In this document: positions 1 through 64,000 of the stretch, piece by piece
Numbering within the stretch: position 1 is the first letter of the stretch
Layout of the letters: each line of letters starts with the position of its first letter
Assembly: GCA_937897635.1 (NCBI GenBank)
Contig: CALCQI010000006.1
Coordinates: 26,552 to 90,551 of the forward strand
Source: an uncultured Peptococcaceae bacterium
Lineage (GTDB): Bacteria > Bacillota > Dehalobacteriia > UBA4068 > UBA4997
Reading direction: 5' to 3'
DNA length: 64,000 nt
The notes under the pieces: model-generated
What the model saw: only the letters and a program-made list of their open reading frames with translations
Databases searched by the model: none
Told to the model about the DNA's origin: nothing
Made by a program: the position numbers and the translations under genes

Positions 1-1406
1 ATTTTAATAGTAGCTTCCTTTACCTGCTCTAAACCAACAATCGGGGATACATGCAGCTCGGGGAAGGGAAGCTCTCTGCCGGTCACCAATTCATAAACTG
101 TACGCAAAGCAGCTTCCATAACACCGCCAGTTACGCCGAAAATATCGGCAGCACCCGTGGATAAACCTAAAGGATTATCAAAGTTCATTTCTTCCAAGTT
201 AACAAAATCTATACCGTTTTGCTTAATCATTTTGGCAAGTTCACGGGTAGTCAAAACCGCGTCAACATTGGGTACACCGTCGTTCATCATTTCGGGGCGG
301 GTAACCTCAAATTTTTTGGCAGTACAGGGCATAACGGAAACTACATAAATATCCTTGGGGTCCACACCAATCTTTTTGGCATAGAAGGATTTTATAAGAG
401 CGCCCAACATCATGTGTGGTGATTTACAGGTAGATAAGTGGTCAAGTTCATCAGGAAAAGTATGCTCAACATATTTTATCCAACCGGGGCTGCAGGAAGT
501 TATCATAGGCAAGGTAGCTTCGCCGCCTGTTAAGGCTTTGGCTACACGACCCAAAAATTCCGTACCTTCTTCCAAAATGGTCAAGTCAGCCGCAAAGTTG
601 GTATCAAATACATCATCAAAACCAAGTTCATGCAAAGCAGCAGCCATTTTGCCGGTAACACAGTGGCCTGCTTCCATACCAAATTCTTCGCCCAAGGCCG
701 CCCTTACTGCAGGAGCGGTTTGCACGATAACACGCTTATTCGGGTCTTCCAAGGCTTGCCATACCATATCTATGGCATCGGTTTCCTTCAAAGCACCTAC
801 AGGGCAAACAGCAGTGCATTGCCCGCAATAAGCACAATCCACACTGCCCAAGGGCAATTCCATGGCGGGGCTTATAACGGTATTAAAACCACGTTTTTGG
901 GAACTTATAGCGCCAACGCCCTGGATCTGGTTGCAGGCAGTAACACAACGACGGCATAAAATACATTTGGCCATATCACGCGTAATGGAAGGGGTAATTT
1001 CCACTTCACCTTTTTCATTATCACCGCCGAAACGAGCTTCCGTAACACCCAAAAGCTGGCCCATAGCCTGCATTTCACAATCCTGATTGCGAGTACAGCT
1101 CAAGCAATCCTGCGGGTGATTGGAAAGCATCATTTCATAAAGCATTCTTCTGTGTTTTCTTACTTCACCGCTATTGGTGTGTACTTTCATACCCTCCCAA
1201 ACAGGAACCATGCAGCTGGCCTGTAAGTTACGAGAGCCTTCCACCTCTACAACGCAAAGACGGCAAGAACCGAATTTATGCACATTTTCCAAATAGCAAA
1301 GATGAGGTATGAATATATTATTTTGTTTGGCGGCTTCCAGTATGGTAGTACCTTCGAGCACCTGAACAGCCTTGCCGTTAATAGTAAGATTAATCATTTT
1401 AGTCAT
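1..1406 (-). CDS. hydA: [FeFe]-hydrogenase catalytic subunit (HydA/HndD type), N-terminal ~468 aa only; the C-terminus runs off the left edge
   Basis: Not in the ORF track because there is no stop in the window. My translation from ATG 1406 (RBS AGGAGG 1415-1420) reads MTKMINLTINGKAVQVLEGTT... It has an N-terminal 2Fe-2S fold, ferredoxin-type motifs CILCRRCVTAC and CAYCGQCTAVCP, and H-cluster motifs TSCSPGW and VMPCTAKKFE. Confidence 0.9.
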   Translation of the reverse strand, partial: MTKMINLTINGKAVQVLEGTTILEAAKQNNIFIPHLCYLENVHKFGSCRLCVVEVEGSRNLQASCMVPVWEGMKVHTNSGEVRKHRRMLYEMMLSNHPQDCLSCTRNQDCEMQAMGQLLGVTEARFGGDNEKGEVEITPSITRDMAKCILCRRCVTACNQIQGVGAISSQKRGFNTVISPAMELPLGSVDCAYCGQCTAVCPVGALKETDAIDMVWQALEDPNKRVIVQTAPAVRAALGEEFGMEAGHCVTGKMAAALHELGFDDVFDTNFAADLTILEEGTEFLGRVAKALTGGEATLPMITSCSPGWIKYVEHTFPDELDHLSTCKSPHMMLGALIKSFYAKKIGVDPKDIYVVSVMPCTAKKFEVTRPEMMNDGVPNVDAVLTTRELAKMIKQNGIDFVNLEEMNFDNPLGLSTGAADIFGVTGGVMEAALRTVYELVTGRELPFPELHVSPIVGLEQVKEATIK

Positions 1407-1411
1407 ATTCC

Positions 1412-4400
1412 CTACCTCCTATCACAGCGTAAGCAACGCATAGATTCAGCGATTGCATTAAGCTTATGGTAACCTTTCACAACTTCTTTATTACAATGTT
1501 TGCGTATTTCGGGAGCCATAACTTCCATGGGGAAGCGTTCATGCTCAACAATCTCATCTTCGTTATTGGGTGAAGGAATATCTATAACCCTGCCTTTGTT
1601 CAGCACACCTTTGCCGCCCAAATACAGGTCAATGGATACCGCGGCATTTTTACCGTCGGCAATAGCACGGATGGCAACATCGGAACCGCGAGCAACGTCG
1701 CCGCCTGCGAATACACCCTCCATAGATGTCATCAAGGTATCTCTATCGGTAATAAAGGTGCCCCATTCGGTTATGCTTACTTCATCTTTGTTAATGAAGG
1801 GGAAGTCGGAGAACTGGCTTACAGCGGGAATCACCATATCAACATCCAGGCTGTAAACTTTGCCTTCAATAAGCTTGGGTTTGCGGCGGCCATCACCACC
1901 GAAGCTAGCAAGCTCCATAACATTGCATTCAACACCTGTTACATGATCTTTGCCGTTGAATTTGGTGGGAGCAACCAGCTCAACTATCTTAATACCTTCC
2001 TCCATAGCGTCAATGATCTCACGCTTGTCGGCAGGCATATCCGCAATAGTGCGGCGATATAAAACAGTAACTTCCTCAGCGCCCATCCTTACAGCGGTAC
2101 GAGCAGCGTCTATAGCTGTATTACCACCGCCAATAACAGCAACCTTTTTGCCTATTACAACATCTTGGCCTAAGTTTACTTTACGCAAGAAATCCAAACC
2201 GTGGATAACGCCGGGCAATCCCTCGCCGGGTACGTTCACCTTACGGGATAACTGGGTACCTGTGGCAATATAAACCGCATCATGTTTTTTCCTTAATTCA
2301 TCAAAGCTAATATCACGGCCTACACCGGTATTTAAATGAATATTTACACCCTGCTGTTCAATAAGCTTAATTTCATGGCTTAAAACCGCATTAGGCAAAC
2401 GGTATTCGGGAATACCAAAGGCCAATACACCGCCTGCTACAGGCTGGCTTTCATAAACATGAACATCATAGCCCAAACGAGCCAAATAATAACCGCAGGA
2501 TAAGCCCGAGGGGCCTGCACCGATGATACCTACGGATTTACCGTTTTTGACATATACTATATCCTGTGTTGTATAAGGTTTTTCATTTTTGAAAGCATAA
2601 TCAGCCACAAAACGTTTCATATCCGCAATGGCTATAGCTTCATCCAACTGAGCCCTGCGGCACTTGCTTTCGCAAGGACGGGTGCAGATCCTGCCACAAA
2701 CAGCGGGGAAAGGATTTTCCTGCATAATCAGCTCATAAGCATCCTGGAAGCGGCCTTCTGCTACCAAGGCCATATAACCCGGTACGTTAACACTGGCGGG
2801 GCAAGCATTTTCGCAAGGAGAAATAAACATTTCGGAACAAACACCCGCATCACAATGTTTATATTTAATGTGATCCTCAAATTCATTACGGAAATAACGC
2901 AAGGTGCTCAAAACGGGGTTGGGTGCAGTTTGTCCTAAGCCGCACATAGCAGTTTGCTTGATGGTTGCGGAAAGATCTTCCAACAGCTCGATATCACCTT
3001 CCATACCTTGTCCGCGAGTCATCCTTTCCAAAGTTTCCAACATGCGTTTAGTACCAACACGGCAGGGCAGGCACTTACCGCAGGATTCGTCCTGAATAAA
3101 TTCCATAAAGTAACGAGCGGTATCCACCATACAAGTGTCTTCATTCATGACGATCAAACCACCCGAACCCATGATAGCGCCCAACTTGCTTAAGGACTCA
3201 TAATCCATGGGAGTGTTCAGGAAAGCTTTGGTGATGCAGCCACCCGAAGGGCCGCCTGTTTGAGCAGCCTTAAATTCTTTACCATCGGGAATGCCGCCGC
3301 CGATTTTATAAATGATATCACCCAAAATCATGCCCATGGGCACTTCAACTATACCTGCGTTCACAATATCGCCCGCCAAAGCGAATACTTTGGTGCCTTT
3401 ACTGGTTTCAGTACCCCACTGGGTGTACCAATCAGCGCCATTAAAAATTATAGCGGGGATATTGGCAAAAGTCTCCACATTGTTGATAATGGTAGGCTTG
3501 CCGAACAAGCCACGTTCAAAGGGGAAGGGTGGCTTTTGCTTGGGTTCGCCTCGTTCGCCTTCAATAGAAGCCATCAGCGAGGTTTCTTCACCACAAACAA
3601 AGGCACCTGCGCCAATACGGATTTCCAAATCAAAGCTGAAATCGCTGCCAAAAACATTGTTACCCAAAATACCGCGTGCGCGGGACTCTTCAATGGCCGC
3701 ACCCAAACGTTCAACCGCAATGGGATACTCAGCACGTACATATACATAACCCGTATCAGCACCTATGGCATAACCACCCAGCATCATACCTTCGATAATG
3801 CAGTGGGGGTCCCCCTCAAGCAAGCTCCTGTCCATAAAAGCACCGGGGTCACCTTCGTCAGCGTTACAAACTATATATTTTTGATCGCTTACCGCTTTCA
3901 TACCGGCTTCCCATTTTATACCTGTGGGAAAACCGCCGCCGCCACGGCCGCGCAAACCAGATTTTTTGATTTCTTCTACTACATCCGCTTGGCTTTTACT
4001 GTTCACTACATTGGCAATTGCAAAATAACCATCCTTGGCAATATAGGCGTCCATGGAAGAATAATCTATAGCGCCGCAATTCCTTAAGGCTATTTTTACC
4101 TGATCCTTAAAGAAGTTTATATCGCTCATTTTCGGTACATACTGCTTTAAAGCTTCATCATAAAAAGTATATTCTTTAATTATTTTACCCGCCACCAAAT
4201 GGGAATCCACTATTTCTGCCATTTTTTCAGGCGTTACATGGGTATAGAAAATTTCATCCGGCATGATCAAAAGCACAGGGCCTACCGCACAGGTGCCCAT
4301 GCAGCCTGTTTCAAGTATTGCAACTTCATCAGTCATACCAACTCTGGCCAAATTTTCCCTCAAGGCCTTTTGAGTTTCAGCACAGTTGGAGGAAACACAA

Positions 4401-4507
4401 CCGGCACCGCCGCAAACCAAAACCTGGTACTTAAAGCCTTCCATCTTGGCTTGATATTCGCTTTTTATTTTCTGCAAATCTTGAATATTGTTAATATGTT
4501 CTGCCAT
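1412..4507 (-). CDS. hydB: HydB/NuoF-type NADH-FMN Fe-S flavoprotein fused at its C-terminus to a GltD/NfnB-like FAD/NADPH oxidoreductase module
   Basis: N-terminal thioredoxin-like 2Fe-2S (CGGAGC...CMGTC). NuoF motifs GLRGRGGGGFPTG and ESCGKCLPCRVG. These are followed by CENACP...CGRICTRPCESKC, GIIGAGPSGLSCG and VIGGGNTAIDAA. I moved the start to ATG 4507 (GGAGGTG RBS 8 nt upstream) rather than the track start at 4555. Confidence 0.88.
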   Translation of the reverse strand: MAEHINNIQDLQKIKSEYQAKMEGFKYQVLVCGGAGCVSSNCAETQKALRENLARVGMTDEVAILETGCMGTCAVGPVLLIMPDEIFYTHVTPEKMAEIVDSHLVAGKIIKEYTFYDEALKQYVPKMSDINFFKDQVKIALRNCGAIDYSSMDAYIAKDGYFAIANVVNSKSQADVVEEIKKSGLRGRGGGGFPTGIKWEAGMKAVSDQKYIVCNADEGDPGAFMDRSLLEGDPHCIIEGMMLGGYAIGADTGYVYVRAEYPIAVERLGAAIEESRARGILGNNVFGSDFSFDLEIRIGAGAFVCGEETSLMASIEGERGEPKQKPPFPFERGLFGKPTIINNVETFANIPAIIFNGADWYTQWGTETSKGTKVFALAGDIVNAGIVEVPMGMILGDIIYKIGGGIPDGKEFKAAQTGGPSGGCITKAFLNTPMDYESLSKLGAIMGSGGLIVMNEDTCMVDTARYFMEFIQDESCGKCLPCRVGTKRMLETLERMTRGQGMEGDIELLEDLSATIKQTAMCGLGQTAPNPVLSTLRYFRNEFEDHIKYKHCDAGVCSEMFISPCENACPASVNVPGYMALVAEGRFQDAYELIMQENPFPAVCGRICTRPCESKCRRAQLDEAIAIADMKRFVADYAFKNEKPYTTQDIVYVKNGKSVGIIGAGPSGLSCGYYLARLGYDVHVYESQPVAGGVLAFGIPEYRLPNAVLSHEIKLIEQQGVNIHLNTGVGRDISFDELRKKHDAVYIATGTQLSRKVNVPGEGLPGVIHGLDFLRKVNLGQDVVIGKKVAVIGGGNTAIDAARTAVRMGAEEVTVLYRRTIADMPADKREIIDAMEEGIKIVELVAPTKFNGKDHVTGVECNVMELASFGGDGRRKPKLIEGKVYSLDVDMVIPAVSQFSDFPFINKDEVSITEWGTFITDRDTLMTSMEGVFAGGDVARGSDVAIRAIADGKNAAVSIDLYLGGKGVLNKGRVIDIPSPNNEDEIVEHERFPMEVMAPEIRKHCNKEVVKGYHKLNAIAESMRCLRCDRR

Positions 4508-4526
4508 TTGTATGTTCACCTCCGCC

Positions 4527-5033
4527 TTAATCTTTGTATTTTGCCAAAATGGCATTCAATTTGTCAGGATTCACTTGTTTGTATACCACATCATCTATCA
4601 TCATAGCAGGAGCCAAACCGCAGGCGCCAATGCAGCGAGCAACCTCAAAGGTAAACTGTCTGTCCGCTGTGGTATCACCAACCTTTATATCCAGGATATC
4701 ACATAACCTATCAACCAATTTTTTACCGCCGCGTACATAGCAAGCAGTACCAAGGCAAACACGAATGGTGTGTTTACCACGGGGCTGGGTGGAAAAGAAT
4801 GAGTAAAAGCTTACTACGCCGGAAACCTCGCTTACAGGCTTGCCCAAACCGTCGGCCACCAGTTTTTGCACTTCCAAAGGCAAATAACCATATATGTTCT
4901 GAGCCTGGTGCAGCACTTGAATCAGGCTGCCCTCCTTATTTTTGTAATGCTCGATTACCTCGTTGATTTTAGCAATCAATTCTGCTTGATTTTCTTCCTC
5001 GCAGCAGCAGCAAATAGACTTTTCTTCCTTCAT
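4527..5033 (-). CDS. hydC: NuoE/HydC-type thioredoxin-like [2Fe-2S] subunit
   Basis: Motifs CLGTACYVRGG...ARCIGACGLAPAMMIDD. It is the first gene of the hydCBA operon. Confidence 0.85.
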   Translation of the reverse strand: MKEEKSICCCCEEENQAELIAKINEVIEHYKNKEGSLIQVLHQAQNIYGYLPLEVQKLVADGLGKPVSEVSGVVSFYSFFSTQPRGKHTIRVCLGTACYVRGGKKLVDRLCDILDIKVGDTTADRQFTFEVARCIGACGLAPAMMIDDVVYKQVNPDKLNAILAKYKD

Positions 5034-5805
5034 GATAAACCTCCTATCTTAATTTAATATTTTCAGTTATTATAAAAAACCATACAGACATACTGTACAA
5101 AGCATAACCGAACAGGCCCTTAAAGTATTTATAAACATTATACAGCCCAACTGGACAGAATACCAGTATTATTGTGAAATTTTCAGAATAATTGCAACAA
5201 CTAGACAAATGAACCAATAAAAAAACGCCTTTTTTCTGCAATTATAGATAAATTTCGCACATCATGTTTCATTTTGCAATTATAGCACCAAGGTATTTGG
5301 GATACAATGTAAAAAACTCCTTTTATTCAGAATATTTTACAGTAATTTTTTACAAATTTCATATTTTAAAGCTCGTTTTATCCAAAAAGCATATATAAAA
5401 AACGTTTTTAGTGTATTTTTAGCCATGTAAGCAGCTCATTTGTTGAGATTTTTCAGAATCATCCTGCAATACACCAGCTTTATTATGTTGTTTTTGTAGT
5501 TATTACAAGTAGAAAAGCAAGCAAATAAGACAATCTATATTTTATAAATAGCAAGCAGTGGTATTGCACCATCATCTTTGAAGTATAGGTCATTTCATAA
5601 TTCACGCTCTGGGCAATTAGAAATTATAAAAATTTTGTTTTATTCTACCAAACATTATTAAATAAAAGCTTCTAGGTATGTTAAGATATAATTTTTATTT
5701 TTCTATTTATACTTGCTTAAAAGCTGTTTTAAACTGCTTAGAAAAATAACAGGAAATTGGCATTATATAGTAAAGTCAAGAAAAAAACCACTTATTCCCT
5801 TATTA

Positions 5806-5847
5806 TATATTGGGAATATAGGGAAAATTATCTATATTCCCAATATA
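5806..5847. repeat. Perfect 16-bp inverted repeat TATATTGGGAATATAG / CTATATTCCCAATATA with a 10-nt spacer
   Basis: Read directly: arms at 5806-5821 and 5832-5847. A third ATTCCC half-motif lies at 5794-5799. No U-tail follows on either strand. Confidence 0.8.
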
Positions 5848-5962
5848 GGCAAAACCGGTGGTGAAGCATTTGCTTAATATAATAATATATAATAATTAAA
5901 ATTTATGGCTTTGATTTAATTTAAAATTTTTGAGCTTAAAGATATTTTTATTAAAAAACATA

Positions 5963-5991
5963 TTGACATCGGCCTATACGTACTATAAAAT
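5963..5991 (+). promoter_or_regulatory. Sigma-A-type promoter of the arsR operon
   Basis: TTGACA (5963-5968), a 17-nt spacer, then TAAAAT (5986-5991). It lies about 40 nt upstream of the arsR ATG. Confidence 0.6.
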
Positions 5992-5992
5992 A

Positions 5993-6016
5993 ACATATAG
6001 ACAGTCATCTATATGT
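5993..6016. promoter_or_regulatory. Candidate ArsR operator (9-bp inverted repeat ACATATAGA-n6-TCTATATGT)
   Basis: A perfect palindrome immediately after the -10 element, overlapping the RBS region. This is the typical position for ArsR/SmtB autoregulation. Confidence 0.5.
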
Positions 6017-6029
6017 GGGAGGTTGCATT

Positions 6030-6353
6030 ATGTTTGAACAATACAAAGAAATTGCCGAAATCTGCAAAGCCCTTTCTGACTCTAACCGCCTGATGATCTT
6101 AGATATGCTTTCCGAAGGTGAGCTTTGCGCTTGTAAAATTTTAGAGAAGTTTCAAATCACCCAGCCCACCCTTTCCCACCACATGAAATCCTTGTGCCAA
6201 TGCGGCCTGGTTGAAAGCCATAAAGTAGGCAAATGGACGCATTACAATATAAATCAAGCTAAGTTTAAGGAATTTTACGCGGTTTTAATGGCTATGACTT
6301 CATTTAAACAGCCCCAAAAACCTGAAGGAGGTAATTGCAAATGCAAACCTTAA
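6030..6353 (+). CDS. ArsR/SmtB family metalloregulator
   Basis: Motif ELCACKILEKFQITQPTLSHHMKSLCQCGLV (CxC plus wHTH). Start set to ATG 6030, behind GGGAGG at 6017-6022. Confidence 0.85.
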   Translation: MFEQYKEIAEICKALSDSNRLMILDMLSEGELCACKILEKFQITQPTLSHHMKSLCQCGLVESHKVGKWTHYNINQAKFKEFYAVLMAMTSFKQPQKPEGGNCKCKP

Positions 6354-7354
6354 GTTTATTCTGGGATTTTTTCCAATATCAGTTTTTAGGTATGCAATGG
6401 CTGAACAAGCTGGTAGGTAAAATGCTTACTGCTTTTGGTATGTCTACAGATAGCCGCTTAACAGGCAGCCTGCAATTCTTTATTTACGATACTATAAAAA
6501 TATTTATTCTTTTGTGCAGCCTTATTTTTATTATTTCATATATCCAAAGCTATTTCCCACCCGAAAAAACCAAACAGATATTAGGCAAGTTCAAAGGCAT
6601 TTCAGCCAATATTTTAGGTGCGCTTTTGGGTACGGTAACACCTTTTTGCAGTTGCTCCTCTATCCCTTTGTTTATAGGCTTCAGCAGTGCGGGCGTACCT
6701 ATAGGCGTATCCTTTTCCTTCCTCATTTCCTCTCCTTTAGTAGATTTAGGAGCATTTATTCTTTTAACCAGCATATTCGGAGGCAAAATAGCTGTTGTTT
6801 ATGTGCTGGTTGGGCTTATTTTGGCTGTGTTCGGCGGCATGCTGATAGATAAATTAAAAATGAGTGACCAAATAGAGGATTATATCAAAAATATCCAAAA
6901 CAATATCGATATAACTCTGCCTGACCTAACTAAAAAAGATCGTGCCATATATGCCAAAACCCAGATGCAGCAAACCTTCAAAAAGGTATTCCCTTATGTG
7001 CTTATAGGTGTAGGCATTGGCTCCCTAATCCATAACTGGATACCGCAAAGCTTTGTGGAAAATGTTCTGGGCAGCGGCAACCCCTTTTCCGTACTTTTGG
7101 CAACCCTTATTGGTATGCCCATGTATGCAGATATTTTCGGCTCTATACCCATTGCGGAAGCACTTTATTATAAAGGTGCGGGATTAGGTACTATTTTATC
7201 CTTCATGATGGCCGTAACAGCACTTTCCCTGCCCTCGGTAATAATGCTCAGAAACGCCATCAAACCCAAACTTTTAGCTACCTTTGTAGCCATTGTAGGT
7301 ATTGGTATTATCATCATAGGCTACTTTTTTAACTTTACTCAATTTTTATTTTAA
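6341..7354 (+). CDS. Multi-pass permease of the DUF318/ArsP-like 'predicted permease' family
   Basis: Hydrophobic throughout, with a TPFCSCSSIPLF motif. It shows the classic pairing with ArsR and a small redox-active-disulfide protein. ATG 6341 follows GGAGG. Confidence 0.7.
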   Translation: MQTLSLFWDFFQYQFLGMQWLNKLVGKMLTAFGMSTDSRLTGSLQFFIYDTIKIFILLCSLIFIISYIQSYFPPEKTKQILGKFKGISANILGALLGTVTPFCSCSSIPLFIGFSSAGVPIGVSFSFLISSPLVDLGAFILLTSIFGGKIAVVYVLVGLILAVFGGMLIDKLKMSDQIEDYIKNIQNNIDITLPDLTKKDRAIYAKTQMQQTFKKVFPYVLIGVGIGSLIHNWIPQSFVENVLGSGNPFSVLLATLIGMPMYADIFGSIPIAEALYYKGAGLGTILSFMMAVTALSLPSVIMLRNAIKPKLLATFVAIVGIGIIIIGYFFNFTQFLF

Positions 7355-7382
7355 GTTTTTATTTTAAGGAGGTAATATTAAA

Positions 7383-7619
7383 ATGATGGAAATCAAAATA
7401 CTTGGTTCAGGCTGTAAAAAATGCCAAGAAACCAAAGCAGTAGTGGATAAGGTAATTGCCGAACTTGGCTGTGAAGCCAATATTGAAAAGGTAGAGGATT
7501 TTGCTAAAATCGCTTCTTACGGTGTAATGCAAACACCTGCTGTAGTAGTTAACGGCAAGGTAAAAATAGTTGGCAAAGTACCCACTCCTGCCGAAGTAAT
7601 GAGTGTACTTGAACCCTAA
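7383..7619 (+). CDS. Small thioredoxin-fold protein ('redox-active disulfide protein 2' type)
   Basis: 78 aa, beginning MEIKILGSGCKKCQ (CxxC near the N-terminus). Strong AAGGAGG RBS. Confidence 0.75.
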   Translation: MMEIKILGSGCKKCQETKAVVDKVIAELGCEANIEKVEDFAKIASYGVMQTPAVVVNGKVKIVGKVPTPAEVMSVLEP

Positions 7620-7655
7620 AAACAAACCTAAAAAATGCTAAAGGAGGCTGTTTTT

Positions 7656-7979
7656 ATGAGAATGCTTGCAGAATTTTTCCCTGAATTTGCGGAAAAACTG
7701 GATGAGCTGGATACCCTTTATAACGAAAAACGCCTGATCGATGAAAAAACTTACCAATTTATTTGTTTTGCCCTTTCCATAAAGGGCCGCTCTAAACCTT
7801 GCGTACTCAAGCATTTTAAAGGTGCTTTAGAAGCAGGCGCCACAGTGGAAGAACTAACTTATATTTTGGCACTCACCATGCGTGAAGCCGCAGGCGCCGA
7901 TGATTGCTGGACTCATGATGTAATAGGTAATTGGCAGGAAATAATCAAAGGTAATATCAGCTGCAATTGCCAAAAATAA
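7656..7979 (+). CDS. AhpD/carboxymuconolactone-decarboxylase-like small protein (ArsS-associated peroxidase-like type)
   Basis: CMD-fold-like sequence (LIDEKTYQFICFALSIKGRSKPCVLKHFKGALEAGATVEEL). It is convergent with an ArsS-like gene. Start at ATG 7656 behind AAAGGAGG. Confidence 0.55.
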   Translation: MRMLAEFFPEFAEKLDELDTLYNEKRLIDEKTYQFICFALSIKGRSKPCVLKHFKGALEAGATVEELTYILALTMREAAGADDCWTHDVIGNWQEIIKGNISCNCQK

Positions 7980-8024
7980 TAATACTTTAATTTTTATAAA
8001 GCTTGGTCTTTTATTTAAACAACC

Positions 8025-8052
8025 AAAAAGTGCGGTATATACCGCACTTTTT
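8025..8052. terminator. Bidirectional rho-independent terminator
   Basis: AAAAA-GTGCGGT-atat-ACCGCAC-TTTTT, lying between convergent genes. Confidence 0.8.
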
Positions 8053-8097
8053 GGCTTTTTATAGTTGTTTATATATATTATCAAAAGCTAAACGGCT

Positions 8098-8979
8098 TTA
8101 GGCCTTATCGGCCGTACAGGCAAAACAATGGCTCGCTACCCGGATCGGCCGTGAACAAAGCAAGCCATGCCGGTAAAACCTGATATTGCTAATATCCGCT
8201 CTTATAGCCAACGCAATGTCAGCACTATATTCACAGTCGAAAATACTGCCATCCGCAGCCACAAAAATTTGGTTAAGACAGCATAAGTCATTTACTCTTT
8301 CCGCATTGAAGGCATCCTGCAAAAGCGCATTATAAGTATTCCTGGTTTCCTCTCCCTTAAGATGAGTTTTAGCAAAACAACCTACGGGAGAATTGGCAGC
8401 CACAAGCAGCTTGCTGAATTTAATGCGCCAAGTTTTTTCAAGCTCTTGCCTGCATTGTTTTTCCAGCTTGGCCTGCGCTGCGGGCAAAGTTGCGGAATTA
8501 GGCTTGTAGAACAGATCCAGTTCCAAATCTTCCTCCATGCCATAACCTGCGGCGTTCAGCTTTTTTAAGGCCAATATGGTTTTTTGGTAAAGCTCGCTTG
8601 TCTTCAAGGTTTCGGCATCAGCCTCAACAAAAGGAAAATTTATAACTAGGGCAACCTTATGCTCAAGCAAAAGCTCAAGCAGGTTTTCCGCTTCCTTCAA
8701 CAATAAAACTTCGGGGTTGATGTGCAAAATTATCCTTCTATCCAAAGTTGCGGCCTTATTGATTATGGCCAACAATTCAGGATGTTGTTTTGGGGCTTTG
8801 TTTCTAAGCTCAAGCGTAGTAAAATGATAATCCTGCAAAGCCACCAAACAATCCTCCACTACTTCGGGGCTCATCATTTCATCATCCGCTGTACCTGCCA
8901 AATCTATTTGCATTTTTACTATATCCCTGCTGGTAAGCGTACCCAAGCCCGCCTCGGCAATCTTATTATAGAATTCCAT
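8098..8979 (-). CDS. ArsS-like 'radical SAM/Cys-rich domain' homologue lacking the CxxxCxxC motif
   Basis: The C-terminal Cys-rich signature is present (CCLNQIFVAADGSIFDCEY...HCFACTA). The N-terminal part is collinear with my recollection of ArsS. There is no CX3CX2C anywhere in the 293 aa. Confidence 0.5.
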   Translation of the reverse strand: MEFYNKIAEAGLGTLTSRDIVKMQIDLAGTADDEMMSPEVVEDCLVALQDYHFTTLELRNKAPKQHPELLAIINKAATLDRRIILHINPEVLLLKEAENLLELLLEHKVALVINFPFVEADAETLKTSELYQKTILALKKLNAAGYGMEEDLELDLFYKPNSATLPAAQAKLEKQCRQELEKTWRIKFSKLLVAANSPVGCFAKTHLKGEETRNTYNALLQDAFNAERVNDLCCLNQIFVAADGSIFDCEYSADIALAIRADISNIRFYRHGLLCSRPIRVASHCFACTADKA

Positions 8980-9114
8980 ATTATTCCTCCCAGCTTTTTA
9001 TTAATTATTATTAAATAACCGTATCATCAATCATTTGAATACGTTATTGTATCCCAAACAATTATAACACAAGTTAAATTTGTTGATAAGAGGTATAGAA
9101 TAAATTTTTCAGCA

Positions 9115-9160
9115 AAACAAAAAACCGTTTCAGCATGGCTAAAAGCCCGTTGAAACGGTT
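9115..9160 (-). terminator. Terminator of the SLH-protein gene
   Basis: AACCGTTTCA...TGAAACGGTT stem followed by a T-run on the minus strand. Confidence 0.7.
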
Positions 9161-9193
9161 CTATTTTAAATTCAAACTTACCCCAAATATAAA

Positions 9194-12187
9194 CTAATAT
9201 AAACCATAAAGTATTTTGGCTATTTCCGCCCTGGTTATATTTTTCTGAGGAGCTATGCTGCCATCGCTGTAACCACCAACTATACCCAGGCTTACCAGAG
9301 TATTTATATGTTCTGCCGCCCAAGCCGGTATTTTTGCGCTATCAGTAAAATTATGCTGGGTTATGGTATAACCTTTAGCCAGGGAACGTCCTATCACCGT
9401 CATTACTTCACTTCTTACAATACTGGCTTTGGGATTAAACAAGGTTTTACCGTTCACCGTACTGCCCTGCATAATGCCCGCTTTATAAACAGCTTTCACA
9501 GCCCCCAAAGCCCAGGCCGGAATATCCACCGCATCGCTATAAGGCAATTTTACTTCCGCTTCCGTATCCAACCCCAGGTAACGTGCCATGATAACGGCAA
9601 ATTCCATGCGGCTTAAATTACGGGAAGGCGCAAATATCAAGCTGCCCGAGGCATCTGTTTCCCCTTTTATTACAGATTTTGCAGCCATAAAATCAATATA
9701 GCTTGCGGCCCAATGATTAGCCGTATCCGTAAATTGAGAGCTTGCCGAGCCGTTAACGCTGATATTTACGGATTTCCTGGCTAAATTGCCCGCCGTATCC
9801 GTAGCTTCCACGGTTATACGGTGAATACCTGCGCTTAACGTTGGTGTATAAAAACTTATATTACCCGTTAGGGCATTTGCGGTAAAGCTTGTGCTTACAC
9901 CATCCACCCAAACCTTGATATTGCTTGAAGGCAAACTGCTTGCACCTTGCTTATCCGTTATATTAACGGTAAGCTGGGCTTTGGTTTTAGCGGCTACGTT
10001 GGCAGGCACAGACGTGAATTTGATGCTAGGAGCTTCCGTATCGGCCTCGCCGCCTGTGGTAAGGTAAAGCCTATCCAAATAGATTTTACCGTTAGTGGCA
10101 GAGCCCTTTTCCAAGGCTAAACCGGTAAAATAAACCGCTCCCGAGGGGATGGCTCCGCTGATTTGCTTATAACCGCTTGCCGTAGCTTTGGCAGTAAGCT
10201 GAACGCTCATCTGTGCGCCCACCGTATTAGTAAAGTTTGCGTATATTTTGGTAGCGGCACCATCATCCAAAAACCAGGCCGATACATAGGAAGCGTTGCC
10301 TATAGACGTACTCGTATAATCAAGCGAAGTATAATCACTGCTTGTAAAATCATAAACTATCTGCAAGGCTTTATAACCATTATGCACCAAGCTGTTCGTG
10401 CTTACCAGGCTTAAGGCCGCATTGGGGGTTGCCGTAAAGCCTACCTTGCTTTCAAAATCATTTATCACAGCATCACCTAAAGCAGTGCCAAGGCTTACCG
10501 TAACCGGTATTTCCTTTGTGATACCGCCATAGCTCACCACAACAGAACCCGTACCCGCAATGCCCGAAGCCGTGAACACGCCTTCGGCAGTTATGGTACC
10601 CACATTACCTTTTACTTGCCAGCTAAAAGATTTATCGCCGGCCGCTACAGCCATATTTTTATAAGAGCCACTTGCGTTCAAATCCACCTTTTCACCCGCA
10701 CTCAGGCTCAGGCTTGAAATGGCGGAAGTACCTGATTTAACTATTATAGAGTCTATACTCTCCAAAATAAACAGCTTTTGACTACCCGTGGCATTACCAC
10801 CCGAAACATTGATGGTAGCTGTACCCGCAGTAGTGCCTGCCGTAAAAACGCTATTTGTTACCGTACCCATTTTATTATCCACAGTATAACTTACGCTTGA
10901 GGGCAAGTCCACGGGGTAATAGTTTTTATCCGTGGCTTTAAGGGCAAGGTTAACACTGCCGCCCTTCAAAACATAATAATTGGCAGGATAAACATGTAAA
11001 TTCACGGCATTGCCCACAGACCGTGTATTGTTTACCAAAACTATATAATTGGCGCATGGACGCAAACTGCCGCCCGAAGGTGTGTTCACCACTGTGGAAT
11101 CAGCGTTACCCGGCAGTTGTATAGCCATGGCAGAGGAACCTCCACCATCCAGATTGATGGCGTTCACACAGCCCAAAGCCTGCATTTCCTGTGCCAGCTG
11201 ATACGGTGTCATCCCCAAGCTGTACGGGTTGTTTTTATCCACCTCATACATGACCACTGTACCGTCCGCCTTGATGCCAACAGCACTTCTGGCATTACTG
11301 CCGCCAGGGCTATCCCCTGTATCTATCGTACCGTTTTGCAAAAGTGCCTTGCCACCCAAGGCATAAAGCACATCATTCCAACTGCCGCCCGTGGTTGAGG
11401 TAGTAAGTGTAACCTGCTCTCCTATTTTAAAATCGGGCAATCTGCCTACAGGGCCGCTATCCGACACTGTAAGCACCATTTGGTTTTCCGCAATTGGGGT
11501 AGAGCTTGAAGTTTTTACTATATCCACAACTTGAAGGTTCAAGCTGCCATTTACGGTAACAGGGTCATCGGTGAGCCTTTCCAAAACTATATTGGTGCCT
11601 GCACTTGTAAGCCTGGTTTCCTTGCTGAAATTAGTATCCAACAAAAAAATAGAGCTGAGAGAACGCACTTTATTGAAGCAATCTACCGTAACCTTGCCGC
11701 TTGCACCGTTTATGGTCATGGTGGTTACAGGTTTACCCATAACAGCACTGCCATCTGCTTTGAAACCAACGGCATAATAACCAAGGTTAGAGCTAATGAG
11801 CTCACCGTCTTTTATAACTATACCTATGGGCAAGCCGTTTTTCATATCAAAAAAATCACCGTTGATTGCGGCAATAACTTCCTTACCCAGGCCTTCCACA
11901 TAATTAGCAACAGCAGTAATGGTAGACTTGCCGTAAAGCTTGCTTCCGTAAACTACCATGGGGCTTATATCCGCATTGGGGGTATACTCCACATAGTTTA
12001 CCTGAGCCGCTCCCACAGTAGTTTGGCCCGTACCGTTATAATAGGTAGTTGAATTACCAATCTCACGGCTGTTTATATAGGCCTCGCTTAAGGCCATGGC
12101 AGGTGAAGTACCGGCCATTATCAAAACCAAAGCCGCCGCAGTAGCTTTAAGCACAAAGGCAGACTTTTTACTTTTAAATATTTTCAT
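9194..12187 (-). CDS. Secreted S-layer-homology (SLH) anchored protein with a phosphodiester glycosidase (NAGPA-like) domain and Ig-like repeats
   Basis: Signal peptide MKIFKSKKSAFVLKATAAALVLIMAG. NGDFFD...AINLDGGGSS block. Three C-terminal SLH repeats (FTDTANHWAASYIDF..., LPYSDAVDIPAWA..., FTDSAKIPAWAAEHI...). Confidence 0.85.
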   Translation of the reverse strand: MKIFKSKKSAFVLKATAAALVLIMAGTSPAMALSEAYINSREIGNSTTYYNGTGQTTVGAAQVNYVEYTPNADISPMVVYGSKLYGKSTITAVANYVEGLGKEVIAAINGDFFDMKNGLPIGIVIKDGELISSNLGYYAVGFKADGSAVMGKPVTTMTINGASGKVTVDCFNKVRSLSSIFLLDTNFSKETRLTSAGTNIVLERLTDDPVTVNGSLNLQVVDIVKTSSSTPIAENQMVLTVSDSGPVGRLPDFKIGEQVTLTTSTTGGSWNDVLYALGGKALLQNGTIDTGDSPGGSNARSAVGIKADGTVVMYEVDKNNPYSLGMTPYQLAQEMQALGCVNAINLDGGGSSAMAIQLPGNADSTVVNTPSGGSLRPCANYIVLVNNTRSVGNAVNLHVYPANYYVLKGGSVNLALKATDKNYYPVDLPSSVSYTVDNKMGTVTNSVFTAGTTAGTATINVSGGNATGSQKLFILESIDSIIVKSGTSAISSLSLSAGEKVDLNASGSYKNMAVAAGDKSFSWQVKGNVGTITAEGVFTASGIAGTGSVVVSYGGITKEIPVTVSLGTALGDAVINDFESKVGFTATPNAALSLVSTNSLVHNGYKALQIVYDFTSSDYTSLDYTSTSIGNASYVSAWFLDDGAATKIYANFTNTVGAQMSVQLTAKATASGYKQISGAIPSGAVYFTGLALEKGSATNGKIYLDRLYLTTGGEADTEAPSIKFTSVPANVAAKTKAQLTVNITDKQGASSLPSSNIKVWVDGVSTSFTANALTGNISFYTPTLSAGIHRITVEATDTAGNLARKSVNISVNGSASSQFTDTANHWAASYIDFMAAKSVIKGETDASGSLIFAPSRNLSRMEFAVIMARYLGLDTEAEVKLPYSDAVDIPAWALGAVKAVYKAGIMQGSTVNGKTLFNPKASIVRSEVMTVIGRSLAKGYTITQHNFTDSAKIPAWAAEHINTLVSLGIVGGYSDGSIAPQKNITRAEIAKILYGLY

Positions 12188-12478
12188 TTATTTACTCCTC
12201 TCCTTCAACTTATATCTTTTTGACGCTCAAAACCATAAAAAGGTTACTGCTCAAACAAGATATTTTTACTTTTTAAATTTAATATTTATTGCAAGCCTCT
12301 TAAGGCCCCTTTTTGAAAAAAAAGCGGCCGGCCGTAAACCGGTAAATCAAAAACATATATATTAAGTATAGCATATTAGGTATATCATTTATATATCAAC
12401 AAAAGTCAATATAAGCAAGTTGAGTATGAGCAGATGATTTGTTATAATAAAATATAATTACTGTTGGGGGATAAGCAA

Positions 12479-13003
12479 ATGAATATTTTTCTTACGGGCT
12501 TTACGCGTACAGGCAAAAGCACCCTTATCCAAAAGGCACTGAACTCTCTTGAAATCATCCCCTGCGGCTTTGTTACGCGTGCGGGCATACCAAATAAGGA
12601 TGGCAGCTCAGAGATATATATACACGCTGCAAACAGCAGCCAATTTTGGGAAAGCAAAACTAACCGTGTAGGTTACAGAGCAGGTGATGGCATCAACCGC
12701 ACAGGCTTCCCGAAGGTTTTCGATACTTTTGGCGTAAAAATACTGCAAAATAGTAAACCACCCTTGATTTTAATGGATGAACTGGGCTTTATGGAAAACG
12801 AAGCCCTTATATTCCAAAGTGAAGTACTGCATACCTTGGCTGGAACCATACCCGTTTTGGGCGTGATAAAGCCTAAAAACACAGCTTTTTTGAATAAGGT
12901 GCGTTCACACAAAAAAACCATGCTTATTGAGGTAACCTGCCAAAACAGGAATGAACTTTTACCTCGGTTGCTAATACTTCTGCGCCAAGAACTTAATTTA
13001 TAA
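12479..13003 (+). CDS. P-loop NTPase (THEP1-like nucleoside-triphosphatase family)
   Basis: MNIFLTGFTRTGKST (Walker A) and LILMDELGFME (Walker B). ATG 12479 preferred over the upstream TTG. Confidence 0.65.
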   Translation: MNIFLTGFTRTGKSTLIQKALNSLEIIPCGFVTRAGIPNKDGSSEIYIHAANSSQFWESKTNRVGYRAGDGINRTGFPKVFDTFGVKILQNSKPPLILMDELGFMENEALIFQSEVLHTLAGTIPVLGVIKPKNTAFLNKVRSHKKTMLIEVTCQNRNELLPRLLILLRQELNL

Positions 13004-13004
13004 T

Positions 13005-14033
13005 TTATAAACAAGGTTCTAAATAAACCTCTATAACACCACCTGTATAGGCTTCGCCTTCTTTTATATGCTTGCCTGTAATATCCACGCCTACACAGCA
13101 GGGCAAGCCTTGCGACATTACCTGAAGCGCGGTTTTACGGATTTCCTCCTCCGCCATACCGCCGCCGATAGTGCCGATACAGCGGCCATCCGCCAGCACC
13201 AGCATTTTGGTAGATATTTGCCTGGGCATTGAACCTAAGCGATTCACAATGGTAGCTAAACATTTGGGCTTTGCCGAATCAGCCGGTTTGGTAAGCAAAG
13301 TCAGCATTTTTTCATCATAACCCATGCCTCCTACTTTAGCATTTTTTACTTTGATTATTTCCGCCAAAATAGCAATACTTATTTCTGCAGGAGTTTCCGC
13401 ACCTATTTTCAAACCTACGGGCGAATAGATGCCTGCTATGGCCTCCCGGCTGAAACCCGCCTCCGTTAAACCCTTACGCACTTTGGCTACCCTGTTTTTA
13501 TTGCCGATCATGCCTATATAAGCATGGGGGCACCTTAAAATCTGCTCCAAGCAAATAATATCATAATACGGGTCGCGCGTAACTATAACATAATAATTAT
13601 TCACATCATCCCTAACCTCTGCCAAAGCTTCTGTAAAATCCATGGCCAAAATACTGTCGGCTGTGGGAAAACGCAGGGGTATAGCCATTTCTTTTCTATC
13701 CTCTATCACAGTTACCCTAAAATCCAGCTTTTTACCGAAATCCGCAAGCGGTAAAGAAATATGACCGCCGCCGCAGATTATCAAATTGGGTACACCGTTT
13801 ATGACCTCGAAAAAAACCTTACTACTGCCAACCTCAAGCAGTGAAACTCCTTCTATTTGGTCAAAGCTTGCCGCTACCCCACGCCAAAACACCGAGCTGC
13901 CCTCGGTAAATATATAGCCTTCCGCTTTTGTCCACAAAGCTTTAGCTCCCTCATTTTCACCTTCGGTAACTAAAGCACTTATTACAGCACCCTTAACATA
14001 ATATTGTTTGATGATTTCAAAAAAACCGCTCAT
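13005..14033 (-). CDS. XdhC/CoxI family molybdoenzyme accessory protein
   Basis: Two-domain layout with a Rossmann-like LIICGGGHISLPLADFGKKLDFRVTVIEDR. Confidence 0.75.
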   Translation of the reverse strand: MSGFFEIIKQYYVKGAVISALVTEGENEGAKALWTKAEGYIFTEGSSVFWRGVAASFDQIEGVSLLEVGSSKVFFEVINGVPNLIICGGGHISLPLADFGKKLDFRVTVIEDRKEMAIPLRFPTADSILAMDFTEALAEVRDDVNNYYVIVTRDPYYDIICLEQILRCPHAYIGMIGNKNRVAKVRKGLTEAGFSREAIAGIYSPVGLKIGAETPAEISIAILAEIIKVKNAKVGGMGYDEKMLTLLTKPADSAKPKCLATIVNRLGSMPRQISTKMLVLADGRCIGTIGGGMAEEEIRKTALQVMSQGLPCCVGVDITGKHIKEGEAYTGGVIEVYLEPCL

Positions 14034-14244
14034 AAGCCCTCCGCATATTCGTATTTATAAACTATAAATCATTTTAACACAGCACCAAAAGCTATACAAT
14101 ACGGCTTAAAAACCTGATGTTCAAACCCCAAGTCCACACCCGTAAAGCTTTTATTTCACAGCCGTTAAAAACTACCCCAAGCATATTTAAAATAGAATAC
14201 AAGCATTGACCTTGATTTAGTTATATGATACCATATTAGCAAAA

Positions 14245-14366
14245 TCATAAGGGAGTAGTTTGCGTATGCTTTACGCGGCAAGTCAACATAATGGCTAAAG
14301 CCTGGCTTGCCTTAATGAACGAGACTTATGTGTAGCTATAGCTATGCGTGAGTCTTAATTTTTTGG
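14245..14366 (+). promoter_or_regulatory. yybP-ykoY Mn2+ riboswitch with an overlapping intrinsic terminator
   Basis: P1 CATAAG/CTTATG. Conserved GGGAGTAG, GTCAACATA and GAGAC elements. A 15-bp terminator stem (GACTTATGTGTAGCT/AGCTATGCGTGAGTC) plus a T-run shares nucleotides with the P1 3' strand. It lies upstream of mntP. Confidence 0.85.
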
Positions 14367-14513
14367 CTGCAGCTTCGGCTTTGGGTTTTGGCTTTGGGTT
14401 TTGGCTTCATCTTCTTGCCTTTATAGGGGAATCACACTTCATTGGGGTTTTAAATCCGCTTTTTTAGCATATTATAGGAATCATGCTTCTAATTTTATAT
14501 ACAGAGGTGCGAA

Positions 14514-15077
14514 ATGACATTTTGGGAAATTGTTCTAATAGGTATAGCGCTAAGTATGGATGCCGCCGCCGTAAGTATGACGAACGGCATGATTTACCAA
14601 AAAATCAGTAAATACCTTATTTTGATTATGGCTTTTGCCTTTGGCTTATTTCAAGCCCTTATGCCTTTAGCGGGTTATTTTACAGGCGGACTTTTTTCCA
14701 CAATAATTACACGCTATTCCGGCTTTTTGGTGTTTTTGATTTTAGGTTTTATTGGTATTAAAATGCTTGTGGATGGTTTAAAAAAATCTAAAGAAATCAT
14801 GTCCCATAAAGAAATAACAAATAAGCCCAACTTTACCTATAAACTACTATTTTGGCAGGCTATAGCCACAAGTATAGACGCCTTTGCCGTTGGTATAGGC
14901 TTCAGTGCCATTAAAGTAAGCATTATACCTGCTATAACCATTATTGGTATAACTACTTTTGTTTTAAGTGTGATTGCTTTCATAATCGGTAAAAAATGCG
15001 GAGATCTATTAGGCAATATGGCCTCTGTACTGGGAGGTTTGATTTTAATAGCCTTAGCAATAAAAGCCTTGCTATAA
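14514..15077 (+). CDS. mntP: Manganese efflux pump MntP
   Basis: Duplicated DUF204-type halves (SMDAAAVS..., SIDAFAVG...), six TM-like segments, and a Mn riboswitch upstream. Confidence 0.85.
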   Translation: MTFWEIVLIGIALSMDAAAVSMTNGMIYQKISKYLILIMAFAFGLFQALMPLAGYFTGGLFSTIITRYSGFLVFLILGFIGIKMLVDGLKKSKEIMSHKEITNKPNFTYKLLFWQAIATSIDAFAVGIGFSAIKVSIIPAITIIGITTFVLSVIAFIIGKKCGDLLGNMASVLGGLILIALAIKALL

Positions 15078-15434
15078 CAATTTGTTTAAACCACAGTATT
15101 TTTAAACTTAAGTTTTCATCAAGCCCAATATACCAAAGCAATATTAATTTTGCAGTCTATTTTAATTATATAAAAACATTAAATATAGTTTTCTATTAGA
15201 AAAGATTTACCTGAAATAGTAGCATTCGCCATATATACCTCTTTGCACTAATTATCTTACTGCTGTTGACGGTACAAAGCCCTATAAATAATTTTAAATC
15301 AATCGGCTATATTTAAAATAATTTGGTAAATCTTGGTTTTATAGTTTTATATATTATAGCTATTGAATTGTTTGAATAAAGTATGTTTAAACATAAAAAA
15401 CCCTGCCATCTGTATAGATAGAAGGGTTTTCATT

Positions 15435-15510
15435 TGGAGCCACCAATCGGAGTCGAACCGATTACCTCATCCTTACCAAGGATGCGCTCTACCTAGTGAG
15501 CTATGGCGGC
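15435..15510 (-). tRNA. tRNA-Thr (anticodon GGU), CCA encoded
   Basis: Reverse complement: GCCGCCATAGCTCACTAGGTAGAGCGCATCCTTGGTAAGGATGAGGTAATCGGTTCGACTCCGATTGGTGGCTCCA. The acceptor stem pairs with one G-U. The anticodon loop is TTGGTAA. A T-loop GGTTCGA is present. Confidence 0.9.
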
Positions 15511-15543
15511 ACAGCTAATTATTTTATTCACAGTGCGTTTTAT

Positions 15544-15572
15544 ATTATATCGTTTTCCGCTTGGTTTGTCAA
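15544..15572 (-). promoter_or_regulatory. Consensus sigma-A promoter for tRNA-Thr
   Basis: Minus strand: TTGACA, 17 nt, TATAAT. Confidence 0.7.
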
Positions 15573-15781
15573 CAATTTAAATACCAAAAGAAAAAAAGAA
15601 AGCCCATAATCCGTATTATAAACCAAATCAGTAAAATATAGCAAAATCATACATTATTATATATTAATAAAAGAAACCAATTAAATATATAATAACCTTA
15701 ACTCACAATTTATTATATATTGCTAAAGCTTACAAATGCCTTTATAATTAAAGAAGACATCACGCAGAAAGGGTGAATTTG

Positions 15782-16345
15782 ATGAAAAAAGGCTTATTGA
15801 TCACCTTAGTAATCATAATTATTTTGGCGATCATCATTGGCTGGGCCGTAGGCAGCTATAATAAAATGGTAACAGCCGAACTGGAAGTTGATAAATACGC
15901 AAGTGATATTCAGGCAGATTTACAACGCCGTGCCGATTTAATACCAAACTTGGTGAAAACGGTACAGGGCTATGCCAAGCATGAAAAGGAAATCTTCACA
16001 GCGGTTGCCAATGCTCGCGCCCAAATGATGAGTGCAGGTAATTTAAAAGAAGCTGCGGCAGCAGATACGGCAATGAACAGTGCTTTATCCAGGCTATTGG
16101 CGGTAGCGGAAGCTTACCCTGAATTAAAAGCCAATGAAAACTTCATTAACCTGCAAACTCAGCTAGAAGGAACAGAAAACCGCATTAAGGTTGCCCGCAC
16201 CAAGTATAATGAGGCAGTTCAAGGCTACAATACCATGATCCGCCGTGTTCCCTATAATATTATGGCGGGCATATTCGGCTTTGAAGCTAAGGCATTTTTT
16301 GAGGCCACAGCAGGCAGTGAAACAGTACCCGAAGTATCCTTCTAA
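15782..16345 (+). CDS. LemA family protein
   Basis: N-terminal TM segment, then the LemA-type helical region (YNKMV...DLIPNLV...YPELKANENF). Confidence 0.8.
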   Translation: MKKGLLITLVIIIILAIIIGWAVGSYNKMVTAELEVDKYASDIQADLQRRADLIPNLVKTVQGYAKHEKEIFTAVANARAQMMSAGNLKEAAAADTAMNSALSRLLAVAEAYPELKANENFINLQTQLEGTENRIKVARTKYNEAVQGYNTMIRRVPYNIMAGIFGFEAKAFFEATAGSETVPEVSF

Positions 16346-16364
16346 ATAAATGGGAGGGCTTAAG

Positions 16365-17168
16365 ATGATAAAAAAATCACCGATCAAAAGCTTGATCATC
16401 TGCCTGATTTTGGCAGCCTCTTTGCTTTTGCTTATGGGTGCAAAAGCGCCTATTGAAGCAACCGACCGTTTTTTTGTAAACGATTATGCTGATATTATAG
16501 ATACAGCCACTGAGGATGAAATTTATAATATAGGTGTTGAGCTTTATGAAAAAACCAAAGCCCAGGTAGTTGTACTTACCGTACCTACCATGGATGGTAT
16601 GGATTTGGAAACCTACTCCTACAATGTTGCGGAAGGCTGGGGCATAGGCAATGCCAAGGACGATACAGGCGTGCTTATAATGTTGGATATGGATACCAGG
16701 CAGTTCCGCATTGAAGTAGGCTATGGGCTGGAAGGTGCCCTGCCGGATATAACCACTGGCCGTATCCAGGATAATTATATGCTACCCTATTTCAAGGAAG
16801 GCGATTTTTCCAAAGGCTTTTTGGAAGGCTACAAAGTGGTAGTTGGGGAAATTTACAATGAATTGGGTATGGAAAGTGAATATGAACCTATGCCAGAAAA
16901 ACAGGGAAGCCCACTTTTCATTATCATGATGCTGATGTTGATAGGCTTACCTATAATAGTTTTGCTTATAGTAATAGTTGCTATCTTTAAAAAGCATGGT
17001 GGTGGCGGCAGCCATTGGAACGATCCGGGAAACTCGGGCGGAAACCATTGGGGCAGCGGTGGTTTTGGTGGTTTCGGTGGTTTTGGAGGCGGCGGCGGTG
17101 GCGGCTTCGGTGGCTTCTCAGGAGGAGGAGGCGGCTTTGGCGGCGGCGGCAGCAGCAGAGGCTTTTAA
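16365..17168 (+). CDS. TPM-domain (YgcG-like) membrane protein with a Gly/Phe-rich tail
   Basis: FVNDYADIID...VVVLTVPTMDG...GVLIMLDMDTRQFRIEVGYGLEG, one TM segment, and a GGFGGFGG... tail. It forms the conserved LemA-TPM pair. Confidence 0.8.
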   Translation: MIKKSPIKSLIICLILAASLLLLMGAKAPIEATDRFFVNDYADIIDTATEDEIYNIGVELYEKTKAQVVVLTVPTMDGMDLETYSYNVAEGWGIGNAKDDTGVLIMLDMDTRQFRIEVGYGLEGALPDITTGRIQDNYMLPYFKEGDFSKGFLEGYKVVVGEIYNELGMESEYEPMPEKQGSPLFIIMMLMLIGLPIIVLLIVIVAIFKKHGGGGSHWNDPGNSGGNHWGSGGFGGFGGFGGGGGGGFGGFSGGGGGFGGGGSSRGF

Positions 17169-17334
17169 GTCAATAAATCAATATTAAATTTTAAAATATT
17201 TATCACCTTGTAAAAGCGGCTAATGCCGTTTTTACTTTATAAGGAGGAATAACTTAAAGTTCCTTGTCAAAAAGCGAACTTTTATTATATAAAAAACGTC
17301 TAAATATTAAATCACACCTAAGGAGAAATTAAAA

Positions 17335-19521
17335 TTGAAAAAACCACAAATAGTGCTTACGGCAGCCTTGGTTACCGCACTTTTAACACCTCAGGCGGCA
17401 CTTGCCGCTTCAGATACGGATACCATATTTATACCCGGCATACCTATCTCGGAAGAAAATACCACAGATACCACAGATACTACTAAAACTACAAATACAA
17501 CAGTTGAGGAAAAACCGGAAACCACAAACACAGATACCTTGAATAATGATAACACTCTTTACAACGGCAGGGATTATGTTATTTTGACCCCAAACAGCAA
17601 AACCGCAAATTTTAACGGCACGGCCACTGAAAGCCCTGCCCCTTATATAAAAAACGGTACTTCCATGCTGCCTTTACGCTTTATTTGCCAAGATATTTTA
17701 AAAGCGAACGTAAACTGGAACAATACCACTAAAACCGTTCAGGTGGATAAAAACGCTCTTTCCGTGAAAATAGACCTTAAAAAAGGCACAGTGATTTCAG
17801 ACGGCAAAACCTACCCTATGACAGTTAAGCCGGAACTGAAAAACAATACTACCTATATACCCTTAAGGCTTTTAGCAGAGCTTTTCAACTGCCAGGTGAA
17901 TTTTGATTCCGCTACCAAAAAAATCACTGTTATCCTGCCTGTAGCTGTCCCACAAATACCACCCGTGGCTTATGTACAGTTCAACGCCATCACAGCAGGC
18001 CAAGCCTTAGATTATATGGACACCAGCTATGATCCCAGCGGCCTTAACATAATCAAGCGGGAATGGCAGGTTATCAATAATGGCGTAACTACAAGCGGCA
18101 ATAATATAGCAGCTCTAACCAAAAAACTGAACCAGGGTACCTATACTATACGTTACCGTGTCCAGAACAGCCAAAAACTTTGGAGTGATTGGCAGGAAAC
18201 CTCTTTGATCATCTTAAAAAATGAAGCCCCCGTGATAACCACTTTCAATATAAATACCACTAAACCACAAATCGGCCAAGATGTGGATTTCAGCTACACC
18301 ACACAAAATGAAAGTTGGGAAAGCATAACTGCTGTAAGCTGGAGCTTCAGTTGGGAAGAAGATGGAACTACCATAACCAAAAATTACAAACCCCGCGCTT
18401 TCTTTAAACCGGGCGAAAATACCGTTACCCTAAAAGTGCAGGATGCCTTTGGTAATTGGAGCGAGCCCGCAAGCCTGGAAGTGAACATAAGCAGTAAAAT
18501 AACTGCTACGGAAGCGGAATACCGCTTTACTAACCTGCTTAAGGGCGATCTTTACCTGAACATGGCTAAAGTAAACTTTAACCTGTTGGATACCGCCAAT
18601 ATGATAAATTTTGCTATAGAACCCGTAACCCAGCTTTTCAGCGATAACCCTGAAAAGGTTTACCGTTACGGTGTTTTATATAAAGATACCGCACAAGGCA
18701 ATATCCGCCTGCATTACTACCACGAAAACATCATGACTGAACCTATGAAAATATACACGCTTGTGCACAACACAAGTGATGTGCCCGTAACCATTACTAT
18801 AGGCAAGGTAGCCTCCGCAGGACCCACCCGGGTATCCTTACAGCTTGGCACAAAGCTGGGCGAAAACTACTTTAACGCAAGCCCAAGCGGCAAAACCATC
18901 ACCCTGGCCCCCGACGGTAAATATTTGCTTAACCCCGGTATTAGGGCCATGAAAACCAACGAGGTGGAAGCCGCTCTGATAGATGTATATGCAAGCAGTC
19001 CTGTAACTTTTGTTACCGTAGCCATGAGCGATGCCATGAACTACAAAGATTATACCTATTTGTATCAGTTGGAACGCGAAATCAGCCATACCAGGGGCAC
19101 CTTCTTAAACGGTAATATGAATATGACATTTGAGCTGAACAGCAATAAAGCCGAAAAAATCATCTTAGGCCGTGCCGATGCCCATGAAAACTACAGCGGC
19201 ATTGGTATAGACGCTACCACAGGCAATGAAGCTAAAAACCTAGGCAATTACGGAGTATTACACACCATCACCATTACAGCCGAAACCCGCACGGGTATAC
19301 TGGTAAACCCCAGAGGCTCTATTTTCCAAGGTGTACTGTGCTGGAACGGTGAAATCCGCCCCATCAGTGCCATGGGCTATATGAGAAATAACCGCGAAGC
19401 TGCAGCCATAGGCATTATTGAAGCAGGCGAAACCGTAACCATTACCTACATGACACCCGATGGCTCAGATTCACCAATGCTTTTGGTAGCCATACCTGCA
19501 GATTTGTGGAATGAGTATTAA
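17335..19521 (+). CDS. Secreted protein: copper-amine-oxidase-N-like 'stalk' domain, PKD/Ig-like domains, and an unassigned ~330-aa C-terminal region
   Basis: TTG start behind AAGGAG. Signal peptide ...PQAALAASD. NGTSMLPLRFI...NTTYIPLRLLAELF. PKD-like GENTVTLKVQDAFGNWSEP. Confidence 0.6.
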   Translation: MKKPQIVLTAALVTALLTPQAALAASDTDTIFIPGIPISEENTTDTTDTTKTTNTTVEEKPETTNTDTLNNDNTLYNGRDYVILTPNSKTANFNGTATESPAPYIKNGTSMLPLRFICQDILKANVNWNNTTKTVQVDKNALSVKIDLKKGTVISDGKTYPMTVKPELKNNTTYIPLRLLAELFNCQVNFDSATKKITVILPVAVPQIPPVAYVQFNAITAGQALDYMDTSYDPSGLNIIKREWQVINNGVTTSGNNIAALTKKLNQGTYTIRYRVQNSQKLWSDWQETSLIILKNEAPVITTFNINTTKPQIGQDVDFSYTTQNESWESITAVSWSFSWEEDGTTITKNYKPRAFFKPGENTVTLKVQDAFGNWSEPASLEVNISSKITATEAEYRFTNLLKGDLYLNMAKVNFNLLDTANMINFAIEPVTQLFSDNPEKVYRYGVLYKDTAQGNIRLHYYHENIMTEPMKIYTLVHNTSDVPVTITIGKVASAGPTRVSLQLGTKLGENYFNASPSGKTITLAPDGKYLLNPGIRAMKTNEVEAALIDVYASSPVTFVTVAMSDAMNYKDYTYLYQLEREISHTRGTFLNGNMNMTFELNSNKAEKIILGRADAHENYSGIGIDATTGNEAKNLGNYGVLHTITITAETRTGILVNPRGSIFQGVLCWNGEIRPISAMGYMRNNREAAAIGIIEAGETVTITYMTPDGSDSPMLLVAIPADLWNEY

Positions 19522-19565
19522 TAAAATATTTAAAGTGATTTTAATGAATCAATACAAAATGCAAT

Positions 19566-19605
19566 AAAAATCAAAGGAGTCTTAATAAGACTCCTTTGAT
19601 TTTTA
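19566..19605. terminator. Bidirectional terminator
   Basis: AAAAATCAAAGGAGTCTTA-at-AAGACTCCTTTGATTTTT, between convergent genes. Confidence 0.85.
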
Positions 19606-19650
19606 AATACTATTATTTTTAAAAAATTTTGCTTAACATAATTATACTAA

Positions 19651-21135
19651 TTATTCAACCCAGTTTTGCGCGCGCTTTACTGCTTTATGCCAATTTTGTA
19701 ATAAGGCTTGCCTTTCCTGCTGCGGCATTTTAGGCGTAAAGGCAGCATCCAGGTGCCATTTTTCCTCCAGCTCCGCCTTATTTTGCCAAAATCCTGTAGC
19801 AAGCCCCGCCAAATAAGCTGCTCCCAAAGCCGTAGTTTCTTGAACTACAGGGCGTTTTAAACTCAAACCCGAAATATCCGCCTGAAAAGCCATCAATAAA
19901 TCATTGGTGCTGGCACCGCCATCCACCCGCAATTCCTTGATAGGTATTTGATTATCTTTATTCATGGCACAAAGAACATCCTCGGTTTGATAAGCTATGC
20001 TTTCCAAGGCCGCCCTTACCAAATGGCTGCGGTTGGCGCCGCGTGTAAGACCAAATATTGATCCCCTGGCATACATATCCCAATAAGGTGCGCCCATGCC
20101 TGTAAAAGCAGGCACTATGTAAACCCCGCCATTATCCTTTGCTTTAGCGGCTACCGCCTCGCTTTCAGCGGAATTTTTTAAAAGCCCTAATTCATCACGC
20201 AGCCATTGGATAACCGCTCCGCCCACGAAAACACTGCCCTCCAAAGCATAACTGATTTTGCCTTCGGCACTTATGCCTATTGTAGTTAAAAGCCCATTTT
20301 TGCTTACAGGCATGTTTTTGCCGCTGTTAGCCAGTAAAAAACAGCCCGTACCGTAAGTATTTTTGGCCTTGCCTTCCTCAAAACAGCACTGCCCGAATAA
20401 AGCACCCTGCTGATCCCCCACCAGGGATGCTATAGGCACCTGCCTGCCCGCTATATTGCAGTAACCATAGATTTCATCGCTGAAATGCACCTGCGGTAAC
20501 ATACTTTGGGGTATATCCAGCTTTGCCAGGATCTTTTCATCCCAGCACAAATTTTTAATATTGAACATCATGGTACGGGAAGCATTCGTATAGTCCGTAA
20601 CGTGAACTGCTCCATCCGTAAGCTTCCATAACAACCAGGTATCCACCGTACCGAAAAGCAATTCACCGTTTTCGGCCTTTTTTCTGGCTCCTTTTACATT
20701 ATCAAGTATCCATTTCACTTTGGTTGCGCTGAAATAAGCATCAACGGGCAAGCCCGTATTTTCTTTTATATAAGGAGCAAGGCCGCGTTCTATCAATTCA
20801 TCACACATTGGCGCGGTACGGCGGCACTGCCAAACAATAGCATTATGAACGGGGTTGCCTGTAGCCTTCTCCCACACTATGGTAGTTTCCCGCTGGTTGG
20901 TTATACCTATGCCTGCTATTTCCGTAGGCTCGATACCGCTTTGAGCTATAGCTTCCATTAACACAGCGTATTGGCTGGCATAAATATCCATAGGGTCATG
21001 CTCCACATAGCCTGCCTTAGGATAATACTGCTTAAATTCCTTTTGGGCTTTGGCAATAACACGCTGAGAATGATCAAAAATAATGGCTCGGGAACTGGTA
21101 GTTCCCTGGTCAAGCGCAATTATATATTTTTTCAC
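19651..21135 (-). CDS. glpK: Glycerol kinase
   Basis: [14 protein letters not shown]... and [13 protein letters not shown] motifs over the full length. GTG start with a GGAGG RBS. Confidence 0.95.
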
Positions 21136-21464
21136 GCCTTTTACCTCCCCACTGTTGGTAGAACTATTGATAGCCTAATTTTAGCACATAAAGCCTTAAA
21201 GCAAAAGCGGCAGCTTTCAAATGCTTAAAATCTCTTTTAGCAAAACCCAAACCCATAAAATTTTACTCATCTTTAGCAAAAACACATAAGGAAACCTTAT
21301 AGACATAGTAGACAATTTATATAAAATTACCCAACATTCCCCCGCCTTCCCATAAATATTATTTATAGATACATATTATATTTATAATAGAAGAAACTCA
21401 TCATTATAAAAATTTTCAGAACAATCTTTCAAAAAAACTAAGCCCTAGCAGGCATTTTAGTAAA

Positions 21465-21493
21465 TTGACGCTAAAAAAAATAAGGTCTATACT
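21465..21493 (+). promoter_or_regulatory. Sigma-A-type promoter of the corrinoid/molybdopterin operon
   Basis: TTGACG (21465-21470), 17 nt, TATACT (21488-21493). Confidence 0.55.
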
Positions 21494-21561
21494 GTAAATA
21501 TACCTAATACGACAAAAAACTGCAATTTATTATAATACTACCAAAAAATGAGGTTATTATT

Positions 21562-22710
21562 ATGTTAAATTTACCGGAAAACTTTCAAAATTATACGGAA
21601 GCCCGTAAAAACGGCTTTATTAAAATGAAAGAATTAAAAGAAACAGGCAAAAAAGTGGTAGGTGTTTTTTGTACCTATACACCCAATGAACTGGTAATGG
21701 CCGCAAATGCCGTTCCCATAGGTTTGTGCGGCGTAAGCGAAGAACCTGTAACTGATGCGGAAAGAGTACTGCCCAAAAACCTTTGCCCACTTATAAAGTC
21801 CAGCTATGGTTTTGCCTTAACTGATAAATGCCCTTATTTCTATTTTTCGGATATGATTTTGGCAGAAACTACCTGCGATGGTAAAAAGAAAATGTACGAG
21901 CTTTTGAATGAGCTTAAATATACCCATGTAATGCAGCTTCCCCCGGGCAGAGAAGGCACCAAAGCCCTAGAAGCTTGGGAAGGCGAAATGCATCGCTTAA
22001 AAGACGTTTTGGAAGAACGCCTTAATGTTGAAATAACTGAAACGAAGCTTAAAGAGGCAATAAAATTAAAAAACAGGGAACGTAAAGCTATGTTGGATTT
22101 CTTTGAAATAGGCAAGCTCAAACCTTCCCCTCTTTCAGGCTATGAAATAAGCACGGTTATAGATACCAATAGCTTTATTTTCTCTTCCCAAGAAAAAATA
22201 GCAATGCTGGAAAAACGCACAAAAGAATTAAAACAAGCCTATGAACAAAGCTTTAAGGGTAAACCCAGCCGTCCCCGTATTTTGATTACGGGCTGTCCCA
22301 GCGGCGGTGTAAGGGAAAAAATCATCCGTCAAATAGAAGAAGCGGGTGCAGATATTGTTTGCTTTGAAAATTGCTGCGGCCCCAGGGAAAAAATGGATAA
22401 AGTAGATGAAACTATAGAACCTTACCGTGCCTTGGCGGAAAAATACCTGCGGGTGAACTGCTCGGTAATGAGCCCCAATCCGGGACGTTTTGAAACCTTA
22501 ACAAAAATGATACAGGATTATCAAGTAGATGGTGTCATCGAAATCATTTTACAGGCCTGCCACACCTTTGCGGTAGAAGCATATAAAATAAAGCAATTCA
22601 TCACTCAAGAACAAAAACTACCCTATATGTGCCTGGAAACCGACTACTCCCAAGCTGACAGCGGTCAAATAAATACACGCATCAGCGCTTTTTTGGAAAT
22701 GCTTGCTTAA
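21562..22710 (+). CDS. 2-hydroxyacyl-CoA dehydratase (HgdB/BcrC/BadD) superfamily protein, YjiM / double-cubane-cluster-protein-like
   Basis: 382 aa. N-terminus [54 protein letters not shown]. Many conserved-looking Cys ([23 protein letters not shown]). Confidence 0.65.
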
Positions 22711-22920
22711 AATTTAACATACTTTTATACCACTGTAAGGCCTCAGTATTATATATAAACCATCCCCCATTTATTTTTTCAAGCCTTTTTATGGATAAAA
22801 TCATTCTTACAAAAAAACAATTTATTTGGTTTGTTTACTTTCCTTACGTTGCTTGTTTAAATTTTTACGGTACTTTAAGGTTCGGTATTATACTTTTAAT
22901 AAATATTATATACAAAGCAG

Positions 22921-23580
22921 GTGATAATCATTAACAGCTTATATACACAAATAGTAGATTCTATTATAACTCTTGATGAAGAAAAAACCGAACAATTGGT
23001 TGCAAAAGCTCTGCAAAACAATCATGCACCTATGAATATAATGAACGAAGCCTTAGTTGCCGGCATTGATGCAGTTGGTGAAAAATTCAAATCCAACGAA
23101 TATTTCATACCTGAACTTGTGTGCGGTGTAAAAGCCTTTCAAAAAGGCTTAACACTCATCAAACCCTTAATCACAAATAAAACTGACTGTTTTTTGGGTA
23201 CAGCTGTCATAGGTACAGTTAAAGGGGACATGCATGATATAGGCAAAAACATTGTAGCCATAATGCTGGAAGCAGCAGGTTTTCAAGTTTTCGATTTGGG
23301 CGCGGACGTTTCTGCTCAAGCCTTTGCGGATGCTGCGGAAGCTTATCAGGCTGACATTATAGCTCTTTCTGCATTGCTTACCTCAACAATGGTTTATATG
23401 CCCGAAATTTTAAACAAGCTTGAAGAACGCGGCTTAAGAAGCAGTGTTAAGGTAATGGTAGGAGGAGCGGTAATAAACCAAGCCTTTGCCGACCGTATAG
23501 GAGCCGACGGTTACTCTAAAGACGCAACCGAAGCAGTAATTCTGGCCAAAAACTTATTAAACAAGAAAAGGCCATCTTAA
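22921..23580 (+). CDS. Corrinoid (cobalamin-binding) methyl-carrier protein, MtaC/MtbC/MttC type
   Basis: N-terminal helical cap. B12-binding Rossmann with GDMHDIGKNIV (DxHxxG), LSALLTS (SxL) and MVGGA (GG). The start codon is uncertain: GTG 22921 has a weak RBS. Confidence 0.85.
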   Translation: MIIINSLYTQIVDSIITLDEEKTEQLVAKALQNNHAPMNIMNEALVAGIDAVGEKFKSNEYFIPELVCGVKAFQKGLTLIKPLITNKTDCFLGTAVIGTVKGDMHDIGKNIVAIMLEAAGFQVFDLGADVSAQAFADAAEAYQADIIALSALLTSTMVYMPEILNKLEERGLRSSVKVMVGGAVINQAFADRIGADGYSKDATEAVILAKNLLNKKRPS

Positions 23581-23581
23581 A

Positions 23582-25558
23582 ATGCAGGAAAAAAAACTTA
23601 TCTGCGGGCTTTGCGCCTGTAATTGTATATTAAAAGCGATAATAAATGAAGATGGTTCAGTAAAAGAAGTAAAAGGAGACCCCGAAAGTATTACAGGAGG
23701 ATTTGCCTGCAGCAAGGGCAGAGCTTTAACCAAAATACCTAAAGCTAAAAACCGTATCACTGAAGCATTAGTTAAACAAAAGGACGGCAGCTTTAAGTCT
23801 GTAACTATGCTTGAAGCACTTGAACTTTTAGCGCAGAAAATGCTTGCTATTAAGCAAGATTTTGGGGCTTCAGCTTTTGCTATCCACAGCGGCCAAGCTG
23901 CCGTACGCAGACAATTTTCCCGTCTAACGGGCTATTTTAGCCACCTTTACGGTTCTGTCAATTATTCGGGTATTGGTACTACCTGTAATGTATCTAAACG
24001 CATTGCTTACACAATGACTATGGGCGGTTTGCCCAAATGCGATTACCTCAATGCCAAAACAATTGTATTGTGGGGTCATAATGCTCCCAATACCCACCCC
24101 TATGATTGGCAGGTAATAAAAAATTGCTGTGCAAACGGTGCTAAACTCATTATCATAAATCCTCAAAAAACCGAGGCCTGTCGTGAAGGATGCTTACACC
24201 TTGCCTTAAAACCGGGCACCGATATTTACCTGGCCTGGGCCATCCTAAAAATTGCCGCACAACAAAAATGGTTCACTGAACAAAATATAGCAGCTACCTC
24301 AGGTTTTGAAGCGTTGGTAAGCTCCTTAAAAAATCTTGATACCGCGGAAATGCTTGATCACTGCGGTTTAACTTTACCAGAAGTAAATAAGGTAACAAAA
24401 CTTATTTTTCAAGCTACTCCTACTACTATTATGGCCGGAACAGCCATAGAACTGCAACAACATGGTTTTCAAACTGCACGAGCCATAGCCATTATACAAG
24501 CTATGTGTGGAACCAAGGCTCTTCTGTTCCCCAAAATGCCGCCTGCCTATGCACCTTTCCCTGTAAAATCAAGCTTTAATGGTGAAATGGTAGGCGCAAC
24601 CGAATATCCTGTTTTTACGGATTTTGTGGGATATGCCCAAAGCAATATTTTATCTAAAAGTATCAATGAAGGTAAAATCAAAGGCATTCTTATTGTTGGC
24701 GGTAATCCACTTGCTACCTGGGCCAACAGCTCCGTCAATCAAAGAAGCTTTGCTAAACTGGATTTTATGGCAGTCATGGATAATTTTCTTACCATAACAG
24801 CCAAAGCAGCCGATTTGATTATTCCCGCTGCCTGTCCTACTGAAAAATACGAGCTTTTGGAGTGTATTTCAAGCACAGGAGAGGTTTACCTTAACCTTTC
24901 GGAAGCTGTTTTACCTGCCAAAGGCTTAAATGAAGTTGAGTTTTTCAAAGCTATGGCTGATCTTCTGGGTTTTGGCGAAGCCATGCCCTGGCAAAATTCA
25001 CTTACTTATTTTGATTATCTGCTAAAGCCATTGAAGCTGAACTGTCAAAGCTTGCTCCAAAACAGCAATGGTTTCCATTATGCCGCAAACCGCAAGTTAC
25101 AGGATATACAAAAAGAAAATACTAGCATCAATTTAACAGTCCCCAAGCTTGCAGAATATGGTTATTCTACTTTACCGCTGCCACCCGTATATGAAAAACC
25201 TGCTGCGGATCAAATAATTTTAACTACCTGTGATAAAAGCAGGAACTTGGTTCATTCCCGCTACCGTAATGTAAAGGAACTTGTTAAAAACGAGGAACCT
25301 ACACTTAAGCTAAACCCCAACACTGCTTCTTCTTACCAAATAATAACAGGGGATACGGTACAAATAAAACGTGGAGAACACACTTTGCTTGCCAAAGCGC
25401 TGGTTACCGAAAATATTACCGAGGGCACTGCAGCCATAATGCACGGTTGGGCAAACTGTAACGTAAACTATTTTACCCGCTTGGAAGAATTGGATGCCAT
25501 AAGCGGCTTCCCAAATTCAGCCGCAATACCGATAAGCCTTAAAAAATATGGGGGTTAA
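23582..25558 (+). CDS. Cytoplasmic molybdopterin (bis-MGD, DMSO-reductase superfamily) oxidoreductase of unknown substrate
   Basis: N-terminal CGLCACNC...FACSKG ([4Fe-4S] C-x2-C-x3-C...C). No twin-arginine leader. Central MopB domain. C-terminal barrel (ITGDTVQIKRGEHTLLAKALVTENI...). The ATG is 1 nt after the corrinoid gene stop. Confidence 0.8.
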   Translation: MQEKKLICGLCACNCILKAIINEDGSVKEVKGDPESITGGFACSKGRALTKIPKAKNRITEALVKQKDGSFKSVTMLEALELLAQKMLAIKQDFGASAFAIHSGQAAVRRQFSRLTGYFSHLYGSVNYSGIGTTCNVSKRIAYTMTMGGLPKCDYLNAKTIVLWGHNAPNTHPYDWQVIKNCCANGAKLIIINPQKTEACREGCLHLALKPGTDIYLAWAILKIAAQQKWFTEQNIAATSGFEALVSSLKNLDTAEMLDHCGLTLPEVNKVTKLIFQATPTTIMAGTAIELQQHGFQTARAIAIIQAMCGTKALLFPKMPPAYAPFPVKSSFNGEMVGATEYPVFTDFVGYAQSNILSKSINEGKIKGILIVGGNPLATWANSSVNQRSFAKLDFMAVMDNFLTITAKAADLIIPAACPTEKYELLECISSTGEVYLNLSEAVLPAKGLNEVEFFKAMADLLGFGEAMPWQNSLTYFDYLLKPLKLNCQSLLQNSNGFHYAANRKLQDIQKENTSINLTVPKLAEYGYSTLPLPPVYEKPAADQIILTTCDKSRNLVHSRYRNVKELVKNEEPTLKLNPNTASSYQIITGDTVQIKRGEHTLLAKALVTENITEGTAAIMHGWANCNVNYFTRLEELDAISGFPNSAAIPISLKKYGG

Positions 25559-25562
25559 AAAT

Positions 25563-26597
25563 ATGTCTGAATTAAGCAAACGCGAAAAAATATTTCTAAC
25601 TTTATCAAGAAAGCAAACGGGCTATATACCTGTTATACCTTCCGCTACCAGCTTTGCTATTACCAATTCGCCTTATGGAGCTGAATGCCGCAAGGATAGC
25701 CAAAAATTTGCAGAAGCAATGGTTTCCGCCAGGCGCTACTTCGGTTATGATGCTCTTTGGGCAGGCTTGTTCCAGGGAGTTACTTCCTGCATGGGGCAAG
25801 GACTTGAAGATAAAAATGGTAAAATCTCGCAAAGCGGCGATGGTACCATCCAAAAACCTGAGGATCTGAAAAAACTGCGTCCTTTTAATATAGAAAAATG
25901 TGTTCAACTGCATTTCATTAAGGAAAATATCCGCTTACTAAAACAAGAAGAACCTGAAGAACCCATAATAGCCATTATGGACAACCCCTCTATGGTAGCA
26001 TCGGCACTGATGGATGGTGGTAATTATTATTATCATCTTGTACATAATCCCGCTTTTGTGCATGAGCTTACCGAAATGGTTTTTGAACCCTTGACGCTCT
26101 GCGCGCAAGAAATTATTGCGGCAGGTGCGGATATTTTATGGCTGCCTTTACCAACCATAGGCGGAACCTGCATTTCCAGGCAGCATTATCAGGAATTCTG
26201 TATGCCTTACAATAAACGCTTTAACCAAAAAATCATCCAAGCGGGCGGCAAACTCATCATTCATACCTGTGGAAACTGGAATGATCGCTTCGACCTTGTA
26301 ACTACAGAGGGCGCGCATTGCCTGCATATTGCCGAAGCAGATTTAGGCATGCTCAAAAAAACCTACGGCAACACTACCGCCTTAATGGGTCAAATACCGT
26401 CTGTGTTTACCATGATGTTGGCCGATCCCAAACAGGTATTTGCCCAAAGCCTTGCCGATTGTCTTGCCGCTGCAGAAGGCGGCGGCTTTATCCTAAGCCC
26501 CGATTGCGGTATGCCAGGCAAAACTCCCGCCGAAAACATAAAAGCCATGGTTGCGGCTGCCAAGGAAGCTGAACGCATTTTAGCGGGCAAATGCTAA
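25563..26597 (+). CDS. MtaA/MtbA/MtsA-like Zn methyltransferase (uroporphyrinogen-decarboxylase fold)
   Basis: URO-D-like length and layout. Candidate Zn ligands IIHTCGNW (HxC) and LSPDCGMP. ATG 25563 lies 4 nt after the MopB stop, with GGGGG upstream. Confidence 0.75.
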   Translation: MSELSKREKIFLTLSRKQTGYIPVIPSATSFAITNSPYGAECRKDSQKFAEAMVSARRYFGYDALWAGLFQGVTSCMGQGLEDKNGKISQSGDGTIQKPEDLKKLRPFNIEKCVQLHFIKENIRLLKQEEPEEPIIAIMDNPSMVASALMDGGNYYYHLVHNPAFVHELTEMVFEPLTLCAQEIIAAGADILWLPLPTIGGTCISRQHYQEFCMPYNKRFNQKIIQAGGKLIIHTCGNWNDRFDLVTTEGAHCLHIAEADLGMLKKTYGNTTALMGQIPSVFTMMLADPKQVFAQSLADCLAAAEGGGFILSPDCGMPGKTPAENIKAMVAAAKEAERILAGKC

Positions 26598-26631
26598 AAT
26601 TAATTATATATTGGAGGGTTAATAAAAAACA

Positions 26632-27468
26632 ATGAATGAAAATTTGGCTGAGAAAGCCGTAAAACTATCCTTACAAAACATCTCCCATTCTTATACCGAT
26701 ACCTCAGGCCAAAGCATGGAGGCCATCAATAATATAAGCCTAAATATAAAAGATGGCGAATTTGTAGCTATAGTAGGCTCCAGCGGCTGTGGCAAAAGCA
26801 CACTTTTAAATATCATGTGCGGCATTTTGGAACCAAGCCAGGGGAGTGTTTTGCTGGACGGGCATGCCTTAAGAAATGCTAAAAGCAAGATTGGCTATAT
26901 TTCCCAAATGGATACTCTTTTACCATGGCGCAGAGTCATCAAAAATGTAGCTTTAGGCCTAGAAATAGAAGGCAAATCAAAAAAAGAGCGCCTGCAAATT
27001 GCCAAAGAACTTATAGAAACCAGCGGTTTGAGCGGCTTTGAGGATAAATACCCCTTTGAACTTTCGGGCGGCATGCGCAAACGTGTTATCATCATCCGCG
27101 CTCTTGCCCAAAATCCCGATGTGATTTTTATGGATGAACCATTCGGCCCTTTAGATATTTTTACCAAAACCATGCTTCAACAGGAAATTTTGAAGATTTG
27201 GTCTGAACATAAAAACACTATCATCTACATAACACACGATATTGCCGAAGCCATAGTACTGGCAGATCGTATCATCCTGCTCAGCTACCGCCCTGCCACC
27301 ATCAAAGCCGAATATAAAGTAGAACTGCCACGGCCTCGTATCATAGAAGAATGTAAATACAACCCCTACTTTTTAGAGCTGGAAAAAGAAATTTGGGACA
27401 CAATTAAAGAAGATGTGAAGATTGCACAGCAGGAGGAGTTTTACAATAATGCTAAAAAAAATATTTAA
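26632..27468 (+). CDS. ABC transporter ATP-binding protein (NitT/TauT: nitrate/sulfonate/taurine type)
   Basis: GSSGCGKST Walker A, LSGGMRKRVIIIRAL signature, IFMDEPFGPLD Walker B. Confidence 0.85.
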   Translation: MNENLAEKAVKLSLQNISHSYTDTSGQSMEAINNISLNIKDGEFVAIVGSSGCGKSTLLNIMCGILEPSQGSVLLDGHALRNAKSKIGYISQMDTLLPWRRVIKNVALGLEIEGKSKKERLQIAKELIETSGLSGFEDKYPFELSGGMRKRVIIIRALAQNPDVIFMDEPFGPLDIFTKTMLQQEILKIWSEHKNTIIYITHDIAEAIVLADRIILLSYRPATIKAEYKVELPRPRIIEECKYNPYFLELEKEIWDTIKEDVKIAQQEEFYNNAKKNI

Positions 27469-28228
27469 ATCAAAACTACTGCCCCAATTTTACCTTATTT
27501 TGTTTTTAGTTATTTTCTTTGGGATATGGCAGTTTTTTGTAAATATAGGTTCCATAAACCCGTTTTTATTCAGCAGCCCTATAGATATATTCAAGGACAT
27601 GTTTAACTTATTTGCTACAGGCGAAATCTGGCCACATATTTTTGTTACGCTTTATGCCTCCTTTTGGGGTGTTGTTATAGGCACTGTAAGCGGTATTATA
27701 GTTGCCTTTATTTTGGGCAATATAAAAATTTTGGCAGATATTTTCGACCCCCTTTTTGTGGGGCTTTACGGATTACCCAAACTAGCTTTGGGGCCTCTTT
27801 TCATAGTTTGGTTCGGCATCAGCATTACCGCCAAAATATTCATGTCTACCATTATGGTATTTTTCCTTGTTTTCTTTAACGCTTATGCCGGTTTCCGCAA
27901 TGTAGATGTAAACCTGATAAATATGATGAAGCTGATGGGAGCAAACCGTCTGCAGATTATCACCAAGCTTACTTTACCTTCCTGCATACCCTGGATAACG
28001 GCCAGCTTAAGAGCAGGTGTGGGTGCGGCTGTATTGGGCACCATTGTTGGGGAATATTTGGGTGCAGTACAGGGTTTGGGCTGGATGGTAATGACAGCCG
28101 GCGGTGTTTATAACATAACTAGGGTACTTTCCTGTATTTTTATTCTGATGATACTAATGTCACTGCTTGATTTTTCAGTAAAAAAAGCAGAAGCAATTAT
28201 TTTAAAATGGCGGCCTGCCGTTGATTAA
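27449..28228 (+). CDS. ABC transporter permease (SsuC/TauC-like)
   Basis: Six TM-like segments with an EAA-type loop (MKLMGANRLQIITKLTLPSCIPWI). ATG 27449 follows AGGAGGAG and overlaps the end of the ATPase gene. Confidence 0.8.
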   Translation: MLKKIFKSKLLPQFYLILFLVIFFGIWQFFVNIGSINPFLFSSPIDIFKDMFNLFATGEIWPHIFVTLYASFWGVVIGTVSGIIVAFILGNIKILADIFDPLFVGLYGLPKLALGPLFIVWFGISITAKIFMSTIMVFFLVFFNAYAGFRNVDVNLINMMKLMGANRLQIITKLTLPSCIPWITASLRAGVGAAVLGTIVGEYLGAVQGLGWMVMTAGGVYNITRVLSCIFILMILMSLLDFSVKKAEAIILKWRPAVD

Positions 28229-28291
28229 ACCTGCTTAAAAGAAGCATGCTTCTTTTAAATAAAACTAAAAACAAAAAAGGAGAGAAACAAT

Positions 28292-29347
28292 TTGAAGAAG
28301 GTATGTTTTGCATTAAAAAAGTTTGTCCTATTCGCATTAACAGTAACAATGATTTTTGCTTTAGCCGCCTGCGATAATGCAAATTCAAACCCCGGGCAAG
28401 AAGAGGATAACCAAAAACAAGTAACCGAGCTTACTAAAATAACAGTAAGCGAACCTGTAAGAAGTGAATTGTGGGGTCCCGTTTATTTAGCAAAAACCTT
28501 AGGCTATTTCGAAGCAGAAGGTTTGGATGTTGAATTTGTAACAGTTCAAGGAGATATGCCCACCGCTCCCGTATTATCAGGCAACTCTCAATTCGGTCTC
28601 TATGGCCCTGAAATGATTTTAAAATTTAAGCAACAGGGTCAAGATGTGAAATTACTGCTCACAGTAAGCGACCGTTACCCATATTCCTTTGTTACCACCA
28701 AGGATATAACCTCTATCGAACAGCTTAAATCACAAGTAGTGAACGGCGCAGACAGCGGTTCCTCTCCTCGTGCTTTTGTTCGCAGTATCGTAAATTCAGC
28801 AGGCCTGAACCCAGATACCGATGTTACCTATGTAAACATCAACGGCGCTGCCAGCATTGCCGCCTTGGAAAGTGGTGATATAAAAGGCACCTATGTTTCT
28901 CCTACCGCTCGTGCCATTGCTTTGCAATCGGGCTACAACCTTTTGGTAGATATTTATGACCCCAAAGTCCATAAACAACTGCTTGGTTCCGAAAGCTATG
29001 AAATGTACATAGTTTTTGCCACTGAAAAGTATATATCCGAAAATCCCGAAGTAGCACAAGGATTCAGCAATGCCGTTTATAAGGCTTTGCTTTGGGCAGA
29101 TTCCCACAGTGCAGATGAAATAGTGGAAGCAATGAAACCCCTATTCACCAATTCTGAAACCTTACCTACGGCCATCAAAGAAATCAAAGAAAATGATATA
29201 TGGTCTGTAACAGGTCAATTCTCTGATGAAGGCTTTGCTGCCATCAACCGTGTTGCAACTGCTTCAGGCCTCATCAACAGCGATGTTGACCGTGCAGATG
29301 TTATTGCCGAAGATTTTATGAACAACTCTCACAAAAACATTAAATAA
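28292..29347 (+). CDS. Lipoprotein substrate-binding protein (NMT1/THI5-SsuA/TauA-like)
   Basis: TTG start behind AAGGAGAG. Lipobox FALAAC. Periplasmic-binding fold of the size and pattern of sulfonate/nitrate-family SBPs. Confidence 0.7.
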   Translation: MKKVCFALKKFVLFALTVTMIFALAACDNANSNPGQEEDNQKQVTELTKITVSEPVRSELWGPVYLAKTLGYFEAEGLDVEFVTVQGDMPTAPVLSGNSQFGLYGPEMILKFKQQGQDVKLLLTVSDRYPYSFVTTKDITSIEQLKSQVVNGADSGSSPRAFVRSIVNSAGLNPDTDVTYVNINGAASIAALESGDIKGTYVSPTARAIALQSGYNLLVDIYDPKVHKQLLGSESYEMYIVFATEKYISENPEVAQGFSNAVYKALLWADSHSADEIVEAMKPLFTNSETLPTAIKEIKENDIWSVTGQFSDEGFAAINRVATASGLINSDVDRADVIAEDFMNNSHKNIK

Positions 29348-29375
29348 TTCCCCAGTACTCCTCTTTAATAACGCT

Positions 29376-29423
29376 GACCGTTACTTATAAGACCCCATAA
29401 GTAACGGTCCTTTTATTTATTTT
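29376..29423 (+). terminator. Operon terminator
   Basis: 13-bp perfect stem GACCGTTACTTAT/ATAAGTAACGGTC followed by a T-rich tail. Confidence 0.85.
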
Positions 29424-29539
29424 CGCAAACATAATGCTTATATATTTAAGCATAACAATAATAACAATATATAAAAATTGTACATTAAAGAATACTTACA
29501 AAATATTTATTTTACTTATAAATATATGAGGTGATTTAA

Positions 29540-29698
29540 ATGAATCCTTGTGAATTGATTACAATTGTTTCATCTCTAGCAATAACAATTGCAAACAATG
29601 TACCCGATGATGATGATTTATCCATGTTAGCTTCAATAGTCACTCAGCTTGGTGATACATTAGCTACAATTGCCAATCAACGTAGTTTACAAAAATAA
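29540..29698 (+). CDS. 52-aa small protein (not in the ORF track)
   Basis: GAGGTG RBS 7 nt upstream of the ATG. Sequence MNPCELITIVSSLAITIANNVPDDDDLSMLASIVTQLGDTLATIANQRSLQK. It resembles small clostridial proteins I recall with a ...QLGDTLATIA... C-terminus. Confidence 0.55.
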   Translation: MNPCELITIVSSLAITIANNVPDDDDLSMLASIVTQLGDTLATIANQRSLQK

Positions 29699-29768
29699 CC
29701 ATTGAAAATCATGCTGATTTAATACACCTTTTTTTACTACCGTATTTACAGCAAATTGAAGTTCCTTG

Positions 29769-29865
29769 CCTAAAGCATGTTCTATTATGGAAGCAAGCGT
29801 CTTTGGCCTTTTGCACCTTCATTTCTTGCTCCATCCTAAAGCATGTTCTATTATGGAAGCAAGCG
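29769..29865. repeat. Two perfect 31-bp direct repeats (CCTAAAGCATGTTCTATTATGGAAGCAAGCG) with a 66-bp period
   Basis: Copies at 29769-29799 and 29835-29865, read directly. The spacer is unrelated to the flanks. Confidence 0.85.
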
Positions 29866-30099
29866 CCGAAGCATCCAGTTTTATTTCAGACTGCAACAGC
29901 TTGATTTGCAAAGTAAAATTTTATCTTGAAGCTTACAAATACTATAAAAAGCCAATATGGATAAAACTTGTCTGAATTTTAGTAAAGTATTATAATGAGC
30001 AAACGCAGGCAGATTATTTTTAAAAAGTATAGGCAGGCCTTACATAATTTGCTATAATAAATTAAATACTTGTATCTTTTAAGAATAAAGGAGAATAAT

Positions 30100-30543
30100 A
30101 TGGCAAACAGTAAAAAAACTGTTACAAACTGGAAACTAAGCAAAAAAGCTTTAATTATGTGTTTGGTTGCGGCAGCAGTACTTTGTGCAATAGGTTTTGT
30201 TATCACTTATATATATGCCCAAAATCAGCCCAATGGCGAAGGTTTACAGGCGGAAATATATGTAGATGATACATTAGCTATGGTGGTACCATTAGAAAGC
30301 GATGGCTCTGAAATAGCAGAAATACCCAGTGCCCCCGGAACCCATTATCAGCATGTTACCAGTGGCTGCATCCGCATTTTGAGCAACGATTGTAATGAGC
30401 AAACCTGTGTGAAAACAGGCTGGATAGATGAACTGGGCGAAACCATAACCTGCCCTGAAAAAAATATTCTGATAAAAATAACCCCTTTGGAAACCAAAGC
30501 TAATATTCTTCAGGATAATCAAGAAAATACCGCACAAAATTAA
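30100..30543 (+). CDS. NusG domain II-containing membrane-anchored protein
   Basis: One TM segment followed by the motif ...ILSNDCNEQTCVKTGWIDELGETITCPEKNILIKI. ATG 30100 behind AAGGAG. Confidence 0.65.
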   Translation: MANSKKTVTNWKLSKKALIMCLVAAAVLCAIGFVITYIYAQNQPNGEGLQAEIYVDDTLAMVVPLESDGSEIAEIPSAPGTHYQHVTSGCIRILSNDCNEQTCVKTGWIDELGETITCPEKNILIKITPLETKANILQDNQENTAQN

Positions 30544-30563
30544 AACAGAAAAGAGGTAAAAAA

Positions 30564-30884
30564 ATGAGCGTACAACATGTAAACCAGCAGAATTTCGAGG
30601 AAGTTGTGTTAAAAAGCGATAAGCCCGTACTTTTGGATTTTTGGGCCACCTGGTGCGGCCCCTGCAAAATGCTTACCCCTGTTTTGGAAGAAGTAGCAAA
30701 AGAGCTTGAGGACAAAGCCTTGATTGTTAAAGTAGATATAGACGAAAACCCCGATTTAGCCAAAAAATACATGGTTATGAGCGTACCTTCGCTGTTTGCC
30801 ATCAATAACGGTGAAATAGCGGATAGAACCATAGGCTTTATGGATAAAGATGCCATAATGGATTTTATGGGTGATTTGGTTTAA
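30564..30884 (+). CDS. trxA: Thioredoxin
   Basis: WATWCGPCK active site, 106 aa. Confidence 0.92.
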   Translation: MSVQHVNQQNFEEVVLKSDKPVLLDFWATWCGPCKMLTPVLEEVAKELEDKALIVKVDIDENPDLAKKYMVMSVPSLFAINNGEIADRTIGFMDKDAIMDFMGDLV

Positions 30885-30913
30885 TTTCCGCAAAAACTGA
30901 ATTTAATAAAACT

Positions 30914-30956
30914 AAACTGCTGAGCATAAAAGTTTATGCTCAGCAGTTTTTATTTT
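30914..30956. terminator. Bidirectional terminator (trxA / nrdJ)
   Basis: AAACTGCTGAGCATAAA / TTTATGCTCAGCAGTTT stem plus a T-run. Confidence 0.85.
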
Positions 30957-31033
30957 TGTGTTCATATATTTTTAAAATTATTCTCTGACATACAAAAAAT
31001 AAGCATCTCTATAACCTAAATCACTGCTTTTAT

Positions 31034-33301
31034 TTAATTACACTTAGAATAACCGCAATTACGGCAGGCAACACAGCCACCTTCGTGCTCCAGCTTAGCA
31101 CCACAATCGGGGCAAAATTTGGCAAGCCTGCCTTCATCGGGATACCCTGTTTTAGCAACGCTTTCAACCATGGGCATAGCTAAAGCAGAATTATCGCCGC
31201 TTGCTATCATATCCGCCACCCTTTTTACAACCCTGGCTACCGCATCGGGGCAGGAGGTACATGTACGCCCACCCTGGCGAATGGTAGAAGGACAACGGAT
31301 ACCCCGTAACTGCTCTAAGATTTCAGCAAGGCTTATACCTGAACGCAAAGAAATGGAAACCAAACGCGCCATGGCCTCTGACTGTGAAGGGCAGCCGCCT
31401 GCCTTGCCTGTGGAAGTAAAAACCTCACAGATTCCGTGTTCATCATAATTTACCGTTACATAAAGGTTACCGCAGCCTGTTTTCATCCTTTCGGTAACGC
31501 CGCAAACCGCTTCGGGGCGAGGACGAGGAACGATAGAATTATAGGCGGGTATATTTTGTTTTGCTCCCTGTACCGAGCCTATATTCAAAACCTGGTTATC
31601 ACGGCTGCCATCACGGTAAATGGTAACACCCTTACAATCCAGCTCATAAGCCAATTCAAAAACCTCACGCACATCTTCTTCGGTTGCGTCTTTAGAGAAA
31701 TTTACAGTTTTGGAAACCGCGTTATCGGTATACTTTTGGAAAGCCGCCTGCATTTTTACATGATAAATTGGGCTTATATCATGCGAACATACAAAAACCC
31801 TGCGAATATCTTCGGGGATTTCTTCCAAATGAGCCAAGGTACCCTCCTGAGCAATTTTTTTCATAAGCTCGGCACTGTAAATATCCCTTTCCTCCAAAAC
31901 CTGTTTTAACACAGGATTCACTTCAATCATTTCCGTATTATCCATGATGTTACGAATATATACATAAGCAAATACAGGCTCAACGCCTGAAGAACAGCCC
32001 GCTATGATAGAAAGCGTACCTGTGGGTGCTATAGTGGTTACGGTAGCATTCCTTAAAGGCTCAGCTTCCACATAAATACTTTCAGCAAACAAGGGGAAAG
32101 CACCGCGTTTTTGGCCAAGCAAAGCAGAAGCCTTGCGCCCCTCTGCCGTAATGAATTCCATTATTTTTTCTGCAAGCTGTACTGCGGCTTCCGAATTATA
32201 GGGTATGCCCATCAGAAGCAGCATATCAGCAAAACCCATTAACCCCAAGCCTATTTTACGGGTTTGCTTGGTAGTTTCCTCTATTTGCGGAAGCGGGTAA
32301 CGGTTAACTTCTATAACATTATCCAAAAAGTGTACAGCTTGGTTTACCACTCTTTTCAGCTTTTCATAATCTACTTCATAACCTTTAGCGGTTTTTTTCA
32401 CCATTTTTACCAAATTTATTGAACCCAAATTACAGGATTCATAAGGTAAAAGCGGCTGCTCGCCGCAAGGGTTGGTACTTTCAATTTCACCCTGGGCGGG
32501 AACAGCATTATCCTTGTTCAGACGATCCAGGAAAATAATGCCGGGCTCGCCGTTATTCCAGGCATTGTGCACTATTTTATCGAATACTTCCGCCGCGTCA
32601 TAAGCACCTACAGCAATTTTGGTTTTAGGGTCTATCAAATCATACATTTCACCATTATTTACAGCTTCCATAAAGGCTTCGGTTATGCCAACGGAAATAT
32701 TGAAATTGGTGAGTTCACTGTTATTAATCTTGCAATCTATAAATTCCAAAATATCGGGGTGATCCACCCGCAAAATACCCATATTGGCTCCACGGCGGGT
32801 ACCGCCCTGTTTTACGGCCTCAGTTGCCATATTGAACACCTTCATAAAGCTGATGGGCCCTGAAGCCACACCGCCTGTAGTTCTTACCGTACTGCCGCTT
32901 TGGCGCAGGCGAGAAAATGAAAAGCCTGTACCACCACCCGACTTATGAATCAAAGCCGCCTGTTTTATGGCATCAAAAATTTTCTCCATACTGTCTTCAA
33001 CAGGCAACACAAAACAGGCAGAAAGCTGCCCCAAATCCCTGCCCGCATTCATAAGGGTAGGAGAATTAGGCAGAAATTCCAAATTTGTCATCAAATCATA
33101 AAATTCTTCCGCCAATTTTTTGGTGTTGGCTTTAGCATCGAAAAGCTTGTCGGCCTCGGCTATAGTGCCTGCCACCCTTTTGAACATACCGTCAACATCT
33201 TCTATGTTTTTACCCTGTTCATCCTTATTTAAATAACGCTTTTCCAGCACAGCTATGGCGTTTTTGCCAAGCCTTTTTTCTATAATAATTTGTGGCGACA
33301 T
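31034..33301 (-). CDS. nrdJ: Adenosylcobalamin-dependent (class II) ribonucleotide reductase
   Basis: NAIAVLEKRYL..., TNPCGEQPL, and a C-terminal Zn ribbon CPDCGAKLEHEGGCVACRNCG. Start moved to ATG 33301 (AAGGAGG 8 nt upstream). Confidence 0.9.
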   Translation of the reverse strand: MSPQIIIEKRLGKNAIAVLEKRYLNKDEQGKNIEDVDGMFKRVAGTIAEADKLFDAKANTKKLAEEFYDLMTNLEFLPNSPTLMNAGRDLGQLSACFVLPVEDSMEKIFDAIKQAALIHKSGGGTGFSFSRLRQSGSTVRTTGGVASGPISFMKVFNMATEAVKQGGTRRGANMGILRVDHPDILEFIDCKINNSELTNFNISVGITEAFMEAVNNGEMYDLIDPKTKIAVGAYDAAEVFDKIVHNAWNNGEPGIIFLDRLNKDNAVPAQGEIESTNPCGEQPLLPYESCNLGSINLVKMVKKTAKGYEVDYEKLKRVVNQAVHFLDNVIEVNRYPLPQIEETTKQTRKIGLGLMGFADMLLLMGIPYNSEAAVQLAEKIMEFITAEGRKASALLGQKRGAFPLFAESIYVEAEPLRNATVTTIAPTGTLSIIAGCSSGVEPVFAYVYIRNIMDNTEMIEVNPVLKQVLEERDIYSAELMKKIAQEGTLAHLEEIPEDIRRVFVCSHDISPIYHVKMQAAFQKYTDNAVSKTVNFSKDATEEDVREVFELAYELDCKGVTIYRDGSRDNQVLNIGSVQGAKQNIPAYNSIVPRPRPEAVCGVTERMKTGCGNLYVTVNYDEHGICEVFTSTGKAGGCPSQSEAMARLVSISLRSGISLAEILEQLRGIRCPSTIRQGGRTCTSCPDAVARVVKRVADMIASGDNSALAMPMVESVAKTGYPDEGRLAKFCPDCGAKLEHEGGCVACRNCGYSKCN

Positions 33302-33315
33302 CTGCATAGCCTCCT

Positions 33316-33364
33316 TAACAATATATAGTAACAACAAGAAATAAAGGTACCATATATTGTATAA
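33316..33364. promoter_or_regulatory. Possible tandem NrdR boxes
   Basis: TAACAATATATAGTAA (33316-33331) and TACCATATATTGTATA (33349-33364). Both are AT-rich palindrome-like 16-mers with centres about 33 bp apart. Confidence 0.3.
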
Positions 33365-33494
33365 CATCGGCAATAAAAAAGCAATAGCATAGCATTATTT
33401 TTCTTATTAATGCCCTTTTTTATAAAGGCATGGATAATATAGCTTTTTATTTTGAGCAATAATACTAAATTTTTATTCTTACTATAAAAAACGC

Positions 33495-33523
33495 TTGCTA
33501 AAGAACGTTTTTCAGGATATAAT
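33495..33523 (+). promoter_or_regulatory. Sigma-A promoter of the glutamine synthetase gene
   Basis: TTGCTA, 17 nt, TATAAT. Confidence 0.6.
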
Positions 33524-33616
33524 TATGTATATTGTTTTTGGCGGATAGAGGCATTTTGGTATACAGCCAAGGTGTCTTTTCAAATTTTAAATTCCCAATT
33601 TAAAGGAGGCTCCACC

Positions 33617-35710
33617 ATGGAAAAAATCGATGTGCCGAAAATTTTTGGAGAAAATGTTTTTAATGAAACTATCATGCAGCAGCAACTGCCACAGGAAATA
33701 TACCAATCCATGAAAAATGCTATTGATAATGGGCTTCCCCTGGAACCTGAAGTAGCGGAAGTAGTAGCCTACGCCATGAAGGAATGGGCTATTGAAAAAG
33801 GCGCCACTCATTATACCCATTGGTTTCAGCCCATGACAGGTATAACAGCCGAAAAACATGATGCCTTCATAACACCATCTTTAAACGGCAAGGTGTTAAT
33901 GGAGTTTTCGGGCAAGGAATTGATCAAGGGTGAACCCGACGCTTCCTCCTTTCCTTCGGGCGGCCTGCGCAACACCTTTGAAGCGCGCGGCTATACCGCC
34001 TGGGACCCCACCTCCTATGCTTTCATTAAGGATGCTGCCCTTTACATACCTACCGCTTTTTGTTCCTACAGCGGTGAAGTTTTGGATAAAAAAACCCCGC
34101 TTTTACGCTCTATGCAGGTAATAAGCCGTGAAGCCTTAAGAATAACCAAGCTTTTCGGCAATCAGGCCACTCATATTATCACAACCGTTGGCGCTGAACA
34201 GGAATATTTTTTGGTAGACCGCGAGCTTTTCAAACAGCGTAAGGATCTTTTGATAACAGGCCGCACCCTGTTCGGAGCCAAGCCTCCCAAGGGCCAGGAA
34301 ATGGACGATCATTATTTCCGCAATTTAACAGAACGGGTTTCGGCTTTTATGCATGAATTGGATAAAGAATTATGGAAAATGGGCATCTTGGCCAAAACCA
34401 AGCACAGTGAAGCGGCACCCGCTCAATTTGAGCTTGCCCCCATTTTTACCACTACCAATATTTCCACCGACCATAATCAGCTCACCATGGAGCTAATGAA
34501 AAAAATAGCCAAACATCATGGCTTGATTTGCCTTTTACATGAAAAACCTTTTGAAGGTGTGAACGGTTCGGGCAAGCACAATAACTGGTCTTTATCCACC
34601 AATTTGGGTGAAAATTTACTAAAACCGGGTAAAGATCCCGCCAATAAACCGCAGTTTTTACTTTTCTTCACCGCTGTTATAGAAGCCGTGAGCCGCTACG
34701 GAGATATGCTGCGCGCTTCTACCGCCATGGCCAGCAATGATCATCGCTTGGGTGCTAGCGAAGCACCTCCCGCCATTGTTTCCATGTTTATAGGCAATGA
34801 TCTTTTAGGCATATTGGAAAGTATTGAACGCGGCGAAAAGGGCCTTAAAACCGAACGCCAGGAATTGTATATAGGTGTAGCCACCATACCTGCTTTACAT
34901 AAGGATTCCACCGACCGCAACCGTACCTCCCCCATGGCTTTTACAGGTAACAAATTCGAATTTAGAATGCTGGGCAGCTCGGCCTCCATTGCCGATACTA
35001 ATATAGTTATCAATACCGCGGTGGCAAGTGTTCTGAAAAAATATGCCGACCGTTTGGAAAAAGCTGAAAACTTTGATGCAGAAGTTATGTCTATTATAGC
35101 TGAAACTATAGCCGCTCATAAACATATTATTTTTAATGGCAATAACTATACAAAAGAATGGTTAGCGGAAGCCGAAAAACGCGGCTTACCCAATTTAAAA
35201 AGCTCTGTGGATGCTATTCCCGCTTATATAGACCCCAAAAACCTGGAGCTTTTTTCATCACAGGGTATCTTCACCAATGCGGAACTGCATTCCCGTTATG
35301 AAATAATGCTGGAAACCTACACTAAAACCATCCATATCGAAGCACAAACCATGATTAACATGGTAAACCGCCAGATTCTACCCGCGGTCATCGATTACAG
35401 CAAAAACTTGTTTGAGGCTCTGTATGCCAAAAAAGTATCGGAACTCAGTTTGGATCTAAGCCGTGAAGAAGCAAGAGCCGCTCATCTTAACGAGTTGACC
35501 GAAAGCCTGATCACACTTTTGGAAGCTTTGGCAAATACCCTTACAAAAGCAAAAGCTATAACCGAGCCCTTGGCTTTAGCCCGTTTTTACCATGATACCG
35601 TGCTTAATGCTATGAACAGCTTAAGAAAAACCGCAGACGAGCTGGAAACCCTGGTAGCAGACAGCTATTGGCCTTTCCCCACTTACCTGGAACTGCTCTT
35701 TAATATTTAA
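33617..35710 (+). CDS. glnN: Type III glutamine synthetase
   Basis: About 697 aa with GSIII-type N-terminus MEKIDVPKIFGENVFNE... and catalytic-core motifs (NGSGKHNNWS, HRLGASEAPPA). ATG 33617 behind AAAGGAGG. Confidence 0.85.
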   Translation: MEKIDVPKIFGENVFNETIMQQQLPQEIYQSMKNAIDNGLPLEPEVAEVVAYAMKEWAIEKGATHYTHWFQPMTGITAEKHDAFITPSLNGKVLMEFSGKELIKGEPDASSFPSGGLRNTFEARGYTAWDPTSYAFIKDAALYIPTAFCSYSGEVLDKKTPLLRSMQVISREALRITKLFGNQATHIITTVGAEQEYFLVDRELFKQRKDLLITGRTLFGAKPPKGQEMDDHYFRNLTERVSAFMHELDKELWKMGILAKTKHSEAAPAQFELAPIFTTTNISTDHNQLTMELMKKIAKHHGLICLLHEKPFEGVNGSGKHNNWSLSTNLGENLLKPGKDPANKPQFLLFFTAVIEAVSRYGDMLRASTAMASNDHRLGASEAPPAIVSMFIGNDLLGILESIERGEKGLKTERQELYIGVATIPALHKDSTDRNRTSPMAFTGNKFEFRMLGSSASIADTNIVINTAVASVLKKYADRLEKAENFDAEVMSIIAETIAAHKHIIFNGNNYTKEWLAEAEKRGLPNLKSSVDAIPAYIDPKNLELFSSQGIFTNAELHSRYEIMLETYTKTIHIEAQTMINMVNRQILPAVIDYSKNLFEALYAKKVSELSLDLSREEARAAHLNELTESLITLLEALANTLTKAKAITEPLALARFYHDTVLNAMNSLRKTADELETLVADSYWPFPTYLELLFNI

Positions 35711-35723
35711 TAGCTTTGATAAC

Positions 35724-35754
35724 AAAAAAAGCCGTCGCATAGCGACGGCTTTTA
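35724..35754. terminator. Bidirectional terminator (glnN on +, candidate sRNA on -)
   Basis: A7-GCCGTCGC-ata-GCGACGGC-TTTT. Confidence 0.85.
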
Positions 35755-35925
35755 TGATCTATAACGCTTATGGTTTGGAAAAGAGCACAAGCGCTTTAAT
35801 GGGTCTAACCCATAAATCCCGCTGTATCTCCTTTCCAAAAGGGAGGTTTAGCAGTTTCCCGCTAAGCCCATCGGCTTTATGCCTTTTTGGTAGGCATATA
35901 AGCTCGGAGATTATTAATATTATAT
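35724..35925 (-). ncRNA. Candidate stand-alone small RNA (~200 nt), class unknown
   Basis: Bounded by a perfect TTGACA-17-TACAAT promoter and a U7 terminator on the minus strand. It has no credible ORF. Several local hairpins are present, including UUAGCGG-GAAA-CUGCUAA (35848-35865). Confidence 0.55.
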
Positions 35926-35929
35926 TATT

Positions 35930-35958
35930 ATTGTAGCATTTGCCAAACTCAATGTCAA
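35930..35958 (-). promoter_or_regulatory. Consensus sigma-A promoter driving the candidate sRNA
   Basis: Minus strand: TTGACA (35958-35953), 17 nt, TACAAT (35935-35930). It starts 2 nt after the upstream gene's stop. Confidence 0.65.
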
Positions 35959-35959
35959 G

Positions 35960-36793
35960 TTAGGGCAAATAGGTAAGCGGATCCACGGCTTTGCCTTTTT
36001 CCCATATTTCAAAATGCAGGTGCGGGCCTTCGGCTTCTTCAAAAAGCGGCGGCTCCGTTATCACGCCCAGGTTTGCTCCCGCCGCAACCTGTGCGCCGTT
36101 TTTTAACTTTTCGTTTGCGGTAAGCCCTGCATATACGGTTTTTAAATCCCCCGTATGTTTGATGGTTATCACCGTGCCTTGGCTTTTGTTTACGGTTATA
36201 TCCTCTATTTCGCCATCCCAAACCGCAACTACATTAGCACCCTTTTCAAGCGGCATATCCAAACCCTTGTGGAAACGGTAATCCTGCCAAGTATCATCAT
36301 AGGCATAGCCAAACAGCCTGTTCCACTCACCCTCAGCCGGCAAAAGTACAGGCCAGCTCAAACCTGCCATGGCCGACACTGTTTCTTCCGCTTCAGCTTT
36401 GCGCTCTGTTGCTTGGTCTTCGGCTGCTTCAGTATTGGGCAAGGCTTGTCCCGCTGCGGGTACTGTTATAGATGCTTGAGGCTCTACAGCTTCTTTCACA
36501 CTTGGTTCTTCAGGCTCTAGCCAATAATCGTTTGCTCCCAAAAAAACAGGTGTGCTTTGGTTTTCTAATTCAGCTTCTGTCGGAGCATTTACTTCTTTAT
36601 CATTAAGGGCAACTGATAACTGGTACTTGTTATACTGAAAAACATAAAGCCCTATTACCGCCAAAAGCAATACGCTAACCGTAATGCCACGTATCAACAA
36701 ATTACGCCATTTTTCCGCATTCTGCGGCTTTGCCAGCTTAGCTTTCAGGCAGGCTATCTTTTTTTTGAGCCATTCCCTAAAAAACATATACAC
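35960..36793 (-). CDS. spoIIQ: M23/LytM-domain membrane protein, SpoIIQ-like by context
   Basis: N-terminal TM segment. HKGLDM (HxxxD) and GPHLHFEI (HxH). It lies directly downstream of spoIID and murA, as in other clostridia. Confidence 0.55.
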   Translation of the reverse strand: MYMFFREWLKKKIACLKAKLAKPQNAEKWRNLLIRGITVSVLLLAVIGLYVFQYNKYQLSVALNDKEVNAPTEAELENQSTPVFLGANDYWLEPEEPSVKEAVEPQASITVPAAGQALPNTEAAEDQATERKAEAEETVSAMAGLSWPVLLPAEGEWNRLFGYAYDDTWQDYRFHKGLDMPLEKGANVVAVWDGEIEDITVNKSQGTVITIKHTGDLKTVYAGLTANEKLKNGAQVAAGANLGVITEPPLFEEAEGPHLHFEIWEKGKAVDPLTYLP

Positions 36794-36853
36794 GCTTTTC
36801 CACCTCCTGAAAATATACTTATTATATTTTCACCGAAAAATGGAAAATTATAC

Positions 36854-37810
36854 TTAATATTTTTGGCTGACCTTTACGCCTGTATAATAATGCTCCAAAA
36901 TTTCCTCATAGGTTTTGCCCAGCTTTGCCATACCGTTGGCACCATATTGACACATACCTACACCATGGCCGTAGCCTTGCTCGGAAAAAAAGTAACCTTC
37001 CGCAGTGCTCACCCAAGTAAAGGCTGTGGAATTAAGCCCCAAAAGCATGCGAAATTCATTGCCCTTCCATCTTTTTTCACCACAGCTTATAGTCATTATC
37101 CTGCCGCTGTCGCTAAGCTTGGCAATGCTTAAGCTTGCCAGCTCTTCCTCAGTTACGCCCAGCTTTTGCAGCATATCTTCCTTTTTGATTAACTGCTCAC
37201 TTACATATTTGGGGGCAGCGCTATCCCAGTAACAGGACACACTTTGCAAAGCCGGTACATCACTTGACCAATAATCCCCCGCTTTTTCGGTTTGACCACC
37301 GCAGGTAGAATGATAAAGTGCGGAAATAAGCTCACCGTTATAGGTAACCACCTGCCCATAGGTAGCGGCTGCGGCCGCCTCGATTTTTTGGCGGTAAGCC
37401 GCATAATTATCACCCCATTTTGCCTTACATTCCTCTTTATCATCATAAGCCTGACAATGCTTATGATCATCACAAATATTGGCACCTTCGGGGTGGCTGG
37501 TAGGGGTTGTACCTTCGGCCTGTTTAAGCTTGCTCATTACATAAGTGCGGGCGGCCACAGCCTGTGCTTTTAAGGCTTCCGCCTCAAAGCTTACAGGCAT
37601 TTCAGCCGCAACTATATTTGCTACCGCCTCTTCCACAGTTACTGTTTCCGCCTTTTCCTCACCAGTACGCCAAACTACTACGGTTGGCTGGACAGAGTTT
37701 TTGGCCTGTTCAGGCACCTGACGACCTTTGATAGTAAAAAAAGCGGCACATAAAAGCAAAAATATCAACAAAAGGGCTGCAAGAATCACCCAGCTTATTT
37801 TCTTCGGCAT
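36854..37810 (-). CDS. spoIID: Stage II sporulation protein D (lytic transglycosylase)
   Basis: SpoIID/LytB domain (ALKAQAVAARTY..., YHSTCGGQTE, GHGVGMCQYGA). ATG 37810 behind AGGAGG. Confidence 0.88.
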   Translation of the reverse strand: MPKKISWVILAALLLIFLLLCAAFFTIKGRQVPEQAKNSVQPTVVVWRTGEEKAETVTVEEAVANIVAAEMPVSFEAEALKAQAVAARTYVMSKLKQAEGTTPTSHPEGANICDDHKHCQAYDDKEECKAKWGDNYAAYRQKIEAAAAATYGQVVTYNGELISALYHSTCGGQTEKAGDYWSSDVPALQSVSCYWDSAAPKYVSEQLIKKEDMLQKLGVTEEELASLSIAKLSDSGRIMTISCGEKRWKGNEFRMLLGLNSTAFTWVSTAEGYFFSEQGYGHGVGMCQYGANGMAKLGKTYEEILEHYYTGVKVSQKY

Positions 37811-38013
37811 ATCTATACCTCCTTTTTGGCGAACATAATTATTTATATGTTCAAGCATGGCATTATAACCAAAAAAATTATTTATAAATTAAATTTCTTG
37901 AAAGCGCACCCTAAAACCAACTTTTATTGCCCGCTTTTGCTTATAAAAAAGCAATAGGTTTTTACTTTTTATAAAACACCCACAAACAATAAAGCTCTTT
38001 TAAAAAGGCAAAC

Positions 38014-38052
38014 AAAAAAGAGCGGCAGCCGAAACAGCTTTTGCGCTCTTTT
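38014..38052. terminator. Terminator downstream of murA
   Basis: AAAAGAGCG...CGCTCTTTT stem, with a T-run on the minus strand. Confidence 0.65.
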
Positions 38053-38123
38053 ATAATACGTATTGAACTCTAATAAACAAACAGCTAATTATGATAATTT
38101 ATATTCAACTTGTTTTAATTTAA

Positions 38124-39371
38124 TTATTCATAGCTTACAGCAGCACCTATAGATTGCAGCTTATTTACAAAATTTTCATAACCACGGTGAATATGATCCA
38201 CTGCCGTTATCTTGGTAATACCTTGGGCACCCAAACCCGCCATTACCAAAGCAGCACCCGCCCTTAAATCGGTAGCTTTGACATCGGCACCGCATAAGTT
38301 CGGCACACCCTTCACCACAACGGAATTGCCTTCAATTTTAAGGTCGGCAGACATACGGGAAAGCTCATCAACATGCATAAAACGGTTTTCAAAAACAGTT
38401 TCTGTAATCACGCTGGTACCTTTGGCAATAGATAAAAGTGCCATGAACTGAGCCTGCATATCCGTAGGGAAACCAGGGTGAGGCATGGTTTTTATATCAA
38501 CAGGCATTATTTCGGCACAGGCCTTTACCAAAATACCGTCATCTTCTTCTATAACTGTTATACCTGCTTCCTCCATTTTGGCAATTACAGATTTCAAGTG
38601 CTGGCTGATAACATTTTCCACCAATAGCTCACTTTGGGTCATAGCCGCCATCAGCATAAAACTGCCCGCCTCGATACGGTCGGGGATCACCACATGGCTT
38701 ACAGGTTTAAGGTCGGTTACACCTTCTATACGGATCACATTGGTACCGGCGCCTTTGATTTTAGCACCCATGGCATTCAAAAAGTTAGCCAGATCCACTA
38801 TTTCAGGTTCTTCGGCGACATTTTCCAAAACGGTATTGCCCTCTGCCAGGGTAGCGGCCATCATTAGGTTTTCCGTAGCACCCACGCTGGGAAAATCCAA
38901 ATAGATCCTGCTGCCATAAAGCTGATCCGCCTTGGCATCGATAAAACCGTTGCCAATAGTGATATTTGCGCCCATGGCCTCAAAGCCCTTAAGATGCAAA
39001 TCGATAGGGCGTGAGCCTATAGGACAGCCGCCCGGCAGGGAAACCTTGGCTCTGCCCAAGCGCGCCAAAAGTGGGCCCATCACCAAAAAAGAGGCCCTCA
39101 TTTTTTGTACATATTCATAAGGCGCGGTAATGCCCTGTAAACGGGAAGCATCTATATTAAGCGTTCCGCTTGCAAAATCTGTATCCACACCCAAATAATT
39201 TAAAACATCACACATCACCTTGACATCCGTAAGCCAAGGTGTTTCATGAATCTCACAAGCACCATCCACCAATATTGCAGCAGCCATAAGCGGTAAAACA
39301 GCATTTTTGGCACCGCTTACTCTTACCGAGCCGCTAAGTTTTCTGCCACCTTCTATAATAATTTTATCCAA
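38124..39371 (-). CDS. murA: UDP-N-acetylglucosamine 1-carboxyvinyltransferase
   Basis: Full-length MurA: MDKIIIEGG..., with active-site Cys in [13 protein letters not shown]. Confidence 0.95.
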
Positions 39372-39505
39372 AGCATTGCCTCCAAAAATTCATCCGATAT
39401 ATATTCTAGCTATAACGTCATTTTTCCTGCTCTGTAAAATATTTTCCCTAACCAGTTTGCACCAAAACTGCAATTTTAACCCTAAAAACAAAACACCATA
39501 ACCCC

Positions 39506-39543
39506 AAAATCAAATTGCGGTTTAAAAATTAAACCGCAATTTG
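39506..39543 (-). terminator. atp operon terminator
   Basis: AAATTGCGGTTTA / TAAACCGCAATTT stem plus a T-run on the minus strand. Confidence 0.8.
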
Positions 39544-39568
39544 GTATAAAAGTTATAGTGCTTTAAAT

Positions 39569-39982
39569 TTATTTTTTAAGCTCAGCAACATGAATACGGT
39601 TAATAGAGCGTTTTAAGGCAAGCTCAGCCCGCAGAACATCCAATTCTGCATCATCTTTGCGTACCAAGCGTTCCTCAGCCCTTTCCTTAGCATTGATAGC
39701 ACGAGCAATATCTATATCCTCCGCTTTTTCCGCAGAAGTGGCAAGGATTATTACCACATTGTCCTTGACCTCCAAAAAACCGCCCGAAACTGCCAAATAA
39801 TTCTCTTTATCCTCTTTAGTATATTTGATGGCGCCAATTTCCAAGGTCGTCATCAATGGTGTGTGGTTAGCCAAAATCCCCATTAAACCTAAGGCAGAAG
39901 GTACCTGCACAGTACTTACCGCATCGGAAAATACTATGCCCGCCGGTGTAACTATGTCTAAGCGAATTACATCTGCTGCCAT
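39569..39982 (-). CDS. atpC: F1 ATP synthase epsilon subunit
   Basis: Size, position, and an N-terminal beta-sandwich plus C-terminal helices pattern. Confidence 0.9.
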   Translation of the reverse strand: MAADVIRLDIVTPAGIVFSDAVSTVQVPSALGLMGILANHTPLMTTLEIGAIKYTKEDKENYLAVSGGFLEVKDNVVIILATSAEKAEDIDIARAINAKERAEERLVRKDDAELDVLRAELALKRSINRIHVAELKK

Positions 39983-39985
39983 AGT

Positions 39986-42296
<2,311 letters not shown>

Positions 42297-42336
42297 AGCA
42301 TTTCACCACCTTTACACTACAAAATCAATAGCTGTG

Positions 42337-43857
<1,521 letters not shown>

Positions 43858-44394
43858 CTATTTAGACAACTGCTGCCGCAAAGCTTCCAATTGGTGAGCA
43901 ATGCTGCCGTCATATACCGTATTACCTATTTGAACCTTTAACCCCCCCAGCAGAGCTTTATCCACCCCTGCTTTAATGCTTATCGGTTTATCAAATTTAT
44001 TTTGCAGCGTTTTCGCTATTTTAGCCAATTCGTCATCTGCCAAAGGAACCGCGGCAGTAACACTTACGGGCACAATGCCCGCAGCCTCGTTGACCATTTC
44101 ATCAAACAGCCTGCTGATTTCGTAAATATAGTCTTCCCTGCCTTTATCCAAAACAAGAAAAAGCAAATTTAAGATATACACAGAAAATTGTTCGCCGAAA
44201 AGTTTTCGCACCAGCTCTTTTTTTTCATTTATGCCAATGGCTTTGCCCAAGAACAGTTTTGCGAATTTTTGATTGTCTGCCAATGCAGAAACGATCAAAT
44301 GCAGCTCTTGCTGAAAGCGGTTTATTTGATTTTTTTCCTCTGCGATGGCAAAGAGTGCTTTACCATAACGCCGCGCCACACTCCTGTCAATCAT
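43858..44394 (-). CDS. atpH: F1 ATP synthase delta (OSCP) subunit
   Basis: Position and the RYGKALF... N-terminus. Confidence 0.85.
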   Translation of the reverse strand: MIDRSVARRYGKALFAIAEEKNQINRFQQELHLIVSALADNQKFAKLFLGKAIGINEKKELVRKLFGEQFSVYILNLLFLVLDKGREDYIYEISRLFDEMVNEAAGIVPVSVTAAVPLADDELAKIAKTLQNKFDKPISIKAGVDKALLGGLKVQIGNTVYDGSIAHQLEALRQQLSK

Positions 44395-44876
44395 TTAAGC
44401 CCCTCCAACTCTTTAATATATTTATCTACCAGGGCCTTATGCTGCTCCGGTGATACATTTTCTGCCAATACTTTTTCAGTAACCATTATCACTAGCTGAG
44501 CAACCTCGCTCTTGATATCGGAAATGGCACTGATTTTTTGCTGCTCTATTTCTTCCTGAGCCCGAACTAAAGCAGCATCCGCAGCTTCATTTGCCTGTTT
44601 CAAAATAACATTTTTAGCTTCTTCACCAGCACGCTGCGATTGTTCCACGATTTCTCTGGCCTGACGGCGCGCATTTTCAATATCTGCGCTTATTTTGGTT
44701 TTTGTTTCAGAAACTTCTTTTCTAGCCAGCTCTGCCTTTTCCAGGCTTTCATCGATTTGATTTTTTCTGGAATCCATTGCATTAATCAATTTTTTCCATA
44801 ATAATTTATAAAGTATAAATAAAAGTAACGCGAAGTTTAAAAGCGTAGCTAAAAAATCCCAAATACTAAATTCCAA
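44391..44876 (-). CDS. atpF: Fo ATP synthase b subunit
   Basis: One TM segment followed by a long charged helix; 4-nt overlap with atpH. Confidence 0.85.
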   Translation of the reverse strand: MEFSIWDFLATLLNFALLLFILYKLLWKKLINAMDSRKNQIDESLEKAELARKEVSETKTKISADIENARRQAREIVEQSQRAGEEAKNVILKQANEAADAALVRAQEEIEQQKISAISDIKSEVAQLVIMVTEKVLAENVSPEQHKALVDKYIKELEGLK

Positions 44877-44990
44877 GGCTACTGCCTCCTCTCATGTGAG
44901 GCCACTACCCGAGGGGCTCTCCCCTCGGGTTTTTGGCAATATCTACGTTCTACTACCTAAACAAAAAACATTCATTGTATAAGTCAAAAA

Positions 44991-45973
<983 letters not shown>

Positions 45974-46009
45974 TGTTTACATCTCCTTTAGTGGTCAAAT
46001 AACAAACTT

Positions 46010-46453
46010 TTATTTTTTAAGGCTCTCTTCTCGCAGAAAAGCCTTTTCATCAACTATTACTCTGCCGTCTTCGGCTTTTCGAGGCATCAAATCATCTATC
46101 TTTTCGGGTTCGGCCAGCCTTTCGGTCAATTTTTCACCCGGTTTTTTTTCAAGACCCATGTGCATAGCCAAAACCCTGGCAGGCAGTGTAAGCCCTATGG
46201 CCGTTCCTATAAGTATAAACTCCCAATTAAAAGGCAAATAGTTGCGCACCGCAAAAACAATTATCAAAACCGCTATATTAATAATATAACGAACTGCATA
46301 AACCCTGGCTATAGACTGCTTATTTTGCATTTCATCATTAAGGCTCAATTTACGTAATGTCCTCAACAACAGTAAATGATCTATAACTGAAAATACCGTA
46401 CCAACGGCGCCGCCAAGTAAAAGGGACAAAACTATAACAGTTGTGTTATTCAT
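46010..46453 (-). CDS. atpI: ATP synthase protein I-like membrane protein
   Basis: Hydrophobic, located immediately upstream of atpB. Confidence 0.6.
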   Translation of the reverse strand: MNNTTVIVLSLLLGGAVGTVFSVIDHLLLLRTLRKLSLNDEMQNKQSIARVYAVRYIINIAVLIIVFAVRNYLPFNWEFILIGTAIGLTLPARVLAMHMGLEKKPGEKLTERLAEPEKIDDLMPRKAEDGRVIVDEKAFLREESLKK

Positions 46454-46674
46454 TGCTTATCACCATGCCCTTCAACATCTTTTTCCTTCGTTTGCGCCTT
46501 TTCCAACCTCAACAAATCCCGATACAGCATATATATAGAAAAAAATATGGTAAAAACAACCATTACTATGGTAATATAGCCGTTGCCGCCTCCAAAGCGT
46601 CTATCCAACCAGCCGCCAAAAAGCACACCTATAAGGTATATCCTTACGGCAAGGTTTATACCAAAGCTCATCAT
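46450..46674 (-). CDS. AtpZ/'ATPase gene 1' family small membrane protein
   Basis: 74 aa, two TM segments, GGWLDRRFG motif. It is the first gene of the atp operon and overlaps atpI by 4 nt. Confidence 0.65.
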   Translation of the reverse strand: MMSFGINLAVRIYLIGVLFGGWLDRRFGGGNGYITIVMVVFTIFFSIYMLYRDLLRLEKAQTKEKDVEGHGDKQ

Positions 46675-47093
46675 AATAGCAAGCCCGGTTTTACTTCCAC
46701 CCTTATTCGGCTTAAGCTTGTTTTCAGCCGTTCCTGTCAGCCCCCTTTACAAACAACCAGCATAAAGAGCTCAACATCTTTTATAATTATACAACAAAAT
46801 TTATGCCATGGCTAGTACGATTTTAAACTTTTTTACAAAAAAATTGAATAAATCCGCAAGTGAATTTTCAAAATAATTCAAATTATCCGCAGATAAGGGC
46901 AGAAAAAACGGTATTTTTAAAAATGAAACAATTGTTACAAAATTTTTATAATTCAAACAGAGTCTAATGTATAACATATACAAAAAAAGTGCATAAAATT
47001 CTAGGAAAAATGGATAAAAGACTGCTTTTTATTTATTTTTCCTTCTATTAAAATAATTAATCATTATGAACCACCTGTCAGAGCCTTATCATC

Positions 47094-47124
47094 AAAAATA
47101 GGGCAGGCCTGATTCGGCCGCCCC
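47094..47124 (-). terminator. Terminator downstream of wecB
   Basis: GGGGCGGCC...GGCCTGCCC stem plus TATTTTT on the minus strand. Confidence 0.6.
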
Positions 47125-47199
47125 ATTTATACTTTTTTATACTGCATTGTTTTTACTTATTCAGCTAAGTAAGAAGAAAGGCAAACCTAAGATATTTTG

Positions 47200-48330
47200 C
47201 TAAAGCATGCCCTGTTTATGCCATTTCAATATAGCCTCCACTATGCGCTTGGCGGCAAAGCCATCACCGTAAGGGTTACCGGCCTGCGCCATTTTACGGT
47301 ATACTTCCACATCATCCAAAAGCAGGTTGATGCCGTCATAAACCCCATTAAAGCTATTGCCCAACAGCCTAGCCGTACCCGCCGCCACAGCTTCGGGGCG
47401 CTCTGTTACCTCCCTTAAAACCAATACGGGCTTGCCTAAAGAAGGAGCTTCCTCCTGCATGCCACCGCTATCCGTCAAAACCAGGTAGCTTTTATCCATC
47501 AGCTTGGCAAAGGGTTGGTAATCCAAAGGCTCTATCAAATACACATTATCAAAATTAGCTAAATGACGCTTAGCTATTTCCCGCACCAGGGGATTTTTGT
47601 GAACAGGGAAAACTATTTCCAGTTCCGGCCTTTCCGCCGCTATTTTGGCAACTGCTCCAAAAATAGCTTCCATAGGTTCGCCCCAATTTTCCCTGCGGTG
47701 GCAGGTAAGCAGGATAACTTTTTTTTGCCAATCCACTTTAGCCAAACCGTAAGAGGCCAAATCGCAATCTTTTTTTACGGTTTGCAATAAAGCATCTATT
47801 ACAGTATTGCCTGTTATGATGATTTTATTCTCGTTAATACCACAAGCCAAAAGGTTATTTTTAGCTGTAGGCGTGGGCGCAAAATGAAGATCCACAAGCG
47901 AGCCCGTAAGCATACGGTTCATTTCCTCGGGGTAGGGCGCATATTTATTACCCGTACGCAAGCCCGCCTCCACATGGCCACTTGGCTTTTGATTATAAAA
48001 AGCCGCCAAAGCACCTGCAAAAGTAGTGGTTGTATCACCATGCACCAAAACTAAATCAGGCTTAGCTTTCGCCATAACCTCCACCAAGCCTTCCAAGGCT
48101 GCGGAGGTTATCTGTGCCAGGCTTTGTCCATGCTTCATAATATTCAAGTCATAGTCTGCCGTCAAAGCAAAGCAATCCATCACCTGATCCAGCATTTCCC
48201 TGTGCTGGGCGGTAACGGCAACCATACTTTCTATTTGCGGCTCCTTTTGCAGTTCCTGCACCAAGGGAGCCATTTTTATAGCTTCGGGACGGGTACCGAA
48301 AACCGAAAGCACCTTTAATTTTTTTGCCAT
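47200..48330 (-). CDS. wecB: UDP-N-acetylglucosamine 2-epimerase (non-hydrolysing)
   Basis: KVLSVFGTRPEAIKMAPL..., HGDTTT, TDSGGMQEEAPSLGKPVLVLR. ATG 48330 behind GGAGGG. Confidence 0.9.
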   Translation of the reverse strand: MAKKLKVLSVFGTRPEAIKMAPLVQELQKEPQIESMVAVTAQHREMLDQVMDCFALTADYDLNIMKHGQSLAQITSAALEGLVEVMAKAKPDLVLVHGDTTTTFAGALAAFYNQKPSGHVEAGLRTGNKYAPYPEEMNRMLTGSLVDLHFAPTPTAKNNLLACGINENKIIITGNTVIDALLQTVKKDCDLASYGLAKVDWQKKVILLTCHRRENWGEPMEAIFGAVAKIAAERPELEIVFPVHKNPLVREIAKRHLANFDNVYLIEPLDYQPFAKLMDKSYLVLTDSGGMQEEAPSLGKPVLVLREVTERPEAVAAGTARLLGNSFNGVYDGINLLLDDVEVYRKMAQAGNPYGDGFAAKRIVEAILKWHKQGML

Positions 48331-48568
48331 ATTGCCCTCCAACTGTAAAACGGAACGCTAAAAACAGCGTTCCCTTGTTTTATAAACTATCTTTGGCAAA
48401 ACAGGCTATATACTTAATGCCGAACCTATTGCCTGCCTCAAGCCTTTATTAAACTGTTTAAGCTTATTCCTATTTTACCGAAAACACCTATATTATAGGC
48501 AGGCGCCGTACCTTTGATGCAGCACCTGCCTTAAGGCGGCAAGCCTTTTAGCCTTATACGCCGCTTTC

Positions 48569-49030
48569 TTATTTTGGACGCAAATCCTCCATGCTAACCA
48601 GCTCCATGCCAACTTCCTTGGCAAGCCGGCAAGCCAATTCATCCGGGTAGGTACTGTCGAAAACAACTCGTCTTATGCCTGAGGTAGCCATGGCCTTAAC
48701 ACAGGTAGTGCAGGGCTGGGTAGTAACATACATGGTTGCGCCCTCCAGCGGCGTACCGTAACGTGCGGCAAAATTGCACACATTGGCCTCAGCATGTTGG
48801 GCACGGCAAATTTCCTGCCTTTGGCCGCTGGGTACACCCAAACGGTCCCTTAGGCAACCGCCCAATTCATCACAGTGCGGCGCGCCCGACAAAGCACCGT
48901 TATAACCCGTACCGAGTATACGGTTTTCCTTGCTTACGGCTACTGCGCCCACCCTTCTTCTGGCACAGGTGGAACGTGTGGCTACCTGATGCGCTATCGT
49001 CATAAAATATTCATCCCAGCTTTGACGCAT
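48569..49030 (-). CDS. dCMP deaminase (ComEB-type deoxycytidylate deaminase)
   Basis: HAEANV...PCTTCVKAM zinc motifs; WDEYFM N-terminus. Confidence 0.85.
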   Translation of the reverse strand: MRQSWDEYFMTIAHQVATRSTCARRRVGAVAVSKENRILGTGYNGALSGAPHCDELGGCLRDRLGVPSGQRQEICRAQHAEANVCNFAARYGTPLEGATMYVTTQPCTTCVKAMATSGIRRVVFDSTYPDELACRLAKEVGMELVSMEDLRPK

Positions 49031-49071
49031 GGCAAACCTCCTAACTAAAGCAGTATCTTCAATACCTTATT

Positions 49072-50322
<1,251 letters not shown>

Positions 50323-50359
50323 TTTACAATTGCCTCCTGAATTTATATATATTTTTTTA

Positions 50360-50944
50360 TTATATACCGCTGGTTTCGGGCATTGCATATAAAGCCCTTT
50401 CGCCGCCAATAAGTTTTGGCCTTACCCTGGCTGCTGTAACTATGGCCTCACCCACTTTGGCAGGTTCCACCCTTACGGGCACTGCCACCCTTTGCAGGTG
50501 CATACCAATCATGGTTTGGCCTATATCCAGCCCAAAATGCCCGTGTATTTCTTCCACCAGTACCGGCTCCTCCATACGCTCGTACAACATTTGATACACA
50601 GCTGACGCAAAAGAACCGCCCGCTTTGGGATGTGGTATCGCAGAAACTACCGTAAGGCCATATTTTTCCGCACAGACCGCTTCAACAACCAAAGCTCTGT
50701 TCAAATGCTCACAACACTGCGCCGCCAAATAAAGATGGTTTTTATCTGTTATCTTCAGCAGAGCCGCCGCCACCTCCTTGCCTATTTCCGCATTAGAGGC
50801 CTTGCCTATCCTACCGCCTGCGATTTCGCTGGAACTGCAGCCAACTACAACTATTTGCTCTTCTTTGGGCTTAGAAGTTGCCAGCAAAGCCAAAAGTGCC
50901 TTGGCAGCCGCTTCTCCGTAATTATTCTGAGACATTATCATCAC
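50360..50944 (-). CDS. UPF0340 (YwlG/TIGR01440-type) protein
   Basis: [15 protein letters not shown]...[15 protein letters not shown]. Same position as B. subtilis ywlG, next to glyA. Confidence 0.75.
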
Positions 50945-51449
50945 TTCCGTTTTTTTCTTTTTTATTATCAGCTATGGCAAGGGCTATTTCCTCTGCCCTT
51001 TCTATAGCCATCATATCCTCTATGGCAGTTATTTTATTCACCCTTCTTTGGTGCCTGCCGCCTGCGAACTCGGTTTTAAGCCAAGTATCCACTATATCCA
51101 GCGCTATATTCCAATCCACTACTCTTGCGCCCATGGTAAGCACATTGGAATCATTATGCTCCCTGGTAGCCTCGGCAGAAAAAAGATCGTGGCATAAGGC
51201 TGCCCTAATGCCGGGCACTTTATTGGCGGCAATACCTACGCCTATGCCTGTGCCGCAAACCAATATGCCTTTTTCACATTTACCGCTAGCCACGGCTTTG
51301 CTTACATAAAAAGCATAATCGGGGTAATCTACGCTTTCCTCATCAAAGGTACCAAAATCCTCAAAGGCCAAATTTTTAGACTCTAAATAATCTTTAATTT
51401 TTTCTTTTAATTGAAAACCCGCATGATCGCAACCTATAGCTATGGTCAT
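50922..51449 (-). CDS. rpiB: Ribose-5-phosphate isomerase B
   Basis: MTIAIGCDHAGFQLKE...VCGTGIGVGIAANK. It has a C-terminal tail about 25 aa longer than I expect. ATG 51449 behind GAGGAG. Confidence 0.88.
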   Translation of the reverse strand: MTIAIGCDHAGFQLKEKIKDYLESKNLAFEDFGTFDEESVDYPDYAFYVSKAVASGKCEKGILVCGTGIGVGIAANKVPGIRAALCHDLFSAEATREHNDSNVLTMGARVVDWNIALDIVDTWLKTEFAGGRHQRRVNKITAIEDMMAIERAEEIALAIADNKKEKNGSDDNVSE

Positions 51450-51765
51450 AAACAAACTCCTCTCGGCAATTAATAAATTATATTTCGCCAAGAAACGGGC
51501 TTTTCCTTTTCTTTTACGGTTATCTTATTTGAAAAGCGCTCTCTTTTAAATTATTTGCGTTTACTACTAATATTTTTTGTTTTCCCTATATGCCAATAAT
51601 TTTTTAACTAAACATGCTCTGGCAAAAACTAGCGCCGTAAACATTGTGTTTCACAAGCTTATATTAAATTATGTTATTCCGAACTCATTGAAAAATAATT
51701 AAAAAGCAATATAATATCCTTGGCTGACGCTTAGAACAAAAAGCCAATAACCCTAATATTGAAAT

Positions 51766-52248
51766 TTATTTAACAGGGAGCTTGGCAGCCAATGCAAAAA
51801 GCAGTTTTTCTATGTTATTCGCTGTATCTAGATATACTTCCGTAGGCAAACCGTAAGGATCGTTTATTTCCGCTAAAGCGGTATTATCGTTTTCTGTTTC
51901 ATCTGCGGCCAGTTCGCCCAAAGTGAACACCTTGGTGGCAAATTCAGGAAAATGCGCCAAAACAGCCCTTTTGTGTGAGGATGTCATAGGTATTATAAGC
52001 TCCGCCTCCTCCAGCAAATAAGATGTTACGGCGCGGGAACGGTGTGCCTCCAAGCTAAAACCACGTGCGGCCATGGCAGCTATGGCACCCTCACTGGCAA
52101 GCATGCCCGAAAAACCCGCAAGCCCCGCCGAGCTTATGGCAATATCAGGAAATATTTCACGGGCCAGGCACTCCGCCATAGGGCTGCGGCAGGTATTGCC
52201 CGTGCAAATAAACAGCATGGATTTAGGGCGGACAGTGAAATCGTACAT
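51766..52248 (-). CDS. ywlE: Low-molecular-weight protein (arginine/tyrosine) phosphatase
   Basis: LFICTGNTCRSPMAE P-loop; DPYG motif. ATG 52248 behind AAGGTGGTG. Confidence 0.85.
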   Translation of the reverse strand: MYDFTVRPKSMLFICTGNTCRSPMAECLAREIFPDIAISSAGLAGFSGMLASEGAIAAMAARGFSLEAHRSRAVTSYLLEEAELIIPMTSSHKRAVLAHFPEFATKVFTLGELAADETENDNTALAEINDPYGLPTEVYLDTANNIEKLLFALAAKLPVK

Positions 52249-52342
52249 TTTTTGCACCACCTTATAGTTTGAAGTTTTTATTATATATTAAGCAAGATAT
52301 GGCTTTTACTTTTTAAGCAAAAGTAAATGTTTGTATTATTTT

Positions 52343-52749
52343 TGTCATTCCAAACGTAAGCGAAGAACCTTAAAAAAGCTTCACCCTATCCCCCTTTTGC
52401 CCCTTTCCCTCCAGGGAAGGGGGGTTTGCGCCCTGACCGCTTAGGCTTATAGTTTCCAACTGCTGCTAAGCCACCGTACTTGGCACATGGGCACGCCTTG
52501 TAATCTTCTGGTTGGGTCCACTAAACGACATTGCGAATTCTTTAGGTAACCCATCTTTTGCAAAGCCGTTTGCCGCCTTATCCGCAGAGAAACTCTAAGC
52601 CACACTTTACGGGTGCGTAAAAAATTAAAACAATAAACAACAATTATGATTTTATAACTATAATTACGAGGAAGGCTTTGTCCTGCGCGGCAATCTGTTT
52701 TTCTGTTACCTGCTTCATCCTGTCATTCTAGGAGTATGTTAAGAATCCT
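52343..52749. other. GC-rich, ORF-free ~340-bp island bounded by two ~29-nt TGTCATTC... motif copies
   Basis: Motif copies at 52343-52371 and 52721-52749 on the same strand. The interior is visibly GC-richer than every other intergenic region in the window and has no ORF of 60 aa or more. Confidence 0.5.
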
Positions 52750-52812
52750 ATGCTACTGCTTAAAATACATTAATTACGTTTAGATGATAAATTCCTTCTT
52801 CAACAAGCCTTT

Positions 52813-53820
52813 CTATTTTTTGGCGGCCGCTTTTTCCAAGCGGTTCATAATGGCTTTGCCAATACCTTTTTTAGGAAAAGCCTGCACAATAATGGTTTCA
52901 GCACCTACCTCATCACACCAGCGCAAAGCCGCAAACAGGTTATGTGCCGCTTCCATGGGGTCATCCTTTGCTGCCATGGGATAGTAAAGCGGTAATTCAG
53001 CCAGCCCTGCTACATCAGCCGTGGCTAATACCGCTACCTTGCCGCCCAAAGCGGCATTTTCCCTGTAAGCCTTTAAGAGCAGGGACTTTTCAACCAACAA
53101 AACCTCGCCCATGGGGGCATAGTGTTTGTATTTCATACCGGGGGCTTTTGGTACAGCCTTATCAGTTTGGCTTTGCGCCTCCAATACTTGTCCACAATAA
53201 GGCCTTAAATCCTCCGCCGTTACCGCACCCGGGCGCAAAATAGCAGGTGTTTCACCGCTTAGATCCAAAACGGTGGATTCCAAGCCAACACCTGAAGCAC
53301 CGCCATCCAAAACCATGGCTATTTTACCGCGCAGATCATTATACACATGGCTGCCGCTGGTAGGGCTGGGCTTGCCCGAAAGATTAGCCGAAGGCGCCGC
53401 TATCGGCAGGCCGCTTAGCCCTATAAGTTTCAAGGCTACGAGATGGTCGGGCATTCTTATCGCCACCGTATCCAGCCCTGCTGTAACACAAGCGGGCACT
53501 GCCGCCTGCTTGGGCAACACAAAAGTTAAAGGACCCGGCCAAAAGGCCTGCATAAGCTTGATTGCCAATGGGTTCAGCTTAGCCGTTTGTTCAGCCAAAG
53601 CTTTGTTATGCACATGTACTATCAAGGGGTTATCATTGGGGCGTCCTTTGGCAGCAAAAATTTTGGCTACTGCCGAGGCATCCAGAGCATTGGCACCCAA
53701 GCCATAAACGGTTTCCGTAGGAAAAGCCACTACCTCCCCTTGCTTTAGCAAAGCCGCCGCTTGCTCTATTATTCTTTCATCGATATTTTCAAGCTCCAGC
53801 TTGAATATTTTGGTTTCCAT
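52813..53820 (-). CDS. tsaC: L-threonylcarbamoyladenylate synthase (Sua5/YwlC type, with the Sua5 C-terminal domain)
   Basis: VVAFPTETVYGLGANAL, 335 aa. Confidence 0.9.
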   Translation of the reverse strand: METKIFKLELENIDERIIEQAAALLKQGEVVAFPTETVYGLGANALDASAVAKIFAAKGRPNDNPLIVHVHNKALAEQTAKLNPLAIKLMQAFWPGPLTFVLPKQAAVPACVTAGLDTVAIRMPDHLVALKLIGLSGLPIAAPSANLSGKPSPTSGSHVYNDLRGKIAMVLDGGASGVGLESTVLDLSGETPAILRPGAVTAEDLRPYCGQVLEAQSQTDKAVPKAPGMKYKHYAPMGEVLLVEKSLLLKAYRENAALGGKVAVLATADVAGLAELPLYYPMAAKDDPMEAAHNLFAALRWCDEVGAETIIVQAFPKKGIGKAIMNRLEKAAAKK

Positions 53821-53859
53821 ATTTTAAGAACCTTTCTTATTTTAACAACCTTTTTTTGT

Positions 53860-54684
53860 TTAAAAGGATTTTTTTGATAATACATAACGGTATTTACCGT
53901 CATAATTTTTACCCTGGTATATTTCCCTTAACCCCGCCGCCTCAAAAATACTGGCAACCGCTCCTGTTTGGGTATCACCCGTTTCCACTATGATAAAGCC
54001 GCCACATTTCAACTTAGGTAAGGCTTCTTCAGCCAGCCTGCGGTAAAAAATCAGCCCATCCTTACCGCCATAAAGCGCCAAATGCGGCTCTTGCAAAACA
54101 TCATTGGGCAGGTTAAGCATTTCCGCTTCCGTAATATAGGGCGGGTTGGAAATTATTAAATCATATTCTCCTGTTAAGGGTGCGGCTAAATCACCCAAAT
54201 AAAAAGCTACCCTTTCACTAACACCTAAACTAAAAGCATTTTCCATAGCTACCGCCAAAGCGGACTCGCTGATATCGCAAGCATCCACCATAGCATGTGG
54301 GGCATAATGAGCAATACTTACAGCCAAAGCGCCGCTGCCTGTAGCTATATCTGCCACCCTACAAGGGGTTTTGGGCAAAAGGTTCAAAGCTTTTTCCACC
54401 ACGACTTCGCTATCCCAACGGGGTATCAAAACCTGTGGTGTTACCTTAAAATCAAGCGACATGAATTCCTGCCTGCCCAGTATATACTGCAAAGGCTCTC
54501 CCGCAGCACGGCGGTAGAGAGCCTCTTTATAAGCCATTACAGTTGCTTTTGCTACGTTTTCGCCGCTTTTTCGCGCAACTTGATTAAGGCCGCAACCCAA
54601 AAAATGAGCCGCCAACCAGTTTACTTCATGCTCTGCCTTAGGCAAAACAGCCTTCCCCTGCTGTATAAGTTCGCTTACTTTCAT
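53860..54684 (-). CDS. prmC: Release-factor glutamine N5-methyltransferase
   Basis: DIATGSGALA and ISNPPY motifs; downstream of prfA. Start choice (ATG 54684 versus TTG 54696) is uncertain. Confidence 0.88.
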   Translation of the reverse strand: MKVSELIQQGKAVLPKAEHEVNWLAAHFLGCGLNQVARKSGENVAKATVMAYKEALYRRAAGEPLQYILGRQEFMSLDFKVTPQVLIPRWDSEVVVEKALNLLPKTPCRVADIATGSGALAVSIAHYAPHAMVDACDISESALAVAMENAFSLGVSERVAFYLGDLAAPLTGEYDLIISNPPYITEAEMLNLPNDVLQEPHLALYGGKDGLIFYRRLAEEALPKLKCGGFIIVETGDTQTGAVASIFEAAGLREIYQGKNYDGKYRYVLSKKSF

Positions 54685-54814
54685 AACAGCCCCCAAAACA
54701 ACAGCTTTTCAGCCGCTTTTAACTATAGCACAAAGCTGATTCATAAAATCAACTTCAGCAAATAAACCAAATTCAAACAAACCGCTTTTTCTCTATAGAT
54801 GAAATGCAAGTTTT

Positions 54815-55876
54815 TTAAGCTTTCAAGCGTTCCGCCTGATCAGTAGTGATCAGGGCATCGATTATTTCATCCAAATCCCCCTGTAATATCCATTCCAGCT
54901 TGTGCAGTGTAAGGCCGATACGATGATCGGTAACCCTGCCCTGCGGGAAATTATAGGTGCGGATACGCTCCGAACGGTCGCCGCTGCCCACCAAGCTTTT
55001 TCTGGCACTGGCTTCCTCACCTTGCTGTTCACTTTTGATTTTTTCCATCACTCTGGCGCGCAATACCCGCATGCCCTTATCCTTGTTTTTGTGCTGGCTC
55101 TTTTCATCCTGGCAAGAAACTACTATACCCGTAGGTATGTGGGTGAGCCTTACAGCGGATTGTGTAGTGTTAACGCATTGGCCGCCAGGGCCTGAAGCAC
55201 AAAAAACATCTATTTTAACATCATTGGGGTCTATTTCTATATCCACTTCTTCAGCTTCGGGCAATACCGCAACGGTTGCGGCACTGGTATGAATACGCCC
55301 GCCCGATTCGGTTTCGGGTACCCTTTGCACCCTGTGTACACCGCTTTCGAATTTGAGCCTGCTGTAGGCACCCTTGCCTTCAACCATCATAATTACTTCC
55401 TTAACACCACCCAAATCGGTATAGTTACCTGAAAGCTCTTCCATTTTCCAACCCATTTTATCAGCATAACGGCTGTACATTTTCAAAAGATCGCTGCCGA
55501 ACAGGCCGGCCTCATCACCACCTGTGCCTGCGCGTATTTCCAAAATAGCACTTTTATTATCGTTGGGGTCTTTAGGTAGCAGAGCAATTTTCAAATCCTG
55601 CTCAAGTTTTTCCAGCTTTTCCTTCATTTCAGCCGCTTCTATTTCAGCCATTTCCAGAAGTTCAGGATCGCTTTCCTCCGCCATCATGGCTTGGGCGGCT
55701 TCTAAACCCTCAGCAGCTTTTTCATATTCACGGAACACCAAAACCACAGGCTCCAGCTCAGCGTGCGCTTTCATATATTTCTGCCAATTGGCTTGATCCG
55801 CAATCACCTCGGGGTCTGAAGTTTTGGCAGTTAAATCATCATATCTTGCCGCTAGGGTTTTTAACTTTTCGATCAT
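54815..55876 (-). CDS. prfA: Peptide chain release factor 1
   Basis: PET-type tripeptide region ([10 protein letters not shown]) and [10 protein letters not shown]. Confidence 0.95.
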
Positions 55877-55938
55877 CGATATTCCTCCTGAAATGCTTAT
55901 ATGCTAAATGGTTTCACAAAACTATTTTATTATGATAA

Positions 55939-56919
55939 TCAAGGCATTTCTGCCGTAACCGCGGAAACAGCGGTTTTAGGCGTTTCCTTATCAGAAACTT
56001 CTGGCTTTATGCTACCTTCCTCATACATACGGGGTGGCAATTCGTTTTGCGCCCTGCCCGGAAAGCCCGGAACTAAAAGCAGGGAACCTATGGCAACTTC
56101 CACCTGGGCATCGGTAGGCTCGTTAGTAGTAAGCTTTTGCAGCCACAAGCCGGGCGCCGTAAGCACGCGCACGATTATATTATTGGGAAAACGCAAGGGC
56201 AGGCGGTAAACCTCGTAAGATATACCAACTACCAGCGGCATACACAACACCTTAATGCCAATACGCCCCAAAACCGTAGTATTACCTATAAAAGTAAACA
56301 CTATTATCATCATTATCATAGCCATGAACACAAAGCTGGTACCGCAGCGGGGGTTTATGGTAGTGTATTTCTGTACATTTTTTACCGTAAGCTTTTCGCC
56401 CGCTTCCCAAGCATTGATGGTTTTATGCTCGGCACCATGACATTGAAAAACCCGCTTTATATCCTCCATTTTGCGTATCAATACTATATAGGCTATAAAA
56501 AGCCCTATTCTTAAAAGGCCTTCAATCAAACTTCTGCCAAAATAGCCCACATAGTCCAAAGCAAAGGAGGCCAAAAAAACCGGCACAGCCACAAAAACCA
56601 CTACCGAAAGCGCCACCGCTATAACAATAGCCAGCGCTATTTCCTTCCAAGTAAGTTTTTCCTCTTCGCTTTCCCCCGCCTGAACTGCCGACCAAGATAA
56701 AGCGCCAAAGCCCACACCCATGCTTTCGGCAAAGGAAATTATGCCCCTTAGAAAAGGAAGCCCCAGTATTTTATGCTTTTGCTTCAGCATTTTACGTTGG
56801 CCCGTTTTATAAACTATATCACCATTAGGATCACGCGCGGCCATGGCATAGCCGCCGGGGCCCTGCATCATTACGCCATCTATCAAAGCCTGGCCGCCGT
56901 AATAAACAGGTTTAGCCAT
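55939..56919 (-). CDS. DUF1385-family membrane protein (YqhQ-like)
   Basis: YGGQALIDGVMMQGP..., HGAEHK motif, several TM segments. ATG 56919. Confidence 0.75.
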   Translation of the reverse strand: MAKPVYYGGQALIDGVMMQGPGGYAMAARDPNGDIVYKTGQRKMLKQKHKILGLPFLRGIISFAESMGVGFGALSWSAVQAGESEEEKLTWKEIALAIVIAVALSVVVFVAVPVFLASFALDYVGYFGRSLIEGLLRIGLFIAYIVLIRKMEDIKRVFQCHGAEHKTINAWEAGEKLTVKNVQKYTTINPRCGTSFVFMAMIMMIIVFTFIGNTTVLGRIGIKVLCMPLVVGISYEVYRLPLRFPNNIIVRVLTAPGLWLQKLTTNEPTDAQVEVAIGSLLLVPGFPGRAQNELPPRMYEEGSIKPEVSDKETPKTAVSAVTAEMP

Positions 56920-57111
56920 AGTACACCTACTTTCAAACCACATTAAACAACACACTTATATCTTTGCAATATAATATTATACACCATAAAGGCACTTTAT
57001 AGCAAATATTTGTTGTGCTTAACAAGGCCGCTGTGCCTATATAAAAAGTTTTTTAAACCATATTACAGCCCAAAATTTTTATATAGACAAGCTTACTTAT
57101 TTTAGGGTAAC

Positions 57112-57141
57112 ACAAAAAGGAACGGCAAAAACCGTTCCTTG
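57112..57141 (-). terminator. rpmE terminator
   Basis: AAGGAACGG / CCGTTCCTT stem plus a T-run on the minus strand. Confidence 0.8.
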
Positions 57142-57159
57142 CTAAACAACGTTTTGAAG

Positions 57160-57363
57160 CTACTGTATTTTGTATTTCTTTTTAAATTTGTCTATCTGGC
57201 CGCCTTCTTCAACCAACAAGCGTTTGGAGCCTGTGTAGAAAGGATGGCATTTGGAGCAAACCTCCACTTTGATGTCGCCTTTTGTAGAACCGGTGGTAAA
57301 AGTATTACCGCAGGAACAGGTTACGGTTACCTCATTGTATTTGGGATGGATATTTTGTTTCAT
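57160..57363 (-). CDS. rpmE: 50S ribosomal protein L31 (Zn-ribbon type A)
   Basis: [22 protein letters not shown]...[11 protein letters not shown]. Confidence 0.95.
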
Positions 57364-57441
57364 TCCTGTTCACCTCTTTCTGTAACTCGAATTATATCAG
57401 CAGTTTTACCTGCTTTGCTACTAATTTAGCTGACCTGCAAT

Positions 57442-57470
57442 ATTATATCACAAGAAGTTTGTATTGTAAA
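57442..57470 (-). promoter_or_regulatory. Sigma-A promoter of rpmE
   Basis: Minus strand: TTTACA, 17 nt, TATAAT. Confidence 0.6.
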
Positions 57471-57480
57471 TACCCGCATT

Positions 57481-58755
57481 TTATTTAACTGTTTTGGAAT
57501 AGCTGCCTATTTCCGTATTGGGCAAGTTTGCTTTAAGGGTTTGCAGGAAAGCTATTACACCCAGGCTTTCACCGCTGCCATAAAGCTGTGTCATAAGTGT
57601 GGGATCTATGTTTAGGTTGCGTATCTGTATTTGCTTTACCCCATATTTTTTAACCAATTCAACCAAGGCTTCTGTTTCCGTTACCCTATCATTGAAGCCG
57701 GGGTAAAAAAGCAGGTTCAAGGCTACCTTTATACCAAGCTTTTGCGCCAATTCCAGTGATTTTTCAACATCTGCAAAACTATAATTGCACGGCCTATGGT
57801 ATTTGGCATAATTTTCGGGCACCGCGCTAATCATGCTGACCCGCAGGCTGTCTATACCTGCCGCCATTATTTTGGCCATGCCTATATAATAGCCTGCATT
57901 CGTGTTTATATTGATAGTGCCCCTAGCGGTTTTTGCTCTTATCTCCCGAATAACGCGGGCAATCAAATCTGCCTGTAGGCTGGGTTCACCTTCACAACCC
58001 TGGCCAAAACTCACTATGGCATCCTCTGCCTGCTGAAGATGTGCTATGGCAATTTCCGCCACCTCTTCCACTTTAGGCGCTGAAGTTATCCTACGCTGAG
58101 GTGAAGGGCAGCACTCTGCCTCCTGCAAGGAAATACAGCCTACACAAGCGGCATTACACTGCGGTGAAACAGGCAGCCCTGCTTCCCAGCGGCGGTAAAA
58201 CATATTTTGTGCCGTAAAACAGCCATATTCCAAAGAGCATAAAGCAAGCTGCTTGATTATGGAATTATTGGGAAACTCCTCCTGTACTTTGGCTATATGC
58301 TCATTCAAATCAGCCGTATTATAATATTTAGGGTGCCAGTGCTTATGTTCATCGGTTTGCACAGCGGCTGCAACCAGTTGCCCATCCTCCATTATACCTA
58401 CAGCCGTATAGCCCAAAAGCGGCAAAGGCTCGCCCATATCCGTAATGGCCGGCAAAAGGGTTCGAGTATAACCCTGCGGTAAAAGCGCCGCCACCGCCCA
58501 AACTTTTTCCTTATCTTCCTTATTTTTAAGCTTATAAGGGTCATAAGTTAAAGAACAAATGCGCCCTTTTTCATTAAGCATATCCACACCTATGGGAACT
58601 CTGCCCGGAACCATGGTAAGTGTTGCCCCTTCGGGTAGGGGTATCAGTTCATTATCTTCGGGGATGACCAGCTCATCGCCCAAACGCCCCAACATATCCA
58701 GGCCAAAAAAATCTAACCATTCCCCTTTTTCCTTCGCAAAAAGCAATTTGGGCAT
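57481..58755 (-). CDS. Radical SAM protein with an unassigned ~200-aa N-terminal domain
   Basis: CNAACVGC (CX3CX2C) at about residue 210, GQGCEGEP, TIM-barrel-like remainder. ATG 58755 behind GAGGAGG. Confidence 0.7.
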   Translation of the reverse strand: MPKLLFAKEKGEWLDFFGLDMLGRLGDELVIPEDNELIPLPEGATLTMVPGRVPIGVDMLNEKGRICSLTYDPYKLKNKEDKEKVWAVAALLPQGYTRTLLPAITDMGEPLPLLGYTAVGIMEDGQLVAAAVQTDEHKHWHPKYYNTADLNEHIAKVQEEFPNNSIIKQLALCSLEYGCFTAQNMFYRRWEAGLPVSPQCNAACVGCISLQEAECCPSPQRRITSAPKVEEVAEIAIAHLQQAEDAIVSFGQGCEGEPSLQADLIARVIREIRAKTARGTININTNAGYYIGMAKIMAAGIDSLRVSMISAVPENYAKYHRPCNYSFADVEKSLELAQKLGIKVALNLLFYPGFNDRVTETEALVELVKKYGVKQIQIRNLNIDPTLMTQLYGSGESLGVIAFLQTLKANLPNTEIGSYSKTVK

Positions 58756-58856
58756 TAAATAAAGCCTCCTCAAAGTTTCTTCTTCGATTATAGACGCATT
58801 TGCCCGCCTTGGCAAGATTGAGCAACATAAAAAAACCTGCCTGAAAACAAAACTTC

Positions 58857-58886
58857 AAAAAGCCCTGCGGTTAGGCAAGGCTTTTT
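58857..58886. terminator. Terminator downstream of the LysM-M23 gene
   Basis: AAAAGCCCTGC...GCAAGGCTTTTT. Confidence 0.65.
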
Positions 58887-58945
58887 GATGATTTTACAGT
58901 TTGAAAATTTACTTTTAGTTTATTTGGTTTTTCATATTAAATTTT

Positions 58946-59842
58946 TTAAGAATTTTTAAAAGGGATATATTTGTGTGGATTCAGCACTGTATCGCCCTGA
59001 TGGATCTCAATGTGTAGGTGCGGGCCTGTGGCATTACCCGTTTGGCCTACCCTGATCACTGCTTGTCCGGCCTTCACCTTTTCCCCATTTTTTACTAAGA
59101 TTTTTTTGGCATGAGCATAAAGGGTCAGCCAGCCGTTGCCATGATCGATGGTTACGGCATATCCGTAAATATTATTTTTCCAGCCCGCAAAAGCAACCCT
59201 GCCGGCTGCCACACTGTAAACTTTGCTGCCCTCATCTGCACCTATATCCACCCCATGGTGAAAGCTTTTGCCACGCATTCCGAAATCCGAGGTTATTGGC
59301 CCTTTGAGCGGACACCGCCATTTAATGTTTGAAGTTGTTGTAGTTTTATTTTCAGCTTTTACGGTGTTTCTTTGCAAAACCCCCATGCGGCTGGCCAACG
59401 CTTTTACTGCTATGCCATTAGGTTCATCATAAATATTGATAACCGGAATGCTTATGCTTTGGCCTACATTTATCCTATTCGGGTCGATCAATTCATTATA
59501 TGCGGCTAAAGTTTCTACTGTGGTGTTATATTTTTTGGCAATGCCCCACAAAGTTTGGCCTTTTGCTACAAATACGGTTATTTCAGGATCCTGCGGCAAA
59601 TAAACCACCTTGCCCACTGGCAATACGGCATCATTACCCAAATTATTCATGGCAGCAATCAACTCACTGTCCGTAAAACAACGCTCAGCAAGGCTTTTTA
59701 GGCTATCGCCGCTTTTTACCTGATACAAAAACCTACCCGAATCAGCCTGTGCGGGCAAACTGAAAATAAGGCAAATAAAAACAGCTAAAACACAAATGAT
59801 ATATATGATTTTGTTTTTTGAAAATTTTAGGCTTCTAAACAA
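58946..59842 (-). CDS. LysM-domain M23 metallopeptidase
   Basis: Signal/TM segment, two LysM repeats (YQVKSGDSLKSLA..., VAKGQTLWGIAKKY...), HHGVDI and GPHLHIEI. Confidence 0.88.
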   Translation of the reverse strand: MFRSLKFSKNKIIYIICVLAVFICLIFSLPAQADSGRFLYQVKSGDSLKSLAERCFTDSELIAAMNNLGNDAVLPVGKVVYLPQDPEITVFVAKGQTLWGIAKKYNTTVETLAAYNELIDPNRINVGQSISIPVINIYDEPNGIAVKALASRMGVLQRNTVKAENKTTTTSNIKWRCPLKGPITSDFGMRGKSFHHGVDIGADEGSKVYSVAAGRVAFAGWKNNIYGYAVTIDHGNGWLTLYAHAKKILVKNGEKVKAGQAVIRVGQTGNATGPHLHIEIHQGDTVLNPHKYIPFKNS

Positions 59843-59998
59843 AAAACCAGCTCCTTTAACGCTTTCTTTTTGCTTATTATGGCGTCAAAAAGTAAAATTT
59901 ATGCTAAAAACAAAAAAATAAAAACAATATGTGCTTCATTCTAAACCCAGCAATAACCCCCTGGATACCAAACTGCCATATTACAGTAATTGTAGTTT

Positions 59999-60056
59999 TG
60001 TCATCCTGAATAAAGTGAATTATCTTCAAGATTCTTCGCTTGCGCTTAGAATTACA
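59999..60056. repeat. Imperfect palindromic element built from two TGTMATYC...ATCTT units in inverted orientation
   Basis: 59999-60027 on (+) and 60028-60056 on (-). The minus unit matches 52343-52371 at 24 of 29 positions, by my count. Confidence 0.6.
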
Positions 60057-60213
60057 GTTACATAAAAATCTTTCTAAAAAATTTTTCCATATCGCACTTA
60101 TCCATTTATTTAATGTAGCTTTTTTATTCTTTAAATATTTATGTTTGTAGATAAAACAAGAAAACTATTTGTGTTTGTTTTGCTTTTTTATTGTTATACT
60201 TACATAAAACCAC

Positions 60214-60244
60214 AAAAAAGGAGCGGCATTAATGCCGCTCCTTT
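60214..60244 (-). terminator. fba terminator
   Basis: AAGGAGCGGCAT-taa-TGCCGCTCCTT plus a T-run on the minus strand. Confidence 0.8.
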
Positions 60245-60359
60245 GCAATCGATAAACATATAAAATCAAGTTTTTTTATTTAAATATTTTATGCCAAAGC
60301 ACAAGTTATTTTAATCAAAATACTTCTTTAAGCTTTAAGCCAACTGTTCTTAACACATC

Positions 60360-61214
60360 CTAGGCCTGATTGGCAGAACCGAAAATACAAATTTTTTCCC
60401 TTACCAACTTGGTCATGGCTTCCCTGGCAGGGCCAAGCACCTTACGGGGGTCTATTTCTTTGGGATTCGCAGCCAGCACATCCTTAGCGGCCTTCATGAA
60501 AGCTTCTCTAACATTGGTATCTATATTGATTTTACGAACACCCAAGCTAACAGCTTCCTTTAGGGCCTCATCGGGCACACCCGAAGAACCGTGCAGTACT
60601 ATAGGTATTTTTACCAGATTCCTAATGGCTTTCAAACGGGGCATATCCAGCTTGGGCTCGCCCTTATAAACACCGTGAGCAGTGCCGATGGCTACAGCCA
60701 ACGCATCCACACCTGTAGCCTGAACAAATTCCAAGGCTTCGGCGGGATCGGTGAACAAGGCATCCCTATCGTGTACAAAAATATCGTCTTCCGTTCCGCC
60801 CAGCTTGCCCAATTCGCCTTCCACAGTAACACCTGCCGCGCGGGCGACCTCCAGTACTTTATTGGTCAGGGTAATGTTTTCGGGCAGCGGATGTTTGGAA
60901 CCGTCTATCATTACGGAAGTAAAACCGGCAGCTATACATTGTACACATTGTTCAAAACTGGTACCGTGATCCAAATGCAAAGCTACAGGCACATGAGTAC
61001 GGCTTGCCGCCAAACGTGTCATAGCCACTATATAATCCAACCCTGCGTATTTGATGGCACCTTGGCTGGCCTGTACTATAACAGGTGAATTTTCCAAAGT
61101 TGCAGCATTGATGATGGCCTGTACTATTTCCATGTTGTTACAATTGAAAGCTCCTACTGCATAGCCACCCTTTTCCGCATTTTTTAGCAGCTCTGCCATA
61201 GTTACCATAGGCAT
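60360..61214 (-). CDS. fba: Class II fructose-1,6-bisphosphate aldolase
   Basis: GAFNCNNMEI..., LHLDHG, VLHGSSG motifs. Confidence 0.93.
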   Translation of the reverse strand: MPMVTMAELLKNAEKGGYAVGAFNCNNMEIVQAIINAATLENSPVIVQASQGAIKYAGLDYIVAMTRLAASRTHVPVALHLDHGTSFEQCVQCIAAGFTSVMIDGSKHPLPENITLTNKVLEVARAAGVTVEGELGKLGGTEDDIFVHDRDALFTDPAEALEFVQATGVDALAVAIGTAHGVYKGEPKLDMPRLKAIRNLVKIPIVLHGSSGVPDEALKEAVSLGVRKINIDTNVREAFMKAAKDVLAANPKEIDPRKVLGPAREAMTKLVREKICIFGSANQA

Positions 61215-61256
61215 GATAAATCCCCCTTTAATTTTTATACTGAATTTGTATGTTTT

Positions 61257-61925
61257 TTAATAAACTGGCTGATTTTTGCTACCTCGCACAGCATTTGCGG
61301 TAGTTATCTTCAAACCCTCCTGTGTGATAATAAGAGTTTTAGCTTCTGTTAGCAAATGGCTGTCGTTTTGAGCCGCCGCCGAAAGTACACCATGATTACC
61401 ACATTCGGCACAGCCTATAACAATACTGTTATGCTCTATATCTATATTAAGATCTACCCTGCCGCACTTCTGGCAGCAAATATTGCCGTTGCCGTAAAGT
61501 GTGTTCAGTGCTGCAAGCATTTTACCCATAACTGCGGGTGCCTGAAAATGGCCTTTGAGTTCATCCTCATATTCCGTTAAAAGCATACCTTCCGCTGTAA
61601 GCACAGCTAAAACGCTTTCCTTGGAACCTATATAACCCAGGTGAAGGTCGTCTATATCACAGTTCAAATCATAAACCTCACCATTTTGCAGCTCATTAAC
61701 CTCATAAATGAATTCATGGGCTTCTTCACAGCAAGGGCCGTAAATGTTGATAAGCAAACTACGGTTGCTGTGAAACTCCACCAGGCATGGTTTGGCACCG
61801 CAGGAACATTCCATTTGCCAAATTTTGGTGCGGTGCAGTTTGAATAAAGACATAGAACGATACAGCATTTGTTTGCCGCATTCAGGGCAGCGCATTGCCA
61901 AAAACAGATCCGTAGCAAGCAGCAT
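61257..61925 (-). CDS. Hypothetical protein with two zinc-ribbon-like halves
   Basis: CPECGKQM...CSCGAKPC and CCQKCGRV...GCAECGNHG. ATG 61925 behind AAGGAGG; the longer track ORF lacks an RBS. Confidence 0.5.
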   Translation of the reverse strand: MLLATDLFLAMRCPECGKQMLYRSMSLFKLHRTKIWQMECSCGAKPCLVEFHSNRSLLINIYGPCCEEAHEFIYEVNELQNGEVYDLNCDIDDLHLGYIGSKESVLAVLTAEGMLLTEYEDELKGHFQAPAVMGKMLAALNTLYGNGNICCQKCGRVDLNIDIEHNSIVIGCAECGNHGVLSAAAQNDSHLLTEAKTLIITQEGLKITTANAVRGSKNQPVY

Positions 61926-62174
61926 GGACCAAACCTCCTTTGCCAGATTCGCCAAGCTCAACAATACTGCACTTGAGCTACATGATAATTCCACAAGGGC
62001 AAAGCAAAATCCTGCCAAAGTTAAAACTGACCTAAACTTTTTGTATACCATAAGCCTTCCCTTTTGCCACTTTGCGTTTAAACATGAAGGAAAAGCTGAT
62101 TTTTTAACGAATTACAACAAATAGGCTATTAAAATACAAGCCATGATATAATCAATTATTTTTAGCGGGAGGCA

Positions 62175-63278
62175 ATGGTTTTGACACTTTCAGCACGGGT
62201 ATTAAATATAGAGGATAAAGCAAAATTCAACAGATTTATGGAAACACACCCCAAGGGCCATGTTCTGCAAAGCTGGGAATGGGGAGAAGTAAAAGCGGTT
62301 ACGGGCTGGAAGCCCATTAGGGTAATGGTGGAGGATGAAAAAGGCAGCCCTGTTGCTGCCGTATCCCTTTTAAAACGCCGTTTGCCCGCAGGCATGGGAG
62401 CCATTTTTTATTCCCCCCGCGGCCCTGTTATAGATGCAGAAAACCTTGCGGCTTGGGATGTACTCACCCAAAAAGTGAAAGAGCTGGCTCACACAAACAA
62501 AGTTGTTTTTTGGAAATCGGACCCCGATGTAGATATAGATACGGAGCTGGGTACCACCTGGCAAAAAACCTTGCAAGCTTACGGCTTCAAAGCTGTGGAT
62601 AAGGGCGAGGGCTTTGAAGGTGTACAGCCGCGCTATGTTTTCCGTTTAGATATACACAACGATTTAGAAACACTGCTTGCGGCCTGCCACCAGAAAACAC
62701 GTTACAATATCCGTTTAGCGGCCAAAAAAGGTGTTAAAATAGTACGCAACCCGGGCAGGGAAGCTTTGCCCATTTTTTATAAAATTTTAGTGGAAACCGC
62801 CACGCGCGACCGTTTTTTGATTCGCCCTTATAGTTATTTTGAAGGCTTTTATGATAATCTTAAACCTGCAGGCCAGGCTGAGCTTTTCATGGCTTATTTG
62901 GATGATGAGCCCATTTCGGGCACGCTTGCCTTTAAAATGGGTAATAAGGCTTGGTATATTTACGGGGCTTCCAGCAACAAGCACCGCAATTATATGCCAA
63001 ACTATCTTATCCAGTGGTCTATGATAGAATGGGCCAAGGAAAATAACTGTACTATGTACGATTTCCGCGGCGTACCCGGCGATGTAGGCAAAGACCACCC
63101 TCTTTACGGACTTGTCAAATTCAAGCGTGGTTTTGGCGGTAAATACACCTGTTTCATTGGTGAGTACGATTTAGTATACAGGCCGTTCATGAATAAAATC
63201 TATAGCATTGCCGAACCTGCTTACCAAAAGTTGGTGCGGGTACTTATTCGTTACAAAAAAAAGCTTAAAGGCAAGTAA
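62175..63278 (+). CDS. FemAB/FemX-family peptidoglycan interpeptide-bridge aminoacyltransferase
   Basis: HPKGHVLQSWEWGEVK..., RYNIRLAAKKG..., FKRGFGG motifs. The start could be ATG 62175 or TTG 62181. Confidence 0.8.
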   Translation: MVLTLSARVLNIEDKAKFNRFMETHPKGHVLQSWEWGEVKAVTGWKPIRVMVEDEKGSPVAAVSLLKRRLPAGMGAIFYSPRGPVIDAENLAAWDVLTQKVKELAHTNKVVFWKSDPDVDIDTELGTTWQKTLQAYGFKAVDKGEGFEGVQPRYVFRLDIHNDLETLLAACHQKTRYNIRLAAKKGVKIVRNPGREALPIFYKILVETATRDRFLIRPYSYFEGFYDNLKPAGQAELFMAYLDDEPISGTLAFKMGNKAWYIYGASSNKHRNYMPNYLIQWSMIEWAKENNCTMYDFRGVPGDVGKDHPLYGLVKFKRGFGGKYTCFIGEYDLVYRPFMNKIYSIAEPAYQKLVRVLIRYKKKLKGK

Positions 63279-63295
63279 AAAGCAAGGAGGCGCCT

Positions 63296-64000
63296 ATGCT
63301 TAGTTATAACCGTTGGGTAGAGGTGGATTTGGATATTCTGGCTGCAAACTACCATGCCATGCGTGAATTTTTGCCGCATCAAACAGCCATTATGGCGGTT
63401 GTAAAAAACAATGCCTACGGACACGGCGCTGTGGAAACAGCTAAGCTTTTTCAAGCGGAAGGTGTGGCCATGCTTGCCGTAACTACCTTGGATGAAGGCG
63501 TAGAGCTGCGTTTGGCTGGCATAGAAATACCCATACTGGTTTTTGCTCCCGTTTTAAAGGATGAAGCCGATGCCTTCTTCAAGTGGGATCTTACCCCATC
63601 CATAGGTAATACGGAAGGCCTTTTTGCTTTAGCGGAAACCGCAGGTTCAAGGCAGATAAATTGTCATTTAAAAGTGAATACGGGCATGAGCCGCATGGGC
63701 ATTGAACCAAACCACGCGGCGGAACTTGTAGATACGGCAACTCGTTTTGAAAATATACATATAACAGCTGTTTATTCCCATTTTGCCACAGCTTTGGAAG
63801 CGGATTTGAATTTTGCCAAAAAACAGCTTGCGGTTTTTCGCCATGTACAGGAGGATATTCGTGCCTTAGGCGGTAAGGAGCTTGTTTACCACATTTGCAA
63901 CAGTGCCGTGGCTTTGCGTTTGCCTGAAGCACGCCTACAGATGGTAAGGCTGGGTTCCGTATTATATGGACAATGCTCCTTCGCTGAGGAATTTGGCCTT
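63296..64000 (+). CDS. alr: Alanine racemase, N-terminal 235 aa (runs off the right edge)
   Basis: Not in the ORF track because there is no stop. My translation: MLSYNRWVEVDLDILAANY...AVVKNNAYGHG (PLP Lys)...KVNTGMSRMG...YSHFA...ICNSA. AAGGAGG RBS. Confidence 0.85.
   Translation, partial: MLSYNRWVEVDLDILAANYHAMREFLPHQTAIMAVVKNNAYGHGAVETAKLFQAEGVAMLAVTTLDEGVELRLAGIEIPILVFAPVLKDEADAFFKWDLTPSIGNTEGLFALAETAGSRQINCHLKVNTGMSRMGIEPNHAAELVDTATRFENIHITAVYSHFATALEADLNFAKKQLAVFRHVQEDIRALGGKELVYHICNSAVALRLPEARLQMVRLGSVLYGQCSFAEEFGL

Follow-up and report, generated by a model that had tools for sequence, protein, structure and literature searches.

We analysed a rare operon of anaerobic bacteria whose composition is undescribed in the literature found. 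Its core consists of genes for a corrinoid protein (Corr), a Mo/W enzyme (MopB), an MtaA/MtsA-like methyltransferase (Mlp) and the three components of an ABC importer. We tentatively propose that this six-gene unit serves the uptake and demethylation of an exogenous oxidised methylated sulfur or selenium compound. A literature search found no publication describing this operon composition, as anticipated by an earlier sequence-only reading of the same DNA, which knew of no characterised system of this kind.

Within the window (the whole 64,000-nucleotide stretch of DNA analysed), the operon comprises seven plus-strand open reading frames, confirmed by an ORF check at the coordinates of the sequence-only reading. 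A profile search of each protein upheld the gene content and the family assignments of all seven. From 5' to 3' the genes encode a double-cubane [8Fe-9S] cluster protein of the YjiM type (DCCP), Corr, MopB, Mlp, the ABC ATPase, the permease and the SBP, and the features are as follows:

21465..21493, + strand: sigma-70-like promoter candidate TTGACG-17-TATACT, upstream of the DCCP gene; 10/12 positions match
21562..22710, + strand: DCCP gene, 382 aa; NF040772 526 bits against a cutoff of 350
22711..22920, + strand: AT-rich spacer of 210 nt separating the DCCP gene from the corrinoid gene; contains weak promoter-like sequences (22724-22752 and 22864-22891)
22921..23580, + strand: corrinoid (B12-binding) methyl-carrier gene, 219 aa; Pfam B12-binding_2 and B12-binding
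23582..25558, + strand: MopB gene, 658 aa; three Pfam MopB domains above cutoff
25563..26597 (alternative start 25548), + strand: Mlp gene (MtaA/MtsA-like, UroD superfamily), 344 aa
26632..27468, + strand: ABC ATPase gene, NitT/TauT family; best NCBIfam matches all below cutoff
27449..28228 (TTG start at 27422 also possible), + strand: ABC permease gene; Pfam BPD_transp_1
28292..29347, + strand: lipoprotein SBP gene, NMT1/SsuA family; Pfam NMT1 90 bits
29376..29420, + strand: intrinsic terminator, 13-bp stem then U tract; -17.9 kcal/mol, z = -4.3

The tight packing claimed previously can be read at the junctions. The corrinoid stop and the MopB start lie 1 nt apart (TAAaATG), the Mlp gene has two in-frame ATGs near the MopB stop, and the ATPase and permease genes overlap. 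Started at the first of these ATGs, the Mlp gene would share 11 nt with the MopB gene, whereas the second follows the MopB stop after 4 nt; Mlp orthologues in L015, L016 and L001 have their called start 4 nt past the MopB stop. The terminator, also delimited as 29376-29409, is strong, as had been stated, and none of 200 shuffles folded equally well. The promoter is likewise present, but because such sites are common in the region (39 found against 24.6 expected) it is weak, suggestive evidence on its own. No terminator was predicted in the 210-nt spacer, which also gave no Rfam match at E <= 1; transcription of the six-gene core may start within it. We infer co-transcription of the operon from gene spacing only.

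The sequence-only reading had asked whether the MopB-corrinoid-MtaA adjacency recurs across genomes. The order Corr-MopB-Mlp-ATPase-permease-SBP is found in every close relative identified, at 55-75% identity, and in every close lineage found the MopB gene lies between the Corr and Mlp genes with junctions of 1-19 nt. A further locus (L100) is a fragment showing Corr-MopB. The close clade is tiny, at four to five lineages, and the conservation statistics are correspondingly thin. The flanks of the core differ, with tmRNA/SmpB in L001-3, rpsT in L004 and GlpK/DCCP in the window. This conserved, interleaved gene order effectively rules out a chance abutment, in which an assimilatory nitrate reductase (Nas) or formate dehydrogenase (Fdh) with an Nrt-like transporter would stand beside a corrinoid methyltransferase pair unrelated to it. 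Among NCBIfam models, MopB scores best with Fdh-alpha and NasC, and the ATPase matches ntrCD, but these scores fall far below cutoff (185 against 666, 167 against 1100 and 210 against 292, respectively), MopB does not carry the His and Arg signature of Fdh, and the SBP has no NrtA match. The earlier reading had named a grouping of MopB with Nas or Fdh, and of the transporter with NrtABC, as evidence against itself; MopB shows no such grouping and the SBP does not resemble NrtA, and we regard this explanation as effectively refuted.

The conserved unit comprises six genes, not seven, because the DCCP gene is absent from the orthologous clusters of other lineages (L001-L004). The single seven-gene unit described earlier thus holds for its core and not for the DCCP gene, which is set apart by the 210-nt spacer and is a lineage-specific accessory gene. 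Its product matches Pfam HGD-D (386 bits), shows DCCP-like spacing of Cys 37, 56, 75, 105, 271/272, 300 and 333, and is 52-54% identical to DCCPs adjoining an SAO locus (L005) and an Mlp cluster (L114). DCCP is statistically tied to selenium use and SelD-bearing genomes (10.1101/2022.07.06.499078). Together with the missing orthologues, these published statistics weaken the earlier suggestion that DCCP reactivates the corrinoid. Nothing in the window points to selenium use by this organism: SelD is missing, the sole tRNA is Thr, and the operon showed no genes with an in-frame UGA.

The corrinoid protein carries DMHDIG at residue 103 and SAL at residue 150; among solved structures it is closest to 1y80 and the corrinoid proteins MttC/MtmC, and it scores just under the NCBIfam corrinoid cutoffs (187 against 215). 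Mlp matches Pfam URO-D (145 bits) and TIGR01463 (121 bits against a cutoff of 235). Its only PDB sequence match is MtaA (4ay7), with which its Zn ligands H239-x-C241 (HTC 239-241) and C320 (DCG at 320) align. A His-Cys-Cys Zn site has been tied to S- or Se-methyl substrates, and Mlp/corrinoid clusters have been linked to methyl-selenide or methyl-sulfur demethylation (PMC10418091), while MtpA is a characterised MtaA-family enzyme that acts as a substrate-specific MT1 (10.1101/548461). Mlp, not MopB, is probably the substrate:corrinoid methyltransferase. The sequence-only reading had recognised no MT1 and had placed MopB in that slot; the MtpA precedent and the existence of a closely related pair without MopB argue otherwise, and what the operon lacks is an acceptor methyltransferase (MT2) and an activase rather than an MT1.

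That pair, the closest to the pair in the window (L111; Mlp 70% and Corr 68% identical), adjoins an MFS transporter and a MetH-like Hcy/methyl-THF methyltransferase. Two other clusters without MopB combine a MetNIQ-type importer with two Mlps and a DCCP (L114), and an NMT1-type ABC importer with Mlp and Corr (L116). The importer of the latter is 61% (ATPase), 58% (permease) and 38% (SBP) identical to that of the window, the ATPases of L001/L004 being 75% identical, and DCCP, Se_S_carrier and DCCP-R are encoded 5 kb away. Because Corr+Mlp+importer modules exist without MopB, we consider MopB an add-on placed before the demethylase, most likely to pre-process (reduce) the imported substrate. Alternatively, MopB may reduce an oxyanion such as selenite, tellurite or arsenate, which Mlp would then methylate from methyl-corrinoid, for detoxification or volatilisation. 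The characterised MtaA and MtbA run from methyl-corrinoid to thiol, with MtaA methylating CoM, the operon holds no other MT1, and ClMlp2 was assayed in this direction with selenide (PMC10418091). We nevertheless find this methylating direction very improbable, as the dedicated high-affinity importer with its lipoprotein SBP is more readily explained by acquisition than by detoxification, the operon has no methyl-donor methyltransferase that could charge the corrinoid, and the Mlp relatives noted above sit with importers and a MetH-like acceptor enzyme.

No RamA/RACo, pterin-binding or MtrH-type methyltransferase, or DCCP-reductase ATPase was detected within the 64-kb window by Pfam scans of real-looking open reading frames of at least 150 aa and precomputed Pfam labels on two contigs near-identical to the window (L013 and L014). 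This agrees with the earlier observation that a pterin-binding MT2 and a RamA-type activator are missing. With no RamA/RACo encoded here, MopB, with or without DCCP, might itself serve as the reductive activator of the corrinoid, given that MopB carries an Fe-S cluster and that DCCP works at very low potential. We give this little credence. The closest MopB-less Corr+Mlp clusters also have no activase nearby, implying that it is encoded elsewhere, L085 carries both RACo and a related MopB, and DCCP is absent from the orthologous operons; moreover, we know of no MopB that acts as a corrinoid reductase.

MopB is predicted to be a cytoplasmic Mo/W-bis-PGD enzyme with a [4Fe-4S] FS0 site and no signal peptide. 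Residues C8, C11, C15, C43, K45 and C135 are invariant in its family, and C135 aligns with Sec140 of FdhH, the metal ligand standing in a Cys-Asn rather than a Sec/Cys-His context. These invariant ligands and a confident AF2 model (pLDDT 93) suggest that MopB is a functional metalloenzyme. In a set of 1.84 billion representatives clustered at 50% identity, it forms a cluster of its own. Redox chemistry is assumed here, because the operon encodes no electron-transfer partner for MopB and its closest solved relative, acetylene hydratase, is non-redox. Acetylene hydratase leads both by family profile (425 bits, next match 348) and by fold (Foldseek TM 0.88, with PsrA at 0.89 and ArrA at 0.85), shares with MopB a monomeric, cytoplasmic architecture, and no close-clade operon encodes an electron-donor subunit. 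These features fit the earlier suggestion of a non-redox MopB, which would here hydrate, hydrolyse or otherwise cleave the imported compound, thereby exposing a methylthio or methylseleno group for Mlp, with FS0 being only structural or electrostatic. Across the MopB family, however, Ala, Gly or Asn occupies the position of the catalytic Asp13 of acetylene hydratase. In a more distant member (L010), translational coupling to a Fer4 protein and a flavoprotein suggests a redox function in at least that branch. Ferredoxin-dependent monomeric MopBs such as NarB/NasC also have no dedicated partner genes. We consider a non-redox MopB unlikely, and retain reduction as its proposed role.

Of the transporter proteins, the ATPase matches TauB (217 bits), NtrCD (210 bits) and SaoA (208 bits) about equally, all below cutoff, as are the matches of the permease to SsuC (114 bits) and SaoP (103 bits). 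The SBP reaches 59 against a cutoff of 163 for SsuA_fam and has no SaoX match in a profile search; its nearest solved relatives (3qsl, ThiY and SsuA) are all distant and uninformative on substrate. Its sole Cys residues are at 5 and 27, with none after the lipobox, and because it thus offers no thiols for coordination, it probably binds an oxyanion or a polar neutral compound and not a soft metal. The proteins closest to MopB (32-35% identity) are encoded either within bona fide SAO loci, which are enigmatic and rich in selenoproteins, or next to SaoL, a MerB-like lyase, as in L018 (saoECXBPAD then MopB), L005 (saoD-MopB-saoL) and L110 (ABC-MopB-saoL). Other MopB family members thus neighbour importers of the S/Se type: SAO transporters in L005, L012 and L018, and a cystine (Tcy)-like ABC transporter around the MopB of L007.

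This neighbourhood raises the idea of an organo-metalloid substrate. The imported compound would be a methylated oxyanion in the pentavalent state, for example methylarsonate, dimethylarsinate or a methylated antimony or tellurium species, which MopB would reduce to the trivalent form and Mlp and the corrinoid would demethylate. Orthologous SBPs have weak Phosphonate-bd matches, an ArsP_1-family permease is encoded 15 kb upstream in the window, and how arsenic is demethylated by anaerobes is an unsolved question in the literature, where corrinoid methyltransferases are suspected. ArrA, although a good structural match to MopB, is a poor one in sequence (E 1e-5, single sequence). Unlike SAO systems, the window transporter lacks the Cys/Sec features, the selenocysteine gate position of SaoP being Gly in its permease. 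Furthermore, ars genes are absent from the operon and its immediate surroundings in all lineages, the ArsP_1 and ArsS-like genes encoded upstream score below family cutoffs and are unlinked to the operon, and Mlp relatives occur with methionine-type importers and the MetH-like enzyme. If true, an organo-metalloid substrate would make the operon an anaerobic counterpart of C-As lyase, parallel to SAO loci that pair the MopB family with SaoL. We view it as doubtful, and favour sulfur or selenium over arsenic.

For the oxidised methylated sulfur or selenium compound that we propose, the NitT/TauT-type ABC system would first import the substrate. The Cys-ligated Mo/W enzyme would then carry out a two-electron reduction, either deoxygenating an S-oxide or Se-oxide or cleaving a chalcogen-chalcogen bond. 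From its product, a methyl thioether, a methyl selenoether or a methyl thiol(selenol), the Zn(His-Cys-Cys) enzyme related to MtaA would pass the methyl group on to the Co(I) corrinoid protein, setting free the thiol or selenol. An acceptor methyltransferase would subsequently take the methyl group off the corrinoid, while an activase keeps the cobalt reduced, both being presumably encoded elsewhere; the acceptor could be a MetH-like Hcy/THF methyltransferase of the kind found in L111. DCCP may be an optional low-potential reductase from the same selenium/sulfur-linked toolkit. Reduction followed by demethylation through the MtsA/MtaA-like enzyme was the first hypothesis of the sequence-only reading and is still the best one, with Mlp as the substrate methyltransferase.

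Two published frameworks that the sequence-only reading did not draw on are relevant here, the mlp gene clusters (PMC10418091) and the SAO/DCCP work (10.1101/2022.07.06.499078). Related MopBs also occur beside MttB- or MtmB-type corrinoid methyltransferases (L085/L090/L064/L066, L019 and L103-107), and from these neighbourhoods the association of MopB with corrinoid methyltransferases appears to have arisen repeatedly, in at least three other lineages. The non-Pyl MttB neighbours have no obvious oxide substrate, and the logic of deoxygenating first may not generalise to them. The MetH-like enzyme beside the L111 pair represents the acceptor half, of which the window operon encodes none. In structure, MopB is nearest to acetylene hydratase, PsrA and ArrA, which belong to the sulfur-, selenium- and arsenic-handling part of the superfamily.

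Seven open reading frames on the plus strand make up the operon, at the positions that a sequence-only reading had assigned to them, and profile scans upheld the family assignment of each:

21562-22710, plus strand: double-cubane cluster protein (DCCP); NF040772, 526 bits against a cutoff of 350
22921-23580, plus strand: corrinoid protein (Corr); B12-binding_2 and B12-binding domains, DMHDIG at 103 and SAL at 150
23582-25558, plus strand: MopB protein, 658 aa; three of three Pfam MopB domains
25563-26597 (alternative start 25548), plus strand: UroD/MtaA-like methyltransferase (Mlp); HTC 239-241 and DCG 320 align to the Zn ligands of MtaA (4ay7)
26632-27468, plus strand: ABC ATPase, NitT/TauT type
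27449-28228, plus strand: permease, NitT/TauT type
28292-29347, plus strand: lipoprotein substrate-binding protein (SBP), NMT1/SsuA family

The packing of these genes is as tight as had been described. The corrinoid and MopB genes meet at TAAaATG, the MopB and Mlp genes are separated by 4 nt (or overlap by 11 nt if the alternative Mlp start is used), the ATPase and permease genes overlap, and a strong terminator occupies 29376-29409 (-17.9 kcal/mol, z = -4.3). The promoter proposed upstream is present as a match but carries little weight, as 39 such sites occur in the region against 24.6 expected. Between the DCCP gene and the remaining operon is a spacer of 210 nt that carries weak promoter-like sites. 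No leader riboswitch was detected in an Rfam scan of window 21100-23000 at E <= 1, and tRNA-Sec, sought as a marker of selenium use, was not found in the window, whose only tRNA is for Thr.

Two further elements of the window are described here as separate observations. The first is an orphan riboswitch for the Mo/W cofactor (Moco; RF01055, 63.7 bits) at 35921-35812 on the minus strand (element 35722-35953). It has its own promoter (TTGACA-17-TACAAT), is directly followed by an intrinsic terminator, has no open reading frame downstream on the minus strand, and lies head-on to the 3' end of a type III glutamine synthetase gene (33572-35710, plus strand). This riboswitch may be a stand-alone Moco-sensing small RNA or, upon read-through, an antisense regulator. 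The second is a minus-strand region (1412-5033) encoding a 1047-aa fusion of NuoE-like 2Fe-2S, NuoF-like FMN/4Fe-4S and GltD-like Fer4_20/Pyr_redox_2 modules. A distinct NuoE-like gene adjoins that of the fusion, which probably belongs to a module of electron-bifurcating or NADPH-linked hydrogenase/Fdh type.

The adjacency of the operon genes is conserved in relatives, which form a very small clade. Wherever the contig of a close lineage is long enough, the genes run Corr-MopB-Mlp-ATPase-permease-SBP, at 55-75% identity and with unrelated flanks. This applies to L001-3 (a Bacillota MAG), to L004, and to L013-17 and L098-99, which represent the window lineage; a further locus, L100, shows Corr-MopB. 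In L001, the gap upstream of the operon is occupied by a tmRNA gene. The sequence-only reading had allowed that two unrelated units might merely abut, and we regard such a chance arrangement as extremely unlikely. DCCP is found in the window lineage only, so the conserved unit is the six genes, with DCCP as an accessory. The clade itself is rare. Just three other 90%-identity clusters, at 55-59% identity, are known for the window MopB, and a scan of metagenomes contributed no more than one fragment at 59% and two near-identical contigs. An exhaustive HMMER scan of 1.84 billion representatives, in which the wider MopB family numbers at least 265, placed the window MopB alone in its 50% cluster; the next representative outside the cluster is 33-34% identical. 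Among the matches listed for genome contigs none exceeded 32% identity to the window-clade MopBs.

In one member of the window lineage (L014, public MAG GCA_002398485.1), about 159 Ns occupy positions 11981-12139, right where MopB meets Mlp, and an 11-bp repeat of junction sequence follows them. What looked like an insertion of 170 bp at this point was rejected as such, as the run of Ns is an assembly gap; the called Mlp gene is thereby shifted by 170 bp.

Upstream of the operon, window 6335-8979 contains a four-gene group. One gene encodes an ArsP_1-family permease that is SaoE-like (110 bits for a cutoff of 325); the others encode a small thioredoxin-like, an AhpD/CMD-like and an ArsS-like DUF3641 protein, the last scoring 197 against 300. 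No radical-SAM CxxxCxxC was seen in the N-terminal region of the ArsS-like protein read from the DNA, and this protein is possibly degenerate. The upstream ArsP_1, ArsS-like and XdhC-like genes were considered as parts of the system and rejected: their scores do not reach the family cutoffs, they are encoded on mixed strands at a distance of 8-15 kb, and in other lineages they have no conserved position beside the operon.

The window MopB is, judged from its sequence and structural model, a credible Mo/W-bis-PGD enzyme. Its three Pfam domains (Molybdopterin, Molydop_binding and Fe4S4; 93.7, 48.8 and 25.0 bits) all score above cutoff, and the superfamily FS0 motif (C-x2-C-x3-C-x27-C), the bridging Lys and the protein ligand to Mo/W are present. 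The FS0 cysteines (C8, C11, C15 and C43), K45 and C135 are invariant in 13 of 13 members of the MopB family; in FdhH and acetylene hydratase, C135 is matched by Sec140 and Cys141, respectively, and the residue after C135 is Asn. Because the protein begins right at the FS0 motif, it has no export signal. The AF2 model (pLDDT 93.2, pTM 0.93) has the four-domain fold, with TM-scores of 0.82-0.89 to solved MopBs; Foldseek matches include acetylene hydratase (TM 0.88, rmsd 3.5), PsrA (0.89, 3.8) and ArrA (0.85, 4.1). In a family-profile search, acetylene hydratase was clearly the best solved relative (425 bits, full length), followed by FdhF (348) and PsrA (339).

By its scores and motifs, the protein is outside every named family. 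It groups with neither assimilatory nitrate reductase nor formate dehydrogenase, the two groupings that had been raised against the proposed pathway. The match to formate dehydrogenase alpha (TIGR01591) reached 185 bits against a cutoff of 666; a Cys-Asn pair replaces the Sec/Cys-His dyad, and no RGQ motif (the Arg of RGQNNVQG) was seen in the aligned region. NasC/NarB (167 bits against 1100, matching the N-terminal half only) and PhsA (155 against 694) were similarly rejected. Identity with acetylene hydratase was also dismissed, as the catalytic Asp13 is absent: CQSCDINC of 2e7z aligns with CGLCACNC, and the Asp13-equivalent position, beside the second FS0 Cys, is Ala in the window MopB and Gly or Asn in relatives. 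Acetylene hydratase is a non-redox enzyme and the operon encodes no electron-transfer partner, so a redox function for the MopB is an assumption. That the MopB is itself non-redox seems unlikely to us.

Mlp matches Pfam URO-D (145 bits), and its H239, C241 and C320 align with the HxC...C of MtaA (4ay7). Its scores fall below NCBIfam subfamily cutoffs (TIGR01463, 121 against 235; NF004889, 139 against 244), and by these comparisons it is a divergent clade of the UroD superfamily (MtaA/CmuA-type). The corrinoid protein carries the B12-binding_2 cap (60.8 bits) and the Rossmann B12-binding domain (99.3 bits) and scores 187 with TIGR02370, slightly below the cutoff of 215.

Relatives of Mlp are far more numerous than those of the MopB, and the closest Corr and Mlp pair occurs at a locus with no MopB. 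At this locus (L111, 7577-12333), Mlp and Corr are 70% and 68% identical to those of the window, nearer than the MopB-bearing orthologues, and the gene order is MetH-like protein, Corr, Mlp, MFS transporter. The MetH-like protein (NF005719, 284 against a cutoff of 259) has homocysteine S-methyltransferase and methyl-THF:corrinoid domains and no B12 domain. This bacterial cluster resembles MtpC-MtpA-MtpP and has the appearance of a split methionine synthase that is supplied by an external methyl-thio donor. Genes for a glycyl-radical enzyme and its activase, and for a DASS transporter, lie upstream of it. Two other loci combine the pair with ABC importers. The importer of L114 is MetNIQ-type, and this locus also has Corr, two Mlps, two MetQ-like SBPs and a DCCP 52% identical to that of the window; the importer of L116 is NMT1-type (its ATPase, permease and SBP being 61%, 58% and 38% identical) and is accompanied by Mlp and Corr. 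From these MopB-less loci we take importer, Corr and Mlp to be a mobile core for imported compounds of methyl-S or methyl-Se type, into which the MopB was inserted in the window clade only. As a separate observation, L116 also carries a compact triad of DCCP, PF11823 'Se_S_carrier' and DCCP-R (16565-18887), 5 kb from the ABC-Mlp-corrinoid module, which is a further tie between DCCP and Se/S trafficking.

In Methanosarcina acetivorans, MtpA is an MtaA-family substrate-specific methyltransferase (MT1) incapable of the second transfer (10.1101/548461). This precedent supports a reading in which Mlp would be the MT1 of the window operon, and genes elsewhere would supply the acceptor methyltransferase and the activase. 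The earlier proposal that the MopB sits in the MT1 slot thus fails, given that Mlp is likely the MT1 and that the closest Corr and Mlp pair lacks a MopB. We consider it very improbable that the MopB instead serves as the activase of the corrinoid protein.

The importer best matches TauB, NtrCD, SsuC and SsuA_fam, all below equivalog cutoffs, and its assignment is clear at the level of the NitT/TauT family (TC 3.A.1.16/17) only. [quoted passage not shown] Without any of these soft-metal features of SAO (Gly at the gate, no SBP Cys), an oxyanion or polar substrate is favoured over a thiol-bound metal. Solved homologues of the SBP were too distant to indicate a ligand.

The window DCCP has seven Cys in DCCP-like spacing, 1-5 residues off the motif as printed in the SAO preprint. 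The ATP-dependent reductase DCCP-R (BcrAD_BadFG) is absent from the window and present beside the L116 DCCP. Haft and Gwadz (10.1101/2022.07.06.499078) reported that DCCP co-occurs almost exclusively with SelD (955 of 970) and with SAO.

Gene neighbourhoods revealed that the MopB clade at 32-35% identity is wired to this same SAO system. In Pelotomaculum propionicicum (L018, 4202-12034), the MopB follows saoE-saoC-saoX-saoB-saoP-saoA-saoD, all above their own NCBIfam cutoffs, with DCCP upstream. In L005/6 (L005, 2486-12790), it is flanked by saoD and saoL, the SAO locus is complete and has a DCCP, and UGA codons interrupt saoB, saoP and saoL in frame where CU or U is expected. Other arrangements are DCCP, MopB, saoB, saoA and saoP (L012) and an NMT1-type ABC transporter, MopB and saoL (L110, 356-6124), and the Proteiniborus-type MopB lies inside a cystine (Tcy)-like ABC operon. 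The SAO preprint (10.1101/2022.07.06.499078) raised molybdenum only for Se-dependent hydroxylases and listed no molybdopterin enzyme as a component, and a 2026 review contained nothing further on a molybdoenzyme in SAO.

More distantly related cytoplasmic MopBs also occur directly downstream of genes of the non-Pyl MttB superfamily or MtmB-like genes in Chloroflexi, Spirochaetes and one metagenome lineage. These loci include RACo-corrinoid-MttB-MopB in Caldilinea (L085, 4295-12124), MttB-MopB (L090, L064 and L066, about 7000-12100), MtmB-like-MttB-MopB (L019, 1-4973) and MtmB-like-corrinoid-151 aa-MopB (L103-107; L103, 7053-12172), in which the 151-aa protein has no assigned family and is kept across the group. 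In a rough NJ tree, the methyltransferase-linked MopBs are polyphyletic, which indicates that the pairing arose repeatedly.

Our best-supported reading, held tentatively, has four steps. The ABC system would take up an oxidised methyl-chalcogen compound, which the MopB would reduce by deoxygenation or by S-S/Se-Se cleavage. Mlp would then pass the methyl group to the Co(I) corrinoid, from which a MetH-like or other acceptor methyltransferase encoded elsewhere would take it. DCCP would be an optional low-potential helper. The initial proposal that the MopB reduces an imported oxidised methyl compound, which an MtsA/MtaA-like enzyme then demethylates onto the corrinoid, survives in this scheme. 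The mechanism of anaerobic arsenic demethylation is unsettled, and corrinoid methyltransferases are suspected; that the operon processes organo-arsenic or another metalloid is an improbable alternative. Operation of the pathway in the methylating direction is highly unlikely.

More broadly, we speculate, while thinking it rather doubtful, that the acetylene-hydratase-like MopB family points to a general strategy, so far unrecognised, by which anaerobes would exploit oxidised organo-chalcogen and organo-metalloid compounds: first reduction, then cleavage of the bond between carbon and heteroatom. The family would feed a corrinoid demethylase in the window operon and in relatives linked to MttB/MtmB, or, in SAO loci, SaoL, the MerB-like selenoprotein lyase. 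If true, the window operon would be the first genetic handle on either an anaerobic route from methylated Se/As oxyanions (methaneseleninate, DMSeO, methylarsonate, dimethylarsinate) to inorganic Se or As, or the long-sought substrate class of the SAO system and DCCP.

A literature search found no published characterisation of this cluster and no paper on a MopB coupled to a corrinoid methyltransferase. We conclude that the operon is real, conserved and undescribed, and belongs with the corrinoid/Mlp demethylation modules. Unexpectedly, it also connects to SAO and DCCP biology, and several open questions become testable through this connection. Corrinoid methyl-transfer systems are described as having four parts, namely two methyltransferases, a carrier and an activase. 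A dedicated Mo/W enzyme, its gene translationally coupled to those of the carrier and the methyltransferase on either side, would add a substrate-preparation step new to these systems, and would broaden the methylated compounds open to anaerobic demethylation. The MopB family is an unremarked neighbour of SAO loci and DCCP, both still without an established substrate, and a reductive oxo-transfer step would limit the candidates to species with an oxo group or a chalcogen-chalcogen bond. This bears on anaerobic Se/S salvage from methylated oxidised forms and on O2-free methylarsenic demethylation. The operon is tractable by experiment, with six genes, soluble enzymes and a lipoprotein SBP suited to ligand screening.

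Among known systems, acetylene hydratase (2e7z) and PsrA/ArrA share with the window MopB the four-domain bis-PGD fold, the FS0 [4Fe-4S] site and the Cys metal ligand (TM 0.85-0.89), at a structural-alignment identity of about 18%. Like acetylene hydratase, the window MopB is a cytoplasmic monomer; unlike PsrA/ArrA-type enzymes, it has no TAT signal and no PsrB/ArrB-type partner. BisC, DmsA, TorA and MtsZ are cytoplasmic or periplasmic MopB enzymes that deoxygenate methyl sulfoxides or N-oxides, including free methionine sulfoxide. The analogy to these S-/N-oxide reductases is functional only: their chemistry matches that proposed here, whereas the sequence match is far weaker (bisC_fam, for instance, scores 86 bits, with 1018 as its cutoff). 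They belong to another MopB subfamily, in which the metal ligand is Ser, and FS0 is missing from BisC, Tor and Dor.

The nearest relatives of the window MopB are embedded in SAO loci (saoTECXLBPAD). Both systems have a NitT/TauT-type ABC importer, an associated DCCP and a step that takes a carbon group off a heteroatom, performed by SaoL in SAO and, in the proposed pathway, by Corr/Mlp in the window operon. In contrast to SAO, the window operon has no Sec, CU or CC motifs, SaoL, SaoE, SaoC, SaoD and SaoT are absent, and every protein of the window stays below the Sao model cutoffs.

With MtsA/MtsB and MtpA/MtpC/MtpP of Methanosarcina, the operon shares a small corrinoid protein, a single MtaA-family Zn methyltransferase, in the window operon the likely MT1, and a dedicated transporter, and the Mtp layout is echoed by Corr-Mlp-MFS in the MopB-less L111. 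It differs in being bacterial, in having no CoM, in its ABC rather than MFS transporter, and in the Mo/W enzyme gene between the corrinoid and methyltransferase genes; its Mlp is only about 25-30% identical to MtaA and under the family cutoffs.

[quoted passage not shown] For these clusters, Kountz and Balskus (PMC10418091) argued for methyl-Se/methyl-S demethylation from the His-Cys-Cys Zn site, neighbour genes, M. voltae sdm genetics and a ClMlp2 selenide assay. The window cluster falls outside this definition, with one Mlp and with Ram/RACo absent from the 64-kb window, and no named clostridial Mlps were among the close Mlp homologues. It also has a MopB and an SsuABC-like importer, neither of which is mentioned in PMC10418091. 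No Pterin_bind/MtrH-type THF methylase was found within 20 kb, among scanned open reading frames of at least 150 aa or the labelled L013 and L014 genes. The window operon thus resembles type 1 mlp clusters and SdmABC of Methanococcus voltae in having no THF methylase nearby; all three come from anaerobes, combine a His-Cys-Cys Zn MtaA-like protein with a corrinoid protein, have DCCP as a frequent neighbour, and have a proposed role in methyl-S/methyl-Se demethylation.
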